Positions 1 through 64,000 of a stretch of DNA of 64,000 bases are shown here, piece by piece. This DNA is from Nitrosopumilus sp. (GTDB taxonomy: Archaea > Thermoproteota > Nitrososphaeria > Nitrososphaerales > Nitrosopumilaceae). Position 1 is the stretch's first letter, and each line of letters begins with the position of its first letter. Both the position numbers and the translations under genes were made by a program. Where the stretch lies: assembly GCA_965207075.1 (NCBI GenBank), contig CBDBLO010000002.1:2121282-2185281 (forward strand), given 5' to 3'. The notes beneath the pieces were generated by a model. It searched no databases. It worked only from the letters and a program-made list of their open reading frames with translations, and was not told the DNA's origin.

Positions 1-1
1 A

Positions 2-901
2 AGAGGAGGGCGACCCGCAACGGCCCTGACAAAGCGCATAATCCCGTGCCTTGACGTCAAGGATGGCAGGGTGGTAAAGGGGACCAGGTTCGTGGAGATC
101 AGGGACGCGGGCGACCCGGTCGCGCTGGCCAAGCGGTACAGCGACGAGGGGGCCGACGAGCTCGTGTTCCTGGACATTACCGCGTCAGACGAGAGGCGCA
201 AGACCATCCGGGAGCTGGTGCGCGGGGTGGCGTCCGTAATAGACATCCCGTTTACCGTCGGCGGCGGCGTCTCGACGATGGAGGATGCCCGCAACATACT
301 GCTGAGCGGCGCAGACAAGGTCGGGATCAACACGGGCGCCATAAACAACCCGCCGATCATAACCGAGATGATGGGCCTGTTTGGGCGGCAGTGCGTCGTG
401 GTCGCAATAGACGCGAAGAGAAACTACGGGGAGCCCGCGGACCGCGGGCGCAGCGGCGAGGGCTCCGCTGACGGCGGGGGCGGGGGCTCCGCTGACGGCG
501 TGGGCGGGAGCGGCCCGCCGGTCATGCTGGAGGATGACAGCGGCCGCCGGTTCTGGTTTGAGGTGCACACGTACGGGGGCAAGAAGGGCACCGGCGTGGA
601 CGCCATACGGTGGGCAAGAAGGGCCCAGGGGCTCGGCGCAGGCGAGATACTGCTGACCAGCATGGACAGGGACGGCACAAAGGACGGCTACGACCACGAG
701 CTCACCAGGCGCGTGGTGGACGCGGTCTCCATTCCCGTGATAGCGTCCGGCGGCTGCGGGCATCCCGGCGACATGGCCGACGTCTTTGGGGCGACCGGCG
801 TGGACGCGGCGCTGGCAGCCTCCATATTCCACTACCAAGAGTACGGCGTGTCCGGCGTAAAGCGGATCCTCAGGGACAAAGGCATTCCTGTAAGGTTATA
901 A
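2..901 (+). CDS. hisF: Imidazole glycerol phosphate synthase cyclase subunit (5' end at or before the window edge)
   Basis: Frame open from base 2. Reads [53 protein letters not shown]. Contains a Gly/Ser-rich insertion at ~430-520. Confidence 0.95.
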
Positions 902-924
902 GATGCGCACGCTGCGTGGGCGCA

Positions 925-1260
925 GTGGCCCAGATCGACATTGACGCAATCGACTTTGAGAAGGGCGGCGGGCTCGTCCCCGTTATAGTACAGGACGCGG
1001 ACACGCGGGAGGTGCTGACCCTTGCATACGCAAACCGCGAGTCGCTCGGGCTCGCGGCCAGCACGGGCAGGTCGTGGTTCTACAGCCGCTCAAGGGACAA
1101 GCTCTGGATGAAGGGCGAGGAGTCGGGAAACGTCCAGGACGTCAGCGAGATACTGGTGGACTGCGACTCTGACGCGATCATATACCTGGTCAAGCCGGCG
1201 GGGCCCGCGTGCCACAAGGGGGAGCGCGCGTGCTTTCACAACAGGCTTGCAAGACAGTAA
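925..1260 (+). CDS. hisI: Phosphoribosyl-AMP cyclohydrolase
   Basis: GLVPVIVQD, SRSRDKLWMKGEESGN, DCDSD and GPACH...CF motifs. GTG start inferred at 925. Confidence 0.93.
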   Translation: MAQIDIDAIDFEKGGGLVPVIVQDADTREVLTLAYANRESLGLAASTGRSWFYSRSRDKLWMKGEESGNVQDVSEILVDCDSDAIIYLVKPAGPACHKGERACFHNRLARQ

Positions 1261-1313
1261 CGGCCTAGGGCACATGGGCGCACCACACCTGCCGAGTCGG
1301 AGAGCCGCACGGG

Positions 1314-1862
1314 CTATTGCCCCGGGTCGCCGGCCGGCGGACCCTGCAAGTCCACGACGTCCGTCTCGGCGCCGGGGGCGAACTCGTCGACCACCTCGAA
1401 GAATATCTCGTCGTTGTTTATCCCCTCAAACCATATCATCCACTGCCCCACCAGCTGGTCCTCCTCGTAGAGGCCCTTGATTGCAGACGTGTCCGGCCTG
1501 AAGTAGAACTTTGCCACCTCGCGCTCGGACCCGTCGTACGCCCTCTCCAAAAAGATCTTGCCCTCCGGGCTTGCCACCCTGACTATCACCTGCTGGCCCG
1601 GGGTCAGCGTCCCTGCAAAGAACACGTCCTCGCCGAGCCTGTACGCCTCCTTGTTGATTCCAAAGGCGCCTGCCGTGTTCCAGACCTCCTCTGGCTCGTC
1701 CGGCTGCTCCGAGCCGCCCCTCACATAGTCCGACAGCGGGTTGTCCAGTATGAACCGCTCAGTGTCGGCTCTGTGCTCATCGTAGTCCGACAGGCTGGAC
1801 GCCAAGAACATACCGCCAACTATACCAACCGCCGCGAGTCCTATTATGATCTTGCCTATCAT
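1314..1862 (-). CDS. Membrane-anchored hypothetical protein
   Basis: 182 aa ORF with an N-terminal hydrophobic helix and an acidic soluble domain. Confidence 0.75.
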   Translation of the reverse strand: MIGKIIIGLAAVGIVGGMFLASSLSDYDEHRADTERFILDNPLSDYVRGGSEQPDEPEEVWNTAGAFGINKEAYRLGEDVFFAGTLTPGQQVIVRVASPEGKIFLERAYDGSEREVAKFYFRPDTSAIKGLYEEDQLVGQWMIWFEGINNDEIFFEVVDEFAPGAETDVVDLQGPPAGDPGQ

Positions 1863-2286
1863 TTACAGTGGTACGGCAACGCCATCTTATAATTATTGAG
1901 CATGGGCTCTCCCAAAAGCCCGCCCTCCCGCCGCGCCATAACTCACGGGACAAACAGCTCGACGCCGGCACGCGGCCGACGGCTCAACGCGGCCGACCCA
2001 AACACAGGAACAGCCAAGCGGCAAGTGGCGCCGTCAGCGATTTCCCTCCCTCCTCCCCCTACCCCCCCCCCAGACTCACAAGCGCGGGCCGCGGTGACAT
2101 CTGGGGCATCGCGGCGCCGTCCGGCGCGCACCGCATGTTTCGGGCCATCCCCGGACGGCGCACACGCGCAGCCGGCAGCAAACCCATGACGGAGCCGCAC
2201 GGCGTCCGAACCGCCCTGCGCCGCAGTTATTCGACGTTTGTACCAAAATCCAACCGCTAAACCCTTAAATAGAAATCTGAAACCAC

Positions 2287-2574
2287 GTGAGTCAATTACT
2301 GATGAGGGGCATGCTTGGAATATCCTTGGTACTGATAGCAGTAGCGGCGGCAGTGGCGATCATACCGGCCGCCGGCGTCGCGCTTGCGGCCGGCGACGAG
2401 CCCGGCGAGTACATCGACCGCCGCGTGCTCATCTGGAACCTGTTCTTTAGGATGATGACAGTCGCGTTCACGGTCGGGGCAGTCGTATCCGGCACGATAA
2501 TCTGGCAGGTGTGGCGCTTCCGTGAGTCGCACCCCAAGGCAAAGCCTACTCCGTACGAGGGGACTGACTGGTAG
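2287..2574 (+). CDS. Small membrane protein equivalent to the N-terminal membrane part of heme-copper oxidase subunit II (split coxB)
   Basis: Signal/TM helices followed by WRFRES. Abuts the CuA-domain gene. TTAAATA box at 2265-2271. Confidence 0.7.
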   Translation: MSQLLMRGMLGISLVLIAVAAAVAIIPAAGVALAAGDEPGEYIDRRVLIWNLFFRMMTVAFTVGAVVSGTIIWQVWRFRESHPKAKPTPYEGTDW

Positions 2575-3009
2575 ATGGCCGGACATCACTCAAACTGGCC
2601 CGAGTGGATATACATCGGGATCGTGGTGGCGCTCATGACATGGGTCGGGGCCGAGGCCTGGGAGGTCGAGCGCCTCATCGAGCACGTCCCGGCCGACGCG
2701 GAGATCATAAAGGTGACGGGGCAGCAGTGGTTCTGGACCTTTGAGCACGAGGACGGCACAAAGGAGATAGGCGAGCTGCACCTGGAGGCGGGCAAGGCCT
2801 ACAAGTTCGAGGTGGTGGCCACTGACGTCATACACTCGTTTAACATACACGACTACGTGGTGCTGATAGACGCGGTCCCGGGCAGGGTGAACACGGTGTG
2901 GTTTGCGCCCGACGAGCCGGGCGTGCACGACATACAGTGCCGCGAGTACTGCGGGCTGATACACTACAACATGCGCGGCACGCTGTACGTGGAGGAGCCG
3001 TCGTCATGA
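2575..3009 (+). CDS. coxB: Heme-copper oxidase subunit II (CuA domain)
   Basis: GQQWFWTF, DVIHSF and CREYCGLIHYNM CuA ligand motif. Confidence 0.93.
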   Translation: MAGHHSNWPEWIYIGIVVALMTWVGAEAWEVERLIEHVPADAEIIKVTGQQWFWTFEHEDGTKEIGELHLEAGKAYKFEVVATDVIHSFNIHDYVVLIDAVPGRVNTVWFAPDEPGVHDIQCREYCGLIHYNMRGTLYVEEPSS

Positions 3010-3118
3010 CGCGGAGAGGATGTGGGATGGGGACGAGCATTGACATTATGATCAACATACGGGCCGGGCGTCCGGCCGATGCCACCGATTATAATGTGGC
3101 GGGAGGTGCACACGCATC

Positions 3119-4645
3119 ATGGTTCTAGAGCTGCAAAAGCCGCGCCCCATATGGCAGATAATGTTCTCGACCCACCACACCGACGTGGGGCTCCTGTACC
3201 TCATAACGTCCCTGGCGTTCCTGTTCCTGGGCGGAGCGCTGGCGCTCGCAATCAGGGCGGAGCTGTTCCTGCCGGGGGCCCAGATCATAGGCGACGCGAT
3301 GACGTTCAACCGCATATTCACAGTCCACGGCACCACGCTGATCTTTTTGTTCATCATACCCTTCGCGTCTGCAGTCGGCAACTACTTTGTCCCGATAATG
3401 GTCAGGTACAAGGACATGGCGTACCCAAAGCTCAACGCGATCGCGTTCTGGATGATACCTCCCTCCGGCGCCCTGATATGGCTCGGCTTTGCGGACTTTA
3501 CGTGGTACGCGACTCCCCCCTACTCGATAATCAGCGCCCCGGGGCCGGCTGCCGACATGTGGATATTCGGCCTCAAGATCCTTGGCGTATCCTCCGTGCT
3601 GGGCGCGATAAACTTCGTCGTCACCATACTAAAGTGCAAGCATCCGGACATGTCGATAGGGCAGGTCCCGCTGCTGGCGTGGTCCTTCCTCTCCTCGTCG
3701 CTCATCATACTGGTCGCAATCCCGACCTTTGCGGCCGCGCTGCTGATGCTGCTCACCGACCGCCTCGGCGTGAGCGGCTTCTTCAACCCCGCGCTCGGCG
3801 GCGACCCGATAGCGTACGCGCACCTGTTCTGGTTCACTTTCCACCCCGAGGTGTACGTGCTTGTGATCCCGGCGATCGGGATGATGTACGAGATAATACC
3901 GAGGTTCTCCAGGAGGCCGATCTACAGCTACAGCTCCGGGGTGTTCGCGTTCGTCCTTCTGTCGATAGTCGGGTTCTCCTCGTGGGCCCACCACATGTAC
4001 GCGACGGGCATGTCGTTTACCGAAAAGACCGTGTTCATGGTCGGCACGCTGGCGGCGGTTCCCGCGTCTGCCATGCACGTGTTCAACTTTATCGCCACTA
4101 TGTGGAACGGCCGCATCAGGTTCTCCACCCCCATGATGTGGGCAGTCGGCGGGATCGCGCTCTTCTTCTCGGCGGGTGCCGGCGGCGTCGTCAACAGCGC
4201 AATGCCGCTGGACTTTACCACGCACGACACCTACTGGGTGGTCGGACACTTCCACCTCTTTGTGATGGGTACCATAGCGTTCGGGTCCATCGGGTACCTC
4301 TACTACATGTTCCCGTACGTGACCGGAAGGATGTACAACGAGACGATGGGCAAGATACACTTTGTAATGTCGTTCATCGGCACCATCCTGGTGTTCTTTA
4401 CGCAGCACGTGCTCGGGCTGTACGGGATGCCGCGGCGCATATTTGACTACCCGCCCATACCGGAGTGGATCGCGATGAACCAGATCGCGTCGATAGGGGC
4501 TATGATAATCGGGGTCAGCATGGTGGTGTTCCTGGCAAACATGATACACAGCTCCGCAAAGGGCGAGCCGGCAAACACGGACGACCCGTTCGGCGTGGGC
4601 GGCAGGTACTATTACCCGTTTGAGGCAAAGAACCCCTCGCATTGA
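3119..4645 (+). CDS. coxA: Heme-copper oxidase subunit I
   Basis: HGTT, WFTFHPEVY, WAHHM and GHFH ligand motifs; many TM helices. Confidence 0.97.
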   Translation: MVLELQKPRPIWQIMFSTHHTDVGLLYLITSLAFLFLGGALALAIRAELFLPGAQIIGDAMTFNRIFTVHGTTLIFLFIIPFASAVGNYFVPIMVRYKDMAYPKLNAIAFWMIPPSGALIWLGFADFTWYATPPYSIISAPGPAADMWIFGLKILGVSSVLGAINFVVTILKCKHPDMSIGQVPLLAWSFLSSSLIILVAIPTFAAALLMLLTDRLGVSGFFNPALGGDPIAYAHLFWFTFHPEVYVLVIPAIGMMYEIIPRFSRRPIYSYSSGVFAFVLLSIVGFSSWAHHMYATGMSFTEKTVFMVGTLAAVPASAMHVFNFIATMWNGRIRFSTPMMWAVGGIALFFSAGAGGVVNSAMPLDFTTHDTYWVVGHFHLFVMGTIAFGSIGYLYYMFPYVTGRMYNETMGKIHFVMSFIGTILVFFTQHVLGLYGMPRRIFDYPPIPEWIAMNQIASIGAMIIGVSMVVFLANMIHSSAKGEPANTDDPFGVGGRYYYPFEAKNPSH

Positions 4646-4663
4646 TGATGATGATGATGATGA
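4643..4663 (+). repeat. (TGA)7 microsatellite starting at the coxA stop codon
   Basis: tgatgatgatgatgatgatga. Confidence 0.9.
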
Positions 4664-4680
4664 TGGTAGTGTGGTAAGAG

Positions 4681-5682
4681 ATGGCAGACGGCAGAAGCAG
4701 CGGGACGCAGCAGCAGGTGTACATGACCACGCCGGCCAGGACCGGCAAGATGATGGCCATAATGCTGGGCATATGCATAGTTGGAGGCGCCATCTTCTTC
4801 GGGATGTGGGACTATTGGATATCCGAGCCGGCCCCGATCGTGGCGATAATGGCGGCCTCCACCGCGGCGCCCGTCGCGGAGCAGGCGGAGCAGACGGGCC
4901 AAACCATAACCTCGGACCTAGTCTTCATCGAGGCTGACGACTTTATCACGATGGCCTTCAACGCGCTGCCCGGCGAGGAGGGCAACAACCCGACCATAAA
5001 CATGAACGTGGGCGACAAGGTCGTGTTCAACGTGGTAAGCGACGGCATCTCGCTGCACGCGTTTGGCGTCACGCAGGAGGAGGAGGGCACCGCTGGCATC
5101 ATACCCGGCACCGAGATCGGCAGCCCCAACAGCCCGATGCTGAAGGGGGACAGCGGCACCGCTGAGTTCGTGGCCGGCGAGGAGGGCACCTACTATTACA
5201 TATGCACGGTCCCCGGGCACAGGGCACAGGGCATGGAGGGCACCATTGTGGTGGGCCCCGCGCCCGAGTCTGGGGACGGCGGCAGCGGAGGAGGAGGAGG
5301 AGAGGCGGCCCCCCCGACCGGCATATCGCACGAGTTTGAGTTTGACTATGTAGAGTCCGACGACTTTAGGACGTTCGGGTTCAACGGGCTTGAGGGCGAG
5401 GAGGGGGCAAACCCCGAGATTGTGGTCAACTCCGGCGACGAGATTACGGTCACCACGGTCAACGTGGGCGTCTCGTTCCACTCGTTCGGGGTGGTGGCAG
5501 ACCCCGCCGACTTTGCAAACGTGCTGTGGGGCTCGGAGATAGGGTCCATGACAAGCCCGCTTAAGAACGGCGAGAGCGGCTCAGTCACGTTCACGGCCGG
5601 GGCGCCGGGCAAGTACTATTACATCTGTACCGTTCCAGGCCACGCCCTGCAGGGGATGCAGGGGGTCCTGACTGTCGAGTAG
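4681..5682 (+). CDS. Membrane-anchored tandem blue-copper (cupredoxin) protein
   Basis: One TM helix, then two domains each with an upstream His and YYYICTVPGHxxxGM (type-1 Cu ligands). Confidence 0.9.
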   Translation: MADGRSSGTQQQVYMTTPARTGKMMAIMLGICIVGGAIFFGMWDYWISEPAPIVAIMAASTAAPVAEQAEQTGQTITSDLVFIEADDFITMAFNALPGEEGNNPTINMNVGDKVVFNVVSDGISLHAFGVTQEEEGTAGIIPGTEIGSPNSPMLKGDSGTAEFVAGEEGTYYYICTVPGHRAQGMEGTIVVGPAPESGDGGSGGGGGEAAPPTGISHEFEFDYVESDDFRTFGFNGLEGEEGANPEIVVNSGDEITVTTVNVGVSFHSFGVVADPADFANVLWGSEIGSMTSPLKNGESGSVTFTAGAPGKYYYICTVPGHALQGMQGVLTVE

Positions 5683-5684
5683 CC

Positions 5685-6314
5685 TTGGCTGCCATAAAGT
5701 ACCTTGCACTATCGAGCATGATCGTGCTGTACTCGCTCATGTTCCTTGGCGGGTACATATCGGCCGCGGGCCTGGGGCTCACGTGCCCCGAGTGGCCGCT
5801 GTGCCCGGACGGCATAATGCCCTCAGAAGAATACCTGATAGAATGGATACACAGGCTGGCCGCCGCCACCACGGGCGCGCTCGTGGTCGCCACCATGATC
5901 GCCGGCTTCCTGCACAGGGGGGCCGATGCCAAGATCAGGGTCACGAGCTCGCTTGCGACCGTCTTTGTCATAGTCCAGATCACGCTCGGGGCGCTCGTCA
6001 TCGACCTAAAGCTGCACGCCGTCCTGGTCGCGATACACCTGGGGATAGGGATACTGCTGTTTGCAATGGTGCTGCTGACGACGCTGTTTGCGTTCCGCAT
6101 ACAGTCGCCCGCAAAGGCCGTTGCGCATGGCCGCAGCGGTGGTAGCGGTAGCAGCAACGGCAACAATAGCAGCAGTGACGACAACTATGGCACTGGCGAC
6201 AGTGGCGATAGCAGCAACGGCAACGCCAACCGCAACGGCCGCGGACTACGCCGGAACTCCGGCGGCGGCGCCAAGATGATGCAGGATGCCGCAACGGCGG
6301 ACGTTGCGCACTGA
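5685..6314 (+). CDS. ctaA: COX15/CtaA-family heme A synthase (short form) with low-complexity C-terminal tail
   Basis: GLTCPEWPLC, IEWIHR and QITLG...H motifs. Confidence 0.85.
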   Translation: MAAIKYLALSSMIVLYSLMFLGGYISAAGLGLTCPEWPLCPDGIMPSEEYLIEWIHRLAAATTGALVVATMIAGFLHRGADAKIRVTSSLATVFVIVQITLGALVIDLKLHAVLVAIHLGIGILLFAMVLLTTLFAFRIQSPAKAVAHGRSGGSGSSNGNNSSSDDNYGTGDSGDSSNGNANRNGRGLRRNSGGGAKMMQDAATADVAH

Positions 6315-6382
6315 CTAGGTACTGGAGGGACGACGACGACGGCCGCCGCCGCCGCCGGCCCCGCACGCATACCACATACAGA

Positions 6383-7012
6383 TCACCGGCCAAACGGAGG
6401 ATGCCTGCCGCCGGCCCCGCCGTCTCCTCCCCCCTCTCGCCGCCGCCATCGCCGCTGCATCTTCGGAAGGTAGATGTACGCCATCACGCCTGCAAAGCAG
6501 AACGCCCCGACTGTAATGGATATGATAAAGATGTACCCAAACGGGCTCTGCGTGCCCATGTTGAACGTATACGTGGTTACCCCGGGCTTGTCCACCATGT
6601 CATAGAGGTCCACCTTTACGATGTGGTTTCCCTGATACCGCCACGTGTGCCCAAAGTCCCAGTGCCCCCCCTCTATGGCCGTGGGCGGGACCGCGTCCAC
6701 CTGCTGCCCGTTGTAAAAGAACCTGATTCCCATCGTGAACCTGTCTACCTCCTCAAAGTCCGTGTCGGTCACCCGGACCAGAAACATCGACGGCTCGTCG
6801 ATCTGGGGAAACTCGGGGGCCGTCGCAACCTGCACCCTGTACCCCGCCATAAACTCCTCGGCCGAGTTGAACATGGAGTGCCCCGACGCCTCCTGCGCGC
6901 CCGGCACCAAGGCGCACGCCGCGCACAGCAGAGCGATCGCGGCCACGCCCCGGACGAGGGCGGACCCCGGGGCCTTCTTCTTCTGCCGCCCTCCCGCCGG
7001 TTTTGTCATCAT
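6383..7012 (-). CDS. Exported, membrane-anchored hypothetical protein
   Basis: Signal peptide followed by His (GHSMFN) and a C-terminal TM helix. Confidence 0.7.
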   Translation of the reverse strand: MMTKPAGGRQKKKAPGSALVRGVAAIALLCAACALVPGAQEASGHSMFNSAEEFMAGYRVQVATAPEFPQIDEPSMFLVRVTDTDFEEVDRFTMGIRFFYNGQQVDAVPPTAIEGGHWDFGHTWRYQGNHIVKVDLYDMVDKPGVTTYTFNMGTQSPFGYIFIISITVGAFCFAGVMAYIYLPKMQRRWRRREGGGDGGAGGRHPPFGR

Positions 7013-7065
7013 ACTCTGGGATCGTCTTCAAAAGCTTTAAATCCTTATTGGCAAGAGTCGGATCG

Positions 7066-7677
7066 TTGACACTTGTCACGAAATCCACCGAGATAAAGGT
7101 GCCAGTCGACAGCGTCTTTACCTATTTTGCGCGGCCCGAGCACGTCTCGGATCAGATGAAGAGCGAGACGGTGGGCATGACCGTGATCCCCATGGACATC
7201 AAGGAGGGGATGGGGGTCGGAACCACGTTTCGCGTGATAGGCGACTTTGGAGGCAAGCGGCTGGAATGGGACTGCGAGACCACCGAGTTTGTGCGCAACA
7301 AGCGCATATCCGCAGAGCAGACTGAGGGCCCGTTCAAGAAATGGGCCATCACAAACGAGTTTGAGGAGCTCGGGGCCAACCTGACCAGGGTTACCATGTC
7401 AGTGGACTATGAGATGCCCTTTGGCCCGCTGGGCGCCATCCTGAACAAGGCAAAGTTTGCAAAGTCCGCCGAGAGGGGCATGGAGACGGCCCTGTACAGC
7501 GTCCGCGGACTCTTGGAGGGCAACGGCTCGATTCCCGTATACATCACGCTTGACGCGTATCAAAAGCTGCTCGAGGAGAAGAAAAAGATGAACGACGTGC
7601 CGGTCTCCACCGCGCTGACGGCCATCATACAAAAGTACAACCAGATAGAGCAGAAAGAGCTTGCCGTCACAGGATAG
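7066..7677 (+). CDS. SRPBCC / polyketide cyclase family protein
   Basis: START-like pattern (TRVTMSVDYEMPFGPLG). TTG start about 25 nt after a TTTAAA box at 7036. Confidence 0.8.
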   Translation: MTLVTKSTEIKVPVDSVFTYFARPEHVSDQMKSETVGMTVIPMDIKEGMGVGTTFRVIGDFGGKRLEWDCETTEFVRNKRISAEQTEGPFKKWAITNEFEELGANLTRVTMSVDYEMPFGPLGAILNKAKFAKSAERGMETALYSVRGLLEGNGSIPVYITLDAYQKLLEEKKKMNDVPVSTALTAIIQKYNQIEQKELAVTG

Positions 7678-7812
7678 GCAGCGCCGTGCGTTTCTGACGT
7701 TTTCAAACCGCGAGCATCTAGCCCGCTTGCGACGCCCGTGTCCCGCCTCCGGCGTCCCGCGCCCCGGCGGATCTGAAGATTATAATAGTAATTTTGCGCC
7801 GTCCGTAACGGT

Positions 7813-7886
7813 GGGTCTATGGCGCAGCCAGGTAGCGCTCAGGACTCTTAATCCTGCTGTCGTGGGTTCGAATCCCTCTAGACCCG
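7813..7886 (+). tRNA. tRNA-Lys (CTT)
   Basis: Acceptor GGGTCTA/TAGACCC, anticodon arm CAGGA-CT CTT AA-TCCTG, T loop TTCGAAT. TTATAA box at 7780-7785. Confidence 0.97.
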
Positions 7887-7893
7887 CTACTAT
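7873..7893 (+). repeat. attL (tRNA-Lys 3' end)
   Basis: 16 bp identical core, 20/21 bp match to 34108-34128. Confidence 0.9.
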
Positions 7894-8056
7894 ACCGGTA
7901 CTCTTTTGGGCTCCGGTAAGTGGAAAGAATGATCACAGGTAGGAAGGAAAGGCCCGAAAGGCGAAAACCGGGGGAGGGGTGTCACGGCGGCGCGCAGGGG
8001 CGCGGGACTCGCCCTTCCACAGGGGCTTTTATGGGATCGGGGGTGTGCGTCCGACC

Positions 8057-9358
8057 ATGATTAAGATTACAAAAGAGGAGTTGAGGGACGGTGGGTCTGC
8101 CGCATCATGTACCGAGCCCCTCGACCTGTTCTGGCAGGGCATCAGGGCCGAGGAGACCCGCAAGACATACACGCGCACGCTCAGGCGCCTGCTGTGCGGC
8201 GCGCTGGAGGAGGTGCTGGAGGGCACGTTTGAGGAGCGCGCGGCGCAGCTTGTGCGGCTGGGAAAGGACGACCCGAACCGCACGCTGAACCTCGTGCTGC
8301 GCATATCAGGAAAGATTCGGGCGAGGAGCTCGCTGCCGCACGACCACCCGGACTACTTTAACCCGTCGGGCGTCCCCAACTACTTCAAGCCGCTCAAAAA
8401 GCTGTTCGACATGAACGGCGTTTCAATGCCGTGGAAGCGCATCTACTCGACGTTCCCCGAGTCCGACAACATCACGGAATCGCGGGGATGGACCCGGGGG
8501 GAGATACAGTCCATGCTCCGGTTTGCCAAGGGGTCGGCCGACAGGGCCGTCATACTGGTCGCCGCCAGTTCGGGCATAAGGGCCGGGGGGTTTGAGCTGC
8601 TGCGGTGGTCGGATCTCAGGCCGATATACCGCGCCGCTGCCGGCGGGGGCGGTAGCAGTGACGATGGGAACAGAAGCAGCAGCGACGTCCTCAGCTTTGA
8701 GCATGGTGGAGGCGACGGCACTGCGGCGGAGCCGGTCTGCGCCATGCTTACCGTATACGCCCGCACAAACGCAAGCTATCCGGCGTTCGTCACGCCGGAG
8801 GCGTACGCGGCGGTAATGGATTACCGGGGCGTGTGGGCCTCGGAGATCGGCAGGCCCCCGGAGCCCGGCGATCCCATCTTCAAGAGGGCCGGAAGCCTGC
8901 CCGCAAAGGCCACCACCCCGCTGATAAAGAGGAGGATCGAGAAGGTGGCCGGCGCGGCGGGCCTGCGCGCCTCCGGCAGAAAGTCCCGCAACCTGTTTGA
9001 CGTGCCCATAATGAACGGCTTCCGCCGGTTCTGGAACAAGGCGTGCAAGGAGTCCTCCTCGAGGGAGTCGCCCCTGTCGTCCCTGATAAGAAAGGAGTAC
9101 ATGATGGGGCATGTCGGCCTGGTGAGCCTGGACCGCAACTACTTCAAGACGCACGTGATGGAGCTTGCAGAAGAGTACCTGCAGTCGGTGCCGCACCTGA
9201 CCATAGACGACGCGGTCAGGCTGCGGCTGGCAAACGCGAGGCAGTCGGAGAGGATAGGGCTGCTGGAGGATGAAAAGGACAGGGAGATTGCAAAGCTGCG
9301 CCTCATGGTCGAGCAGCTTGCGGGCAGGATCGAGTCCTACTCCTCCCGGGGGATCTGA
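8057..9358 (+). CDS. Tyrosine recombinase / integrase
   Basis: SSGIRAGG (Arg I), NGFRRF, MMGH and a downstream Tyr (RNYF). Lies directly after the tRNA att site. Confidence 0.88.
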   Translation: MIKITKEELRDGGSAASCTEPLDLFWQGIRAEETRKTYTRTLRRLLCGALEEVLEGTFEERAAQLVRLGKDDPNRTLNLVLRISGKIRARSSLPHDHPDYFNPSGVPNYFKPLKKLFDMNGVSMPWKRIYSTFPESDNITESRGWTRGEIQSMLRFAKGSADRAVILVAASSGIRAGGFELLRWSDLRPIYRAAAGGGGSSDDGNRSSSDVLSFEHGGGDGTAAEPVCAMLTVYARTNASYPAFVTPEAYAAVMDYRGVWASEIGRPPEPGDPIFKRAGSLPAKATTPLIKRRIEKVAGAAGLRASGRKSRNLFDVPIMNGFRRFWNKACKESSSRESPLSSLIRKEYMMGHVGLVSLDRNYFKTHVMELAEEYLQSVPHLTIDDAVRLRLANARQSERIGLLEDEKDREIAKLRLMVEQLAGRIESYSSRGI

Positions 9359-9664
9359 GGTTTTTATGCGCCCCGCGGCACTGGCCGCATGGACAGTAAG
9401 ACATGCCCCGTATGTTTGCGCGCCTTGGACCTGCATTCTGACGCGGAGGTCATCGCCTGCGCACGCGCCTTGACATCCCGCACGCACGCGGAAAAACCGC
9501 GCCAGACCGCGCAGGAATTCACGCACTGATCGACGTAGGCGCCAAGTCCCGCCGGGTACTGCTTCCAATTCGTGATACGCGGCCTTGCGAGACGGCGATA
9601 CCGTACTTGGATCGTACTATGTGAAGTATGCGCGCACTTAAAAGGGGGCAGATCGCAATGGAGA

Positions 9665-9748
9665 CGGCGGCCGGGGGATTCGAACCCCCATGCGCTTGCG
9701 CGCGGCGATTCAGGAGATCGCTGCCAAACCGGGTATGGCGTAGCTGCC
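9665..9748 (-). tRNA. Non-canonical class II tRNA-like gene, anticodon CCT, Ser-like body
   Basis: GGCAGCT-AC-GCCA[TACCCGGTT]TGGC-A-GCGAT[CT CCT GA]ATCGC-C GCGC[GCAA]GCGC AT-GGGGG[TTCGAAT]CCCCC-GGCCGCC-G, 84 nt. Confidence 0.8.
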
Positions 9749-9867
9749 ACCTATTCCCTACGGGCGTGCTGCGCTTTTATCCGTAACTTTCCAAGGTGAG
9801 GCTTCCAATTCGTGATACGCGGGCGGCGGTCTCGATCTTTTATATGGATCTGGGGTCTGGAGATCGC

Positions 9868-10329
9868 ATGGGCTACAAGAAGGGAGACTTGTGCCCCAAG
9901 TGCGAGAGCGGCATATTAGTCGTAGGTGGCGAGGTAACAGTATCCGGGGAGGACGGCGACGAGTGGTCTCGGAAGATCATCCTAAGGTGCCCCAACTGTG
10001 ACCAGCGTCCTCTTTCCGTCGAGCTCGAAGGCCTTGTTAGGAACCGGGAACACGTGGCGCCAAAGGTGGACTTTGTCAGATTTGAGGAGATGTGCGAGCT
10101 CCTGCTCAAGTTCCTTAAAGAATCTGACGGATGGCTCCTGCTGGATGCCATAGTGTCACAGTGCTTTACGGGCAAAAAGGGCAAAGACGGGAGGCTGTTC
10201 CTGTCAGACCGGGAGGACTGGAACACGGTGAAAGGCATAGTGGTGTATTTCGAGCTTGACGGGCGGTTGGAATCCAGGCCGCACAACGGCAATCCGGAGC
10301 TGAGAGAGTACAAGTGGAAGATACCATGA
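9868..10329 (+). CDS. Zinc-ribbon hypothetical protein
   Basis: CPKC...CPNC. TTTATAT box about 25 nt upstream of ATG 9868. Confidence 0.7.
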   Translation: MGYKKGDLCPKCESGILVVGGEVTVSGEDGDEWSRKIILRCPNCDQRPLSVELEGLVRNREHVAPKVDFVRFEEMCELLLKFLKESDGWLLLDAIVSQCFTGKKGKDGRLFLSDREDWNTVKGIVVYFELDGRLESRPHNGNPELREYKWKIP

Positions 10330-10381
10330 ATCCGTGATACGCAGATCGCAGGCGGGGGAAAGGAGAGATCGCAAGACTTGA

Positions 10382-10690
10382 TCAACTCCAACCCAAAACC
10401 GCCATGATACTGGCTATGGATCCCGCGACTGCCAGCAGGTAGATGATGTACTGGAGGAGCGGGCTGATTTTGCGTATGTCTTCGGAGAAGATGTCGATGT
10501 CCGGGTGTGTTTCGCTGTACTTGGCCAGCGCTCGCCTGAAGGCCTTCTGGTTCCTTGTCCTCCGTTCCCACTTGTAGTGGTTGTGCCTCGGGGCTACCTG
10601 CACCTGTGCGATGGTCAGGCCTTCCACCTTCAACAGGCGTTCAAGCTCATCGCACATGGCTTGATCCAGGGCCTTGTCCTTCAGGGACAT
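10382..10690 (-). CDS. Hypothetical protein with C-terminal TM helix
   Basis: ORF from MSLKDKAL with a hydrophobic C-terminus. Confidence 0.55.
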   Translation of the reverse strand: MSLKDKALDQAMCDELERLLKVEGLTIAQVQVAPRHNHYKWERRTRNQKAFRRALAKYSETHPDIDIFSEDIRKISPLLQYIIYLLAVAGSIASIMAVLGWS

Positions 10691-10728
10691 GCGTAGACGC
10701 ACGTTGGATGGTGAGCAGCGCCTTTTGC

Positions 10729-10971
10729 TTAATTTTTGATAGGAAACTCGACCGTCTGGACCTTGTTCCTGCACCTTTCGAAAATTTCCCTGGCGATCTT
10801 TTCCGACTGTTTTTCATCGTCAATGCTGATCTTTGCAGACAAGTCGAAGGAGGGCGAGTTTGGCAGATCCTTGAGGCTTACAAACCCCATCTTTTTCAAG
10901 GTCTCCTTGACGCTTGGACACGCCTGGCTCTCATTGCAAAGTATCCGAAACTCATATTCCATTTCCATCAC
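10729..10971 (-). CDS. Small hypothetical protein (possible ACT/ferredoxin-like fold)
   Basis: 80 aa with an alternating beta/alpha pattern. Confidence 0.55.
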   Translation of the reverse strand: MMEMEYEFRILCNESQACPSVKETLKKMGFVSLKDLPNSPSFDLSAKISIDDEKQSEKIAREIFERCRNKVQTVEFPIKN

Positions 10972-11190
10972 TATTCCTATGATCCCGGGCTACTCCGGGA
11001 TGAAGGGGTCATACGTGGTGCAGGGCGAGCACTGGCCCGGCGAGCACCAGCTTGAGGCCGAGGTGTACAGGCACGGCTATCTTGCAAAGTCCTATTATTC
11101 GGAACCGTTTACGCTGGAATGAGCGTGGCTTCTAATACCTCTTCATTTTTCAAAGGTTTTTGCTTCTGTGAGAGGAAGGGGAGGTGATAA

Positions 11191-11563
11191 GATGGAAGAC
11201 GAAACTGCAACGGATGACTTTGTGAGCCATTTCAAAGATCTAATCAAGAACCTAGACCTACACAAAGGCAAAATCGTTTATCACGACGGAATGGTAGGCA
11301 TTGGAATCAATGTTCGCGACAGCCTTTCAAAAATAAGCAAGGATGACGGAGACCACATAGACGAATGCGTAGTCGAGATGAATGAAAAAATCAAAGATCT
11401 AGGTGCTTCAGCAAGACAGGTTTCGGGCAACTATAACGACATGCCCACCCGTCTCGAATGCGTGATAAGGGCTGGCCACATACGCGATCTGGCAGACACG
11501 ATAATAGAGCGTGCTGGTGCCGTGCCAACGGAAGAATACGTGCCCAGCACCGGTACTCCCTAG
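11191..11563 (+). CDS. Hypothetical protein
   Basis: ATG preceded by GGAGGTGA Shine-Dalgarno; normal composition. Confidence 0.65.
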
Positions 11564-11712
11564 TTCCTACTCTGACTGCTACGACGCTCCATTTCGAGCT
11601 CACGTTCCCTGTTTCTTTTTTCCCTTTCTTCCCTGTTTGGGAACCCAAGGGCGTCAAACAGGTTGTCAATGGCTTCTTCTACGTCATAGCCGACACGAGG
11701 TTTTTGACTCAT
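11560..11712 (-). CDS. 50-aa small charged protein (not in the ORF track)
   Basis: MSQKPRVGYDVEEAIDNLFDALGFPNREEREKRNRERELEMERRSSQSRN*, converging on the previous gene. Confidence 0.45.
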   Translation of the reverse strand: MSQKPRVGYDVEEAIDNLFDALGFPNREEREKRNRERELEMERRSSQSRN

Positions 11713-11813
11713 TGTTTCGCCCACCCCGTGCCTGCGTTTCCGAGAAGATCGCGCCGCGTATCACGAATTGGAAGCAGTGCCTCCCGCCGCGCTCTTTATA
11801 AAGTTCCAACATA

Positions 11814-12531
11814 GTTACCCGCAAACTTTCATAGAACTCTATGAAAGTTTGCGGGTAACCTCCGCGGCACCACATGCACATGGGCAGGAAGTCAGGCAGT
11901 GGGCGCCAAGTGCCTCGGGCTTGGCTGGCGCACGGATGGCGGGCCTGCCGCATGCCCGCCGTAGGCGGGACGGGCTGGCGGGATCCGGGGCGCAGCGCGT
12001 GTCAGGAGGCGGCTGCCGCCGCCGACGATGATCAAGCAGGAAGCGAGCGTTGCGATGCAGGTACGCCCCGTCGCCACCGCCATACCCGCAAACAATCATA
12101 GAGCTCTATGACAGTTTGCGGGTATCTGCCGCATGCCCGCGGGCGCCCGTGCAGGCCGCCGCAGGTGCGGAACCAGCCTCTCCCGTGACGGGCGTATCTG
12201 CTAGAAGGTGACAAAGAAATCTGACATTCTGCACGTTTGCCACCGTCCGCCCCGGCCTGCCCGCAACCTGCCCCGTATGCTTGCGGCATCAGACGCTAGG
12301 TTCACTGTGGTACACTTTAACAGCGGGAGGCAGGGCGAGCCAGCGGGACCCGGGGCGCAGCATGTGCTCGGAGGTGGCTGCTGCTGCTGCCGGCTATGGT
12401 CAAGTCGGAAACGGTGTTCCGACGCAGGTACGCTCTCCTCCCCTCCCTCCCTCCCTCCCTCCCCCCCCCCCCGACGCCGCCGACTGTTACCCGCAAACCG
12501 TCATAGAATTCTATGACACTTTGCGGGTAAC
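11814..12531. repeat. Three related 44-46 bp palindromes (11814-11859, 12082-12125, 12486-12531)
   Basis: Consensus GTTACCCGCAAA-nnn-TCATAGA-RY-TCTATGA-nnn-TTTGCGGGTAAC. Copy 1 has perfect 22 bp arms. Confidence 0.95.
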
Positions 12532-12765
12532 TGCCGCATGCCCGTAGCACCGCACGCACACGAGCAGGAAGTCAGGCAGTGGGCGCCAAGTGCTTCCGGC
12601 CCTGGCCGGCGTACGGACGGCGGGCCTGCCGCATGCCCGCGGGCGCCCATGCAGGCCGCCGCAGGTGCGGAACCAGCCTCTCCCGTGACGGGCGTATCTG
12701 CTAGAAGGTGACAAAGAAATCTGACATTCTGCACGTTTGCCACCGTCCGCCCCGGCCTGCCCGCA
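12126..12765 (+). repeat. 140 bp direct duplication (12126-12265 / 12626-12765)
   Basis: 139/140 identical at a 500 bp offset. A second, more diverged block lies at ~11885-11960 / ~12564-12640. Confidence 0.92.
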
Positions 12766-12924
12766 TTCCCGCTACCGGGGCTCCATGCGGCAACCGGAAG
12801 GCGAAGCCCCACCCCTCCCACGTCAGGGCAGTGTCACATGCGGCTCTCGGGCTCAAGGGTGTAGCAGATCTACGACCAGCTTTCAGGCGAGGAAAAGCGC
12901 GGGGTTCAGCTCACCGGGTTGCGG

Positions 12925-13236
12925 TCATTTGAGCCGGAGGCGCTCCAGCTTGCTCTTACCGGCAGCCGTACCCCGGCCGCCGGGCTTTTTGGACCTGTCC
13001 TTGGCCATCATCTCCGCTACGGCCCTCGCGTACTTGTCGGGGCCTGCAGAGTCGGGCGTACTGTCACCCAAGACGCTCAGGGGGCTTATCACAATCTCCC
13101 CGTCCCTGACCCGGAACCTGACGCTCTGTCCTTTGTTGATCCCTGCCCTTTCTGCTATGATCCGTGGTATTGTCAGTATGAATGATCCCCGGTTTAGCTG
13201 CATTCTGCGCTCGATTATTTTCTCTTCCATGACCAT
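12925..13236 (-). CDS. AbrB/MazE/SpoVT-type DNA-binding protein
   Basis: RRMQLNRGSFILTIPRIIAERAGINKGQSVRFRVRDGEIVISP swapped-hairpin signature. Confidence 0.85.
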   Translation of the reverse strand: MVMEEKIIERRMQLNRGSFILTIPRIIAERAGINKGQSVRFRVRDGEIVISPLSVLGDSTPDSAGPDKYARAVAEMMAKDRSKKPGGRGTAAGKSKLERLRLK

Positions 13237-13244
13237 TGATGCGC

Positions 13245-14730
13245 AATTCTGTTTCCTAATTCCGCCGTGGGCATCCGCCCCTGCGGCTTTGAGGCAGGCA
13301 TGCGTTAATTTGTTCAATAAAATTTGACAAAACGGCCAAAGGGCGCTCATGCAGGCGTTGAAATGCTTATGGCGAAAGTCAGACACGATGTATCCCACAT
13401 CTGCGTGCCCAGACAGACGCCAACGCCTGTTCGCGGCGTCGGCATTTAACCATGACTCGATCCCCCCTCCGGGCGCCTGCCGGGGCGGCGCGGCGCGGCC
13501 AGCCCGGGGGAATTCGGCGTACTGGAGGGGGCGGAGCCGCCCATGAGCCGGACGCGGGGCGCCGCAGCGGCGGGAACGGACAACGAAAAGTACGTCAGGC
13601 GCGGCGCGGACCTGTTCATAGAGTATGATCCAGGGTGGGAGGATGACGTGGGGCGCGCAAACGAGGGCAAGGTCGGCGCCCCGTACCGGTACGCGGAGAC
13701 GCTCATCATGCTGGCCGCCGCCTTCAGGGGCGCGCTGGGGATCCGGTACAGACAGCTCGAGGGGATGGTCGGGAAGATGGTAGGCGGATCCAACACGCCC
13801 GCATACAGCCAGCTGTACAAGCGGATCAACAGGCTTGACGCGGACATCCGCCGGAACCCGGACGGGATGGTGACGGTGTCGGACAGGAAGGGGTCGCGGA
13901 TGCTGGCGCTCGACGCAAGCGGGCTCAAGCAGCACAACAGGGGCGAGTGGATGAGGGCCAAGTGGAGGGTTAGGCGGGGCTTTGTAAAGATGCACGTGCT
14001 GGTCGACACGGAGACCATGAAGATACTCGCGCTGGAGGTCACGGACGATGCCGTGGGGGACTCGACCATGTTCGAGTCGCTGCTCGGACAGGTAGTGGAC
14101 GCGGGCGGCGCGCGGCACACGGAGCCGCCCGCCGCGCCACGTTCCGGCGGCGGCCCGAGATACGAAAACCTTCTCGCGTCCGGCATCCCCCCGCTCGCGT
14201 CATTCTTCCCGGGCGCCCCCCGGAACCGGGCCGCGCCCGACCTCCTGCTTGGCGACGCCGCGTACGGATCAAGGAAGAACGTGGCCGCGTGCGCGCGGGC
14301 AGGGGTGACCCCTGGCATTGCACACACCATCAACGTGACGGCGCGTGGCAGGGGATCCGGCGACGCGTGGGGCATATCCGTAAGGGACCAGATGGGCGGA
14401 AGCCCCGACGCGACGCGCCTGGACCTGATGGGCAGGGAGGAGAAGAGGGAGAACCAGGCGTACTGGAAGGCCCGCATAGGCTACGGCCACCGCTGGATCG
14501 CGGAGGCCGTGTTTTCGGTATTCAAGCGCCTGTTCGGCGAGCACCTGATGGCCCTCAAGTGGGAGAACATCGTGCAGGAGATAAGGCTCAAGGTGATCCA
14601 GTACAACAAGTGGAGGGATGAGTCGATAGCGCGCGAGGCGGGAGGCGGGACTTTCTGATGGTGTGACGACCATGTCGTCGTCCGATAGGAATCCAACAGG
14701 CACCCAGACGGCGAATTAGGAAACAGAATT
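13245..14730 (+). mobile_element. IS5-family insertion sequence
   Basis: TIRs AATTCTGTTTCCTAATT(C)CGCCGT. 8 bp target duplication TGATGCGC at 13237-13244 and 14731-14738. Confidence 0.9.
13543..14658 (+). CDS. IS5-family DDE transposase
   Basis: ALDASG, GFVKMHVLVD, LGDAAYG and YGHRWIAEAVFSVFKR motifs. Confidence 0.92.
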   Translation: MSRTRGAAAAGTDNEKYVRRGADLFIEYDPGWEDDVGRANEGKVGAPYRYAETLIMLAAAFRGALGIRYRQLEGMVGKMVGGSNTPAYSQLYKRINRLDADIRRNPDGMVTVSDRKGSRMLALDASGLKQHNRGEWMRAKWRVRRGFVKMHVLVDTETMKILALEVTDDAVGDSTMFESLLGQVVDAGGARHTEPPAAPRSGGGPRYENLLASGIPPLASFFPGAPRNRAAPDLLLGDAAYGSRKNVAACARAGVTPGIAHTINVTARGRGSGDAWGISVRDQMGGSPDATRLDLMGREEKRENQAYWKARIGYGHRWIAEAVFSVFKRLFGEHLMALKWENIVQEIRLKVIQYNKWRDESIAREAGGGTF

Positions 14731-14760
14731 TGATGCGCCATATCTACTTAAGGGACAAAA

Positions 14761-14925
14761 ACCGGTAAAGCGTGTAAAGCGTGTAAAGCGCGCGTCCGGC
14801 CCACCGGTAAAGCGTGTAAAGCGCGCGTCCGGCCCACCGGTAAAGCGTGTAAAGCGCGCGTCCGGCCCACCGGTAAAGCGTGTAAAGCGCGCGTCCGGCC
14901 CACCGGTAAAACACGGAAAGCGCGC
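14761..14925. repeat. 33 bp tandem repeat, about 4.5 copies
   Basis: Unit ACCGGTAAAGCGTGTAAAGCGCGCGTCCGGCCC with an internal GTAAAGCG sub-repeat. Confidence 0.93.
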
Positions 14926-15480
14926 GTACGATTTGGTGACACGCATGGAACGCCCCCTTTCGCATTAGTACTACACCTCAACGACAACCTGCGCTCTCCC
15001 ACGCATGTCACACCCGAAGGGTGTCAAGCCGGCGCCCCTCCCCGCGGAGGTTGGAGTCTCACCAAACAAGCGCGCGTCTCTGCCCCCACTGGCGTCTCCA
15101 GACACCAAACCCATTGGGCGCGCGGTCTCTTACCAGCTCAATTGGCGCGATGGCTCCCTTCCGACTGTCGGCTCCTGAACGTCTCGGTGTCCGTCGCGCT
15201 CTAGGACGGCCGGGGAGTTCATTTCCTGTTTGGCCTCTCGTTCTCTCCATCCCTTAACCAATCACGGGCACAACAAAGCTTCAGAGATATAGTCCGGTCT
15301 GGCGTGTCCGATTCGATGGCCACTCTCAAGATCTCATCCGGGGCCAGCCCGCGCACTCCAGAGGTCCAAACCGTACGGTTCGCCGAGTCATGATGGAATC
15401 ACAAGACGTTGGTTTGGTTGTTATGTACCTAGAGTAACGACAACTCTAATTCGGAAAACATCAGAGCCTATGGTGGAACG

Positions 15481-15562
15481 TGGCGCTGAGTGGGGGGTTT
15501 GAACCACGAGTACGCGAATACGTCCTCCACAGGAGAGTGTCCCAGCCAAGCGAGATCCCAGC
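15481..15562 (-). pseudogene. Decayed class II tRNA-like sequence (loop CT CCT GT, ends G-CCA)
   Basis: Acceptor GCTGGG/CTCAGC, variable hairpin ACGT-ATTC-GCGT, GGTTCAAA, terminal GCCA. D, anticodon and T stems are poorly paired. Confidence 0.5.
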
Positions 15563-16107
15563 AGTGTTTTAACAGGATAGCTTCCCATAGTGGCGGTCAC
15601 CCCTTAAAATCACCAGCATACTCGGGCATAGCATCCTTCTTCTCCTAGCAACAGCCCACCGCCTTGTGGTTACGCAGGGGCATCCTATATGAAAGACGCG
15701 AACACGTCGGTACGTTCCTCCCAAAGATACCTCTCCAGTGACAGGATGGCAAACAGGCAAGAAGCTTTCCACATACGTCGTCAGACAAACGATCACCGAC
15801 TTACAGACAGCATCACTAGTACAGCTAGAAATGAAAACAGAGCCTACTGGCCTAATTTGGCGTCCGTTTTCCCGTGATCTTCAATTCTTTGACTCATTCT
15901 CCGGACAGTCCGGATATGAGCGAGCTGATTCTACAACAGCGTATTCCTGTATCTCGTCAGAGCGCAACAATGTCAATCTCTTAGTCGCTAGGATTGGGGC
16001 ATCAGTATGATTCCGACATCGTCAGCCTTGTGTATACAGTAACGGTCAACTGTTCGTCCTAGAAGCGCACCTTGTCACTCTGGGATGATCGGGGTAATAC
16101 TGTCATA

Positions 16108-16650
16108 TCATTTTGTTTTTTCATACACGTCCATGAGCCTTCCTGCGTTCATCAAATAGCTCACGCTATACTTTGAGCAGCACAGCCTCGTTCTCTTAAA
16201 GTCTGAGCGCTGGCGTAATCCCTCCATGTATTCTGGAGGTATCTTGTATGCGTCGGTGATTATAACGCCACCGATCTTTAGAAACTTGAGCGCATCCAGA
16301 AATATCTTCTTCGGGTTACGATGAATGTTGTTGATGACATTGACACATATCACTACGTCTGTTTCTTCCACGTGATCGCTGACATCTGAAGCATCCTTGG
16401 GTATGAACTCGTCCAGATTTGACCCTGCTGCCTCGCTCGAATAGGGGTCAATCCCGACCGCATGCACCTCGACACCTTTTGAAGAGAGGCACTCCTTGCA
16501 CCCTGTGAGGGCCGTTCCGTCCGAGCATCCGATGTCAACTATGACGAGTCTGTCGTTTGCATGCGCAAAATGTTGGTAGATGTAGTTTGGTATGCCCAGC
16601 TCGTCATACCGAGTCCTCCATGTTGTCTTGAGTCTGAACAAGTCCATCAA
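16108..16650 (-). CDS. Class I SAM-dependent methyltransferase
   Basis: IVDIGCSDG motif I, GIDP, DVVIC, LKIGG. Overlaps the hsdR stop. Confidence 0.75.
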   Translation of the reverse strand: MMDLFRLKTTWRTRYDELGIPNYIYQHFAHANDRLVIVDIGCSDGTALTGCKECLSSKGVEVHAVGIDPYSSEAAGSNLDEFIPKDASDVSDHVEETDVVICVNVINNIHRNPKKIFLDALKFLKIGGVIITDAYKIPPEYMEGLRQRSDFKRTRLCCSKYSVSYLMNAGRLMDVYEKTK

Positions 16651-19600
16651 CTCCCAGCCCAGTTCTTTGCTATGACTTCTGCTTGGCTCAGAACGGTATC
16701 AGTGGCCTTCTTGGCCTTGTCGGGCGGATATTCGTACCTCTTCAGGATCTTCTTGACTTCCAGTCGGATTGCAGCCTGAACGCTTGCCTTTTGCGTCCAG
16801 TCTATTGTGACGTTCCTTCTTATCATGTCAGTCAGCTCCTTTGCAATCGACGCGAGTACCGCATCTCCCATGATCCTTACCGCGCTGTCACTGACCCCAA
16901 GCGCGTCATAAAACGCAAGCTCGTCCTCATCCAAGTCTAGCGTTCTGCCCCTGCCTCTCTCTTCCCGGATCTGCCTTGCAATCTTGATAAGCTCGTCTAT
17001 GACCTCGCTTGTGCTGATTCTCTTGTCATTGTATCTTCTGATGGTATCCTCCAGCAAGTCGCGGAAGGATCTCCCCTTGACTATGTTCCTCTTTGAGTAT
17101 ATCCTAATCTTCTCCTCAAGTATCCTCCTGAGCGCCTCGCGCGCAAGATTCTTCTCGGGAGATTTCCTGATGTTTGAGAGGAAGACTTCCGACAATATTG
17201 ACACCTCCGTACCAGGACTTCCCGCGTTGCCGATTATGTCGATTATCTCATCGGACACGATGGCCTTTGAGATTATCTGCTTTATCCCAACATCAAACCT
17301 CTCGCGGTCGGCGCCGCTGTATCCGGTGGTCTTTGTGACTGCCGCCTTTATGGCCTCGAAGAACCCCATCTCCTCTTTGATTCTCATGGCCTCCTCCCTC
17401 GGAAGTGCTATGGAGAACGCGCCGCGCAACAGGGCAAACTCCTTCTGGAACCTCTCCTTTGTGCCCGGCTCCCTCAGTATGTGATCTACCGCGCGGGACA
17501 TGAACGGCACTCGCTTTTCAGGCCTGAGGTTGAAAAATTCCATGTAGTCAAACCCGTGGAACATGCACTTGACGACATCGTATTTTTCAAGCATTGCAGA
17601 CACTGCGTCATCCTGCACGTTGGTTTGCTTGCCGCGGCCGCCGCTCCTCGTGTAATTTGACATGGCATTCTTTATCTCCCTGCTCATGTCCATATAATCG
17701 ACAATCAGGCCCCCCTCCTTGCCCGGGTATACCCTGTTCACCCTTGCTATTGCCTGCATCAGGGTGTGGCCGTCCATCCATTTGTCCAGATACATAGTGT
17801 GGAGCGAGGGGGCGTCAAACCCGGTAAGGAACATATCCCGTACTATGATGATCTTGTGCGCGCCCTTGGGATCCTTGAACCTGTCGCCGATGGCCCTCCT
17901 TTTTTGTTTGCTTCGTATGTGCTCCTGCCACGGTTCTGGATCGGACGCAGAGCCGGTAAACACTACCTTGATCAACCCCTTGTCGTCGTCCTTGTGGTAC
18001 CAGTCGCGGCGCTGCTCGACGATCTCGTCGTGCAGCTCAACGCATATCCTTCTAGACATGCAGACAATCATTGCCTTGCCCTCCAAGACGGAGCTCCTCT
18101 CTTCGTAGTGTCTTATAATGTCGCCGGCGATCTTCTTGATGCGGGCAGGTGCTCCTACCAACTTCTCCATGCGGGACCACTCTTTCATTATTTCCTCCCT
18201 TTCGTCAGTCTCGCTTCCTTCAGTCACCCTTGCAAAGTCTTCATCAATGCGCGGGCGCTCTGTGGATCTTATGTCAACGGGCACAAACTTGTTCTGATAG
18301 TAGATTCTGACTGTGGATCCGTCCTCCACTGCCTGTTGCACATCGTAGATGTCTACATAGTCGCCAAATACGGTGGGAGTGGAACGGTCTTTTTGCTCGA
18401 TCGGCGTGCCGGTAAACCCGATGAAGGATGCGTTGGGCAGGGCGTCCCTCAGGTATTTGGCAAGACCGTATGCGACTTGCGGCGCGTCGTTTCTGTTGAC
18501 TATCTTGGCCGCGAACCCGTAATGGCTTCGGTGCGCCTCGTCTGCAATAACCACTATGTTGTCTCTTTCTGACACGGCGTGATGCTGGTCGCGGTTCTCC
18601 GGTAGAAACTTTTGGATGGTAGTAAACACGATCCCACCAGATGCGACGCTTAGCAGATCTGATAGATCCCTTCGCGCCTCGGCCTGCACGGGCTTTTGCC
18701 GCAGTATGTCTTGGCATCTGCCGAACGTGCCGAACAGCTGGGCGTCAAGGTCGTTTCTATCTGTGAGCACTACTATGGTGGGGTTGTCCATACCGCGGAT
18801 CAACTTTCCCGCATAAAACACCATGGTTAGTGACTTTCCGGATCCCTGTGTGTGCCAGACCACGCCTGCCTTTTTCGTGTCGCCCCGCGCACTGATCGTG
18901 GACTGCAAAGCTTTGTTGGCCGCCCAGTACTGGTGGTAGGCTGCCATCTTTTTTGTTGTTTTTTCACCCTTCTCAAACACGATAAAATTCCGTATGATGT
19001 CCAAGAGCCTACTCTTCTCAAACATTCCGCGTAGTAGAACCTCAGTCTGAGAAAGTCCTCCGCCAGGTCTTGCACCGTCAATGGTCTTCCACTCCATGAA
19101 TCTCTCCATGCCAGATGACATGGTTCCGGCCCTTGCCTGCATGCCATCGCTTATTGTGAGAATCTCGACATACCTGAACAGATCCGGAATTTTTTTCATG
19201 TACGTCTGGAGCTGGTTGTATGCAGACCAGATGTCCGCCTTTTCATCTGCCAGATTCTTCAGTTCGAAGACTACCAGCGGGATACCGTTTACAAACAGTA
19301 TAACGTCGGGCCTGCGCTCGTCATCTCCCTTTATGGTGAACTGGTTGACTGCTAGAAAGTCGTTGCTACGGATTTTGTCGTCGTCAAACTCAAAGAGCCA
19401 TGTCTTTTCGTACCGCTCACCGGATTCCGTCTTGACTGGGACGTCCACCCCGTCAACCAGCATCTTGTGAAATGATTCGTTATCGGTAATCGGGTGCTGG
19501 GAAGAGCTCCGCAGTACCTGCCTTATCGCATCTTCTACTGCAGGCCCGGGAATACCCGGATTAATTCTCTGCAGTGCGCCTCTTAGTCTGTCCACCAGCA

Positions 19601-19745
19601 CCACTGTCTTGTAATCCTCGCGCAGCGCGGAATGGCCACCGGGCAGATATTCTTCGTTTTTTCCGCGTATTATTTCATAACCAAGTTCTTGTAAGACAGA
19701 CAGAACATATTCTTCCACATCCGCTTCTGAAATTGGTTTTTTCAT
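16647..19745 (-). CDS. hsdR: Type I restriction enzyme R subunit
   Basis: RPD...ELK nuclease motif, WHTQGSGKS, DEAHR, FTGTP, LTGFDAP, QAIARVNR. Confidence 0.96.
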   Translation of the reverse strand: MKKPISEADVEEYVLSVLQELGYEIIRGKNEEYLPGGHSALREDYKTVVLVDRLRGALQRINPGIPGPAVEDAIRQVLRSSSQHPITDNESFHKMLVDGVDVPVKTESGERYEKTWLFEFDDDKIRSNDFLAVNQFTIKGDDERRPDVILFVNGIPLVVFELKNLADEKADIWSAYNQLQTYMKKIPDLFRYVEILTISDGMQARAGTMSSGMERFMEWKTIDGARPGGGLSQTEVLLRGMFEKSRLLDIIRNFIVFEKGEKTTKKMAAYHQYWAANKALQSTISARGDTKKAGVVWHTQGSGKSLTMVFYAGKLIRGMDNPTIVVLTDRNDLDAQLFGTFGRCQDILRQKPVQAEARRDLSDLLSVASGGIVFTTIQKFLPENRDQHHAVSERDNIVVIADEAHRSHYGFAAKIVNRNDAPQVAYGLAKYLRDALPNASFIGFTGTPIEQKDRSTPTVFGDYVDIYDVQQAVEDGSTVRIYYQNKFVPVDIRSTERPRIDEDFARVTEGSETDEREEIMKEWSRMEKLVGAPARIKKIAGDIIRHYEERSSVLEGKAMIVCMSRRICVELHDEIVEQRRDWYHKDDDKGLIKVVFTGSASDPEPWQEHIRSKQKRRAIGDRFKDPKGAHKIIIVRDMFLTGFDAPSLHTMYLDKWMDGHTLMQAIARVNRVYPGKEGGLIVDYMDMSREIKNAMSNYTRSGGRGKQTNVQDDAVSAMLEKYDVVKCMFHGFDYMEFFNLRPEKRVPFMSRAVDHILREPGTKERFQKEFALLRGAFSIALPREEAMRIKEEMGFFEAIKAAVTKTTGYSGADRERFDVGIKQIISKAIVSDEIIDIIGNAGSPGTEVSILSEVFLSNIRKSPEKNLAREALRRILEEKIRIYSKRNIVKGRSFRDLLEDTIRRYNDKRISTSEVIDELIKIARQIREERGRGRTLDLDEDELAFYDALGVSDSAVRIMGDAVLASIAKELTDMIRRNVTIDWTQKASVQAAIRLEVKKILKRYEYPPDKAKKATDTVLSQAEVIAKNWAGS

Positions 19746-21325
19746 TGCCATGCCTCTGGTTGAATTCTAATTTTTCCTGACATCAGTTTCGATAACAAAA
19801 AATTTCGTTGTAACGTCAGCACATGTGACTCAAATGTGTTTCGTCGTATACGTTCGTCCCAAGTAGAGACATACGCTTCAAAGTGATTAACCAAGGTTCG
19901 AGGAGGTTCAACCATTGGCATCATTTCGAGCTGGTTTTTAGTAATGGCCCCAAACACTGTTCCTATTTGGTCGTATTGTTTGAGATCCTGCTGCAAAGAC
20001 CATGCCAGATAATAGGTAAAAGATCGTGAACCCGTTTTATGCCTAAGTGCTGCAACACCTCTGCCTATGCAGCACTTCTCCCAGGCCATGTTTATCGCCC
20101 CTACAGGGGCTCTAACGCTGACTAATGTATCGTCTGCATGAGCAATGCGAGTTGGTGCTGTGCAGTATTTTCTCTTTCTAGGATATCGCAGCCCAAAGTC
20201 CGTACTACCCTGAAAAAATGGAAGGCCTTTGCATTCATCATTGTAAGTTTTACTTGGAGGCGATTGGCCCATGGTCAGATTGAGGCAATTTTTCACCACG
20301 TTTATTGTCCATACCTCAGGAATGTCACCCAGCTCCGAATCAGTCAATTGATCAGGGAATAAATCATAAAGATGACTAGGAAGGCCGGGCAAAGACTCTC
20401 CGGGTTGCCATCTCCCCTCCATCTTGGCACGGACAGGATCAAAGTCCACAAACCATGACTTGAACAATGCTCGCGCCATCACTTCAAGTGTTTCATTCAT
20501 CTTGTGATTGAGATCTATTTTCGCATCTAATGTTCCTAGAATATGTGCAATGATTCGTTGTTTGTCCAAGGTGGGAATTGGCATGAGCCACTCTTTAAAA
20601 GATTTTGTTGTAATAGTTTGGAAGATAGTTCCATAAGTGAGGGATTCCATTTGTGATCGTGTACCTTTGAGCGCGTAGTAAAGATAGTCAGGAACTATAC
20701 GTTCATTTGGAATAAGAGCATAGCAAGTTTGATTGAAAGCCATTTCTTTGCCAAGTTGAGTTAATGCGCCAACAGTTCCACGTGAAGTAATAAGTATTGT
20801 ATTCTTAGGCATGATCTTAGTAGAGCTTTTAGATACACCCATCTCAGTAATAGATTCTTGAGATTTGTACAAATACCTCGAGTTATTTTTAGCTATATCT
20901 TTTGCAGTTACCCATTGAATATTTCCGTGCCAGTAGTCGGGCACACTACGACTTGGTGTGCCACCAATAATTGCGGTAGCGACTTCAGAAACAGGCATTT
21001 TGCTCCAATGTGTATTATTCGTTTCCACAGGAATTTTTTGCGCGTCTATGATTTTTTTAAATTTACTGTTGACAGCTTTAAGATCCACAACATCTACCGT
21101 GTAAGGAAGATCCGAATCATCAAACTCAATACTTAGGTTTGTCATAGTATCGTGATCAATAGGTTGATCGCCCTCCACGGCAAGATCCAAATCAGAACCA
21201 TCGTGTGTTGTCCATTTTGCCCTGCTTCCAAACACCCAAACACGGACATTGGATAGAAGATACTTGCGTAGTATGTTACATACTATCTCCAACTGACTTG
21301 GACTAATATCAACTGGACTAGTCAA
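19742..21325 (-). CDS. hsdS: Type I R-M specificity subunit with N-terminal minimal nucleotidyltransferase (MNT) fusion
   Basis: Residues ~1-100: VFGSRAKWTTHDGSDLDL...VDVVD. Then two TRDs, central ARALFKSWFVDFDPV, C-terminal LLSKLMSGKIR. Confidence 0.9.
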   Translation of the reverse strand: MTSPVDISPSQLEIVCNILRKYLLSNVRVWVFGSRAKWTTHDGSDLDLAVEGDQPIDHDTMTNLSIEFDDSDLPYTVDVVDLKAVNSKFKKIIDAQKIPVETNNTHWSKMPVSEVATAIIGGTPSRSVPDYWHGNIQWVTAKDIAKNNSRYLYKSQESITEMGVSKSSTKIMPKNTILITSRGTVGALTQLGKEMAFNQTCYALIPNERIVPDYLYYALKGTRSQMESLTYGTIFQTITTKSFKEWLMPIPTLDKQRIIAHILGTLDAKIDLNHKMNETLEVMARALFKSWFVDFDPVRAKMEGRWQPGESLPGLPSHLYDLFPDQLTDSELGDIPEVWTINVVKNCLNLTMGQSPPSKTYNDECKGLPFFQGSTDFGLRYPRKRKYCTAPTRIAHADDTLVSVRAPVGAINMAWEKCCIGRGVAALRHKTGSRSFTYYLAWSLQQDLKQYDQIGTVFGAITKNQLEMMPMVEPPRTLVNHFEAYVSTWDERIRRNTFESHVLTLQRNFLLSKLMSGKIRIQPEAWQ

Positions 21326-21334
21326 GTGATCTAT

Positions 21335-21916
21335 TCAACTCCTAGAAGTTTTATGCAAGTTTTTTGTAGATATATCAGCTTTGGAGCTTTTAGTTTTTTT
21401 AAGCTCAGCATTAAGATCGCGCAATCTGGATTCCAATTTGGTGATCTCGGATTCAATATCGTTCTTTGTTGGTCTCTTAGATATCGGAGATGGGACAGCG
21501 TGGCCATCCTGCAAACTAGATAATACGTATTGCGCTTCGTGTAGAAATTCAGATGCAGCTTCAAAAACATATTGTGCTTTTTCTTCATCGTATGTGTGAC
21601 TAGTAATTCCACGATTTTTTCGATACTGATCCCAAACAGAAACGTCTGATCGAATAAGATCCTTTTTGTATGCTTCACGAATAATGTCTTTGAAATTCAT
21701 AGATGCAACTTCTGCAGGGTTAAACAATGCCATTCCCAAATGTCGCTTGATCATTTTAAGAGTTATTTCATACGTGAATTCAAAGGATTGTATAACGGCA
21801 CTACGCATGTGTTTTTTGTGCTTTGGGCTTTTTTGAATTGTTTCATCATAATATGTATCGAGCGCGTCTGCAAGCTGAGCAATCGCTTTTTCCAGTGATG
21901 TAAGGTCAAGATTCAT
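21335..21916 (-). CDS. HI0074-family HEPN protein with C-terminal coiled-coil extension
   Basis: IQSFEFTYE and RGITSHTY (Rx4HxY). Located between hsdM and MNT::hsdS. Confidence 0.88.
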   Translation of the reverse strand: MNLDLTSLEKAIAQLADALDTYYDETIQKSPKHKKHMRSAVIQSFEFTYEITLKMIKRHLGMALFNPAEVASMNFKDIIREAYKKDLIRSDVSVWDQYRKNRGITSHTYDEEKAQYVFEAASEFLHEAQYVLSSLQDGHAVPSPISKRPTKNDIESEITKLESRLRDLNAELKKTKSSKADISTKNLHKTSRS

Positions 21917-21920
21917 GTAT

Positions 21921-23483
21921 TCACACCTTTTTCACATTAAATCCAAGGCTCTTTATGTTTTTGGTAATTGATGCATCCAGTTTCTTGGATTTCGATTGCA
22001 GCTCATTCCATTGCAATACTAGCTGGCCCATTCTTTCTTCAAACGGTTCTTCGTCATCCAACTGCGAGCTTACACCTACGTAGCGTCCCGGAGTAAGAAC
22101 ATACCCATGCTTATGAATCTCATCCAACATGACACTCTTGCAAAATCCGACTACGTCCTTGTACCTGGATCTTTTATTGCGCCAAGAATGATATGTGTCG
22201 GCAATCTCTGCAATATCCTCGTTCGTCAGCTCCCTGTGCCGCCTATCCCTCATCGTACCCATGTTGCGGGCATCAATGAACAATACCTGCTTCTGACGGT
22301 TTCTGAACCGGTGGTTCTTTTTGTCTCTAGTTACAAACCACAGGCAGGCGGGAATCTGAGTGTTGTAGAACAGCTGGGAGGGCAGTGCGACCATGCAGTC
22401 CACCAGATCCTGCTCCACTATATTTTTGCGTATTTCGCCCTCACCGCTCGTGTTAGAGGACATCGAGCCGTTGGACATTACGAATCCGGCCGTTCCGGTA
22501 GGTGATAAATGATGGATAAAGTGCTGAATCCATGCAAAGTTTGCGTTGCCAGCAGGTGGTATGCCATACACCCATCTGACATCATCCTGTAACAGGTGAC
22601 CGTCCCAGTCACTGTCGTTGAACGGAGGATTGGCAAGTATGAAATCCGCCCTCAGATCCTTGTGCGCGTCGTTTACAAAGCTGCCCTGTCCATTCCACTT
22701 GATCATGTTGGATTCTATCCCGCGAATGGCTAGGTTCATCCTACACAGACGCCAAGTGGTGGAGTTGCTCTCCTGTCCATAAATTGAGATGTTGCCGATT
22801 CGGCCACCGTGTGCTTTGATGAATTTTTCACTCTGCACGAACATGCCGCCCGAACCGCAGCAGGGGTCGAATATTCTGCCCTTGTATGGTTCCAAAACCT
22901 CTACCAGCAGTCTGACAATACTTCCCGGCGTATAGAATTGGCCACCCTTTTTGCCCTCTGCATCTGCAAACTGGCCCAAAAAATACTCATATACGCGCCC
23001 TAATACGTCCTTGCTCTTGCTCTCCCTGTCTCCCAGTCCGATGGTTCCTATCAAATCTATCAATTCCCCGAGCCTCTGCTTGTTGAGACTGGGACGGGCA
23101 TAGTCCTTTTGCAGGACTCCACGCAATGACACATTCTCTCTTTCTATGGATGCCATCGCGTTGTCAATCATCTCTCCAACCTCCGGTTTCTTGGCATTGT
23201 CAGCCAGATATCTCCATCGTGCCCTTTTGGGTACCCAGAAGATCCTCCTAGAGGTGTACTCGTCACGGTCCTCGGGATCAGAGTCCTGCGCTTTTCCCAG
23301 TAATTCGTGTATTTCTACGAATGCATCAGATATGTACTTTAGAAAGATCAGCCCTAGCACAACATGCTTGTATTCTGCCGCGTCCATGTTGCTTCGGAGC
23401 TTGTCGGCAGCCTTCCACATCTTCTCCTCAAAACCGAGATTTGCACCGTTGGGGGTTCTTTCTTTGGATTTTACTCGTGCCAT
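21921..23483 (-). CDS. hsdM: Type I R-M methyltransferase subunit
   Basis: [14 protein letters not shown] and ANPPFN motifs. Start taken at MARVKSKE. Confidence 0.96.
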
Positions 23484-24187
23484 CTCATGCTTCCCTTCAT
23501 GCCAAAGTCCTATCATCAGCATATTAAGCATATGCGTACGGGTCGGCAAAGTCGCTTAGCTCGTCTACCATGCAAGTGGCTGACAGCCGCAAAAATTGCC
23601 GTAAGCTGCGTTGCTCTCTGCCAAGAAAGGCTGTTTCGAGTGTTGTCTGTGTGGATACGTTCTGTAGATTTGCCCTATTTGGTGGCCTCCACGCCTAGAA
23701 TGCAGGGATGCAATGACCGCGCGCCTGGTAGTCTGTCAAGTCTAAGGCGGCACAGTATCTTCCCTGCGCACATTTTTTCACTCTCCTCTGGCCGTGCCCA
23801 GCTCATAAATTGGAAGCAGAACCATGGAGCAGGATCAAGCGTGCAATTGCATGTCTGTTATTCAAGGGCAGGTTAGAGCATATGAAGAATTCCATACAGT
23901 AGCTACTGGACAGGGATGAGGTGGCCATCGTAAGCTGCCTGACTACATACTTGCTACTATTGCGGTATAGACGGCCGCCGGAATGCGTGGTGCTCGGAGA
24001 GCGCAAATGCCGACGTGGCAAGCCATCTTGTCTTGATCTCCAGATGTGCCATTCCAAGTCGGTTGGCCCCTTCTCCAGCCGCGAATGTCGTGACATACAG
24101 CTCAGGAATTGGAACACAAAGGTGGATGTTGGACAATGGTAGCATTACTGCATAAAATGCTTTGAGCTTTTTTCAAATTACTATACG

Positions 24188-25108
24188 TCAACAACTGTTC
24201 TCGTGCATTCTTTCTAAGTATTCATTTATTTTTCTATTCAGTGATGCCAAAAACACAGAAATCTTCGGAAGATCCTCGTGTAGTTTCCGGCCTTGCATTA
24301 CATACATGCGAAATCTCTTGTTACGAGTTGAATCAGATGAATTATTGAGTTTATCAAGATACATGTTAAACGTATCTAACGTGTGCAAAACATTAGCAAT
24401 ACTTAGTGTGGGCGACGTATCTGTCACATCTCCCAACATGTTATTTTCCTTCAGAAATGGTTCACATTTGATGACACTTGCTCTGAACAGCGCTAGCTCT
24501 ATTTGTGGAGCACAGTATGTAGCATCAAGCATGATTATTTTAAATTCAGAAAGTAAATAATCTAATACTTCCTTTACCACGTCTATGTTTGTCTTGAGGT
24601 TTTTTAGATCGTGTACATGCTGATCCGTATTAGAAAACAGACGTAGTATGGTACTTCTAGGAGCAGGAGTAGTGGACGCGCCTATCCGGACGTAACATGT
24701 GCCTTTCTCTTTTAGAAAGTATGGCTTGTCCAATTTCTGATCTCTTATGTGAATTACTACGAAGAAGCGTTGTCGTGTATCGTCTATTATTTTAGTTTCG
24801 ATCTTGGGTATTGGTTCGACCTGCACTCGTTGATTCCGTATGTCGTTTTTCACTTTATCTTCTTCACCTGCCCGGAATCCATTCTTACTAAATTCAATTA
24901 GATGTTGATCTTTCTTTTTCTCGTCAATTCCAAGCACGATAAAACCTCCTTGTGTATTGGCCATAGCGCAAAGATGTTTAGATAGATCATTAAGTGTACA
25001 GCGTCCTTTGAAGTCAAACTCCGCCGACTCTACATCGCGCACTTTTAAGAGTTTGTCAATGTCATCTAGCGTCCAGATACCAACGGCACGAGGAAACAGA
25101 TTATTCAT
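24188..25108 (-). CDS. Schlafen/AlbA_2 domain protein
   Basis: ESAEFDFK, CAMANTQGGFIVLGIDE, YVRIGAST. Start uncertain (frame open to 25297). Confidence 0.85.
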   Translation of the reverse strand: MNNLFPRAVGIWTLDDIDKLLKVRDVESAEFDFKGRCTLNDLSKHLCAMANTQGGFIVLGIDEKKKDQHLIEFSKNGFRAGEEDKVKNDIRNQRVQVEPIPKIETKIIDDTRQRFFVVIHIRDQKLDKPYFLKEKGTCYVRIGASTTPAPRSTILRLFSNTDQHVHDLKNLKTNIDVVKEVLDYLLSEFKIIMLDATYCAPQIELALFRASVIKCEPFLKENNMLGDVTDTSPTLSIANVLHTLDTFNMYLDKLNNSSDSTRNKRFRMYVMQGRKLHEDLPKISVFLASLNRKINEYLERMHENSC

Positions 25109-25383
25109 GTAGAAGTACATTAACCACGGGTTTAAAACGTTCACATCAGTAGGCTGTGCGCCCTCGAGTCGATTGATATCTTGTACATAAAGGCCTGAGA
25201 TCCAAGTCATTCTAGGAATAAATTTTTTAACAACCTGTGTGAAGTACAAACTCAAGTCGAGTTTATGCCCAAGTTCATGTAACAACAACTCGGCCACTGT
25301 ATCGTTACTTGGTACCGAGAGACGCGGCGGGGTGTGCAGTCGTCGTAGAAGTTCGCCTATCGTCTGCGTATTGCCGCGTCTCC

Positions 25384-25840
25384 TATAGTGTCAAGTATAG
25401 GGATCTCGTGAGTGGAGGGGAACCCTAGGAAGCGCAGGATCCTGTGCACGCTGCACAGGCTATACCTGACATGCATCCTACCGTGTATCTAGTTCTGCAG
25501 CTTTCTCGGGGTGAGCATGTTCTTGCCTGCAAGCCTGTTGGGTAATCTCCTGATCCACCCATGCCTTGCGCGTAAAACTCTGCCCTCCCGGAAGCACCTT
25601 GTAGGACACTGATGCCATCTTCGCTGAACCGGGCAACCCACGGCTGTACTGTGCTCCAGTCCACGTCTTCAAAATCAGAGACGATCTTTGTAGAGTGATT
25701 CTTGAATACACCTAGGGCTGTCATCATCCTGTTGCGGATCCTGATGTCTCTCTGCATGTATGGCCTCCGTCAGTTCTTGGATCCTCCTGCGGTTCTCGCT
25801 CATGGACGGCTCGGCAATTCGTCGATCAATAAGCTTTTCT
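25384..25840 (-). pseudogene. IS630-family transposase N-terminal relic
   Basis: Frameshifted HTH-like reading DIRIRNRMM...STVQPWVARFSEDG resembles the N-terminus of the intact transposase at 29189-30196. TATAGTG end-like sequence at 25384. Confidence 0.65.
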
Positions 25841-25937
25841 GTGATTGTCTATTATGAGGTAACATTTTCAATGAGCGTTACTCTAGGTGTTGTATACCAT
25901 CAGGTCATTCCCAAGTCCATGCCTAGTGATGTTTATT

Positions 25938-26189
25938 TCAAACAGATTCATTCTGTTTGGACTTGTTGTTCATCCGCATTGCCCAACGCGCTCCGATTAT
26001 CGCTCCAAGCAAAATGCTTAAAAAAATGACTATAAACTCAGAAACTGTCGACACAGCAAGTGTCATACATTCACCGTCTCCAGTATTCGAGAACGGTTGG
26101 CATACGTAATACCAATCTAGAGCAAGAAATGCAGCTATCGCCAAAAGCAAAAAATATACAACGTGCCTTTCATCTTTCCAAGTGTCCAT
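25938..26189 (-). CDS. Small two-TM membrane protein
   Basis: 83 aa with two hydrophobic segments. Confidence 0.45.
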   Translation of the reverse strand: MDTWKDERHVVYFLLLAIAAFLALDWYYVCQPFSNTGDGECMTLAVSTVSEFIVIFLSILLGAIIGARWAMRMNNKSKQNESV

Positions 26190-26482
26190 AAGTCTGTGTC
26201 TTGGTCGTCGTTCATAAAATTTGCGTCTGCGGTGACGCTGCCTAGATCCAACAACGTAAAAACGATGTATTGTATGAAAATGATCTTGCCTACTCTTGGT
26301 GTCTTCATTCGTTTCGGATTAATTTCCCTGAGCATCTAGCACCTTTCTGTTGTGGAATACCTGCAATGGAATCTTGCCATTGTCTATGTTAAGCAACCAG
26401 TACAACCTCATTGTAGCACACGATGAATTCCGACAGGCTCTCAAAGTAGTGCAGTTCCTCGTCAAGTGTACGGTAGAGCAGA

Positions 26483-26671
26483 TTGGGCTCGGAAAACAGC
26501 GAATGGAACAGTGAATTGACAGATCTTCTTAAAAGCGCCTCAAGTGGTAAACGTAAATTCATAACAGTATTTCTCTACATTGTTTGTGTCGTAACAACCA
26601 GTATTATCTCGGCAGAGATAACCTCTGAAATCATTGTCGAATCAATTACTGAGTGGTTCGAAGTGCTCTAA
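26483..26671 (+). CDS. Small membrane protein
   Basis: 62 aa with one hydrophobic segment. Confidence 0.3.
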   Translation: MGSENSEWNSELTDLLKSASSGKRKFITVFLYIVCVVTTSIISAEITSEIIVESITEWFEVL

Positions 26672-26678
26672 CACATGA

Positions 26679-27599
26679 TTATTGTTTTTGTAGTGATTCT
26701 ATGAACGACTTGATTACAATTTTTGTTTCTTCTTTACTCCTCACCTCATTTATGCTTTTAATAAGAATGTCCCAAAAGTCATTATAGTCATTTTTAAACT
26801 CTGATCTTTTTTCTAAGTTCTTTAAAATTCCCAAGCCATACTTGATCAATTCCCAAGCAAAAACTTCTCCATATCCATATTCGACGCGAATGTTCTTATA
26901 ATATTCAGCAAATTCTGGTGTCGAAATATTTCCAAAATTGTCATCAATAAAATTATACTCACAACAAGTTCTAGCTTCCTCAAGCGCGTATGAGTTCATG
27001 TCTTGGGACATAAAAAAAGGATCATAGTTCCAATTTACTCGCTCATTTCTAAGATATGCTGAAGCTTCCTGTGTCATTAAATCTGGAAATTTTTTTGAAA
27101 AATTTTTAAATAATCTTTCATGCTCGTTGCCTCTTACAGTTTCTATTGTGTAAGAGTGCATTTCTTTATTTCTAGTTAACTGAAAAGACATAGTTTTATT
27201 GTTAGCGCTAGGGTGAACTGTGGCTTCCCCAATCCATTGGAAAGGCATATCTTTATCGTTAGCGCTAGGGTGAACTGTGGCTTTGCCAATCAATCATAGC
27301 AGACCATTCACTGCATAAAAAATACTGTAATATCGAGTAGTTGTTGCCCATGCCAAGTAGTTACTGCACATCAGATCTTTGTAAGCTAAAAGATTAGAAA
27401 CAGAATGACGTAAGAATACACAGGCGTCCATAAGGAACATTTCGTCTAATTGGAACCCTTGTTGTGAGGTAATCTTTTTAGATTTTACTACATTTTGTAA
27501 GTCACTGGACGGAATTCTTGAGAAAAACTCTTTGAGATGTGTTTGGCAAAATGGTCTAATTTTTTCATAGTATGCTGCCAGAGCTTCGTTGCTGATCAA
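26679..27599 (-). pseudogene. HEPN-like gene split by a single in-frame TGA (27294-27296)
   Basis: Two contiguous same-frame ORFs. YYSIFYAVNGLL resembles the HEPN N-terminal helix. Internal 60 bp tandem duplication. Confidence 0.6.
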
Positions 27600-28034
27600 T
27601 ACTACACCCTAAGATTAGAGGATTAAATATGTATATTCCTGCAAACAGAGCTAATACTCAATTGTCCTTATGCTACCTGTGACGACTTTGCATCTATGCC
27701 TCCATAGGCAATCCTAAAGCAATTTAGGCACTAATCTAGGATACAGTTGCGCAATTCGTCTTCAAATGATCAAAAGAATTACTCGATCCCGGTCTTTGAT
27801 CCATCTCAGTCTCCCAGTTCGAACTCATCTGGTAATTCACCAACGAGGCGGCCATACTCCATGTCAATGTACACCAACCAATCTATGAGTGGCATAATGT
27901 CTATCGGCCTGTCATTAATCTTAGTAGCATCATTTATGATGTCGCTGTCCTTGTACGCGTGCACTTTGTAGCATTAGATCGCCCATTTGAGTCACGCTCA
28001 TTGGAAATTTCGCCTTATGATGGACATCGCTGAC

Positions 28035-28149
28035 AAGTTTATTGATCGACGGATCGCCGACCCATCCATGAACGAGAGCAGCAAGAAGATCCGGGAACTG
28101 CCGGAGGCCATGCATGCAGAGAAGCATCAGGATACGCAACAGGATGATG
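28035..28149 (+). pseudogene. Second IS630-related relic, inverted homologue of 25722-25835
   Basis: Clear nucleotide similarity (TTATTGATCGAC...CCATG...GGAGGCCAT...CATCAGGAT-CGCAACAGGATGATG). Confidence 0.65.
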
Positions 28150-28369
28150 GTGATTCTTTCTGGATCCATTCTCAAGCAGGTTGTTCTCGTATTTTGATTT
28201 TTAAACTCGCCAAGACGGACTCCAAAAGTATTTGCCACATAATATTCTACAGAGTGATACGAAATGGGTCGTATCACTAAGGGCGCATGGTGGTAGGTAT
28301 GCGATCTTGTACCCGATTTACAATTTTGTGGGTGAGCCCTTGATTCCACACCATTAATGTATAAAAGAT

Positions 28370-29173
28370 CTACATGTCATATACGTAATCTAAAAACTTC
28401 ATACCCGCAGGAGTTATTGTATGAGTCATATTACGAATTGAGCTCTCCATATTAGAATCAAACGTATTTGGATCGAAATATAGCCAAAATTTAACAATTT
28501 TAGCTTTTAAGATATTCCAAGTGACTAGATCATTGTGCGCATTAGAATATACTGTGAGATTGCTTACAAGATAGAATTGATTAAGATCGTCATACTTGTC
28601 TTCTGACCAATATACCGCACAATCATTTTTGCCATAAGGCCTGTCGTCTTCAGATCGTGGCTTATTCTTGCGCCCGTTTGCTATGCTGAGAATTATTTCT
28701 CTAGGATTTTTTAAAACTGTCAGTAGCTTAATGTGGATCGGTTCCATGTTAATCAAAATTTTAAAAAACATATTAGTTAATTCGGAGTCAGTATTCTTAC
28801 TTGTGTATCCGGTAACAAGGAATTGCTTTAAATATTCTATCTTGTCTTCGTTTGTTTCTTGAATCATTTTTCGTAAAGTCTCTTTCAAGAGTTTTTGACC
28901 TTCTGGGCTGTGTATATACTCTAGGTTTAATAGAGAATTTTTCCGCTCTAGTCGATCCATTAAGTCAGGCACATGTTTGATAAATCGTTCGCGAGCCACA
29001 ATATCGGTACATTCTACGAGGAGTGGAAAGATGAATCCCATTGGATCTCCCACTATAAGTGGTCCTATTGATTCTATAATTTTTTGTGACAAGGCAACCC
29101 ATTCTGTAGAATACATCCACTCAACAGACTCATTAATTTTTTGTCGTAATTGTTTGACCACTTCTGATGTCAT
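28370..29173 (-). CDS. Hypothetical protein (AT-rich island cargo)
   Basis: 267 aa uninterrupted ORF in AT-rich DNA. Confidence 0.7.
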   Translation of the reverse strand: MTSEVVKQLRQKINESVEWMYSTEWVALSQKIIESIGPLIVGDPMGFIFPLLVECTDIVARERFIKHVPDLMDRLERKNSLLNLEYIHSPEGQKLLKETLRKMIQETNEDKIEYLKQFLVTGYTSKNTDSELTNMFFKILINMEPIHIKLLTVLKNPREIILSIANGRKNKPRSEDDRPYGKNDCAVYWSEDKYDDLNQFYLVSNLTVYSNAHNDLVTWNILKAKIVKFWLYFDPNTFDSNMESSIRNMTHTITPAGMKFLDYVYDM

Positions 29174-29177
29174 ATAC

Positions 29178-30275
29178 TATAGTGACGATCAAAAGTTTTT
29201 GCGGGGTAGGGATGTTCTATTGATGAATTTCATTGCATCGAGTTTGGGGCGCGCCGTCCTAAAATACTCTGACAAGGCACGGCGCATATGCACCACCGTC
29301 GAGTAATATTCGCTGACCAGCAGATCACGCTTTGACTGGTGCCAGTACTCCTCGACCACGCTGAGTTCCGGCGTCGCCTTGGGAAGCCATATGATCCTCG
29401 CGTTTGGCTCCCCCTCCAGGTATTCCCGTACGATTCTGGCCTTGTGCTGCGGCGCATTGTCCATGATTACCGCGGTCCTGCCAAAGTGGCCGACCAGCGC
29501 CTTCAGGTACTTCAGGAACGTCTCCTTGTCGAATCCCTTGTACGTCCTGACAAACTGCCTGCCGTCCGTCGTGAGCGCGCCGTACGCCACTACCCTGTCG
29601 TGGCTTCCATTGTATGCGGTTATGACGGGGACGCCCCTCGGCGACCAGTATTTCACGCCGCTTCCCGGGTCGTTGATGAATATGGACTCGTCAACGACCG
29701 CGGTGACAAATCCCCGCGATTTCAGGTACGCGATCCGCCTTTTTGTGTCCCGCTGCCACTCCCTGATCTCCTCCATCTCCGCCCGGTTGACGTGCACCGC
29801 CTGGGACGTCTTGGCCGACATGCCGAGCCTGTGCATTATCTTCCTGACGTTTGTTATGTGGTACTCCACCCCGTGCCTTTCGCGTATGGCATTCTTGAGC
29901 ACCCTTGGCGTCGTGATGCCGCCTCCTCCCGCAACGATCTTCCTGATCCTCTTCATCGCCACCTTTGGAGGCCTGCCCGAACGGGGCCTGTCCTTCAGGC
30001 CTGCAAGGCCGTCCTTGTCAAAGCGCCGAACCCAGCTGGAGACGGTGCGCGCGTCGCAGTAGCACAGCGAGGCGACCTCGGATGCCTTCAATCCGTTGAT
30101 CTTGACCATGCAGACTGCGTGGATCCTATTTCCTATGAGGTGGTCTTTTTCTGCCTTGTAGGCCCGAATGAGCAGGTCCCTGTCTTTCTCATCCATGCCG
30201 GGCGATGTATTCGGTGATCAAAAAAGGTTGCGCACACAGTTCTGACAGCCGCGAAGACTTTTGCGTCACACTATA
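29178..30275 (-). mobile_element. IS630-family insertion sequence
   Basis: Imperfect TIRs TATAGTG-n5-CAAAAGT at both ends, with terminal TA. Confidence 0.85.
29189..30196 (-). CDS. IS630-family transposase
   Basis: HTH plus RSGRPP, VDES, MDNAPQH and PELSVVEEYW DDE motifs. Confidence 0.93.
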   Translation of the reverse strand: MDEKDRDLLIRAYKAEKDHLIGNRIHAVCMVKINGLKASEVASLCYCDARTVSSWVRRFDKDGLAGLKDRPRSGRPPKVAMKRIRKIVAGGGGITTPRVLKNAIRERHGVEYHITNVRKIMHRLGMSAKTSQAVHVNRAEMEEIREWQRDTKRRIAYLKSRGFVTAVVDESIFINDPGSGVKYWSPRGVPVITAYNGSHDRVVAYGALTTDGRQFVRTYKGFDKETFLKYLKALVGHFGRTAVIMDNAPQHKARIVREYLEGEPNARIIWLPKATPELSVVEEYWHQSKRDLLVSEYYSTVVHMRRALSEYFRTARPKLDAMKFINRTSLPRKNF

Positions 30276-30656
30276 AGTTCATAAGTCTTCCCAAAAAACC
30301 TTACGAGTGTTGCTTCTGTCATTGTCACATGATGACTCGGTTTAGGCGCAAGTATCTCATACAAGAAGTCTTCCACCATGTCTTAGATACACGTCATGTT
30401 TTTAGACACAAACTATAATCACCTAAATGCACATGTCTGTAGTGAACGGATCGGGTCTCAGAGATATCCGGTTGTAGTGTCATCACTAGATAATGTAGAA
30501 GAACCACGGATCAGGATCTTAATAAGGTGGGTGCCATACTATAATCAAGAATTTGGAATCAATATCGCACAAAATGATTCCCGAGCGAGCATACATGATC
30601 TCGCGCAGATTTTTGGACAAGGCCTCTCCAACGACAGTCTTAATTGATGCAACGAC

Positions 30657-32753
30657 ATGTGGCATGTATTGAAGATTAAAGAGGTGAGGCTTAGAAATTT
30701 TCTCTCGTTTGGCAACAAACAGACCAAGATCAGATTGTCCGGACTCACCACGATCGTAGGACCTAACAGCGCGGGCAAGACCAGTCTACTCAGAGCTATA
30801 GAAGCAGTTGGCAACTGCATGATCCGGCCCCAAACCCTTCCAAAGGCATACCATCACAATGGAAACATTAGACAACCAATCGAGATCGAGATAGACGTAG
30901 AGTTCAACGACAACGAGAAAGAACTCATATCAGATTTTCTAACGTGTTCGTTTATAGCCCACTTTGGACCAAACAATATGCAAGCGGATCTCGCGAGACA
31001 AACTACCGAATGGATACTGCAAAGCAATATCGGAAAGCGCTTCGGGAATCTATGTGGCACGATGACGGCGATCCTACGTATCGAGCATAGATCATTGCCA
31101 CCAGATGTATATCTACGGATCGGCAAGGATAACGACAGCCTGTTTATACTGGATGGCAATGCAACAAAGGCGATAAATGCGGACATACGGACACACTACC
31201 ATGTTGCCCAACCAATCTTCAACATGGCCGCGCCCCACATTACTGGCCTAGATGATACTACATTTTACAATAACGCGTATCCATCCGACTTGTACGAAGC
31301 TGCGGGAGATCCACTGGATGCAATGATTGGATGTGACAATGATGTCCTTTTCTACCTTGGTCAATTTTCGACTGATCATTTTGAAAGGATGGCGGAAATT
31401 CCACGAGAGTTTGCACGAATACGGGATTTTGTTAGGAATGAGCAAATAAATACGATAAACTTCAATACAATGATTGCACATCTGTTCTCAAAATCCATAG
31501 TAAAAATGTCAGGAGTGCCAACACAGATCAGAGATGTGCCAATCTCAGAAGACGTGCAGAATATGCCCATTGAAAATGTCACAGGCCATAACCTATCCAG
31601 AATTCTATTCAGAATGAATAACAAGGACGATCCCGCCATAATATCTCGGTACAATGAGATCATCTCAAAGATGAAAGAGATGACGGGACTAGATGTCCGA
31701 ATCCAGATAAGCGCCAGAGATGCACAAAACCAAGAGGAGCAGCAGCCAGATTACAATATATCCGTCAACTTCATGAGGGACGAGATGCTGATTCCGGCCG
31801 AGCTTGTGGCTAGCGGTGACATCGAATTGCTAATTTTTTTGACCACGTTGATCGGGCAGAAGAACAGAATATTGCTCCTGGATGAACCTGCATCTAGTCT
31901 GCATCCAGACAGACAGAAGGCAATACAGACGCTCATGCATAAAATAGCAGAAGAAGGACGCAATCAGATCATCATAATCACGCATTCACCATTCCTGACG
32001 GATCCGTATGGACGAGAACCGCTGCTGAGATTCTTTGCAAATGAAACCGGGACAAAGGTGGTGGACGTAGAACAGATATTGTCCGAAAACGAAAAAGCCG
32101 GGACAACAATGCAGAATGTTGATGTCCGCTCAATGATGTTCCAGATGGGAGTGATCATAGTAGAAGGATTATCAGATAAAATGGTGATTGAGTCTACAGA
32201 CAAGATCATGACAGAAATGGGAGATGGTCCCGACATTGAAGGCAACGAATGGGCAGTACTGGAAGGGGGCGGAAAGTATGAGGCTTGTTGGCTGTCATAT
32301 TTAGCAAAAGAGATGGGTATCCCGTATATTGTCATAGTGGATCGTGATGCTCTTATGAGATGCGAGAAGAAGATAAGTATGGAAGACAAAAAAGTACTTG
32401 CCTCGCCTGTCGTGCGGCACATCTACAATACATACGGATTCTCAGATAAAGAGCAAAGGGCTATGATAAGCGTGCGGCCTCTAGTAGCTAGAGAACGCTG
32501 GAAAGAGTATGATCCAGATGACTTTGATGATCTGCGCGATATTGCGCGATCCCACGACATACACGTGCTGAATGGCGATCTGGAGGAGATTATTGGAATA
32601 AAAAAGCGCGGGCGCGGCAAGCCCGTATTTGCGCTGAGACAGATCGACCAAATGTGTGCAAAAGGCCAAATTCCAGAGGGATTGAGGGACTTGATGAACA
32701 TGATTGGCAGAATAGTCAAGGAAAACGGGAGGGGCGTGGCTTGGGTGCCTTGA
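30657..32753 (+). CDS. OLD-family ATP-dependent nuclease (ABC ATPase + TOPRIM)
   Basis: GPNSAGKTS, ASGD, LLLDEP and ITHSP in the ATPase; IVEGLSD and DRD in the TOPRIM domain. Confidence 0.88.
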   Translation: MWHVLKIKEVRLRNFLSFGNKQTKIRLSGLTTIVGPNSAGKTSLLRAIEAVGNCMIRPQTLPKAYHHNGNIRQPIEIEIDVEFNDNEKELISDFLTCSFIAHFGPNNMQADLARQTTEWILQSNIGKRFGNLCGTMTAILRIEHRSLPPDVYLRIGKDNDSLFILDGNATKAINADIRTHYHVAQPIFNMAAPHITGLDDTTFYNNAYPSDLYEAAGDPLDAMIGCDNDVLFYLGQFSTDHFERMAEIPREFARIRDFVRNEQINTINFNTMIAHLFSKSIVKMSGVPTQIRDVPISEDVQNMPIENVTGHNLSRILFRMNNKDDPAIISRYNEIISKMKEMTGLDVRIQISARDAQNQEEQQPDYNISVNFMRDEMLIPAELVASGDIELLIFLTTLIGQKNRILLLDEPASSLHPDRQKAIQTLMHKIAEEGRNQIIIITHSPFLTDPYGREPLLRFFANETGTKVVDVEQILSENEKAGTTMQNVDVRSMMFQMGVIIVEGLSDKMVIESTDKIMTEMGDGPDIEGNEWAVLEGGGKYEACWLSYLAKEMGIPYIVIVDRDALMRCEKKISMEDKKVLASPVVRHIYNTYGFSDKEQRAMISVRPLVARERWKEYDPDDFDDLRDIARSHDIHVLNGDLEEIIGIKKRGRGKPVFALRQIDQMCAKGQIPEGLRDLMNMIGRIVKENGRGVAWVP

Positions 32754-32808
32754 GTTTTTCTACCTCGCACTTGTACTCGATCAGATCGGATGCTCCCTTG
32801 GACTCGAT

Positions 32809-32960
32809 TTATCGCTTTCCGTCCTTATGAACCGCGTCTTCTACTTGGAGAACGCGTTGGATTGAGGTTGTGCTTACGGCATAGATCGGCCGCCTGATGC
32901 CCGCCTCCAGAAATTCAAGCACGATCAGGATCTTGTCCTTTGCAGCGAATTTTTTGCCCT
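32809..32960 (-). pseudogene. Transposase HTH fragment (IS3-like orfA)
   Basis: GKKFAAKDKILIVLEFL followed by frameshifted sequence. Confidence 0.4.
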
Positions 32961-33040
32961 TTATTGCGCTGGCTCCCTGCTGTGCAAAATTTGTTTGTAT
33001 GTAGACGCTCTCAATTTGGGGGGTGGGCGGATGTACCATT

Positions 33041-33895
33041 CTATATATTGAGTCTGCGTAGTATGACTTTAGCAGCAATGGGCCGCAGGGTCCAGATTTT
33101 CGTGGTCAGTTTTTCCTTGTATGCGTCAAATACGGCGCGATTGCACGCTGTATCCGCGTGTTTTATGCGATTGTTGAGACATCTCAGATCCTTAATAGTA
33201 GACGTATTGTCGTTTGTGATACTACACACCTCTTTGTCAAAGTCGTCACCGGTTCTATCAGCGTCAAAGTTGGTCGCATGTTCTAGCGACTCGTATATGC
33301 TGCCAAACGCCCTGGATTTGCTTATGCCTTGGGTACCATCCAAGTATCTGTCGAGTGATTTTTGCAGGTTGTGTATTTTCAAAGAGGATCCGGCACCGGC
33401 ACCAAACACATATCGGATCTTTTCTAGCGCGTCAATGGCATGAACCTCGTCCAATACAACCCCCGCACGGCCCACACTGACAGCAACAGAGTCTGTTATC
33501 GAACCAGATGATCGTGGTGCATGAATCGTCACATGAGACGAATCCAAAGAACAGGTAGAAAATGCCACCCTGTTCATCACAAGGTTGCATGCCATAATCA
33601 CGTGTCGCATAAACTCGTCACCGTAATAATCATCAAGTATAGGGAGTCCTAACGACAACGGATCTGATACTGTAAGCCTGACACGGCAGTCACCATCGGG
33701 TTTTGTCAGTGAAATACAGTGCTGGTTCTTGAGTTGGATTTCGGCGCTGGTTTCCAATCCAGGAGCATCAGGTTGAGAGGGATCGTGTACATACAACAAC
33801 TTCGATATAGTGTCATCAGATGTAGATTCTCCTGAAAACTCAGTTGGTGGGGATTTGGCGCACATCTTGGACACAAATTTCAAGAATTTACTCAT
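33041..33895 (-). CDS. Hypothetical protein, possible ApeA/MauJ-like HEPN C-terminus
   Basis: FGSIYESLE and LRCLNNRIKH near the C-terminus. Confidence 0.55.
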   Translation of the reverse strand: MSKFLKFVSKMCAKSPPTEFSGESTSDDTISKLLYVHDPSQPDAPGLETSAEIQLKNQHCISLTKPDGDCRVRLTVSDPLSLGLPILDDYYGDEFMRHVIMACNLVMNRVAFSTCSLDSSHVTIHAPRSSGSITDSVAVSVGRAGVVLDEVHAIDALEKIRYVFGAGAGSSLKIHNLQKSLDRYLDGTQGISKSRAFGSIYESLEHATNFDADRTGDDFDKEVCSITNDNTSTIKDLRCLNNRIKHADTACNRAVFDAYKEKLTTKIWTLRPIAAKVILRRLNI

Positions 33896-34107
33896 ATGGA
33901 CACACGTCAACCTCATGTTCTAGAGAACCCAGACATCACACGTGTTCATTTGAACTTTTATTTGAAAGTTGGGTTGATCTAGGCGCTATCTATGCAAATT
34001 TATCCTTCAATTTGCAAGTTGGATAACGCCCATTCATTCAAAACCTTAATTAATGGGATTACCGTACTATAACCAAGAGCTTAGAAATAATACCGTATTG
34101 GGACGGT

Positions 34108-34128
34108 TCCCTCTAGACCCGCTCCTAT
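34108..34128 (+). repeat. attR (copy of tRNA-Lys 3' end)
   Basis: TCCCTCTAGACCCGCTCCTAT. GC content returns to backbone level right after it. Confidence 0.9.
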
Positions 34129-34154
34129 TGTAGCCTAGCGTGCCCCGAACCCGG

Positions 34155-34922
34155 TCATATGCTGCGCCGGTGCAGGTACAACGCGTAAATGACGATGGCG
34201 TGGGATGCGTTCCACAGCGGCCCCGACACGTCGCCAAACTCGTACGCGCCAAGCGTGTACGCATAGTTGTACGCCAGATCCCCGACCGTTCCGACCGCGA
34301 TGCCGGCAAGCAGCGCCCGCCATGCCGGCGTCATGGCGGTGCCGACAAACACCGAAAACGCCACCAGGGTCAGCGCAAGAACCACCGAGGACGCGCCGAC
34401 AAACACCAGGTTGTAGTAGAACAGGCCCGCCGGCGCATGGTCGACGCTGTGCAGGAACATTGCAGAGTATGCCAGCACGACCAGCGCCGGCACCGATGCC
34501 AGCATCCCCTTCTGCCGCACGGTGAACCTATCTGCAAAGTACCTCACGTTGATCGTGACGTGGACTGCCAGCAACACATACGCGCAGAGAAAGAGTGTTT
34601 CGCCCACCCGTGCGAACTGCGCAAGCCCGTGCGCGTCGACAAAGTGGAAAAATATGACCTCGCCTGCAAAGACCGCCGCATACGACGCACCCAGTACGAG
34701 AAACGACCTGCCAAAGACCCTGGAGTTGCCGTAGTGCCTCGCCGTCACAAGGCAGAACGCCGCGACCGGCAGCGGGGCCAGCACGATTGACAGCCTGATC
34801 ACCATGTCGTTGCCGCCGCCCGCGGCATGGTGCACCGCCGCCGCATGCAGCACAAACGATCCACACAGTATGGCAACCGGGACTAGCGCGTCCCTCCTTC
34901 CCACCGTCCTTGGCATCATCAT
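34155..34922 (-). CDS. Multi-pass membrane protein (sensor-like)
   Basis: About 7-8 hydrophobic segments. Overlaps the stop of the regulator gene. Confidence 0.75.
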   Translation of the reverse strand: MMMPRTVGRRDALVPVAILCGSFVLHAAAVHHAAGGGNDMVIRLSIVLAPLPVAAFCLVTARHYGNSRVFGRSFLVLGASYAAVFAGEVIFFHFVDAHGLAQFARVGETLFLCAYVLLAVHVTINVRYFADRFTVRQKGMLASVPALVVLAYSAMFLHSVDHAPAGLFYYNLVFVGASSVVLALTLVAFSVFVGTAMTPAWRALLAGIAVGTVGDLAYNYAYTLGAYEFGDVSGPLWNASHAIVIYALYLHRRSI

Positions 34923-35551
34923 TTTGACTGCCTGGCCCTTGTCTGCACGATGGAGTTGAACGCAAAGCTCCTGCTCAGTATGGCGTCGTCAAGCCCGGCG
35001 CTCACGCTGATCCACGAGTCGCGCATGTCAAACGCCACCTTGCGCAGCGTGGCGGAGAACTCCTTGACGCTTCTGCCGTCCCTTGCCTCCGCACGGCCCG
35101 CCACGGCCAGCAGCCCGCCGTCCAGCAGGTCCCTTATCCTGCTGTAGGTGGACGCCTTTGGCAGCCCGGACGCCGCTATGACGTCCGGCACGGTCATGGG
35201 GCGCCTCATCATGTCGAGTATGGCCCTTTTGGCCGGATCCCCGTATGACTCGAATACGTACCTTGTAACCGTATCGTGCGTGATGTTCAGCGTGGCGCCG
35301 CCGCCGCCCCTGCCCCCCTTCTCCAGGGACATGATCTTCCGAAACGCCTTGGATTCGACGTTGGCGGCGTGCCTGCCAAAGAACTTGCGCAGCACCAGGT
35401 CGAGCTTTGCAAAGTCACCGGCCGCCTCGCGCACGCCCAGTCCGTACATGCCCCGGACCTCCCTCTCGACGTTCCTGTAGGTCACCCTGCCCAGGTCCTC
35501 CTCCAGCACGCTTCGCACGCCGTCCGCGATTATGACGTCAAGCGGATTCAT
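34919..35551 (-). CDS. Winged-helix transcriptional regulator
   Basis: GDPAKRAILD...TVPDVIAASGLPKASTYSRIRDL ArsR-like HTH. Confidence 0.8.
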   Translation of the reverse strand: MNPLDVIIADGVRSVLEEDLGRVTYRNVEREVRGMYGLGVREAAGDFAKLDLVLRKFFGRHAANVESKAFRKIMSLEKGGRGGGGATLNITHDTVTRYVFESYGDPAKRAILDMMRRPMTVPDVIAASGLPKASTYSRIRDLLDGGLLAVAGRAEARDGRSVKEFSATLRKVAFDMRDSWISVSAGLDDAILSRSFAFNSIVQTRARQSK

Positions 35552-35654
35552 ACAACAAGTCCCACCCCGGCGCTATAAAACATTGCGTGTGGAAATAGTC
35601 TACTATTTCCAATTTTTAAGAAACAGATAAATACAGACACGCCCCAGCTACCGC

Positions 35655-35906
35655 ATGAGATCGAAGACAGTCCTGATGGCGGGGGTGCTCGCGGTGTTCG
35701 TGGCGGGCATGGCCGCGGCGGCGACGGCGTACTCGTTTGACGGATCGGAGTCGCCGGACGCGTCAGTCCCCAGGTATTCAGAAACGTGCGCGCACGGCCA
35801 CAACGGCTTTGACTGCAAGCCGCCAAACCATACAGCGGACATCGCCTCACTCGAGCAGAGGGTGACGCAGCTGGAGCAAGACGTGCAGAACCTGGGACGC
35901 AGGTGA
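35655..35906 (+). CDS. Small secreted protein
   Basis: Signal peptide, Cys pair and a C-terminal coiled coil. Confidence 0.55.
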   Translation: MRSKTVLMAGVLAVFVAGMAAAATAYSFDGSESPDASVPRYSETCAHGHNGFDCKPPNHTADIASLEQRVTQLEQDVQNLGRR

Positions 35907-36511
35907 GTCCCACCCATTTTTCTATCAGCGTCTGTTGCGGGCCCCGGTGAAGGGCGCGCCGCGGCAAGGACGGTCGGGGGATGTCACCAAGCTCGCCGCC
36001 ACAGGGCCCCAAAGGATCGGGCGGCCCAAGGCAGAGGCGGCAGGGGTGCCCGGCCTGCGGCCCCGTGTTTGCACGCGGGGGAAGCGGGATACCAAGCCTC
36101 CAACCGGCCGAAGCAGGGGGAGCACGGCAGCCACGCAAGCCTGAAATTGCCAGCCCCTTCCTGAGGCGGCCAAGATGCTGCGAGGCCTGTCATTAGGCCT
36201 GAGAGGGCCCTCGGCCGCGGCGCCCGGCGAGTATCGCAGAAAAGTAGCGCGATTGGCTCTCCTGCAGAGGCGCGGAGGCTGCGCGGCCTCCATGGCACGC
36301 CTGCCCGACAGCATCCATTACGTGACTACCGGTTGATGGCAATCGGGCGCCTTGGATTGGCACCGGCGTTTTTCCCACCCCAGCAAGGGAGCCGCGCGCG
36401 TACCCAGGCCCCCTGAGGGCTCGCGCCCGCCGATCCGCATGCAGATTTCACAGGAGGGGGGCGGGTCCATACAGCCGCGCGACCGCAAGTCTTTTTAGCC
36501 CACTCCGCGAC

Positions 36512-37900
36512 GTGGTATCAACTGTGAATTACAACATACGCACGACGCTGGTGCTGGCATCTGCAATAGTCGCCGCGACAGCGGCCGCACTCTCCATGCC
36601 GCTTGATCCTACTGCTGCTGCTGCCGGAACGGCCGCCTACGCCCAGACCCAAGGGCTGACAGAGATAAAGATAGGGGCGCTGCTGGAGTTCGGTCCGAGC
36701 TACGACGACACCAGCAGCCTGAAATCCATGGAGCTGTCAATACAGGACATCAACAACGATCCCGTCATAAGCACAAAATACAACGTGACGCTCGTGACGC
36801 TGGACGTCACGGGCCTTAACCCGACGGAGATCGAAGGGGTGGTTCAGAACGCAGTCCAGACCCAGGGAATAAACCACTTCGTGGGCCACTCCAGCTCGAC
36901 TGTCGCGCCCGCCAAACGGGTGCTCGACGACGAGATACCCGACGCGGCCATTGTATCCTACGGGTCGTCGGCCCCGATAATCCCGCTTCCCGGCGTCGGC
37001 CCCGTCAACCTCGTGGTCATAGACAGCCTGTTCAGGCTGATTCCAAACGACTCGCACCAGGCGGCGAGCGTGATCGACCTCGTACTGAACAAGGACGGCA
37101 AGACAAATGTCGTGATAGTCGTCCGCGAGTCGTGGCATCCGATCGTCAACTTCCTCATAGCTCCGGAGCTCGCCGACGCCTTTGAGCACCGGATACCGTA
37201 CACGGAGGCCGAAAGGTTTGCCGATCCGGCCGAGGCCGTATCCAGCCATGCGTCAGTCGCGCAGACCGTCGACGGCATCGTGGGCCGCCTCGTAGCCGCC
37301 GAGGGCGCCGACAAGGTGGCGGTGATGTTCATAGGATTCCCGCTTGACTTTGAATACCACGTAAAGGGCGTGCTGTCGGCCGGCGACGGCCTCGCAAACC
37401 TACATGGCGTAAAGTGGTACAGCACGGCCACCATCACGGGAGAGTCCGCCGCCGTACGCGACGCGGACGTGGCGGAGTTTGCAAAAAAGGTGGAGCTCTC
37501 CGGAACCCGCTACACCGTGCTTGACAACCCCGTCAACGCCGATCTCTGCAACACGCTGCTGCAGCAGGGGGTGATCTGCGACCGGTACGAGTACGGGCCG
37601 TTCGCCGCATACGACGCGATACACCTCCTGGTAGACGCCATCGTAACGCGCGACGGGCTGGCAGACGGCAGCATACCGGGCGACGAGAGAACCGCCAGGG
37701 ACCTGATACTCGACGTGTCTAGCGGCAGGGGATTCCACCACCTCGTGTACGAGGGAAGGGCCATAGGCGACGGCGCGCTGGGAGAATACACGCTCAACGC
37801 GGCAGGCGACCTTGAGACGCCCGTCACGTATACGGTGCTGAAATCCACCACGAACCCCGACAGCCCGTGGGTGCCCGCCAAGCCCATAATATGCCGCTAA
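36512..37900 (+). CDS. Type I periplasmic-binding-fold (branched-chain amino acid-binding-like) protein
   Basis: Signal peptide, IKIGALL, VSYGSSAP, LFRLIPND and AAYDA motifs. Confidence 0.8.
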   Translation: MVSTVNYNIRTTLVLASAIVAATAAALSMPLDPTAAAAGTAAYAQTQGLTEIKIGALLEFGPSYDDTSSLKSMELSIQDINNDPVISTKYNVTLVTLDVTGLNPTEIEGVVQNAVQTQGINHFVGHSSSTVAPAKRVLDDEIPDAAIVSYGSSAPIIPLPGVGPVNLVVIDSLFRLIPNDSHQAASVIDLVLNKDGKTNVVIVVRESWHPIVNFLIAPELADAFEHRIPYTEAERFADPAEAVSSHASVAQTVDGIVGRLVAAEGADKVAVMFIGFPLDFEYHVKGVLSAGDGLANLHGVKWYSTATITGESAAVRDADVAEFAKKVELSGTRYTVLDNPVNADLCNTLLQQGVICDRYEYGPFAAYDAIHLLVDAIVTRDGLADGSIPGDERTARDLILDVSSGRGFHHLVYEGRAIGDGALGEYTLNAAGDLETPVTYTVLKSTTNPDSPWVPAKPIICR

Positions 37901-37962
37901 AATCCACTATTGCTTGATGTAACATCAGGATGTTTTAAGTATCCCTTGCATGAACTCCCTCC

Positions 37963-39192
37963 ATGACCGCAATGGTGCTGGAGTGCCGCGAGTGCAAGAA
38001 GAGGTACGGCACGGAGTTCCGCTACGTGTGCGACGAGTGCTTTGGGCCGCTCGACGTGAGGTACGAGGGGCTGCCGAGGCTCGAGCCCGGGACGTTTGAG
38101 GGGCGCGAGCAGACATACTGGAGGTACAGGGAGCTGCTGCCCGTCGAGGACGCGTCAAACATCATAAGCATAGGGGCCGGCATGACCCCGCTGATCAAGG
38201 CCGACGCGCTGGCCGAGCGGCTGGGCCTCAGGAACGTCTACATCAAGAACGACTCGGTGAATCCGACGTTCTCCTTCAAGGACAGGCCGGCCGGGGTCGC
38301 GGTCTCAAAGGCAAAAGAGTTCGGGATGTCCAGGGTCGGGTGCGCCTCGACTGGCAACCTGGCGTCTGCGACTGCCGCGCACGCGGCAAGGGGCGGCATG
38401 CCGTGCCACATATTCGCGCCAAGCAACATAGAGATGGCAAAGATCGCCCAGGCGCTCTCCTACGGGGCCGACTACATATCGGTGGACGGCACGTACGACG
38501 ACGCGAACAGGATAGCGGCCCAGGCCGGGGACAGGCTGGGCATCGGCGTGGTCAACATCAACATGAGATCATACTACGTGGAGGGCTCAAAGACCCTGGC
38601 ATACGAGGTAGCCGAGCAGCTGGGCTGGCGCGTGCCGGACAACCTTGTGGTGCCGGTCGGAAGCGGGGCCATGCTCAACGCCATATGCAAGGGGTTCGAG
38701 GAGCTGGAGTCCGCGTCGCTCGTGCCGGGCGGGGGCGTGCGGGGCATGAGGGTGCACGCGGCCCAGCCGACTGGGTGCGCGCCCGTGGTGGACGCGTTTG
38801 CAAACAACCAGGATGCAGTCGTGCCAGTCGAGTCCCCCGACACCATAGCAAAGAGCCTGGCGATAGGCGACCCGGGCGACGGCAGGTACGTCCTCAAGCG
38901 GCTAAGGCAGTACGACGGCACGGCTGTGGAGACGTCAGACAGCGAGATCATAGACGCCATACTGCTCCTTGCAAAGACCGAGGGCATATTCACGGAGCCG
39001 GCCGGCGGGGTTGCAGTCGCCACGCTGCAGAAGATGGCGGAGCAAAAAATGATTGATCCCGGCGACTCCGTGGTGTGCTATGTGACCGGCAACGGGCTCA
39101 AGGCGACGGAGGCCGTGATGAGGTCGCTCAAGAAACCGGAGACCGTAAAGGCCGACGCGCAGGCCATAATAGCGGAGGTCGCAGGCAGGTAA
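37963..39192 (+). CDS. thrC: Threonine synthase
   Basis: NPTFSFKDR PLP lysine, ASTGN, EGSKT, TGNGLK. Confidence 0.92.
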   Translation: MTAMVLECRECKKRYGTEFRYVCDECFGPLDVRYEGLPRLEPGTFEGREQTYWRYRELLPVEDASNIISIGAGMTPLIKADALAERLGLRNVYIKNDSVNPTFSFKDRPAGVAVSKAKEFGMSRVGCASTGNLASATAAHAARGGMPCHIFAPSNIEMAKIAQALSYGADYISVDGTYDDANRIAAQAGDRLGIGVVNINMRSYYVEGSKTLAYEVAEQLGWRVPDNLVVPVGSGAMLNAICKGFEELESASLVPGGGVRGMRVHAAQPTGCAPVVDAFANNQDAVVPVESPDTIAKSLAIGDPGDGRYVLKRLRQYDGTAVETSDSEIIDAILLLAKTEGIFTEPAGGVAVATLQKMAEQKMIDPGDSVVCYVTGNGLKATEAVMRSLKKPETVKADAQAIIAEVAGR

Positions 39193-40655
39193 TGGCGCCA
39201 GAGCCTGCGGGAGGGGCGGCTGCCATAACGTTCGTGGTACCGTCCGTGCTGAACCCCGGCGGGGGCGGCGAGCAGAGGATCGACATGGATGTAACGTCGC
39301 TTGCCGACGCGTTTGCAAGGGCAGTCGAGGCCAAGGGCCCCGACTTTGCAAGGCGCGTCATGGAGCCGGACGGCAGGACGCCGCGGCAGCTGATCAACGT
39401 GTACATCAACGGCAAGAACGCAAAGTTCTCCGGCGGCATGGATGCCAAGCTCGGGGACGGGGACGAGGTGTATATACTGCCGGCCGTCGCTGGGGGCAGC
39501 GGCGGCGGCACCGAGAATGGCAGTAGCAGCAGCGCCGCGGCCGCGCAGGCGACCATATCAGAGGGGCTGACCCCGCGGGAGCTGGAGCGCTTCTCGCGCC
39601 AGGTGATGCTCGAGGAGATAGGATACAACGGGCAGATAAAGCTGAGGCAGGCCAAGATATGCATAGTCGGATCCGGCGGGCTCGGGAACCCCATCGCCAC
39701 CAGGCTGGCCGCCATGGGCGCGGGGGCGCTCAGGATAATCGACCGCGACACGATAGAGCTGACAAACCTGCACAGGCAGACCTTGTTTGACGAGGACGAC
39801 GTGGGGCAGGTAAAGGTGGAGGTAGCCGCGCGCAAGCTGCGCAAGCTGGCCCCCCACTGCGAGATCGAGCCGGTCCCCATGTCGGTGGGCGCGGCCAACG
39901 CGGCCGATGCCGTGGCGGGGTGCGACGTGGTCGTCGACGCGCTCGACAGCGTGGAGGCCAGGTACGCGCTCAACGCGGCGTGCGTCAGGCTGGGCATACC
40001 GTTCGTTACGGGGGCGGCAGTAGGCGTCTCGGGGCAGGCATTCACCGTCATGCCCGGAAGCTCGGCGTGCTACCACTGCGTCTTTCCCGGCCTGGACGAG
40101 GACTCGATGCCGACCTGCAGCGTGGAGGGGGTCCACCCGTCGATACTCTCGATTGTCGGCGGAATAGAGGTGGCAGAGGCAGTCAATGTAATTTTGGGCA
40201 GGAAGCCGTCGCTCTCAGAGCGGATACTGCACGTAGACCTGGAGGAGATGGAGTTCCACAAGACCCGGACGTTCAGGGCGCCGGAGTGCCCCGTGTGCGG
40301 CGTCGGTGGCGGCAGCGACACCGGGAAAACGGATCCCGGGACATTGGAGCAGCAGCAGCAGAAAAAAGATCCCGACGGCCTCGTACTCGAGGAGCTGTGC
40401 GGCCGCAACAGGGGCAAGCGCACGTTTGCGATAACGCCCCCCGCCGCGCTCGACGTGGACCTTGGCGCCATATCCGACGCGGCGCGCCAAAAAGGATTCA
40501 CCGTGGAGAACCAGGGGGACCTGGGGCTGTCACTGCGCACAGACGAGCTGTCCGTCAGCATAATGAAGAAGGGCTCGGCCGTCGTGGTCGGGACAGAGGA
40601 CGAGGCGGGGGCCGCCAAGCTGTACAACGAGCTGCTCGGACGCGGTAGCCGGTAG
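39192..40655 (+). CDS. Ubiquitin-like (MoaD/ThiS)::ThiF/MoeB adenylyltransferase fusion
   Basis: Beta-grasp domain ending ILPAVAGG, a linker, then RFSRQ, GSGGLG, NLHRQ, CYHC and CPVC. Confidence 0.9.
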   Translation: MAPEPAGGAAAITFVVPSVLNPGGGGEQRIDMDVTSLADAFARAVEAKGPDFARRVMEPDGRTPRQLINVYINGKNAKFSGGMDAKLGDGDEVYILPAVAGGSGGGTENGSSSSAAAAQATISEGLTPRELERFSRQVMLEEIGYNGQIKLRQAKICIVGSGGLGNPIATRLAAMGAGALRIIDRDTIELTNLHRQTLFDEDDVGQVKVEVAARKLRKLAPHCEIEPVPMSVGAANAADAVAGCDVVVDALDSVEARYALNAACVRLGIPFVTGAAVGVSGQAFTVMPGSSACYHCVFPGLDEDSMPTCSVEGVHPSILSIVGGIEVAEAVNVILGRKPSLSERILHVDLEEMEFHKTRTFRAPECPVCGVGGGSDTGKTDPGTLEQQQQKKDPDGLVLEELCGRNRGKRTFAITPPAALDVDLGAISDAARQKGFTVENQGDLGLSLRTDELSVSIMKKGSAVVVGTEDEAGAAKLYNELLGRGSR

Positions 40656-40724
40656 GGGCCGGCAGGGGCCGCGGCCGGCGCGCGCCGCGGGCACCACACG
40701 AAGTACGAGTCCACGCCGCGCGCG

Positions 40725-41495
40725 TCACAGCAAAAACTCCGCCGCGTTCCTGCCCTCCTCGGTAAGCGAGACCCACCTGGTCCTGCCTACCTTCTCCACG
40801 TGCAGAAAGTTCCACTCGTCGGTGAGCGGCTCCACGATGTTCTTTGCCAGGCTCGCAAACCTAGCCGACTCCCTGTTCTCCTCGCGCGAGTTGACCGTGA
40901 TTATCCCGAGCTCCTCGGCCCTCTCGGCCATCTCGCCCTTCCTTATGCGCCCCCCCTCGGCCTTACTGACTATCGCAAGGGCCCTTACGAGCTCCTGCCG
41001 CGGCGTCTGTATCCTGTACTTGGGAAGCGTGGTGATGGACTTGAGGCCGCTGGACATCTGCTCGGGCGCCCGCCCCGGGGACTCGGCGGCCGACGACGTG
41101 TACCCCTCCGGCTCCGCATAGTACGGCGTGATGCTCGCCGTGTCGTTCCACATCATGCACGCCATCATGCACGCTATGGACTGTATCTTGGAGCCGGACG
41201 ACACGTTTACGTATATGTCGTTGCCGCCCCCCTCCTCCGCTATTATCCCCCTTACGGCCTTTAGCATGCCAAAGAGGTTCTTCCGATCGGCGTACTCGGC
41301 CCTGACCTCTATCCCCTCCCCCCCGAGGCGCTCCCTGATCTCGGCCTCGAAGGGCTCCGCCTTGTCCTCGGAGCGGTTGCTGTGCACGAGCAGCCACACC
41401 GCGTCGGCCCTCAGGCGTATGGCGGGCAGCACTATCCTGTCGACCTCGAACCCCAGCGGGGCTATGTGCACCCGCAGCTTTGACTCTGTCTCCAT
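40725..41495 (-). CDS. DUF6293/HFX_2341-type regulator (CARF-like + wHTH)
   Basis: VHIAPLGFEVDRI, YVNVSSGSK and a C-terminal wing EKVGRTRWVSLTEEG. Confidence 0.8.
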   Translation of the reverse strand: METESKLRVHIAPLGFEVDRIVLPAIRLRADAVWLLVHSNRSEDKAEPFEAEIRERLGGEGIEVRAEYADRKNLFGMLKAVRGIIAEEGGGNDIYVNVSSGSKIQSIACMMACMMWNDTASITPYYAEPEGYTSSAAESPGRAPEQMSSGLKSITTLPKYRIQTPRQELVRALAIVSKAEGGRIRKGEMAERAEELGIITVNSREENRESARFASLAKNIVEPLTDEWNFLHVEKVGRTRWVSLTEEGRNAAEFLL

Positions 41496-41644
41496 ACTGT
41501 GCAGGCTGTGCACAGCATGGACAATTTAAAGCCAGGCGGCGCGCCGCCGGCTACGCGGCGCCGTCAAAAATGAACATTTTTTACTCCCGGACGGCGGCGC
41601 GTTTTAGAAGGTTTATAAGCGAAATTGAGGTATCAGACTTGAGG

Positions 41645-42250
41645 ATGTCAGAGACCATAAAGCGCAGATCTGACGGCTTATCACGCAGGGACTTTTTGAA
41701 GCTTATAGGGGCGGCGGGGACCGGGCTCGCGTTCGCTCCGTTCGTGCCGTTTGGCAACTTTATGCCCAACCCCAACCAGGCCTCACTCGAGAGGGTGCCG
41801 GCCATGCTGCCGGACGGCACCCAGGCCAACATCAACACGTTCCCGGTGAACCACTCGGAGGTGATCACGTACCCGGCCACCGGCGACCCGGCCCTGGACG
41901 CGGAGGCGTTCCGCAAGTGGCAGCTCATAAGGCTGCCGGCCGAGATGGGCGGCGAGGCCGGCGACGTCTCGGCGCTGCGGGCGTTCAGCATGATATGCCT
42001 GCACCTGTGGTGCCTCTGGAAGTACTGGCCCGACGACGGCAGGAAGAGGGGCGAGTGCCCGTGCCACGGCAGCATGTACGACGCGTCGACCGGCATAGCG
42101 TACATAGGGCCCGCCTCCGTGCAGGCCTCGCCGTCAAACACGCTGCCAAAGCTGACGCTGGACCTGGACGCCGACGGGCTAGTGTACATACTTCCCCCCA
42201 CGTTTACCGCCAACGAGAACGGAGTAGTAGGATATGGCCGCTTCGCCTGA
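41645..42250 (+). CDS. Rieske Fe-S protein of complex III (Tat signal)
   Basis: SRRDFLK signal; CLHLWC and CPCHGS boxes. Confidence 0.92.
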   Translation: MSETIKRRSDGLSRRDFLKLIGAAGTGLAFAPFVPFGNFMPNPNQASLERVPAMLPDGTQANINTFPVNHSEVITYPATGDPALDAEAFRKWQLIRLPAEMGGEAGDVSALRAFSMICLHLWCLWKYWPDDGRKRGECPCHGSMYDASTGIAYIGPASVQASPSNTLPKLTLDLDADGLVYILPPTFTANENGVVGYGRFA

Positions 42251-43907
42251 GGGTGTGACGCTCTTCCCGAGAAGGACGGGCGCCGTCGCCTTCTTCTACT
42301 GGCTGTGGGAGGGGGTGGACCGCACCATATTCACCGCCATAAAGTTCTCCTTTCCGGCCAGGTTCGTCAGCCCGTTCGGGTTCCTCGGGATGCTCACGTT
42401 CATCACGTTCATCATACTGGGCGTCTCTGGCGCCCTGCTGATGTTCTACTACCAGCCGATACTGGACAGGGCGTGGGACAGCGTCCAGTTCATAAACGAC
42501 GAGGTCCCCTTCGGGTTCCACATACGCAACATACACTACCACGGCTCGAATGCCATGGTGCTGCTCGCGGTCCTGCACATGTACTACCAGTACTTTAGCG
42601 GCCGCTACAAGATAAGGAACGAGGTGCTCTGGATGACAGGCGTCATACTGGGCGTCGTTACCATACTGGAGGCGTTCACGGGATATGACGTGATATTCAG
42701 CGAGAGGGCGGAGCTGGCAATCAGCATAGCGGCCTCGCTGACGACCTCGATACCCGTGGTCGGGCCGCTGATACGCGACGCCGCGCTCGGCAGCGGGTTC
42801 TCGGACTTTGTGCTGCGGTTCTACGCGCAGCACGTGTTCATACTGCCCGTGGTCATGCTCGGGCTCATGGCCGTCCACTTCCCGAGGTTTCTGGTCTTCG
42901 ACGTGCCGATGGTCATGGCCATCGGCGGGGCCATACTGATCACGGGAGGGGTCTTCCCGATTGATCTGGGCTTCAAGTTCCAGCCCGACGTCCCGCCCGG
43001 CGTGACGGTCCCCGAGTGGTACCTGACCGGAATATACGCGTTCATGCGCACCCAGTACGACAAGTTCGTTACAGGGCTCCTGTGGCCCCTGCTGTTCATA
43101 GTATCGTTCGTGCTGATACCGTTCATAGACAGGTACAAAAAGTTCTCGTGGCGGGACCGCCCGATTATAACGGCGTTCGGCATCACCAGTTTGGCCCAGA
43201 TAATGGTGACCACCTACTGGGGGTTCTACATCACGCCGGACGTGTCGGTCCCGCTGGTCGAGAGGCTGGTCATCGACCCGATCTTCTTTTATGGTACCAT
43301 GATACTGCTCGTGCCGCTCGGATTCGGGTTCACATATATGATGATAAAGCTCGCAAACGAGGCCGAGCGCAAGGCAAAGCTCGCAAAGAGCTCGGGCCCG
43401 CAAAAGGTGGCTACAATAAGCCTGTCAGAGAGGTGGATCAACTGGGTGCTGGTGGCCCTGCTCGCGTTCCAGGTGTTCCTCAATATAGCGGCGTACAACG
43501 CGGCCCTGACGGGCATGAACAACATCTCGCTCTTCTTCATAGGGCTGATACTCATCGTGTTTGCCGGGTTCTTCCACGTGTACAGGTACGGGATGAGCCA
43601 GGAGAAGGCCGCGCCGCCGCCGATGCCGACCCCCGTGCCGGAGGCCGCGCCGCAGCTGGGGGCGCCTGCGGAAGTGGCGGCCGAGATCGAGGCAGGTGGG
43701 AACGGCGCCGGGAAGCTCGGCTCAGAGCCGCAGCAGAAGAAGAAGGAGCTGGAGGCCCCGCCGGAGATACCGGCTGCCGGGGCATCATCATCATCATCAT
43801 CATCATCACCATCATCTACGACGGCGGCGGCGGCGGCCAAAAAGACAGGGGCGGACGGCGCCGCGCCCGACCCGACTACGGCGGCGCAAAAAGACAAGAC
43901 GGAATAG
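42234..43907 (+). CDS. Cytochrome b of complex III
   Basis: RNIHYHG...LH, FTGY, QHVF...VH and PEWY motifs. Low-complexity tail with poly-Ser from (CAT)n. Confidence 0.93.
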   Translation: MAASPEGVTLFPRRTGAVAFFYWLWEGVDRTIFTAIKFSFPARFVSPFGFLGMLTFITFIILGVSGALLMFYYQPILDRAWDSVQFINDEVPFGFHIRNIHYHGSNAMVLLAVLHMYYQYFSGRYKIRNEVLWMTGVILGVVTILEAFTGYDVIFSERAELAISIAASLTTSIPVVGPLIRDAALGSGFSDFVLRFYAQHVFILPVVMLGLMAVHFPRFLVFDVPMVMAIGGAILITGGVFPIDLGFKFQPDVPPGVTVPEWYLTGIYAFMRTQYDKFVTGLLWPLLFIVSFVLIPFIDRYKKFSWRDRPIITAFGITSLAQIMVTTYWGFYITPDVSVPLVERLVIDPIFFYGTMILLVPLGFGFTYMMIKLANEAERKAKLAKSSGPQKVATISLSERWINWVLVALLAFQVFLNIAAYNAALTGMNNISLFFIGLILIVFAGFFHVYRYGMSQEKAAPPPMPTPVPEAAPQLGAPAEVAAEIEAGGNGAGKLGSEPQQKKKELEAPPEIPAAGASSSSSSSSPSSTTAAAAAKKTGADGAAPDPTTAAQKDKTE

Positions 43908-43983
43908 TCGCGCGGGGGCCGAGGCGACTACCGAGGCGACTACCGAAGCATCATCGTCATAGTCATAACTGCAGGGAGCGCGG

Positions 43984-44355
43984 CTAATCTGTTGCGGCCG
44001 CAGCCGCATACCGCGCAAAGACGATACAGCTGCCAATCTCCTTGTGCTGCTCTATTGCCGACGCCCTGAACTTTACCTCGTGCTCGGACTCGGGCTCAAA
44101 CCCGATCGCGGCCGTGAACTCGGCCGTGCGGCCCCCCTCCTTCATCGAGTCCCTGCTGATGAACAGCCTGGCCACGTTCTGGGAGATCGGCCTGCCGTTT
44201 GAGGACTTGTACGTGATGTGCTCGTTTGAGTCAGATATCTGGGCGCTGACGACCACCCCGTCGTACTTGCCGGGGTACGAGACCGTAATGACGCCCCTGA
44301 TCTCCGCGTTTGGTCGTATCTCCACGGGGTCGATCTCCATGGATATGTCGTCCAT
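43984..44355 (-). CDS. Hypothetical protein
   Basis: Beta-rich ORF from MDDISMEID. Confidence 0.65.
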   Translation of the reverse strand: MDDISMEIDPVEIRPNAEIRGVITVSYPGKYDGVVVSAQISDSNEHITYKSSNGRPISQNVARLFISRDSMKEGGRTAEFTAAIGFEPESEHEVKFRASAIEQHKEIGSCIVFARYAAAAATD

Positions 44356-44482
44356 GGGCGTCACCCGGCGACTCCAAATAATAACCATCCATGCGGCGGA
44401 GGTGGTGGTGGCAGGCGATCCCGCCGCCGCGGCTGCCGCGCCCAAAATCAAGCTTTAATTGTGAGTGGATGGGGCTCTGTTC

Positions 44483-44908
44483 ATGTCAGACGACGGCAAC
44501 GGCGCCGCGGCCAAGGAGTGGGACGAGCTGTGGGGGGAGTACTCGAGGTCCCTTGAGAACTGGAAGAGGATGTACGAGCAGGCCCAGGCCGCAAGCACCG
44601 AGATGCAGTCCAGGTTCAACGACGTCTGGAAGAAGACGACGGTGGATACCAGCTCCGACACGATGAAGCTCTTTGCGGAGAACTGGCAGGACGCCATGCT
44701 CGACGCGGGCATAAAGTCGTTCAGGGAGTTCAGCGAGGGATGGCAGAGGGCCCTCAGCGAGTCGGGAACCGGCGGGTTCGCGCAGTTTGCAGAGAACTGG
44801 CAAAAGTCTCTGGGCACTGCGGGCCTCGAGCAGATGAACTCGTACGGCGAGATGCTCAAGCGGTTTGCCGAGACCTGGAACGCGATGTGGCCAAAGACTA
44901 ACTACTAG
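44483..44908 (+). CDS. Trp-rich helical hypothetical protein (possibly phasin-like)
   Basis: Repeated FAENWQ-type amphipathic helices. Confidence 0.65.
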   Translation: MSDDGNGAAAKEWDELWGEYSRSLENWKRMYEQAQAASTEMQSRFNDVWKKTTVDTSSDTMKLFAENWQDAMLDAGIKSFREFSEGWQRALSESGTGGFAQFAENWQKSLGTAGLEQMNSYGEMLKRFAETWNAMWPKTNY

Positions 44909-45043
44909 AGGGTACTGGCAGATTAACGGGGGCTGCGTTTTAGCGGAAAGCGTCGGGAGCTGGCAGGCCTATCGGGTTCTGAATGGCCGTCACGACCGGG
45001 ACACTGGCAACTTCAGGACTGCAATCCATAAAATTTATAGGCG

Positions 45044-46081
45044 TCTATTATACGGAAAGTAGGTCACCGCAGGATCAGGCGGACTGTAGCCGATTATTTT
45101 AGGCTGTACCGATCACGAAAGCCAGTGTCAAAGGGACTGACAGAAAAGGCCGGGAAGCACCTGGTCAGGAGGCTCGGGAAGGGGGTGCCGGCTCCCGAAG
45201 TGGCAAGGGACCTTGGAATCTCCATCCGGCATGTACGAAGGCTGTGGGCAAGGTTCCAGAAGACCGGGACCATACGCGTGCAGATGGGCAGGCCGCGCTC
45301 CTGCATCACGGGGGCCCAGATACGGCTGATAACCGACGCCCACCAAAGGCGGCCGGTCGGAGTCGTACGCACCGCAAGGGAGCTGAGAAGGAATCACGAT
45401 ATTAGTTACGCCGCCGTGTACCGCGTGTTGAAGAAGAGCGGCGCCGTGGAGGCCTCGGCGGCAAGATCAAAGAGGCGCAAGTGGGTGCGGTACGAACGCA
45501 CGTACTCCAACGCCATGTGGCATACGGACTGGCATGTCATGAAGGATCCCCGCTTTTCAGGCATGAATCTCATCACATATTTGGATGATGCGTCCCGGTG
45601 CGTTACGGGCGCGGCGCTCTTCGAGCACGCCACGTCCGAGAACGCGGTAATGCTCCTCAGGCTCGCAATCAAGAGGTTCGGCTCCCCCGCGTCCATACTG
45701 TCCGACAACGGATCGTGCTTTGTGGGGCAGAACGGCCGCAAGAAGGGAAAGGGGAAGTGGCAGCCCACCGTCTTTGAGGAGGAGCTGCTTGAGAGGGACA
45801 TTGCCCTGATAAACGCCCGTCCCTACCACCCCCAGACTAACGGCAAGTTGGAGAGATTCCACCGCAGCCTGGAGGAGGAGATATACCACTATGGCAGCCT
45901 CAGGGAGTACGTAGACTATTACAACGAGTCAAGGCTGCACTTCTCGTTGGACATCGACAACTACGAGACGCCGCAGATGGCCTTCAGGAACAAGAGGGCG
46001 ACCGAGGCGATCAGGAAGAACGACCCGAAATGGATGGAGAAGGATGCACATGAGTAGCGGACCGACTTTTCATATAATACA
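45044..46081 (+). mobile_element. IS481-family insertion sequence
   Basis: 22 bp TIRs (18/22, right end ...TACA). 16 bp flanking direct repeat ATAAAATTTATAGGCG at 45028-45043 and 46082-46097. Confidence 0.85.
45125..46057 (+). CDS. IS481-family transposase (rve integrase core)
   Basis: WHTDW, DDASR, LSDNGS and HPQTNGKLERFH motifs. Confidence 0.92.
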   Translation: MSKGLTEKAGKHLVRRLGKGVPAPEVARDLGISIRHVRRLWARFQKTGTIRVQMGRPRSCITGAQIRLITDAHQRRPVGVVRTARELRRNHDISYAAVYRVLKKSGAVEASAARSKRRKWVRYERTYSNAMWHTDWHVMKDPRFSGMNLITYLDDASRCVTGAALFEHATSENAVMLLRLAIKRFGSPASILSDNGSCFVGQNGRKKGKGKWQPTVFEEELLERDIALINARPYHPQTNGKLERFHRSLEEEIYHYGSLREYVDYYNESRLHFSLDIDNYETPQMAFRNKRATEAIRKNDPKWMEKDAHE

Positions 46082-46252
46082 ATAAAATTTATAGGCGTTA
46101 TGCACATAAATACACACATGAGCAAAGGCGGAGAAGTGGCGCGTCGTTTGAAAGACAGACTGCCACAACACGTGGATAATCTGGAGTGTATCGCGCGCAG
46201 TTTTGACCGCTCAGAGCAGCTTTTGAAGGAAGCCGATGAACGATGGGATAAT

Positions 46253-46474
46253 CTAAACGCCGGTACTGCGCAAGATGCCGCTCACGCGGTTAGCGATGGC
46301 AGTTCTTTCAACACGTAGATTATCAAGCAGGATCTCATGATATTCTATATCCGCGTTCACGTTGGTTCGTCTTTCTTTCAACATGCCCAATCTCTCTGCC
46401 ACGTTTTCTATTTTCATGTCTAAATCTTCCATTTGGCCTCTAAGTTCAGCTAGTAAATGGTTTGTATCATCCAT
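46253..46474 (-). CDS. Small coiled-coil protein
   Basis: 73 aa with a heptad pattern. Confidence 0.45.
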   Translation of the reverse strand: MDDTNHLLAELRGQMEDLDMKIENVAERLGMLKERRTNVNADIEYHEILLDNLRVERTAIANRVSGILRSTGV

Positions 46475-46499
46475 GCTGGCGTATTGCTGGCGTATTGCT

Positions 46500-46900
46500 G
46501 GCGGTCAGTATTTATTTTTCTTAGCAACGGATCAAGGCTCCCGCCAACCTCATGCCTGACGACGCTTCCAACTTCCGCCACGCGTGGAGGCATCAGTGCC
46601 GCGCCAAGAACTTTCTGCACAAGGACTCCGAGCACCACGGGCACATCCACATGTCCGGGGGCATGAGCAGCAATCAGACGGAATTCTTCAATGGGGACGC
46701 CCCGAGGGCCAAGGAGAAGGTCGTCCGAGGTATCAAGGGGGACGACTCGATCATGCTGGGGGGACGCAGATCCACACAACTGCATAAGGCCCCCCTAGGA
46801 CTGGACGGGGACACCCAAGCGTACAGGACGGGCACCTGAATCATGTGCCCAAACAAGTGGAAGGTGGTCATCCGGAACGCCGCCAAGTCCGCCGGCTCCC
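46500..46900 (+). pseudogene. IS6-like transposase C-terminal relic
   Basis: Frameshifted fragments DDASNF, NQTEFFNG, REKVVRGIK-like and GLDGDT. Confidence 0.55.
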
Positions 46901-46986
46901 TACAATTTCCACGAGAAGACAGATCCCACTAACTTACCATCCCTATAATTCCCAATGAATAAAAGTGCCGTTATTGCACGCCCGCC

Positions 46987-47793
46987 GTGAGCGAAGAGCC
47001 TGCGGAGTGCCACATACCGCTTGAGAGTTTCGAGGATCTGGCAAGGCTTGCATGCTCGTACCAGGCCCACCCGAGGAGGATCTTCAGTTTTGTAAGGGAT
47101 GACGGTGGCGACGCAGGCGGGAATGATGCGGACGCAGGCGGCGAGGAGGGCAGCGGCGGTAACGGCATCGGCAACAACAGCAGCGGCGACGGGGGCGGCA
47201 ACAACAGCGGCAGCGGCGAAGGCACCCGCGTCGCGGCGACCGTGTTCAACCTTGCAAACACACTCGTAGTCATGTACGCCCCGCTTCCAAAGGACGGCAG
47301 GTACGTGTCATATGTAATCGACGGAGGAAGGGAGCGCGCCGACGTGGTGGACGCGGCGTCAAATTCCGCAAGCTATGCGCCCATAATACACGTAAACAGC
47401 GAGCCGTGCCTGACGCACATGGAGGCCGATCCGCCGGCAGACGACATACCCGACGTGCTCCACCCGATAGAGCTTGCGGACCTGGGCAGCCTGGCGAGGC
47501 TCACGTACGATCCGGACTTCCCAGACGAGCCGGATCCCGTCATATACGCGGTGCCGGTGGGCGGGCTGTGGGCCCTGGGGTACGTGGTGGCCTACGACAT
47601 GGAGGAGTCCCACTACGTGTTCTACCACGTGATGCGCGACGCAAAGCCCGACAAGCCGTTCCTTAGGTACGGGCACGACAGGGCGCAGAAGCCCGAACTG
47701 TCAGACAGGATAGAGCACGGGTACGTGTACATGCCGATAGTGACCGTCAGGGACCAGCACCCCATCTTCGGCTTTGACGCGCACCGCCGGTGA
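46987..47793 (+). CDS. Hypothetical protein with Gly/Asn-rich insertion
   Basis: 268 aa with internal two-fold similarity (LESFEDLARL / LADLGSLARL). Confidence 0.75.
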   Translation: MSEEPAECHIPLESFEDLARLACSYQAHPRRIFSFVRDDGGDAGGNDADAGGEEGSGGNGIGNNSSGDGGGNNSGSGEGTRVAATVFNLANTLVVMYAPLPKDGRYVSYVIDGGRERADVVDAASNSASYAPIIHVNSEPCLTHMEADPPADDIPDVLHPIELADLGSLARLTYDPDFPDEPDPVIYAVPVGGLWALGYVVAYDMEESHYVFYHVMRDAKPDKPFLRYGHDRAQKPELSDRIEHGYVYMPIVTVRDQHPIFGFDAHRR

Positions 47794-47809
47794 CCTGCTT
47801 GTCTGTCCG

Positions 47810-48613
47810 TTATGACGGCGCGGCCAGGTCCCGGATGCGGGCCTCGGACTCGGAGATCATGCGCTGCAGGGCCTGCACGTACACGTCCGCCGCGCGGGCC
47901 ATCTCCACCGTATGCGTCTCTCCCCCCTCGTGCCGGACCACTGCAAAGCAGAGCGCCCCCACGTCCTTGGCCGACACGGCCGGCTCGCCGCCGCGGCGCC
48001 TCTTGTCATTCACCATGTCGAGGAACGCGGGCAGCCGCCTCCTGACCTCCACCGACAGCTCGTCGCGGGAGCGCAGCCTGCCACGCGAGGTAAGCCCCGC
48101 TATGTCAACCTCGTACGAGGGGTCGTCTGCATACCCGTCCGACACGCCGATCATTATCCGGACTTTGGGGGCCCGCCCGTGCGTCTTCACCATGCGGCGC
48201 GCCGCCCCTACTGCACGCGTGTACACCGCGGAGTGCCACGGGCCGGAATGCTGCGCGTCGAACCACCCGAGGAACTCGGAGGCGGCCGCGTCCCGTCCCC
48301 CCCTTGCACGTATGGCGGCCTCAAAGGAGTCGCGCGCGGCGTGCCTGCCCATGCGCGGCAGCAGCCCAAAGTCGGTGCCCGCCGTGTGGAATATGCCGTC
48401 GACCGCGGCGTTCGCGGCCCTCAGGTACTGCTCAAAGTGGCGCCCGGTATAGTACGGATCCGGGTTGTGCAGCCTGATCTGCCTGGCGCGCATGCGGCAT
48501 TCCTGCATTGCGTCGGACTGGGTCGCGTGCACGACTCTGTGGTATCGCGGGTGCGTATATTGATATCCGTCACAACCCGAGCGCCCGCTCCCACTGCCTG
48601 TTGTATTCGGCAA
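47810..48613 (-). CDS. Hypothetical protein
   Basis: Long ORF with backbone codon usage; start uncertain. Confidence 0.6.
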   Translation of the reverse strand: MPNTTGSGSGRSGCDGYQYTHPRYHRVVHATQSDAMQECRMRARQIRLHNPDPYYTGRHFEQYLRAANAAVDGIFHTAGTDFGLLPRMGRHAARDSFEAAIRARGGRDAAASEFLGWFDAQHSGPWHSAVYTRAVGAARRMVKTHGRAPKVRIMIGVSDGYADDPSYEVDIAGLTSRGRLRSRDELSVEVRRRLPAFLDMVNDKRRRGGEPAVSAKDVGALCFAVVRHEGGETHTVEMARAADVYVQALQRMISESEARIRDLAAPS

Positions 48614-49058
48614 GCAGCCCGGCCTGCACGCGCCTGAAGGCGTGCCCCTGGGATGCAGCGGCGGCCGCGGCGGCCCTCGCGTGCTGCACGGCGCTCTCCG
48701 AGCAGGCGTCCTGCCACCTCTGGGCCCAGTACAGGCCGGCCCCCTTGAGCAGCTCCGTGTCTAGGTCGACTGCCCGGTGGCACAGGTCAAGGTAGGAGGC
48801 CGCCGCGCGTATCGCGGACCTCTGCAGGACTACGGCCGACTCGGTCCAGCCCGCCAGGGCCGCGCGGTACAGGTCCCACGAATGTTCAAGGTCCGGGGCG
48901 ACGGAGAACGGCAGCAGCGGCCCGGTTGCCGCGGTGGCGGCGGTGGTGGTAGTAGCGGCGCCCTGCCGTACTGATGATGGTGGCGGTGGTGATTTTTTGC
49001 CTGGGGATTTTTTTGCCTTTTTGGCGTCCTTTTCTTTCTTGCCGCCGGCCATGCCCAT
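48570..49058 (-). CDS. Helical hypothetical protein
   Basis: Lys-rich N-terminus and Trp-containing amphipathic helices. Confidence 0.5.
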   Translation of the reverse strand: MGMAGGKKEKDAKKAKKSPGKKSPPPPSSVRQGAATTTTAATAATGPLLPFSVAPDLEHSWDLYRAALAGWTESAVVLQRSAIRAAASYLDLCHRAVDLDTELLKGAGLYWAQRWQDACSESAVQHARAAAAAAASQGHAFRRVQAGLLAEYNRQWERALGL

Positions 49059-49175
49059 GGTGTCATGCGCCGAACCTTAAACGTTTGTTCCGCGCCGCAT
49101 GCAGCATTTTGATTATGCCGCGGCCGCGGCCTTCAAAAAACGACACTATTATGGAAGGCCCCGCCCATACCCCGC

Positions 49176-49412
49176 ATGGGCGACGCGGGCATCCACGGCA
49201 GCGGTACAAGCAGGGAGGAGGAAAAGGGCAGGCGGTTCCTGGAGCTTGTGGACAGACAGAACACGCTCCAGCAGGCCATTGCGTCAAAACTGACGCGCCT
49301 GATAAGCGAGCACGGCTGGGACTCGGATGCACTGCGCGCGGAGCTGGCAGGCCTGATCGCGGAGCACTCGCAGGTCACCGGGGAGATAAACGGGCTGGAC
49401 ACAGGCGCGTGA
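49176..49412 (+). CDS. Small helical hypothetical protein
   Basis: 78 aa coiled-coil-like ORF. Confidence 0.6.
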   Translation: MGDAGIHGSGTSREEEKGRRFLELVDRQNTLQQAIASKLTRLISEHGWDSDALRAELAGLIAEHSQVTGEINGLDTGA

Positions 49413-49512
49413 GCCGGGCGCCTCCATGCCGCGTCTTGGCGCGGCTAGCTTATACCCCTATATTTTACAAAATAAAGTATAATGTTATAAGTATGTAGGG
49501 GTAATAACATCC

Positions 49513-50403
49513 ATGGTGCGACTGCGAAAAAGACTACTCGGTGGCAACACCTACTATTATCTCGAACATAGCATGAGGGACAAAGGCAAGGTACGAAAAA
49601 AGGAGTGCTATGTCGGAAGGACGCTCCCGCCCAACATGGACGAGATCATGCAGGACTTTGTGCATGAGATCTACAATGAACGATGGCGTGCTGACATTGA
49701 CATCATAAGAAAGAATTTTGCCAAGGAACGCAGGATCATGCCAAAGACGGTCCGAGAAAAAGAGACCCGGTCCTTTGCAGTCCGGTTTACGTACGACACG
49801 CAAAAGATAGAAGGCTCCACGCTCACCAGGAGGGAAGTTGCAGACCTGATCGAGAAAGGCATCACCCCGAAAAACAGGCCGATGGCAGACGTGCAGGAAG
49901 CCGAATTGCACAACAAACTATTCCACAGGATGCTTGGGTTCAAGGGCGACTTGACACTGCAGCTGCTGCTTGATTGGCATTGGGATCTCTTTGGTGTGAC
50001 CAAGCCGGATATTGCAGGAGACATAAGGAAGTATCGAGTAGGCATAACTGGAAGCAAGTTTGTCCCGCCTCCGCCATACGAGGTACGGCCGATGCTGGCC
50101 GAGATGTTTGAGTGGTACGAAGGCAACAAGTCCAGAGTTCACCCGGTCATGCTCGCCGCACTGGTTCATCTTAGGATAGTGACAATACACCCGTTTGGTG
50201 ACGGCAACGGCAGAATTACAAGGCTCGCGATGAACTTCGTACTGAACAAGAACAGGTATCCCATGCTTGACATCCCCTATGAGGGGAGGAGCGGTTACTA
50301 CAACTCACTGGAGAAGGCACAGGTGGATAAAAACGAGCTTGCGTTCCTCCAGTGGTTTGCAAAAAAGTACATAAAATCGTACGGCACGTACCTGCAGCCA
50401 TAA
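49513..50403 (+). CDS. Fic family protein
   Basis: HPFGDGNGRITR canonical Fic motif. TQKIEGS resembles the inhibitory-helix motif. Confidence 0.93.
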   Translation: MVRLRKRLLGGNTYYYLEHSMRDKGKVRKKECYVGRTLPPNMDEIMQDFVHEIYNERWRADIDIIRKNFAKERRIMPKTVREKETRSFAVRFTYDTQKIEGSTLTRREVADLIEKGITPKNRPMADVQEAELHNKLFHRMLGFKGDLTLQLLLDWHWDLFGVTKPDIAGDIRKYRVGITGSKFVPPPPYEVRPMLAEMFEWYEGNKSRVHPVMLAALVHLRIVTIHPFGDGNGRITRLAMNFVLNKNRYPMLDIPYEGRSGYYNSLEKAQVDKNELAFLQWFAKKYIKSYGTYLQP

Positions 50404-50517
50404 GACTCCCAGCTTTGTAGCCATCTTGCCGTCCGGTTCCCGGATTTAGGAGGCTTCGGCATTACTGCCCCGTTATGAGCACGTGAAGATCAGTGCTTGA
50501 ATTCCTCTATGACGTCC

Positions 50518-51108
50518 TTACTTGACAAATCGTCCAAACTCATCTGAATCACCGACAATCATAATGACCGGGGTCTCTGCCAGCTCCCTGACCAGCGGGA
50601 TGCCCAGTCCCGCCTTTTCCAGAAACTCGCTTTCCGTCCACAGCACGAGGCTGACCTGCCTGCCCGTTTCCCTCTCCGTCCGCATTACGGACTTCAATAC
50701 GACGTCCTCGTCAACGTTCCCTACTACGAGCAGATCAACGTCGCTTGACGCAACCTCCACGCCCTTTGCAAAGGACCCATAAATCAGGGCAAAGCGTATC
50801 TTCTTCCTTTCCCCCTTGCTGATCCCGGCAAGCAGCCGCGCGCCGAGGCTCTCCGTCTTTAGGAATATTCTCCTCAGCTCGCCTGCAATGGAGGCCCCCT
50901 CGTCCAGCCTGTACAGGACCATCCTTCCCACGCTCCTTTTTTTCAAAAGGCCCAGCTGTTCAAGGTTTTTCAGCTCCCTTTGAACGAGTATCGGGGTAGC
51001 GTGAATCATCCTGGCCATTCCCCTAATGTGGTACTCCGAGCCGGGGTTCAGAAAGAACTGGGACAGTATGCCCACGCGGGTCTTTGAGGTGAACAGTCTT
51101 TCCAGCAT
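50518..51108 (-). CDS. wHTH + minimal nucleotidyltransferase (MNT antitoxin-like)
   Basis: N-terminal HTH and YGSFAKGVEVASSDVDLLVVG. Confidence 0.88.
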   Translation of the reverse strand: MLERLFTSKTRVGILSQFFLNPGSEYHIRGMARMIHATPILVQRELKNLEQLGLLKKRSVGRMVLYRLDEGASIAGELRRIFLKTESLGARLLAGISKGERKKIRFALIYGSFAKGVEVASSDVDLLVVGNVDEDVVLKSVMRTERETGRQVSLVLWTESEFLEKAGLGIPLVRELAETPVIMIVGDSDEFGRFVK

Positions 51109-51265
51109 TGTATGCTTTTAGTATACATATGTATATGAAAGTTTTACAATACGTTACCAAGCGGTTGGCCGAAAAGCAGGCGGCAGTGTCACGGCAGGCA
51201 AGAACAACGCGTGTCGCAACGGGCGGACGACTGCGATCGCGCGCCGGGCTGCCAGTCGGCGAACC

Positions 51266-52198
51266 TCAGAGGGCCGAATCCACCATCAGCGCTATGAACA
51301 GCACCGCCAAATACGGGCTTGAGAACTTGAAGAGCGTCCATGACGCGCGCTCCATGGGTTTTGCAATCACCCATACCGACAGCGCGATCATCAGAGCCCC
51401 GGAGGCCACCGCAGTCCACAGGTACGCGGGCCCCACCATGGCGGTGCCGTCCTCCATTGCAAGGAAGAACGGCACAATGGAGAACGCCACCATCACTACG
51501 GTGGACGCGGCAATCGCCCTTGCAGACGTCCCCTCGGACTGCACCGCCGTCAGCATCGGGACGTCCACCCTGTTGTAGTCCTCCTTGAAGTGCAGGGTCA
51601 GCGCCCAGATGTGCATGGGTATCCATATGAACACGAGGCCCGCCATCGCGAGGCCCATGGTCCACAGGTCCGAAGTCGTTACGGCCACCCAGCCTATCAT
51701 GGGCGGGGCGCCCCCGCACAGCCCGCCGAGTATTATGTTGGTGCGGGACGTGCGCTTTAGCGCGTAAGAGTACACCAGCACGTTGTTGAGCAGGCCGAAC
51801 GCGATGAATCCCGCAGCCCACAGCCCCTGCTCTACCGTGGTGGTGAGCGCTATGGCCCCTGCCAGCACCAGGGACGCGGCGGCCAGCACCAGGCCAAAGT
51901 TCCTGGCCTTTGTGGCCGGGTGTATCCTCTTTGAGGGGAGCGGCCTGTTCTTTGTGCGCTCCATTATGGCGTCGATGTCCCTGTCGTGGTAGTTTGTAAG
52001 CGTGTTTGCAGCCGCCGATCCCGCGGCCACGGAGAACAGTACCAGAGCCCAGGTGGCCGGCGACACTTCCACCCCGTAAATGTTGGACGCCGTCAGCGTG
52101 GCCCCGAACGCGGTGAACACCAACAGGTACCATATCTTGGGCTTTGTGAGCTCATAGTATACGGCCACCCTGGACTGGGACTTTTCGTGCTGCTGCAT
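51266..52198 (-). CDS. ctaB: Protoheme IX farnesyltransferase (heme O synthase)
   Basis: YELTKPKI, DRDIDAIMERTKNRPLPS and WIPMH...DY motifs. Confidence 0.93.
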   Translation of the reverse strand: MQQHEKSQSRVAVYYELTKPKIWYLLVFTAFGATLTASNIYGVEVSPATWALVLFSVAAGSAAANTLTNYHDRDIDAIMERTKNRPLPSKRIHPATKARNFGLVLAAASLVLAGAIALTTTVEQGLWAAGFIAFGLLNNVLVYSYALKRTSRTNIILGGLCGGAPPMIGWVAVTTSDLWTMGLAMAGLVFIWIPMHIWALTLHFKEDYNRVDVPMLTAVQSEGTSARAIAASTVVMVAFSIVPFFLAMEDGTAMVGPAYLWTAVASGALMIALSVWVIAKPMERASWTLFKFSSPYLAVLFIALMVDSAL

Positions 52199-52201
52199 GT
52201 G

Positions 52202-52678
52202 TCAATCATCCCCGGAGCCGCTTCTCATATATGGCATTGCCTTTGCGCGCGACTTCATCTCCACAAAGGACTCGGAGGAGAGCACCCCGTCGATGCGGCC
52301 TATCCTTTCTGACACGGCCTTGTGCATCTGGTCAAGCGACTCTGAATACATCGTTACGAGCATGTCGAACCTGCCGGTCACCTCAGACACGGCGGCGACG
52401 CCGTCTATCCTGAACAGCTCGTCTATTATGTGGTCGCGGCGGTTGGTATCCATCTTGATGCCTGTCACCGCCTTGACGCCGTACCCGAGGGCCTCGCCGT
52501 TGACCTTGATCGTATACCCCTCGATCAGGCGGTTCCTGACCAGCCGCTTTATCCTGGAATACACCACCGACGGGTTTGCGCCTATCTTCTCTGAGAGGCG
52601 CGGCACGGAGACCGACGAGTCCGCCGAAAGCTCCCTCAGAATGGAGACGTCCAGCTCGTCGACCCCCGCGGCAGGCAT
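52202..52678 (-). CDS. Lrp/AsnC transcriptional regulator
   Basis: DELDVSIL...VYSRIKRL HTH and EVTGRFD. Confidence 0.92.
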   Translation of the reverse strand: MPAAGVDELDVSILRELSADSSVSVPRLSEKIGANPSVVYSRIKRLVRNRLIEGYTIKVNGEALGYGVKAVTGIKMDTNRRDHIIDELFRIDGVAAVSEVTGRFDMLVTMYSESLDQMHKAVSERIGRIDGVLSSESFVEMKSRAKAMPYMRSGSGDD

Positions 52679-53008
52679 GAGTCAGGATGCCCTGCGGTTC
52701 TTATAAAGTAAGAGGGGGCTGCTTTTCCAAGGCGCGCGGGGGGCGGCCCTGACTGCCCGCTGTGGCAGAACCGGGGGGCTGTCGCGCCGGGCGGGGCCGC
52801 GCGCCGGGCCCATCCACGGTGACGGCGGCGGCGGGGGATGCCTTGATGGTATGACTCGAACCCGACGCACGCAGGTGTCACAGCTGGAGGACCAGAATGC
52901 GCACGAGCCTTGGATCGGCACCATAGCCCACAAACACGCATGCCTGCCGCGCGATCGTGCGCCCTGCGTCATCCGCCTGCGTGTCCGTCTTCCCCGGCCC
53001 AGCCGGGT

Positions 53009-54523
53009 TCACATCAGAAGCAAGAAGACAGCAGCCGGAATTACCACGTATTCGGATCTTGCCTCCAAGTCATACTTTGAGACAACCAGCCCACTTTTGG
53101 TACCATGGCTGCTGTCAAGAAAGCTCACCAGCCCGGACAGTTCCCTGAAATCAATCCTTTTTCTATACTTGACCTCTATGGGGACCTCTATATCATCCAC
53201 GCCATACAGTACGAAATCCACTTCCCTGTTCCTCTTGTCCTTCCAGTAAAACACGTGGTTGTAATAGTCAAAAGTCTGCTTTTTGTTGCTCAGGGCAAAG
53301 GCCCACCTAATCAGGTGATCTGCCGTCACGCCCTCGACAATCCTTCCCTGGTTGTCCTCCTGATCCACGTAGTCCAGGCTGGCCCCGAAGTTGTCTTTTG
53401 CACTTGCCAGGCCGTTGAACACATGGAGGAAGTACGGGTCGCGGAAGTAGAGCTTCTTGTCACTTCTGATCATTGGGATCTTTTTATCGTCCCCGTACCT
53501 GTGTATGACCGACAGGGCAAACATATCCTTTAGCGTGTATGCGTAACTTGAGGCGGTGTCCGCGCTTCCAATGTCTGCCTCTTTTGACAGACTGTTCCAC
53601 GACGCGTGGCTGCCCTGGCTCTTGATTGCCGCCCTGCAGAACTGCTTTAATTTTGACTCGTTCTTTTGAAATGCGGACCATTGCCCCACGATACTGTCCA
53701 GATAGGCCCTGTATGAGTTCTCATTTATGCTGCCCGTCCTTATCTTCTCGTTGACAATTTTTGGTATCCCTCCAGTTATCATATATTCGCGCAAGAGATC
53801 GTCCAGTTCGTCCCGATGCGCACCCACTTGATAAATTCGGTCGTCAATTTCCTTGCCCAGCAGCCTTTTAAATACGCCTCTCCTGTCCCGGGCCGGCAGC
53901 AGGTGTTTTTTTAACACGTCCCTGATCCTGTCACTCCTCATTGATGCGTACTCTGAAAACTTCATCGGGAGCAGGACCTTGTCATGATTGTCAGAAACTT
54001 CCCCCCTGCGTCCGGGCAGTCTCTCCGCCGCGTTTCTTATGTCGACTGAGTGCGATCCCGTAACCATGACCGTGCAGTTTTCGAGCTTGCCGCTGTCAAT
54101 CAGCCATTTGATTCCTTTTTGCCAATTGGGCACTGATGAGATCTCGTCTAGGAACAAATAGCAGCGGTTCTCCCCGCGCAGCCCGCTGCTTATCTTCATG
54201 TACCTCTCTATAATCCCCACCAGATCCTGCGCCGTGCCTACCAGATCCAGCGTATAGTAGAATATGTTCCATGGGCATATGCCCTTGTCCAGGAATTCCC
54301 TTATCTGCAGCTTGACAAGCGTTGTCTTACCCACCTGTCTTGGACCCCGCAACGAGTACACTACTGGATTGGAAGGCTCAAAGTCATACCTGATGGCGCG
54401 CAGCAGCCCGGGCACGTATCTTGTTGCCGATTCCTCCCAATCCCTGATTTTCTGATCGCTCCGTATGCTTGAAGGGTCCCTCCACCACGGATTGGCGCCC
54501 CACATGGAGCTTTCCTGTGCCAT
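53009..54523 (-). CDS. AAA_14 ATPase with DUF4143 (C-terminal PD-(D/E)xK-like domain)
   Basis: GPRQVGKTT, FLDEI, VTGS, GGIP, KKLYFRD and EVDFV...IEVK motifs. Confidence 0.9.
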   Translation of the reverse strand: MAQESSMWGANPWWRDPSSIRSDQKIRDWEESATRYVPGLLRAIRYDFEPSNPVVYSLRGPRQVGKTTLVKLQIREFLDKGICPWNIFYYTLDLVGTAQDLVGIIERYMKISSGLRGENRCYLFLDEISSVPNWQKGIKWLIDSGKLENCTVMVTGSHSVDIRNAAERLPGRRGEVSDNHDKVLLPMKFSEYASMRSDRIRDVLKKHLLPARDRRGVFKRLLGKEIDDRIYQVGAHRDELDDLLREYMITGGIPKIVNEKIRTGSINENSYRAYLDSIVGQWSAFQKNESKLKQFCRAAIKSQGSHASWNSLSKEADIGSADTASSYAYTLKDMFALSVIHRYGDDKKIPMIRSDKKLYFRDPYFLHVFNGLASAKDNFGASLDYVDQEDNQGRIVEGVTADHLIRWAFALSNKKQTFDYYNHVFYWKDKRNREVDFVLYGVDDIEVPIEVKYRKRIDFRELSGLVSFLDSSHGTKSGLVVSKYDLEARSEYVVIPAAVFLLLM

Positions 54524-54537
54524 GTCCTACTCATATG

Positions 54538-54632
54538 GAACTTCTTTATATGTTATAGATTAACCACCCTGAACTTCTTTATATGTTATAGATTAACCAC
54601 CCTGAACTTCTTTATATGTTATAGATTAACCA
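54538..54632. repeat. 33 bp AT-rich tandem repeat (x2.9) over the putative promoter of the ATPase gene
   Basis: Unit GAACTTCTTTATATGTTATAGATTAACCACCCT. Confidence 0.95.
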
Positions 54633-54961
54633 TTCTCGCAGGAGCGGCATGCCGGAAGCGGCGGCGTCGATAGCCCGGCAGGATGCCTGATCCCGGGGGC
54701 CTGCACGGGAGAGTCCAAGAAATCTGCAAACTCCCCGGACGCGTCCCTCGTACAGGCAAAATCAAGGTCCTCGGAGAATCTGAAGTCCGCAAAGTATGCC
54801 TTCTTCAGGGCCGTCCCCCCCCCCCCCCCGAAGACCATCTCGCCCAGCCTTGGAAAACTCGAGATTCTGTACAGCAGGACCGTTGGGACATAGTCCTTTT
54901 CAAATATTCCAACCGGCACCCGGTTCCTGCGCGCCGGCTTCCTGAGTGTGATCTCGTCCAT
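54626..54961 (-). pseudogene. Truncated AbiEii-type nucleotidyltransferase toxin
   Basis: EKDY, FGGGGGTALKKAYF, RFSEDLDF, then degenerates. Long poly-C tract at ~54816-54829. Confidence 0.75.
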
Positions 54962-55032
54962 CAGCTGCCCCTCCAGGACAGCAAGTCGCCGTCCGACAGC
55001 CCGACTGTCATGCGGTAACGGGGCGACGTCTT

Positions 55033-56518
55033 GGGAATTATACGCATTAGTTCATCGCCGTCATTACCGCTGTAATGGCGGCCCCGAACCGAGCATATTT
55101 TGGGCGTTGTTTCTCCGCTCCGTTTTGGAGTGGTGACGAGCCGATGCTTGGTTTTCGCATCCCCCCTCCGCGGGGAAGCCCGCGGCCAAAAACCTGCCGC
55201 GGCGCGCGTCCAGTTCGCGCCTCACGAAGGCCATTCCCGCCTCCGGAGGGCCTGCCTCCTGCGTGGTGTCGGCGGGGCGCAGGCCGGCCCTCCCGATTAT
55301 TATGGCGGCGCTTACGTCCGCCTGCTGAGTGTAATGGCACGACACGCACCTGAACGTGTCCCGCGTCACGCGGGAGTCACTGTCCGTATGGCCGCACCCC
55401 GGGCACGTCTGGGACGTGTAGTGTGGCGCGACATGCTCCAGAACGACCCCCTCCATCTCGGCGCGGTTCCTGATCCTTTGCTCTATGGCGTGGTGGCGCA
55501 CAAAGCGCATCTCGCGGTTCAGGCCCCTCTTGCGGGAGCCGCCCCTGCGGGTCATGCTTGACAGCTTGAGATCCTCCATGACGATTGCGCGTGGGCGGCC
55601 GGTCAGGCAGATCTCCTTTGCGGCGACGCACTCCGCGTACGTGCGGCGGTTGAGGGCGCGCCTGAGCCTTTTGTTGAGCATGCAGAGGTGGTCACGGTAC
55701 CGCCCGGACCTCCTGTTCTGTTTTGAGAGGCGGCTCTGATGCCTTTGGTACGAGGTGCGGCCGTCCTTGAACGCGGAGGCCGTATCGTACGAGTCGGCGG
55801 CCAGCGGCCTGCCGCGGAGGTCCAGAGTTACCACAACGGTGGGCTCGACCGCGCCGCGGTCCACGCCCTTGATCGTCGTGCCGGGGCCCGTAGAGCGGGT
55901 GGCGGGAACTCCGACGCGGCAGGATACGTACAGCGTGTATCTGTCGCCCGCGATCCGGACGAACTCGTACGACCTGGGCTCTCCTGCAAGCAGCGCGTCG
56001 GGGACGTCGCACCTGACGGTTCCGAACCGTGGGAGCTTTATCAGGCGCCTGTCAACGACGGTGGGCGCCAGGGGACACTTGAGCGCCGCGCCGCGGCCAG
56101 ATTTTCTGGTCCTGTATCTCAGTTCTGATATGGTGTTGCGGCCGCGCCTCAGCATTGACTTGGCCGCCGTAAACGCGTCCCTGATTCCGGCGCTTTGGAT
56201 GGCTCGGGGTACGGAGCGCATCCATTCGTCGCCGCCGCGCTTGTGCTGGGTGAACCTTGCGGACAGGCCGTACTCGTCGTTGGGATCCCACCCCTCCCTG
56301 AGGTTGGAGACGGCCCAGTTGTACGCGTGGCGCTGTCCGTGTCGCATCCTGGTGACATCCGCCTTCTGCTCCGCGCTCAGGCGGACGGGAACGCGGTACT
56401 TTCGATACGTAAACATGAGATTATTACGGTACTATACGGTAATAACGTTTTCGGGCGGGCAGGCGGCGGGGACAGTGGCAGTAGTGTGGGCGGCAGTGAA
56501 CTAATGTATATAATTCCC
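55033..56518 (-). mobile_element. Non-autonomous TIR-bounded element carrying tnpB
   Basis: 22 bp TIRs (20/22) GGGAATTATA[CG/TA]CATTAGTTCA. Flanks GACGTCTT / GATGTGTT (6/8). Confidence 0.75.
55064..56416 (-). CDS. tnpB: RNA-guided nuclease TnpB
   Basis: HAYNWA helix, RuvC GVDRG / VMEDL / QADVSAA, zinc finger TSQTCPGCGH...FRCVSC. Confidence 0.92.
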   Translation of the reverse strand: MFTYRKYRVPVRLSAEQKADVTRMRHGQRHAYNWAVSNLREGWDPNDEYGLSARFTQHKRGGDEWMRSVPRAIQSAGIRDAFTAAKSMLRRGRNTISELRYRTRKSGRGAALKCPLAPTVVDRRLIKLPRFGTVRCDVPDALLAGEPRSYEFVRIAGDRYTLYVSCRVGVPATRSTGPGTTIKGVDRGAVEPTVVVTLDLRGRPLAADSYDTASAFKDGRTSYQRHQSRLSKQNRRSGRYRDHLCMLNKRLRRALNRRTYAECVAAKEICLTGRPRAIVMEDLKLSSMTRRGGSRKRGLNREMRFVRHHAIEQRIRNRAEMEGVVLEHVAPHYTSQTCPGCGHTDSDSRVTRDTFRCVSCHYTQQADVSAAIIIGRAGLRPADTTQEAGPPEAGMAFVRRELDARRGRFLAAGFPAEGGCENQASARHHSKTERRNNAQNMLGSGPPLQR

Positions 56519-56708
56519 GATGTGTTGTTCTGGATCATATCCCATAAGACGAGGCATCCAGGGTTATGGCTGTTTTGTTTTTGGAACGAAACTTCCGTTT
56601 AAAGGAAGTATTGCTACATAAAATATTACAGCCGGGCGGCTGGTGGATGGCAAAAACGATCACGCGTCCGCCGCCGGCCGGGCGCGGGGCAGCCCGCGCC
56701 CTTCTTGT

Positions 56709-58385
56709 TCACGGGCCGCGCCCGTTTGCGCCGTCCCTCATGCCGCCGCACAGGGCCCCGATCGCGTCCCGGATCTCCCTCGCGTGCCTGTCGCTCATGC
56801 AGACGATCCTCGCGACCTCGCCGATCAGCGCGTCGGAGTCCGGGGAGCCCCCCGCGCGCAGCATCTGCTGCAGCCTGTCGCGTACCGCGCGCACCTCGGC
56901 CTGGTCGTCCCTGCCCGGGCCGGCGGCGTCCCCGGCGCCGCCACGGCCCGCCCCGGACGCGGCGGCGGCTCCTTGGCGCCCGCTGAATATGTTGAGCATG
57001 TGGGCCGCCTTTGCGTACTCTGCCCGCACGGTCTCCCCGTATAAAATGGACTGCTTCTCGTACACGTCCTTTGGCTTGTGCCCTATCACGTGGTCGGCCA
57101 CGTCCATCCGGCAGCCGCACTCTATGAGCGTGGACTTTAGGAGGGAGCGCATCTCGTGCGAGTCCACGCGCCACGAGTTCCTGCCGGTCTTCTTCTGCAC
57201 GCCGGAGCCCCAGGCCAGCCTTGCGAACGCGTTTGTCACCCACCCGCTCCCGATCGGCTTTAGCGCGCTCGACAAAAACAGCGGGAGGCCCGCGCCCATG
57301 CCGCGCCCCGTCCTTGAGCGGCGCCAGTCCAGGTACTCCTGCACGGCGGCCACCGCGTCCCGCTCCAGGAACCCCAGGTGCGTGTACCCCGTCTTCAGGC
57401 GCGTCAGCGTGACGGGCACGGGGCACCCGTCCAGGTCCCACATATGGTGGTCCTCCGTCCCGAAGTGGCGCGCCATCTGCCCCCAGGCCTCAAAGTTGAA
57501 CCGGTCTATCAGCGTGGAGACGTCAAGCCCCCTGTGCAGCTTGCAGAGCATTACAGCCTTTTCCGTTATGGTGGGGCTTGCGGCAGTCAGCATCCTGCGC
57601 ACGTCCCCGAGCGTGAGCGTCTGGACCGTCTCCGTGGTGTCGTACGTGGCGGCCGGGTCGAACGCGACCTCGATCCCCTGCTCGTTGCGCTTGAAGTACG
57701 ACAGTATGGCGTTCCGGGTCGAGGCCATCGTCGACGCCCTCTTGCCCCGGTGCGCCGGGTCCATCAAATACCGCTTCACTATGACGGCGACGTCCGAGCG
57801 CACCGCCAGCGGCCTGGCAAGCAGCTCTATCAGGTCCTCGACGCTCCCAAAGGCGGCCTGGCTCACGCGCGCGGCGGGGCCGCCTGCCGGCACGCGCGCG
57901 CCCGAGCACCTCCTCCTGCTAACGCCCCGGTATCCCGCCACGTGGACGGCGTGCGTGCCGCTTGTCAGCCACCTGTTGAAGCGCCACAGGTGCCTCGCGT
58001 ACGACGAGCGCGTGGTGTTGCCGGAGCCGCCGACGTTGGTCCTCGCGCTGCCGCGGAGCTGGCCCAGCCAGAACGAGACGGTCCTCAGGCTCAGGAACTC
58101 GTCGGGTATGTGCCCGTCCTCCACCCTGTCAAGGGCGCCGGTCCTCGCGACGGCGGCAAGCCCGCGGCTCACAACCGAGATGGCAGTCGAGTCGTTTGCC
58201 GGCAGGCGGGGCCTGTGCTCGCTGCAGACCTCCCTGCAGGTGAGCCTCCTGCCGGGCTCAAGGGACCCGAGTATGCCCACCAGCCTCTTTGGGACCTTGG
58301 CCTGCGCATAGTCGGCGGCGGTCGGCCTGCGTATGACCGCGTACGTGATCTCGGGCCTGCCGTTCACACACCACGCGTCGTGCAA
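56709..58385 (-). CDS. Tyrosine recombinase / integrase family protein
   Basis: RLKTG, SHEMRS and VIGHKPKDVY. The first catalytic Arg region is atypical (HRGLD). Confidence 0.8.
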   Translation of the reverse strand: MHDAWCVNGRPEITYAVIRRPTAADYAQAKVPKRLVGILGSLEPGRRLTCREVCSEHRPRLPANDSTAISVVSRGLAAVARTGALDRVEDGHIPDEFLSLRTVSFWLGQLRGSARTNVGGSGNTTRSSYARHLWRFNRWLTSGTHAVHVAGYRGVSRRRCSGARVPAGGPAARVSQAAFGSVEDLIELLARPLAVRSDVAVIVKRYLMDPAHRGKRASTMASTRNAILSYFKRNEQGIEVAFDPAATYDTTETVQTLTLGDVRRMLTAASPTITEKAVMLCKLHRGLDVSTLIDRFNFEAWGQMARHFGTEDHHMWDLDGCPVPVTLTRLKTGYTHLGFLERDAVAAVQEYLDWRRSRTGRGMGAGLPLFLSSALKPIGSGWVTNAFARLAWGSGVQKKTGRNSWRVDSHEMRSLLKSTLIECGCRMDVADHVIGHKPKDVYEKQSILYGETVRAEYAKAAHMLNIFSGRQGAAAASGAGRGGAGDAAGPGRDDQAEVRAVRDRLQQMLRAGGSPDSDALIGEVARIVCMSDRHAREIRDAIGALCGGMRDGANGRGP

Positions 58386-59145
58386 ACCCTACTTAATGCG
58401 CCGTGTCAAGAAACACTCGCAACTGGATAAATTTTTTTGACAGCAGGCCGCCGTCTGTTGCGCGGAGGCTAGCCCGCCCCAAGTTTAAGAGGCCGGCGAA
58501 GCAGCGTTTTGCATTGCGCCGATCGCGCAAACCCGTGAGGGCCGGGCTGGAAAAGGGGCGGGCCGACCGCGCCATCAGGGAGCGCCGGAAGGGCGGGGGC
58601 GGGCCGGGGGCGCATGCAGCGGATGCGGCCAGTCCCGTGATGCGGGAAGGGTCCGCGCCCCGCAGAGTCCGTGGAGAATGGAGTCGGTCCCCCGCCGGGG
58701 AACGGGCCGGGGCGGCGGGGGCGTGCAGGACGGTGCCTGCGGGTGTTGCAAGGATTGCGGAATGCCCGCGCGGCGGGGGCGGGGCGGCAGGCTGCGGCGC
58801 CGCATGCAGGATCGCGAAGTGGGGGCGGGGCGGTCACGCCGCCTGCGGCGAAACCGCGCGGGCGCAGGCGGGCGCGCTGCGGGCGCAGACGCCCCGGCGC
58901 GGAGCGGCATACGGGCCGGCATGGACGAGAGGATCGCGTTTTCGCGGCCACGAACCGACTACGTGCATTGACGGCCCGCCAAGACGCGTCGCGGCCGCTG
59001 TCGCATTCGGGGGGCCACCGGGGACTCGGCCGCCGCCCTGAAAAAGTCAGCCAAGAGCCCGGGGCGCCTGCCGTCATACCGCCATGCAGTACGGGCGGCG
59101 CCGCGGCTGCAAATTCTCTTATGTGCCCGCCCCACTGCAAGGGAC

Positions 59146-60243
59146 ATGCCAGGCGCTGAGAAGCGGAGCCCCGAGGGCAGGCCCCCGCACACCAGCCCCG
59201 TCACGGAGTGCCTCGAATCAGACATATTCAAAGGGTCTGAAATGTTCCCCCCGGGGATGAGCCCGGGCCATGCGGCGTCCTACGCGGACGCCGTGCGCCG
59301 CGGGCTGCAGGGCCGGTGGGGCGATTCGGCCGAGTGCGTCGACCGCATATGGGATCCTGACGGAGCCACCCCGTTTATGCTGCTCCTCAGGGCCGTCCAG
59401 TACTGCAAGACGGGCAGGGGCGCCGGGAGGGTCCACGAGCTCATAGACATGATGCGGGGCGCCGGAGTCCCGGCACCGGACGTATACCACATCAAGGGCG
59501 CCATCTCATTTGAGATGTACAACGACGGCAACGCCGACGAGATCCACAACGCCGTCCGCTACATCAAGAAGGCGTGCGAGGGCAACCGGGACAACGCAGA
59601 ACGCCACGCCATGGCCACTACCATCCTGCTTGCAAAGCACTATGCGGGCGCGGACGAGATACACGCCCGGGGCGGGCGCGGGGTCGGCGATACGGGCATC
59701 CTCGGGGACGTAATCCGCATCGGGCTCAGGGCGATCCGGCTCGGAAGCACCGATCCGATCCTGCACCTGAACATGGGAAACGCCCACCTGAACACGGGCC
59801 GCACAAGAGAGTCGATCCGGTACTTTGAAGAGGCCCTCAGGTACGACCCGCGCCTCGCCGAGGCCAAGCTGATGATCGGCACTGCCATGGCCAGGGGCAT
59901 GCTCGACGACGAGACGAGGAGCGGGACGCTCCACCCCGACTCGGACTACAAAAGGGCCATTGCGTGCATCGACGAGGCGATGGAGATGGGCGGGCCGAGC
60001 GAGCTTGCGCTCACCACCAAGGCGGACGTCCAAGTGGCGATCGACGACGCGGACGGCCTGAGGGGGACGCTGTCGCGCCTTGCGAGGTTCAAGCCGTCCA
60101 ACATGCCCGACATAGTGTGGCGCATACAGCTGCACGCCCTGGCAGGCGACCCCGAAGGGGCCAAGCCGTACATACGGCAGGCCGCCGAGCTTGATCCGAG
60201 CATGCGGTTCCTTGACGACGTCAGGGGGATGCCAGGCGCGTAG
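59146..60243 (+). CDS. TPR-repeat protein
   Basis: LHLNMGNAHLNTGRTRESIRYFEEALRYDP and similar repeats. Start may be ATG 59242. Confidence 0.8.
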   Translation: MPGAEKRSPEGRPPHTSPVTECLESDIFKGSEMFPPGMSPGHAASYADAVRRGLQGRWGDSAECVDRIWDPDGATPFMLLLRAVQYCKTGRGAGRVHELIDMMRGAGVPAPDVYHIKGAISFEMYNDGNADEIHNAVRYIKKACEGNRDNAERHAMATTILLAKHYAGADEIHARGGRGVGDTGILGDVIRIGLRAIRLGSTDPILHLNMGNAHLNTGRTRESIRYFEEALRYDPRLAEAKLMIGTAMARGMLDDETRSGTLHPDSDYKRAIACIDEAMEMGGPSELALTTKADVQVAIDDADGLRGTLSRLARFKPSNMPDIVWRIQLHALAGDPEGAKPYIRQAAELDPSMRFLDDVRGMPGA

Positions 60244-60358
60244 GAACGCGGCCGCCTCTTGCCCGCGACACGAGGGCGGAGGGCGGGCCGGCGCGCAGTT
60301 CCCAGAGCCGGCCGCGGGCGCGAACTTGATTTTTAAAGAAGGCTGGCGCACCCGGGGC

Positions 60359-63300
60359 CTGGAGATACTTCACGGGGGAGAGCTTGACGGATCTCTCGTC
60401 ATATGGGCCGAGACGTCGGATCCGGGGGGGCCCGGGGGCCCGGGGCCCGCAGTACGGCGCAGGGAGGTACCCGTTCGGGGTGGGGGCGCGCCGGCTTGGC
60501 AGGATTCTGGACTCGCTCGGGGTGGGCGCCGGCAAGGGAGGGAGGGGGAGGAGAAGCGGGACGATCCGCATGCGCGCGGCAAACGTGTGGCTTCCGACGC
60601 GCGCAAACGGCAGCCCCATACCGTCAAGCGGCATGATCGACGGGTACGCGTCAAGGCCGTCGGGCGCCAGGCGCGTCCCGTGGGTGGTTGACGCCGCAGA
60701 GCTCTCCGAAGGCGGCGCGGCGGACATACTGGGCCGGATAATGGGGAGCCGGGCAGTAGAGTACGACGCGGGCAGCAGCATCATAATCGGATCCGATCTC
60801 GCATACATGGCAGAGTCCGCGCGCCTGGCGGGGCTGATTGTCGCCGGGCAGCAGTACCTGCCGCATATCGAGCCGGTTCCGGGCGCGGAGGGCGGCGGGT
60901 GGTGGTACGAGGTGTCATGGAACCCGGTGATAACCGCGGAATACTCTGAGCAGTTCGAGTCGCTGTCGGGGCGCATGCCGGGGGCGGTGCGGGCAATCAC
61001 CAAGACGCGTGATGCGGGTGCGGGGCGGAAGGGCGGGCGGGGCGGAAGGGCGGGCGCCCCGTCCTACCGTACCGACGGCCCCAGGAACCCGCCGCAGGCC
61101 GTGCTGCTGCGCTTTGTCCGGCGCATGGTAGACCATCTCGTGCGGGACTCCGTCTCCGCGGGGGCCCGGGCGCCCGCGGCGGGCCCCGGGTTTGACAGCG
61201 CGCACGACGCGTGGATGCACCACCTCCGGAGCCCGGAGCCGACTGAGATAAGCGGGCCCGACGTGAGGCGCCTGCACGAACAGGTGGAGGAGTGGCAGCG
61301 GCCGGTCTCGCTGCAGGCAAGATCGCCGCTCCGCCTCTGCTTCCGGCTCGAGGAGCCCGCAGGATCCGACGACGCGTGGCTGATACGCTACCTGCTCCAG
61401 CCCAGGAGCGACCCCAGCCTGCTGGTCCCCGCAGACAAGGCGTGGAATGCCAGATCCTCGGCAGTCGCGCTGCCCAGGGGCGTCAACGCAAAGGAGGCAC
61501 TGCTCACGTCGCTGGGCCAGGCCTCCCGAATCATGCCCGCGCTCACCGACGGGCTTGATGCGGCGGGCGGGGGCGGGGGCGGGGGCGGCGCCAGCATGAG
61601 GGGGTACGCGACTGACACGGACGGGGCGTACCGGTTCCTTACGCGCGAGGCCGCCGCGCTGCGCCAGGCCGGCTACGGGGTGATCCTCCCCGCGTGGTGG
61701 ACCGGCCGCGGATCCAAGGCCCGGATAAGGGCGCAGGCCAACGTCCGGGCGCCCCGCATGAAGGCGCGCGGGCTGTTTGACTTTCGGAGCGTGGTCTCCT
61801 TTGACTGGAAGGTCGCAATAGGCGACCAGGAGATGACCCTCGGGGAGCTGCGGGATCTTGCAAGGGCCAAGGCCCCGCTTGTCCGGATGCGCGGCGAATG
61901 GGCCGAGGTCTCCCCGGAGGACATCCGGCAGGCCGTCCGGTTCCTGCAGAAGGGGGGCGGCTCCGGCAGGGCGCCGTTCCTTGACGTGATCCGGATGGGC
62001 GCCGGCGCGGCGGGCGTCCCGGGCGGGGGCGGCGGCAGCGGCGGCGGGATCGACGTCGAGGTCACCAGCAGGGACGGCCACGTCAGGCGGATCCTCGACC
62101 AGCTCGCCGACAAGACGAAGCTCAGGGACTTGGCGCAGCCCGCCGGCTTTTCCGGCACGCTCAGGCCCTACCAGCTGCGCGGGTTCTCGTGGATGGCGTT
62201 CCTGCAAAGGTGGGGGCTCGGGGGGTGCCTGGCCGACGACATGGGGCTGGGCAAGACCATCCAGGTGCTGGCCCTCATCCAGCGGCACGCGCGGCAGTCG
62301 GCGGGCTCCCGGAAGCCGTTTTTGCTCGTGTGCCCGACCTCCGTGATAGGCAACTGGAAGAGGGAGGCGGGGCGGTTCACGCCGGGGCTGGACGTCGCGG
62401 TGCACCACGGCGCGGACCGGGCGAGGGGCGCCGCGGCGTTCCGGAGGATGGCCGGCGGGCACGACGTCGTGGTGTCAAGCTACGGGCTGCTGCACCGCGA
62501 CCTCAAGGCATTCCGGGACGCGGGATGGGGCGGCATCGTGCTCGACGAGGCCCAGAACATCAAGAACCCGAACACAAAGCAGGCCCAGGCGGCGCGCGCG
62601 GTGGGCGCGGACTGCCGGTTTGCCCTGACCGGCACCCCGGTGGAGAACAACGTCGGCGACCTGTGGTCGATCATGGAGTTCCTCAACCCCGGCCTCCTGG
62701 GCGGCCAGTCCTCGTTCAAGCGCGACTTTTTCGTCCCGATCCAGATGCTGCAGGATGCGGGGGCCGCCGAGAGGCTCAAGACGGCCACCGGCCCCTTTGT
62801 CCTGCGGAGGCTCAAGACGGACAGATCGATAATATCGGACCTGCCAGAAAAGGTGGAGACCAAAACGTACTGCCAGCTGACGAGGGAGCAGGCGACCCTC
62901 TACGAGGCCGTAATCGAGGACGTGGGCGGAGTCCTGGGGATGGACGGCGGGGGCGGGGGCGGCCGTCCCGGGGCGGCCGGCCGCGGGCCGCGGAGGGGCG
63001 AATCCGACGTGAGCGCCTTTAGGCGCAAGGGGCTGATACTCGCCGCCCTCACAAAGCTAAAGCAGGCGTGCGACCATCCCGCCGTGCTCCTAAAGGACAA
63101 CTCGCAGTCATCCGGCGGCGGCGGCGGCGGCGCGCGCTCCGGCAAGCTGATGCGGCTGACCGAGATGCTGTCGGAGGTGACGGAGGCCGGCGACAGCGCC
63201 CTTGTATTTACGCAGTTCGTGGAGATGGGCCGCATCATCAGGGACCACCTCCAGGGGGCGCTGGGCCGCGAGACGCTCTTCCTGCACGGGGGGACGCCGA

Positions 63301-63785
63301 GGAGCCAGCGGGACGCGATGATCGAGCGCTTTCAGGAGGGGCATGACGATGGCGCGGGCGGCGGCGGCGGCGGCAAGGGCCCCAAGAACGGCAAGAACCC
63401 CGAGAGTGGTGGCGGCGGCGGCAAAGGTGGCAGGGCCGTCGAGCCGAAGATATTCGTAATATCCCTCAGGGCGGGGGGCACGGGGCTGAACCTGACTGCG
63501 GCAAGCCACGTGTTCCACTTTGACCGGGGGTGGAATCCGGCCGTGGAGGACCAGGCGACGGACAGGGCGTTTAGGATAGGGCAGAGGCGCAACGTCCAGG
63601 TCCACAAGATGATCTGCTCCGGGACGCTGGAGGAGCGGATAGACGACACCATAGAGATGAAGAAGGGCGTCTCTGAGATGGTCGTCGGGGCCGGGGAGAA
63701 CTGGCTTACGGAGATGTCAAACGAGGATCTGAGGAGCATACTGGCCCTGAGCGCGGACGCGACCATGGCGGCGGAGGATTCCTGA
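60359..63785 (+). CDS. SNF2-family helicase (DUF3670 type), apparent +1 frameshift near the N-terminus
   Basis: LRPYQ, LADDMGLGKT, LDEAQ, LTGTP, QATDRAFRIGQ. The N-terminal LEILHGGELDGSLVIWAE is in another frame. Confidence 0.88.
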
Positions 63786-63787
63786 CC

Positions 63788-64000
63788 ATGCCGTACTGGG
63801 AATACTACGCGCCGCGCAGGCCCAAGCCCGTGAAGGGCGGCATAAGGGCCCAGTCAAGAAGGGGCCAGTTCGGCAAGAGCTGGTGGGCCAAGCGCTGGAA
63901 CGAGGTGCTCGAGGGCTACGGTCTCGGGGCGCGCCTAGGCCGGGGGCAGTCGTACGCCCGAGGGGGGCAGGTCGCGTCGCTCGACATCTCGTCCGGGCTG
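63788..64000 (+). CDS. SWIM zinc-finger family protein (partial), usual SNF2 partner
   Basis: FGKSWWAKRW...RLGRGQSYARGGQV N-terminus; runs off the window. Confidence 0.8.
   Translation, partial: MPYWEYYAPRRPKPVKGGIRAQSRRGQFGKSWWAKRWNEVLEGYGLGARLGRGQSYARGGQVASLDISSGL

What the first reader, a model, noticed from the sequence alone, without database searches (positions are those of the whole stretch)
9665..9748. Island-borne non-canonical tRNA: Ser-type body with an Arg (CCU) anticodon and compensated tertiary pairs
Seen: an 84-nt cloverleaf on the minus strand with perfect D (4 bp), anticodon (5 bp), variable (4 bp + GCAA tetraloop) and T (5 bp) stems. It has G18G19, a TTCGAAT loop, G73 and one A4:C69 acceptor mismatch. 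The normally invariant U8:A14 pair is swapped to A8:U14 and the Levitt pair is A15:U48; paired changes like these argue for selection rather than decay. Established: archaeal long variable arms belong to tRNA-Ser/Leu/Sec, the long arm and G73 are SerRS determinants, and ArgRS usually needs A20 (here U). Inference: this could be an allo-tRNA-like missense tRNA inserting Ser at AGG, a frequent codon in this genome. It could also be a decoy/substrate RNA for the island's HEPN and Schlafen nucleases.
Basis: partly seen in the sequence, partly recalled or inferred. Interest (0 to 1): 0.88.

Follow-up and report, generated by a model that had tools for sequence, protein, structure and literature searches.

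The report
Transposon-borne serine-shaped tRNA with arginine anticodon
A jumping-gene cargo in an ammonia-oxidising archaeon encodes a transfer RNA built like a serine tRNA but carrying the anticodon for the arginine codon AGG, and similar mismatched tRNAs turn up on other mobile elements of related archaea, so it may be a deliberate source of mistranslation or a molecular decoy.

Summary
Window 9665-9748 (-) is an 84-nt cloverleaf with 24 standard pairs of 25 plus A4:C69, G73, anticodon CCU, A8/U14/U21 and A15:U48. It is not chance: ARAGORN made 1 call in 6 Mb of simulated sequence, none long-armed.

The body is serine-type. A model of 14 genus tRNA-Ser genes scores it 66.8 bits, and a model of 5 host tRNA-Arg genes scores it 18.1. 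The general Rfam tRNA model gives under 15.4 bits. The host keeps a canonical tRNA-Arg(CCU).

The gene lies in a 2,227-bp IS6-like transposon with 29-bp inverted ends and an 8-bp target duplication. An empty site exists in a related genome. The transposon sits in a 26-kb defence island at tRNA-Lys(CUU).

I found no orthologue. I did collect 22 other serine-shaped tRNAs with Phe, Ile or Leu anticodons from 12 related Nitrosopumilaceae genomes, on transposons and restriction-modification islands, with strong covariation.

The likeliest reading is an element-borne, serine-accepting missense tRNA. Its activity is unproven, and a recent relic is the main rival. No RNA data were available.

The parts
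9665..9748 (-). 84-nt class-II (serine-shaped) tRNA gene, anticodon CCU at 9712-9714, G37, G73, A8/U14/U21, A15:U48, A4:C69
   Evidence: ARAGORN 9663-9749. R1 self score 116.3 bits. Ser model 66.8 bits. Arg model 18.1 bits. Rfam tRNA under 15.4 bits.
9775..9780 (-). A/T box (GGATAAAAGCG) 27-32 nt upstream of the tRNA 5' end: putative archaeal TATA box
   Evidence: Most host tRNA genes listed there show an A/T-rich box at about -35 to -27 (read by eye). tRNA-Ala(cgc) has AATAAAAGCG at the same distance. Inferred, not tested.
9640..9643 (-). TTTT run 22-25 nt after the discriminator: possible terminator
   Evidence: Weak and inferred. The relatives in G145 have a T-run immediately after the tRNA.
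9555..11781 (.). 2,227-bp IS6-like non-autonomous transposon that carries the tRNA gene
   Evidence: Empty site in L101: window 9554 joins 11782. A 2,403-nt unitig is held identically in runs X1 and X3 (X5: a 1,895-nt contig, no differences).
9555..9583 (+). Left terminal inverted repeat GGTACTGCTTCCAATTCGTGATACGCGGC
   Evidence: (I1: 29 nt, 97% complementary).
11753..11781 (-). Right terminal inverted repeat
9547..9554 (.). Target-site duplication TCCCGCCG, left copy
   Evidence: The sequence occurs once in the empty site of L101.
11782..11789 (.). Target-site duplication TCCCGCCG, right copy
9795..9822 (+). Extra internal copy of the left repeat (tip diverged: GGTGAG instead of GGTACT). The tRNA gene therefore lies between two direct left-end copies.
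   Evidence: (D4).
9841..10329 (+). Zinc-ribbon-like ORF (162 aa from the first ATG), orphan, divergent from the tRNA gene
   Evidence: No Pfam or NCBIfam family. Only itself in 5.8 billion proteins, searched at near lengths only.
10382..10971 (-). Two small overlapping ORFs (130 aa and 80 aa), function unknown
   Evidence: tblastn homologues at 40% and 52% identity, adjacent in L108. No Pfam or NCBIfam family.
11168..11563 (+). 131-aa ORF, function unknown
7813..7887 (+). tRNA-Lys(CUU), the island's integration target. att core TCCCTCTAGACCCGCT at 7873-7888.
   Evidence: (64.4 bits).
34108..34123 (+). Second copy of the 16-bp att core: right end of the roughly 26.2-kb island (7889-34107)
   Evidence: The window resumes homology with the island-free copy at C2:8352.
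7979..9358 (+). 459-aa integrase-like protein (no Pfam hit). Relatives lie next to tRNA genes in other Nitrosopumilaceae.
   Evidence: The tyrosine-recombinase motifs were read by eye only.
16647..23549 (-). Type I restriction-modification genes: hsdR, hsdS fused to a nucleotidyltransferase, a HEPN-type NTase_sub_bind protein, and hsdM
24188..25297 (-). Schlafen AlbA_2 domain protein
   Evidence: E = 1.6e-16.
30657..32753 (+). OLD-family ATPase with TOPRIM nuclease domain

Best explanation
This is a real tRNA gene of the serine (class II) lineage whose anticodon has become CCU. It is carried as cargo by an IS6-like transposon inside a defence island of a Nitrosopumilaceae archaeon.

Shown:
- the cloverleaf;
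- the serine-type body;
- the Arg anticodon;
- the rewired 8-14-21 and 15-48 core;
- the transposon with its inverted ends, target duplication and empty site;
- the existence of analogous serine-shaped tRNAs with Phe, Ile or Leu anticodons on mobile elements of relatives.

Inferred:
- It is transcribed from its own A/T box and processed to an L-shaped RNA.
- It is taken by seryl-tRNA synthetase, which reads the long arm and G73 and ignores the anticodon. Arginyl-tRNA synthetase would not take it, because there is no A20 and position 37 is G.
- It can then read AGG, the commonest Arg codon here, as serine.

On this reading it is a missense ('toxic') tRNA that serves the mobile element, for addiction, abortive infection or counter-defence, and not the cell's routine decoding. 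The host already has tRNA-Arg(CCU) and tRNA-Arg(UCU).
For: Fold and body:
- ARAGORN calls it, against 1 call in 6 Mb of simulated sequence.
- The Ser model gives 66.8 bits. That is above host tRNA-Leu (56-58) and host tRNA-Arg (32-46). The Arg model gives 18.1 bits, against 91.7 for a true tRNA-Arg.
- A model built from the candidate alone matched in 151 of 151 genus genomes (the candidate's own included), mostly 4 matches each. The top-scoring loci that ARAGORN typed (L012-L022) were tRNA-Ser(GCU), at 67-68 bits.
- Compared with host tRNA-Ser(GCU), I count by eye 11 stem pairs changed on both sides and 1 mismatch (sequences).
- GCU to CCU is a single base change.

Identity features:
- The variable arm has the host Ser geometry: 1 nt, 4 bp, tetraloop, 2 nt.
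- G73 and G1:C72 are kept.

Expression signals:
- There is an A/T box at -27 to -32, as in host tRNA genes.

Core changes:
- The three changes fall on the members of one tertiary triple (8, 14, 21), and 15:48 covaries.

Relatives:
- 22 analogous genes from 12 other genomes all have G73.
- Over all 23 rows, 97.7% of pair cells are paired, 20 of 25 pairs have changes on both sides, and 0 of 500 shuffles reach this.
- 14 of these genes score 39.5-63 bits on Rfam tRNA.
- One carries an intron-like insert in its anticodon loop.
- The G145 copies share a TATA box and a T-run.

Literature:
- In a yeast tRNA-Ser anticodon library, GAU and GAA were among the 11 most depleted anticodons, and CCU was 'highly toxic' (PMC6125640, passages).
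Against: - There is no evidence of expression or charging.
- The Rfam tRNA score is under 15.4 bits.
- It lacks C2:G71, G26, G30 and U44, which are invariant in 14 of 14 genus tRNA-Ser genes aligned. G30:C40 is a reported, weaker SerRS element in an archaeon (PMC9976931).
- U8, A14, G15 and A21 are all replaced, and the acceptor stem has an A:C mismatch.
- No orthologue was found. No score lay between 69.4 and 116.3 bits in 150 genus plus 150 family genomes. Two exact-pattern scans of metagenome contigs gave 0 hits. Two viral scans gave 0 true hits: 0 matches, and 5 matches that ARAGORN does not call tRNA.
- Selection on this particular gene therefore cannot be tested by covariation.
- The T-run is 22 nt away from the gene end, not adjacent.
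- A constitutively active Ser-tRNA(CCU) should be harmful where AGG is 20.5 per 1000 codons.
Confidence: 0.42

Rival explanations
1. Recent relic. A once-functional element-borne tRNA-Ser (or missense tRNA) has lost activity through changes at positions 8, 14, 15, 21, 26, 30, 34 and 4:69, and is carried passively by the transposon.
For: - The Rfam tRNA score is under 15.4 bits, against 39.5-63 for 14 analogous genes (29.1 for a fifteenth, degenerate copy in L100), and 51.9-59.4 for the three intron-less host tRNA-Ser genes.
- It is the only one of the 23 collected genes with A8, U14 or A26, and one of 3 with A15 and of 4 with U21.
- It has an A4:C69 mismatch.
- It is an orphan with no orthologue.
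- Degenerate copies do occur beside intact ones in G145 and G163, at 28.7-37.8 bits on the Ser model.
Against: - 24 of 25 pairs are standard pairs.
- The anomalies cluster on one tertiary triple with complementary letters, not spread over the 50 stem bases.
- 15:48 covaries.
- G18, G19, U33, the T loop and G73 are intact.
- The A/T box is in place.
- The Ser-specific model still gives 66.8 bits.
Confidence: 0.33
2. Decoy, sponge or antitoxin RNA. The tRNA-shaped RNA is not used on the ribosome. It binds or is consumed by a tRNA-directed enzyme, such as an anticodon nuclease or a nucleotidyltransferase or HEPN toxin, from the host or from a rival element.
For: - The gene and its analogues lie in defence or restriction-modification neighbourhoods.
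- G156's copy lies beside a Pol-beta nucleotidyltransferase.
- G145 has at least 8 intact copies and more repeat units, which suits titration better than a toxin.
- 19 of 22 analogues and the candidate lack the C2:G71 pair that is invariant in genus tRNA-Ser, which could keep them uncharged.
- From recall, not from any call: nucleotidyltransferase toxins that prefer tRNA-Ser are known in mycobacteria.
Against: - No partner protein recurs next to all copies. The only recurrent neighbours are DNA methyltransferases, in 5 of 18 neighbourhoods, and transposases.
- The candidate's transposon holds no recognisable nuclease.
- A decoy would not need U33, R37 and a 7-nt anticodon loop, which 21 of 23 keep.
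Confidence: 0.13
3. Supplementary arginine tRNA. In spite of its serine shape it is charged by ArgRS through C35/U36 and boosts decoding of AGG for the element's genes.
For: - AGG is the most used Arg codon in the island (76 of 287 Arg codons) and in the transposon ORFs (14 of 37).
- G73 is also the discriminator of host tRNA-Arg(UCU), (GCG) and (CCU).
- C35 and U/G36 are Arg determinants in other domains (PMC9976931).
Against: - The Arg model gives 18.1 bits.
- There is no A20, which all 5 host tRNA-Arg genes aligned have.
- Position 37 is G where host tRNA-Arg(CCU) has A. m1G37 blocks yeast ArgRS (PMC9976931).
- The long arm is foreign to every Arg tRNA.
- The host already has CCU and UCU isoacceptors.
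Confidence: 0.08
4. Chance cloverleaf in G+C-rich DNA, with no RNA gene.
For: - The folding z-score is only -1.31.
- ARAGORN makes spurious calls in this genome's repeats, for example four 'tRNA-???' calls at C2:712737-713009.
Against: - 1 ARAGORN call in 6 Mb of simulated sequence, none long-armed.
- 66.8 bits, E = 5e-13, on an independent tRNA-Ser model.
- The T loop, D loop and discriminator all match tRNA-Ser.
Confidence: 0.02

Closest known systems
Bacterial allo-tRNAs (Mukai et al. 2017, PMC5389517; passages read)
   Same: Serine-identity body (long variable arm) with non-Ser anticodons, including UAU, AGA/AGG Arg and Leu anticodons. Often found near transposable elements and toxin-antitoxin genes. 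Some members are active in Ser insertion and others inactive.
   Different: Allo-tRNAs are defined by an 8/4 or 9/3 acceptor/T-stem split and are bacterial. This gene and its 22 analogues have the standard 7/5 split and are archaeal.
Nematode nev-tRNAs and eukaryotic V-arm-containing tRNAs (PMC3333845, abstract in listing; review PMC4033280, passages)
   Same: Class II body with an anticodon of a class I amino acid (Gly CCC, Ile UAU). Charged according to the body, not the anticodon.
   Different: They are eukaryotic, nuclear, leucine-type bodies, and not on mobile elements. The 2014 review's table lists none for Archaea.
Engineered mistranslating tRNA-Ser variants in yeast (PMC6125640, passages)
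   Same: A tRNA-Ser body with GAA, GAU or CCU anticodons inserts Ser at Phe, Ile or Arg codons and is toxic. The natural archaeal set is dominated by these anticodons: GAA 10, GAU 6, UAU 5, CCU 1, CAG 1 of 23.
   Different: The yeast variants are laboratory constructs. Nothing shows that the archaeal genes are charged or toxic.
Host tRNA-Ser(GCU), G000:C2:584218-584301
   Same: Same length (84 nt) and same arm architecture. Identical T stem, G73 and G1:C72. The D arm is GCC..GGC. The anticodon is one base away.
   Different: My alignment against ARAGORN-called tRNAs of 80 nt or more from the loci then held found at most 62 of 84 identical positions with any tRNA-Ser. It differs at 2:71, 8, 14, 15, 21, 26, 30:40, 44 and 48, and is not reported by Rfam tRNA.
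IS6-family transposons (IS26 / IS240 type; the family properties are recalled, not read from a paper)
   Same: Inverted ends starting GG.ACTG and an 8-bp target duplication. The same genome holds an element with similar ends, an IS240-type transposase and an 8-bp duplication. In G157 such an element carries a serine-shaped tRNA(UAU).
   Different: The window's element has no recognisable transposase, so it would have to be moved in trans. It also has a third, internal end copy.

Membership tests
tRNA (Rfam RF00005) | Score at or above the curated gathering score of 29 bits | tested here: not met
   Not listed at gathering. Under 15.4 bits in the permissive scan. Absent from the 50 genome-wide matches.
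tRNA (general) | Four-arm cloverleaf with 7/5 acceptor/T stems, 7-nt anticodon loop with U33, G18G19, T loop UUCRANY | tested here: met
   24 of 25 pairs are standard.
tRNA (general) | Invariant core U8, A14, A21 | tested here: not met
   The candidate has A8, U14, U21. Of the 22 analogues, 21, 21 and 19 respectively keep the canonical letters.
tRNA-Ser isotype | Long variable arm of Ser geometry, and G73 | tested here: met
   The Ser model gives 66.8 bits, E = 5e-13.
tRNA-Ser isotype | Serine anticodon (NGA or GCU) | tested here: not met
   The anticodon is CCU.
tRNA-Ser isotype | Lineage-invariant C2:G71, G26, G30 and U44 of the genus's tRNA-Ser genes | tested here: not met
   The candidate has G2:C71, A26, A30 and C44 (14 of 14 Ser genes carry the invariant letters).
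tRNA-Ser isotype | Charged by SerRS | not testable with these tools
   Needs an aminoacylation assay.
tRNA-Arg isotype | Arg anticodon with C35 | tested here: met
   CCU.
tRNA-Arg isotype | Class I body with A20, as in the host's Arg tRNAs | tested here: not met
   U20 and a long arm. The Arg model gives 18.1 bits, against 91.7 for a true tRNA-Arg.
allo-tRNA | 12-bp acceptor branch split 8/4 or 9/3 | tested here: not met
   The split is 7/5. The definition is taken from PMC5389517.
allo-tRNA | Serine-type body with a non-Ser anticodon, near transposable elements | tested here: met
IS6-family transposon | Terminal inverted repeats and an 8-bp target duplication | tested here: met
   A comparable element with a transposase lies in the same genome.
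IS6-family transposon | Own DDE (IS240-type) transposase | tested here: not met
   No Pfam or NCBIfam family on the element's 4-5 ORFs.

The most novel reading that the evidence does not exclude
Mobile elements of ammonia-oxidising archaea carry serine-accepting tRNAs whose anticodons (GAA, GAU, UAU, CCU) are the ones that make a Ser-tRNA most poisonous. These act as RNA toxins. Mistranslation would serve as an addiction, abortive-infection or inter-element weapon that travels with restriction-modification genes on IS6 transposons and conjugative islands. The window's gene would be the Arg(AGG) member, with a rewired core that tunes its activity or hides it from a host enzyme.
Probability: 0.18. 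Interest if true: 0.9.

Novelty: new variant of a known kind. Interest (0 to 1): 0.72.

Why it matters
tRNAs whose body and anticodon disagree are known from bacteria (allo-tRNAs) and eukaryotes (nev-tRNAs). My searches and a review table turned up none described in Archaea.

Here such genes appear repeatedly on archaeal mobile elements next to restriction-modification genes. They have promoters and strong covariation, and one has an intron-like insert. That makes a long-standing question directly testable in a third domain: are these tRNAs tools for deliberate mistranslation, decoys, or junk?

The window's gene adds two things:
- an apparently compensated swap of the near-universal U8:A14:A21 triple, which would interest tRNA structural biologists;
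- a clean example of a tRNA gene moved as transposon cargo.

If the gene is inactive, it still marks a class of element-borne tRNAs that standard tRNA models can miss or that anticodon-based callers (ARAGORN here) name Arg, Phe or Ile.

Tried and rejected
1. Orthologue search.
- BLAST of the gene in 60 relatives gave only short T-arm-region matches of 28 nt or less, plus one 48-nt match at 76% identity that I did not follow. The 9 such loci that were fetched hold tRNA-Ser genes by ARAGORN.
- The candidate's model in 150 genus and 150 family genomes gave nothing between 69.4 and 116.3 bits.
- Exact 21-mer and 25-mer scans of metagenome contigs gave 0 matches.
- The viral scan with the 25-mer gave 0 matches. 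The 17-mer gave 5 matches at places that ARAGORN does not call tRNA; I judged them chance matches by eye.
- Exact patterns find only near-identical relatives.

2. Expression. No RNA holder was listed. Laying contigs of X1, X3, X5 and X6 showed no differences across the element. X1 and X3 each hold a 2,403-nt unitig and X5 a 1,895-nt contig. X6 covers only 9721-9871 of the tRNA region. There is no information on transcripts.

3. 'The long arm is a non-canonical intron of a class I tRNA-Arg.' Rejected, because the D arm and the whole body match tRNA-Ser and not tRNA-Arg.

4. 'The gene is a displaced att fragment of the island.' Rejected, because the island's att core is the 3' end of tRNA-Lys, and the gene is complete and lies inside a transposon.

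5. 'The overlapping ORFs 9364-9750 (-) and 9572-9799 (+) are the real genes.' Rejected, because both run across the transposon end or an end copy.

6. Function of the transposon's ORFs. There is no Pfam or NCBIfam family. The zinc-ribbon ORF has no relative at near lengths (longer and shorter forms were not searched). I made no structure predictions.

7. The three IS elements examined in the window (13245-14731, 29176-30275, 45044-46081) have unrelated ends.

8. Integrase relatives: 10 loci were found, and none carries a serine-shaped tRNA after the integrase.

9. A literature search for A8-U14 tRNAs found only unrelated papers.

Supplementary files were not opened. Table S2 and the data files of PMC6563490, and the toxicity tables of PMC6125640, may bear on cargo tRNAs and on anticodon toxicity.

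11. Two G031 hits (L047, L049/L119) were left out of the 23-gene set. Contig C63 (L049/L119) has 69% G+C and may be contamination, and the L047 copy shares its atypical body. Rows for tRNA-Lys and an intron-bearing tRNA-Ser(GGA) in alignment A3 were avoided by rebuilding the alignment as A4.
Full report
THE OBSERVATION

The minus strand of window 9748-9665 folds into a complete cloverleaf:
- a 7-pair acceptor stem with five Watson-Crick pairs, U7:G66 and an A4:C69 mismatch;
- a 4-bp D stem;
- a 5-bp anticodon stem;
- a 4-bp variable stem closed by GCAA;
- a 5-bp T stem;
- a UUCGAAU T loop, G18G19, U33 and discriminator G73.

The anticodon loop is CUCCUGA, giving anticodon CCU with G37. Positions 8, 14 and 21 are A, U and U instead of the near-universal U, A and A. 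The Levitt pair is A15:U48. ARAGORN calls it tRNA-Arg(cct) at 9663-9749.

The fold is not chance. ARAGORN made one call, and none of 82 nt or longer, in 6 Mb of second-order Markov sequence modelled on this genome.

Two results count against it:
- Folding energy alone is ordinary, with z = -1.31 and 25 of 200 shuffles folding as well.
- The general Rfam tRNA model does not accept it. There is nothing at gathering score, under 15.4 bits in a permissive 600-nt scan, and it is not among the 50 genome-wide matches.

WHAT KIND OF tRNA

The genome is 2.23 Mb in 2 contigs with 60% G+C. Its tRNA genes carry introns. Record titles of relatives of the neighbouring integrase place it in Nitrosopumilaceae.

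I built three covariance models.
- The model made from the candidate alone matched in 151 of 151 genus genomes (the candidate's own included), mostly 4 matches each. ARAGORN typed the top-scoring loci (L012-L022) as tRNA-Ser(GCU), at 67-68 bits, against 116.3 for the candidate itself.
- A model of 14 genus tRNA-Ser genes scores the candidate 66.8 bits. That is above host tRNA-Leu (56-58) and host tRNA-Arg (32-46).
- A model of 5 host tRNA-Arg genes scores it 18.1 bits, against 91.7 for a true tRNA-Arg.

It has the same 84-nt architecture as host tRNA-Ser(GCU), from which CCU is one base away. In my alignment against the tRNAs then fetched, it shares at most 62 of 84 positions with any tRNA-Ser. 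By my reading of the two sequences, 11 stem pairs differ on both sides while staying paired, so it is not a recent copy of a host gene.

The host has its own tRNA-Arg(CCU) at C2:118563-118628, interrupted by an insert of about 18 nt in the D arm, and a tRNA-Arg(UCU). All five host Arg tRNAs aligned have A20. The candidate has U20.

The candidate also lacks C2:G71, G26, G30 and U44, which are invariant in the 14 genus tRNA-Ser genes. Charging by SerRS is therefore likely on the classical rule of long arm plus G73 (PMC9976931, passages), but it is not assured.

WHERE IT SITS

The end of contig C2, which is the window, is a 92-99% identical second copy of the contig's start. It carries an extra 26.2 kb directly after tRNA-Lys(CUU). 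The insert is bounded by a 16-bp repeat of the tRNA's 3' end, at 7873-7888 and 34108-34123. The insert carries:
- an integrase-like gene;
- type I restriction-modification genes;
- a nucleotidyltransferase/HEPN pair;
- a Schlafen AlbA_2 protein;
- an OLD-family nuclease;
- two IS elements.

Inside this island the tRNA gene lies in a discrete 2,227-bp element, 9555-11781. The element has 29-bp inverted ends and an 8-bp target duplication, TCCCGCCG. A related genome with a 93% identical integrase (L101) has the uninterrupted target.

The ends resemble those of another element in the same genome, C2:1024050-1028728. That element has an IS240/IS6-type transposase, a DNA methyltransferase and its own 8-bp duplication. 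The window's element has no recognisable transposase.

A third, internal copy of the left end (9795-9822) leaves the tRNA gene between two direct end copies.

An A/T box (GGATAAAAGCG) lies 27-32 nt upstream, where host tRNA genes have theirs. A TTTT run follows 22 nt downstream.

RELATIVES OF THE KIND, NOT OF THE GENE

No orthologue was found. Genomes with surplus hits to the candidate's model, and a pattern scan of 401 family genomes (12 with a match), did yield other serine-shaped, G73-ended tRNA genes with non-Ser anticodons.

In a set of 23 such genes from 13 genomes, the anticodons are:
- GAA, 10 genes (one with an intron-like insert in the anticodon loop);
- GAU, 6 genes;
- UAU, 5 genes;
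- CAG, 1 gene;
- CCU, 1 gene (the candidate).

In this set 97.7% of pair cells are paired and 20 of 25 pairs have changes on both sides. None of 500 shuffles reaches these values, and slid controls collapse. The caveat is that the alignment was fitted to the model and the genes are related to one another.

Fourteen of the other genes score 39.5-63 bits on Rfam tRNA, and a degenerate copy in L100 scores 29.1.

Their settings are mobile or defensive:
- In G145, at least 8 intact units lie in an island with six N6_N4 methyltransferases, MmeI- and BglII-type genes and a VirB11-like ATPase. The units share a TATA box and an adjacent T-run.
- In G157, an IS6 transposon with a 30-bp end repeat and an 8-bp duplication carries a transposase, tRNA(UAU), an HNH nuclease and a methyltransferase.
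- In G112, one lies directly upstream of a Type ISP enzyme.
- In G152, one lies between a helicase and a methyltransferase-helicase pair.
- In G156, one lies beside a nucleotidyltransferase.

A methyltransferase family recurs in 5 of 18 neighbourhoods compared. Only the candidate has A8, U14 and A26; A15 occurs in 2 and U21 in 3 of the other 22.

HOW IT MOST LIKELY WORKS

SerRS ignores the anticodon (PMC9976931). A tRNA-Ser body with GAA, GAU or CCU inserts serine at Phe, Ile or Arg codons and is among the most harmful variants in yeast (PMC6125640).

The natural set is dominated by those same anticodons. That fits selection for, or tolerance of, missense capacity better than random drift of an unused loop. 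AGG is the commonest Arg codon in this genome, in the island and in the transposon.

I therefore favour, at 0.42, an element-borne missense tRNA of low or conditional activity that serves the element.

The main rival, at 0.33, is a recently inactivated copy. The failure on the general tRNA model, the missing Ser-invariant pairs and the lack of orthologues all point that way. Against it, the anomalies sit on one tertiary triple in a complementary way while 24 of 25 stem pairs are intact.

The other rivals are less likely:
- A decoy for tRNA-directed enzymes, at 0.13, suits the multi-copy arrays and the loss of C2:G71, but it has no recurrent partner protein.
- Arg charging, at 0.08.
- Chance, at 0.02.

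COMPARISON AND NOVELTY

The closest known kinds are bacterial allo-tRNAs (PMC5389517) and eukaryotic nev-tRNAs (PMC3333845; PMC4033280).

The window's gene works like them on paper but fails the defining 8/4 or 9/3 stem split of allo-tRNAs, and it is archaeal. My literature searches found no archaeal case, and the 2014 review lists none. Subscription journals and supplementary files were not searched.

I rate it a new variant of a known kind. The claim rests on sequence analysis only. No expression data could be obtained.

Noticed in passing
window 1-7893 and 34108-58453 versus G000:C2:496-32933: The contig's end repeats its start at 88-99% identity, with the 26-kb island present in only one copy. 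This looks like two strain variants of one circular chromosome joined in one contig, not a true duplication.
   Followed up: partly
G000:C2:1912212-1915000: A sibling island sits at tRNA-Lys(UUU), with a 92.6% identical integrase region. It lacks the tRNA-bearing transposon, and homology resumes at the palindromic repeats.
   Followed up: partly
window 11814-11859, with further copies to about 12700; also in L101, L103, L104 and C2:1914206-1914480: A perfect 22+22-nt palindrome (GTTACCCGCAAACTTTCATAGA and its complement) recurs several times just beyond the transposon's insertion site and in related islands. It may be a protein-binding or origin-like repeat.
   Followed up: no
G000:C2:1024050-1028728: A complete IS6-like transposon: 26-bp ends, 8-bp duplication GCTGATCA, a 310-aa IS240-type transposase and a 511-aa ORF whose DPPF motif I read by eye as a DNA methyltransferase (not run against Pfam).
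   Followed up: yes
G000:C2:639566-641059 and 1472347-1472883: Similar inverted ends flank a 455-aa ORF whose N-terminus reads like a TnpB/OrfB protein (by eye, not tested), and a truncated copy of it. Palindromic 80-bp end-to-end units lie at C2:1513955-1514035 and 1517680-1517760.
   Followed up: no
G000:C2:1186525-1186747: Three tRNA genes (His GTG, Thr CGT, Cys GCA) are packed 2-3 nt apart. All are second copies of isoacceptors found elsewhere in the genome. They score 52.8-57.1 bits on Rfam tRNA.
   Followed up: no
G145:C2:177000-225000 (L097-L100): At least 8 intact and several degenerate copies of a roughly 190-bp unit (promoter, serine-shaped tRNA with GAA, GAU or CAG, T-run) are interspersed with methyltransferase genes. 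Acceptor and T arms are nearly constant while D and variable stems covary.
   Followed up: partly
G163:C1:1696900-1699600 (L126, L134, L137, L138, L176): Four pattern matches within 3 kb. ARAGORN finds two intact GAU-anticodon tRNAs there, and the Ser model finds further weak copies. They are separated by short stretches that include zinc-finger-like ORFs (read by eye) and a conserved upstream repeat, giving a cassette-like array.
   Followed up: no
IMG/VR loci L152, L154, L157, L170: Viral contigs hold bacterial-type serine-shaped tRNAs with G73 and anticodons GAA, CAG, GAU and CAA. They sit among 25 ordinary viral-contig tRNA-Ser(GCU) genes that share the same T arm and acceptor end.
   Followed up: no
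G000:C2:118503-118688: The canonical tRNA-Arg(CCU) carries an insert of about 18 nt in its D arm, so ARAGORN misses it and Rfam only just reports it at 29.1 bits.
   Followed up: partly
G000:C2:712737-713009: ARAGORN reports four overlapping 'tRNA-???' calls at a 60-bp period. This is a tandem repeat array of unknown nature.
   Followed up: no
G000:C1 (45.9 kb) position 26267-26343: The small contig carries a tRNA-Arg(TCG) identical to the one at C2:67307-67383, with the same flanks. It may be another strain-variant duplicate.
   Followed up: no
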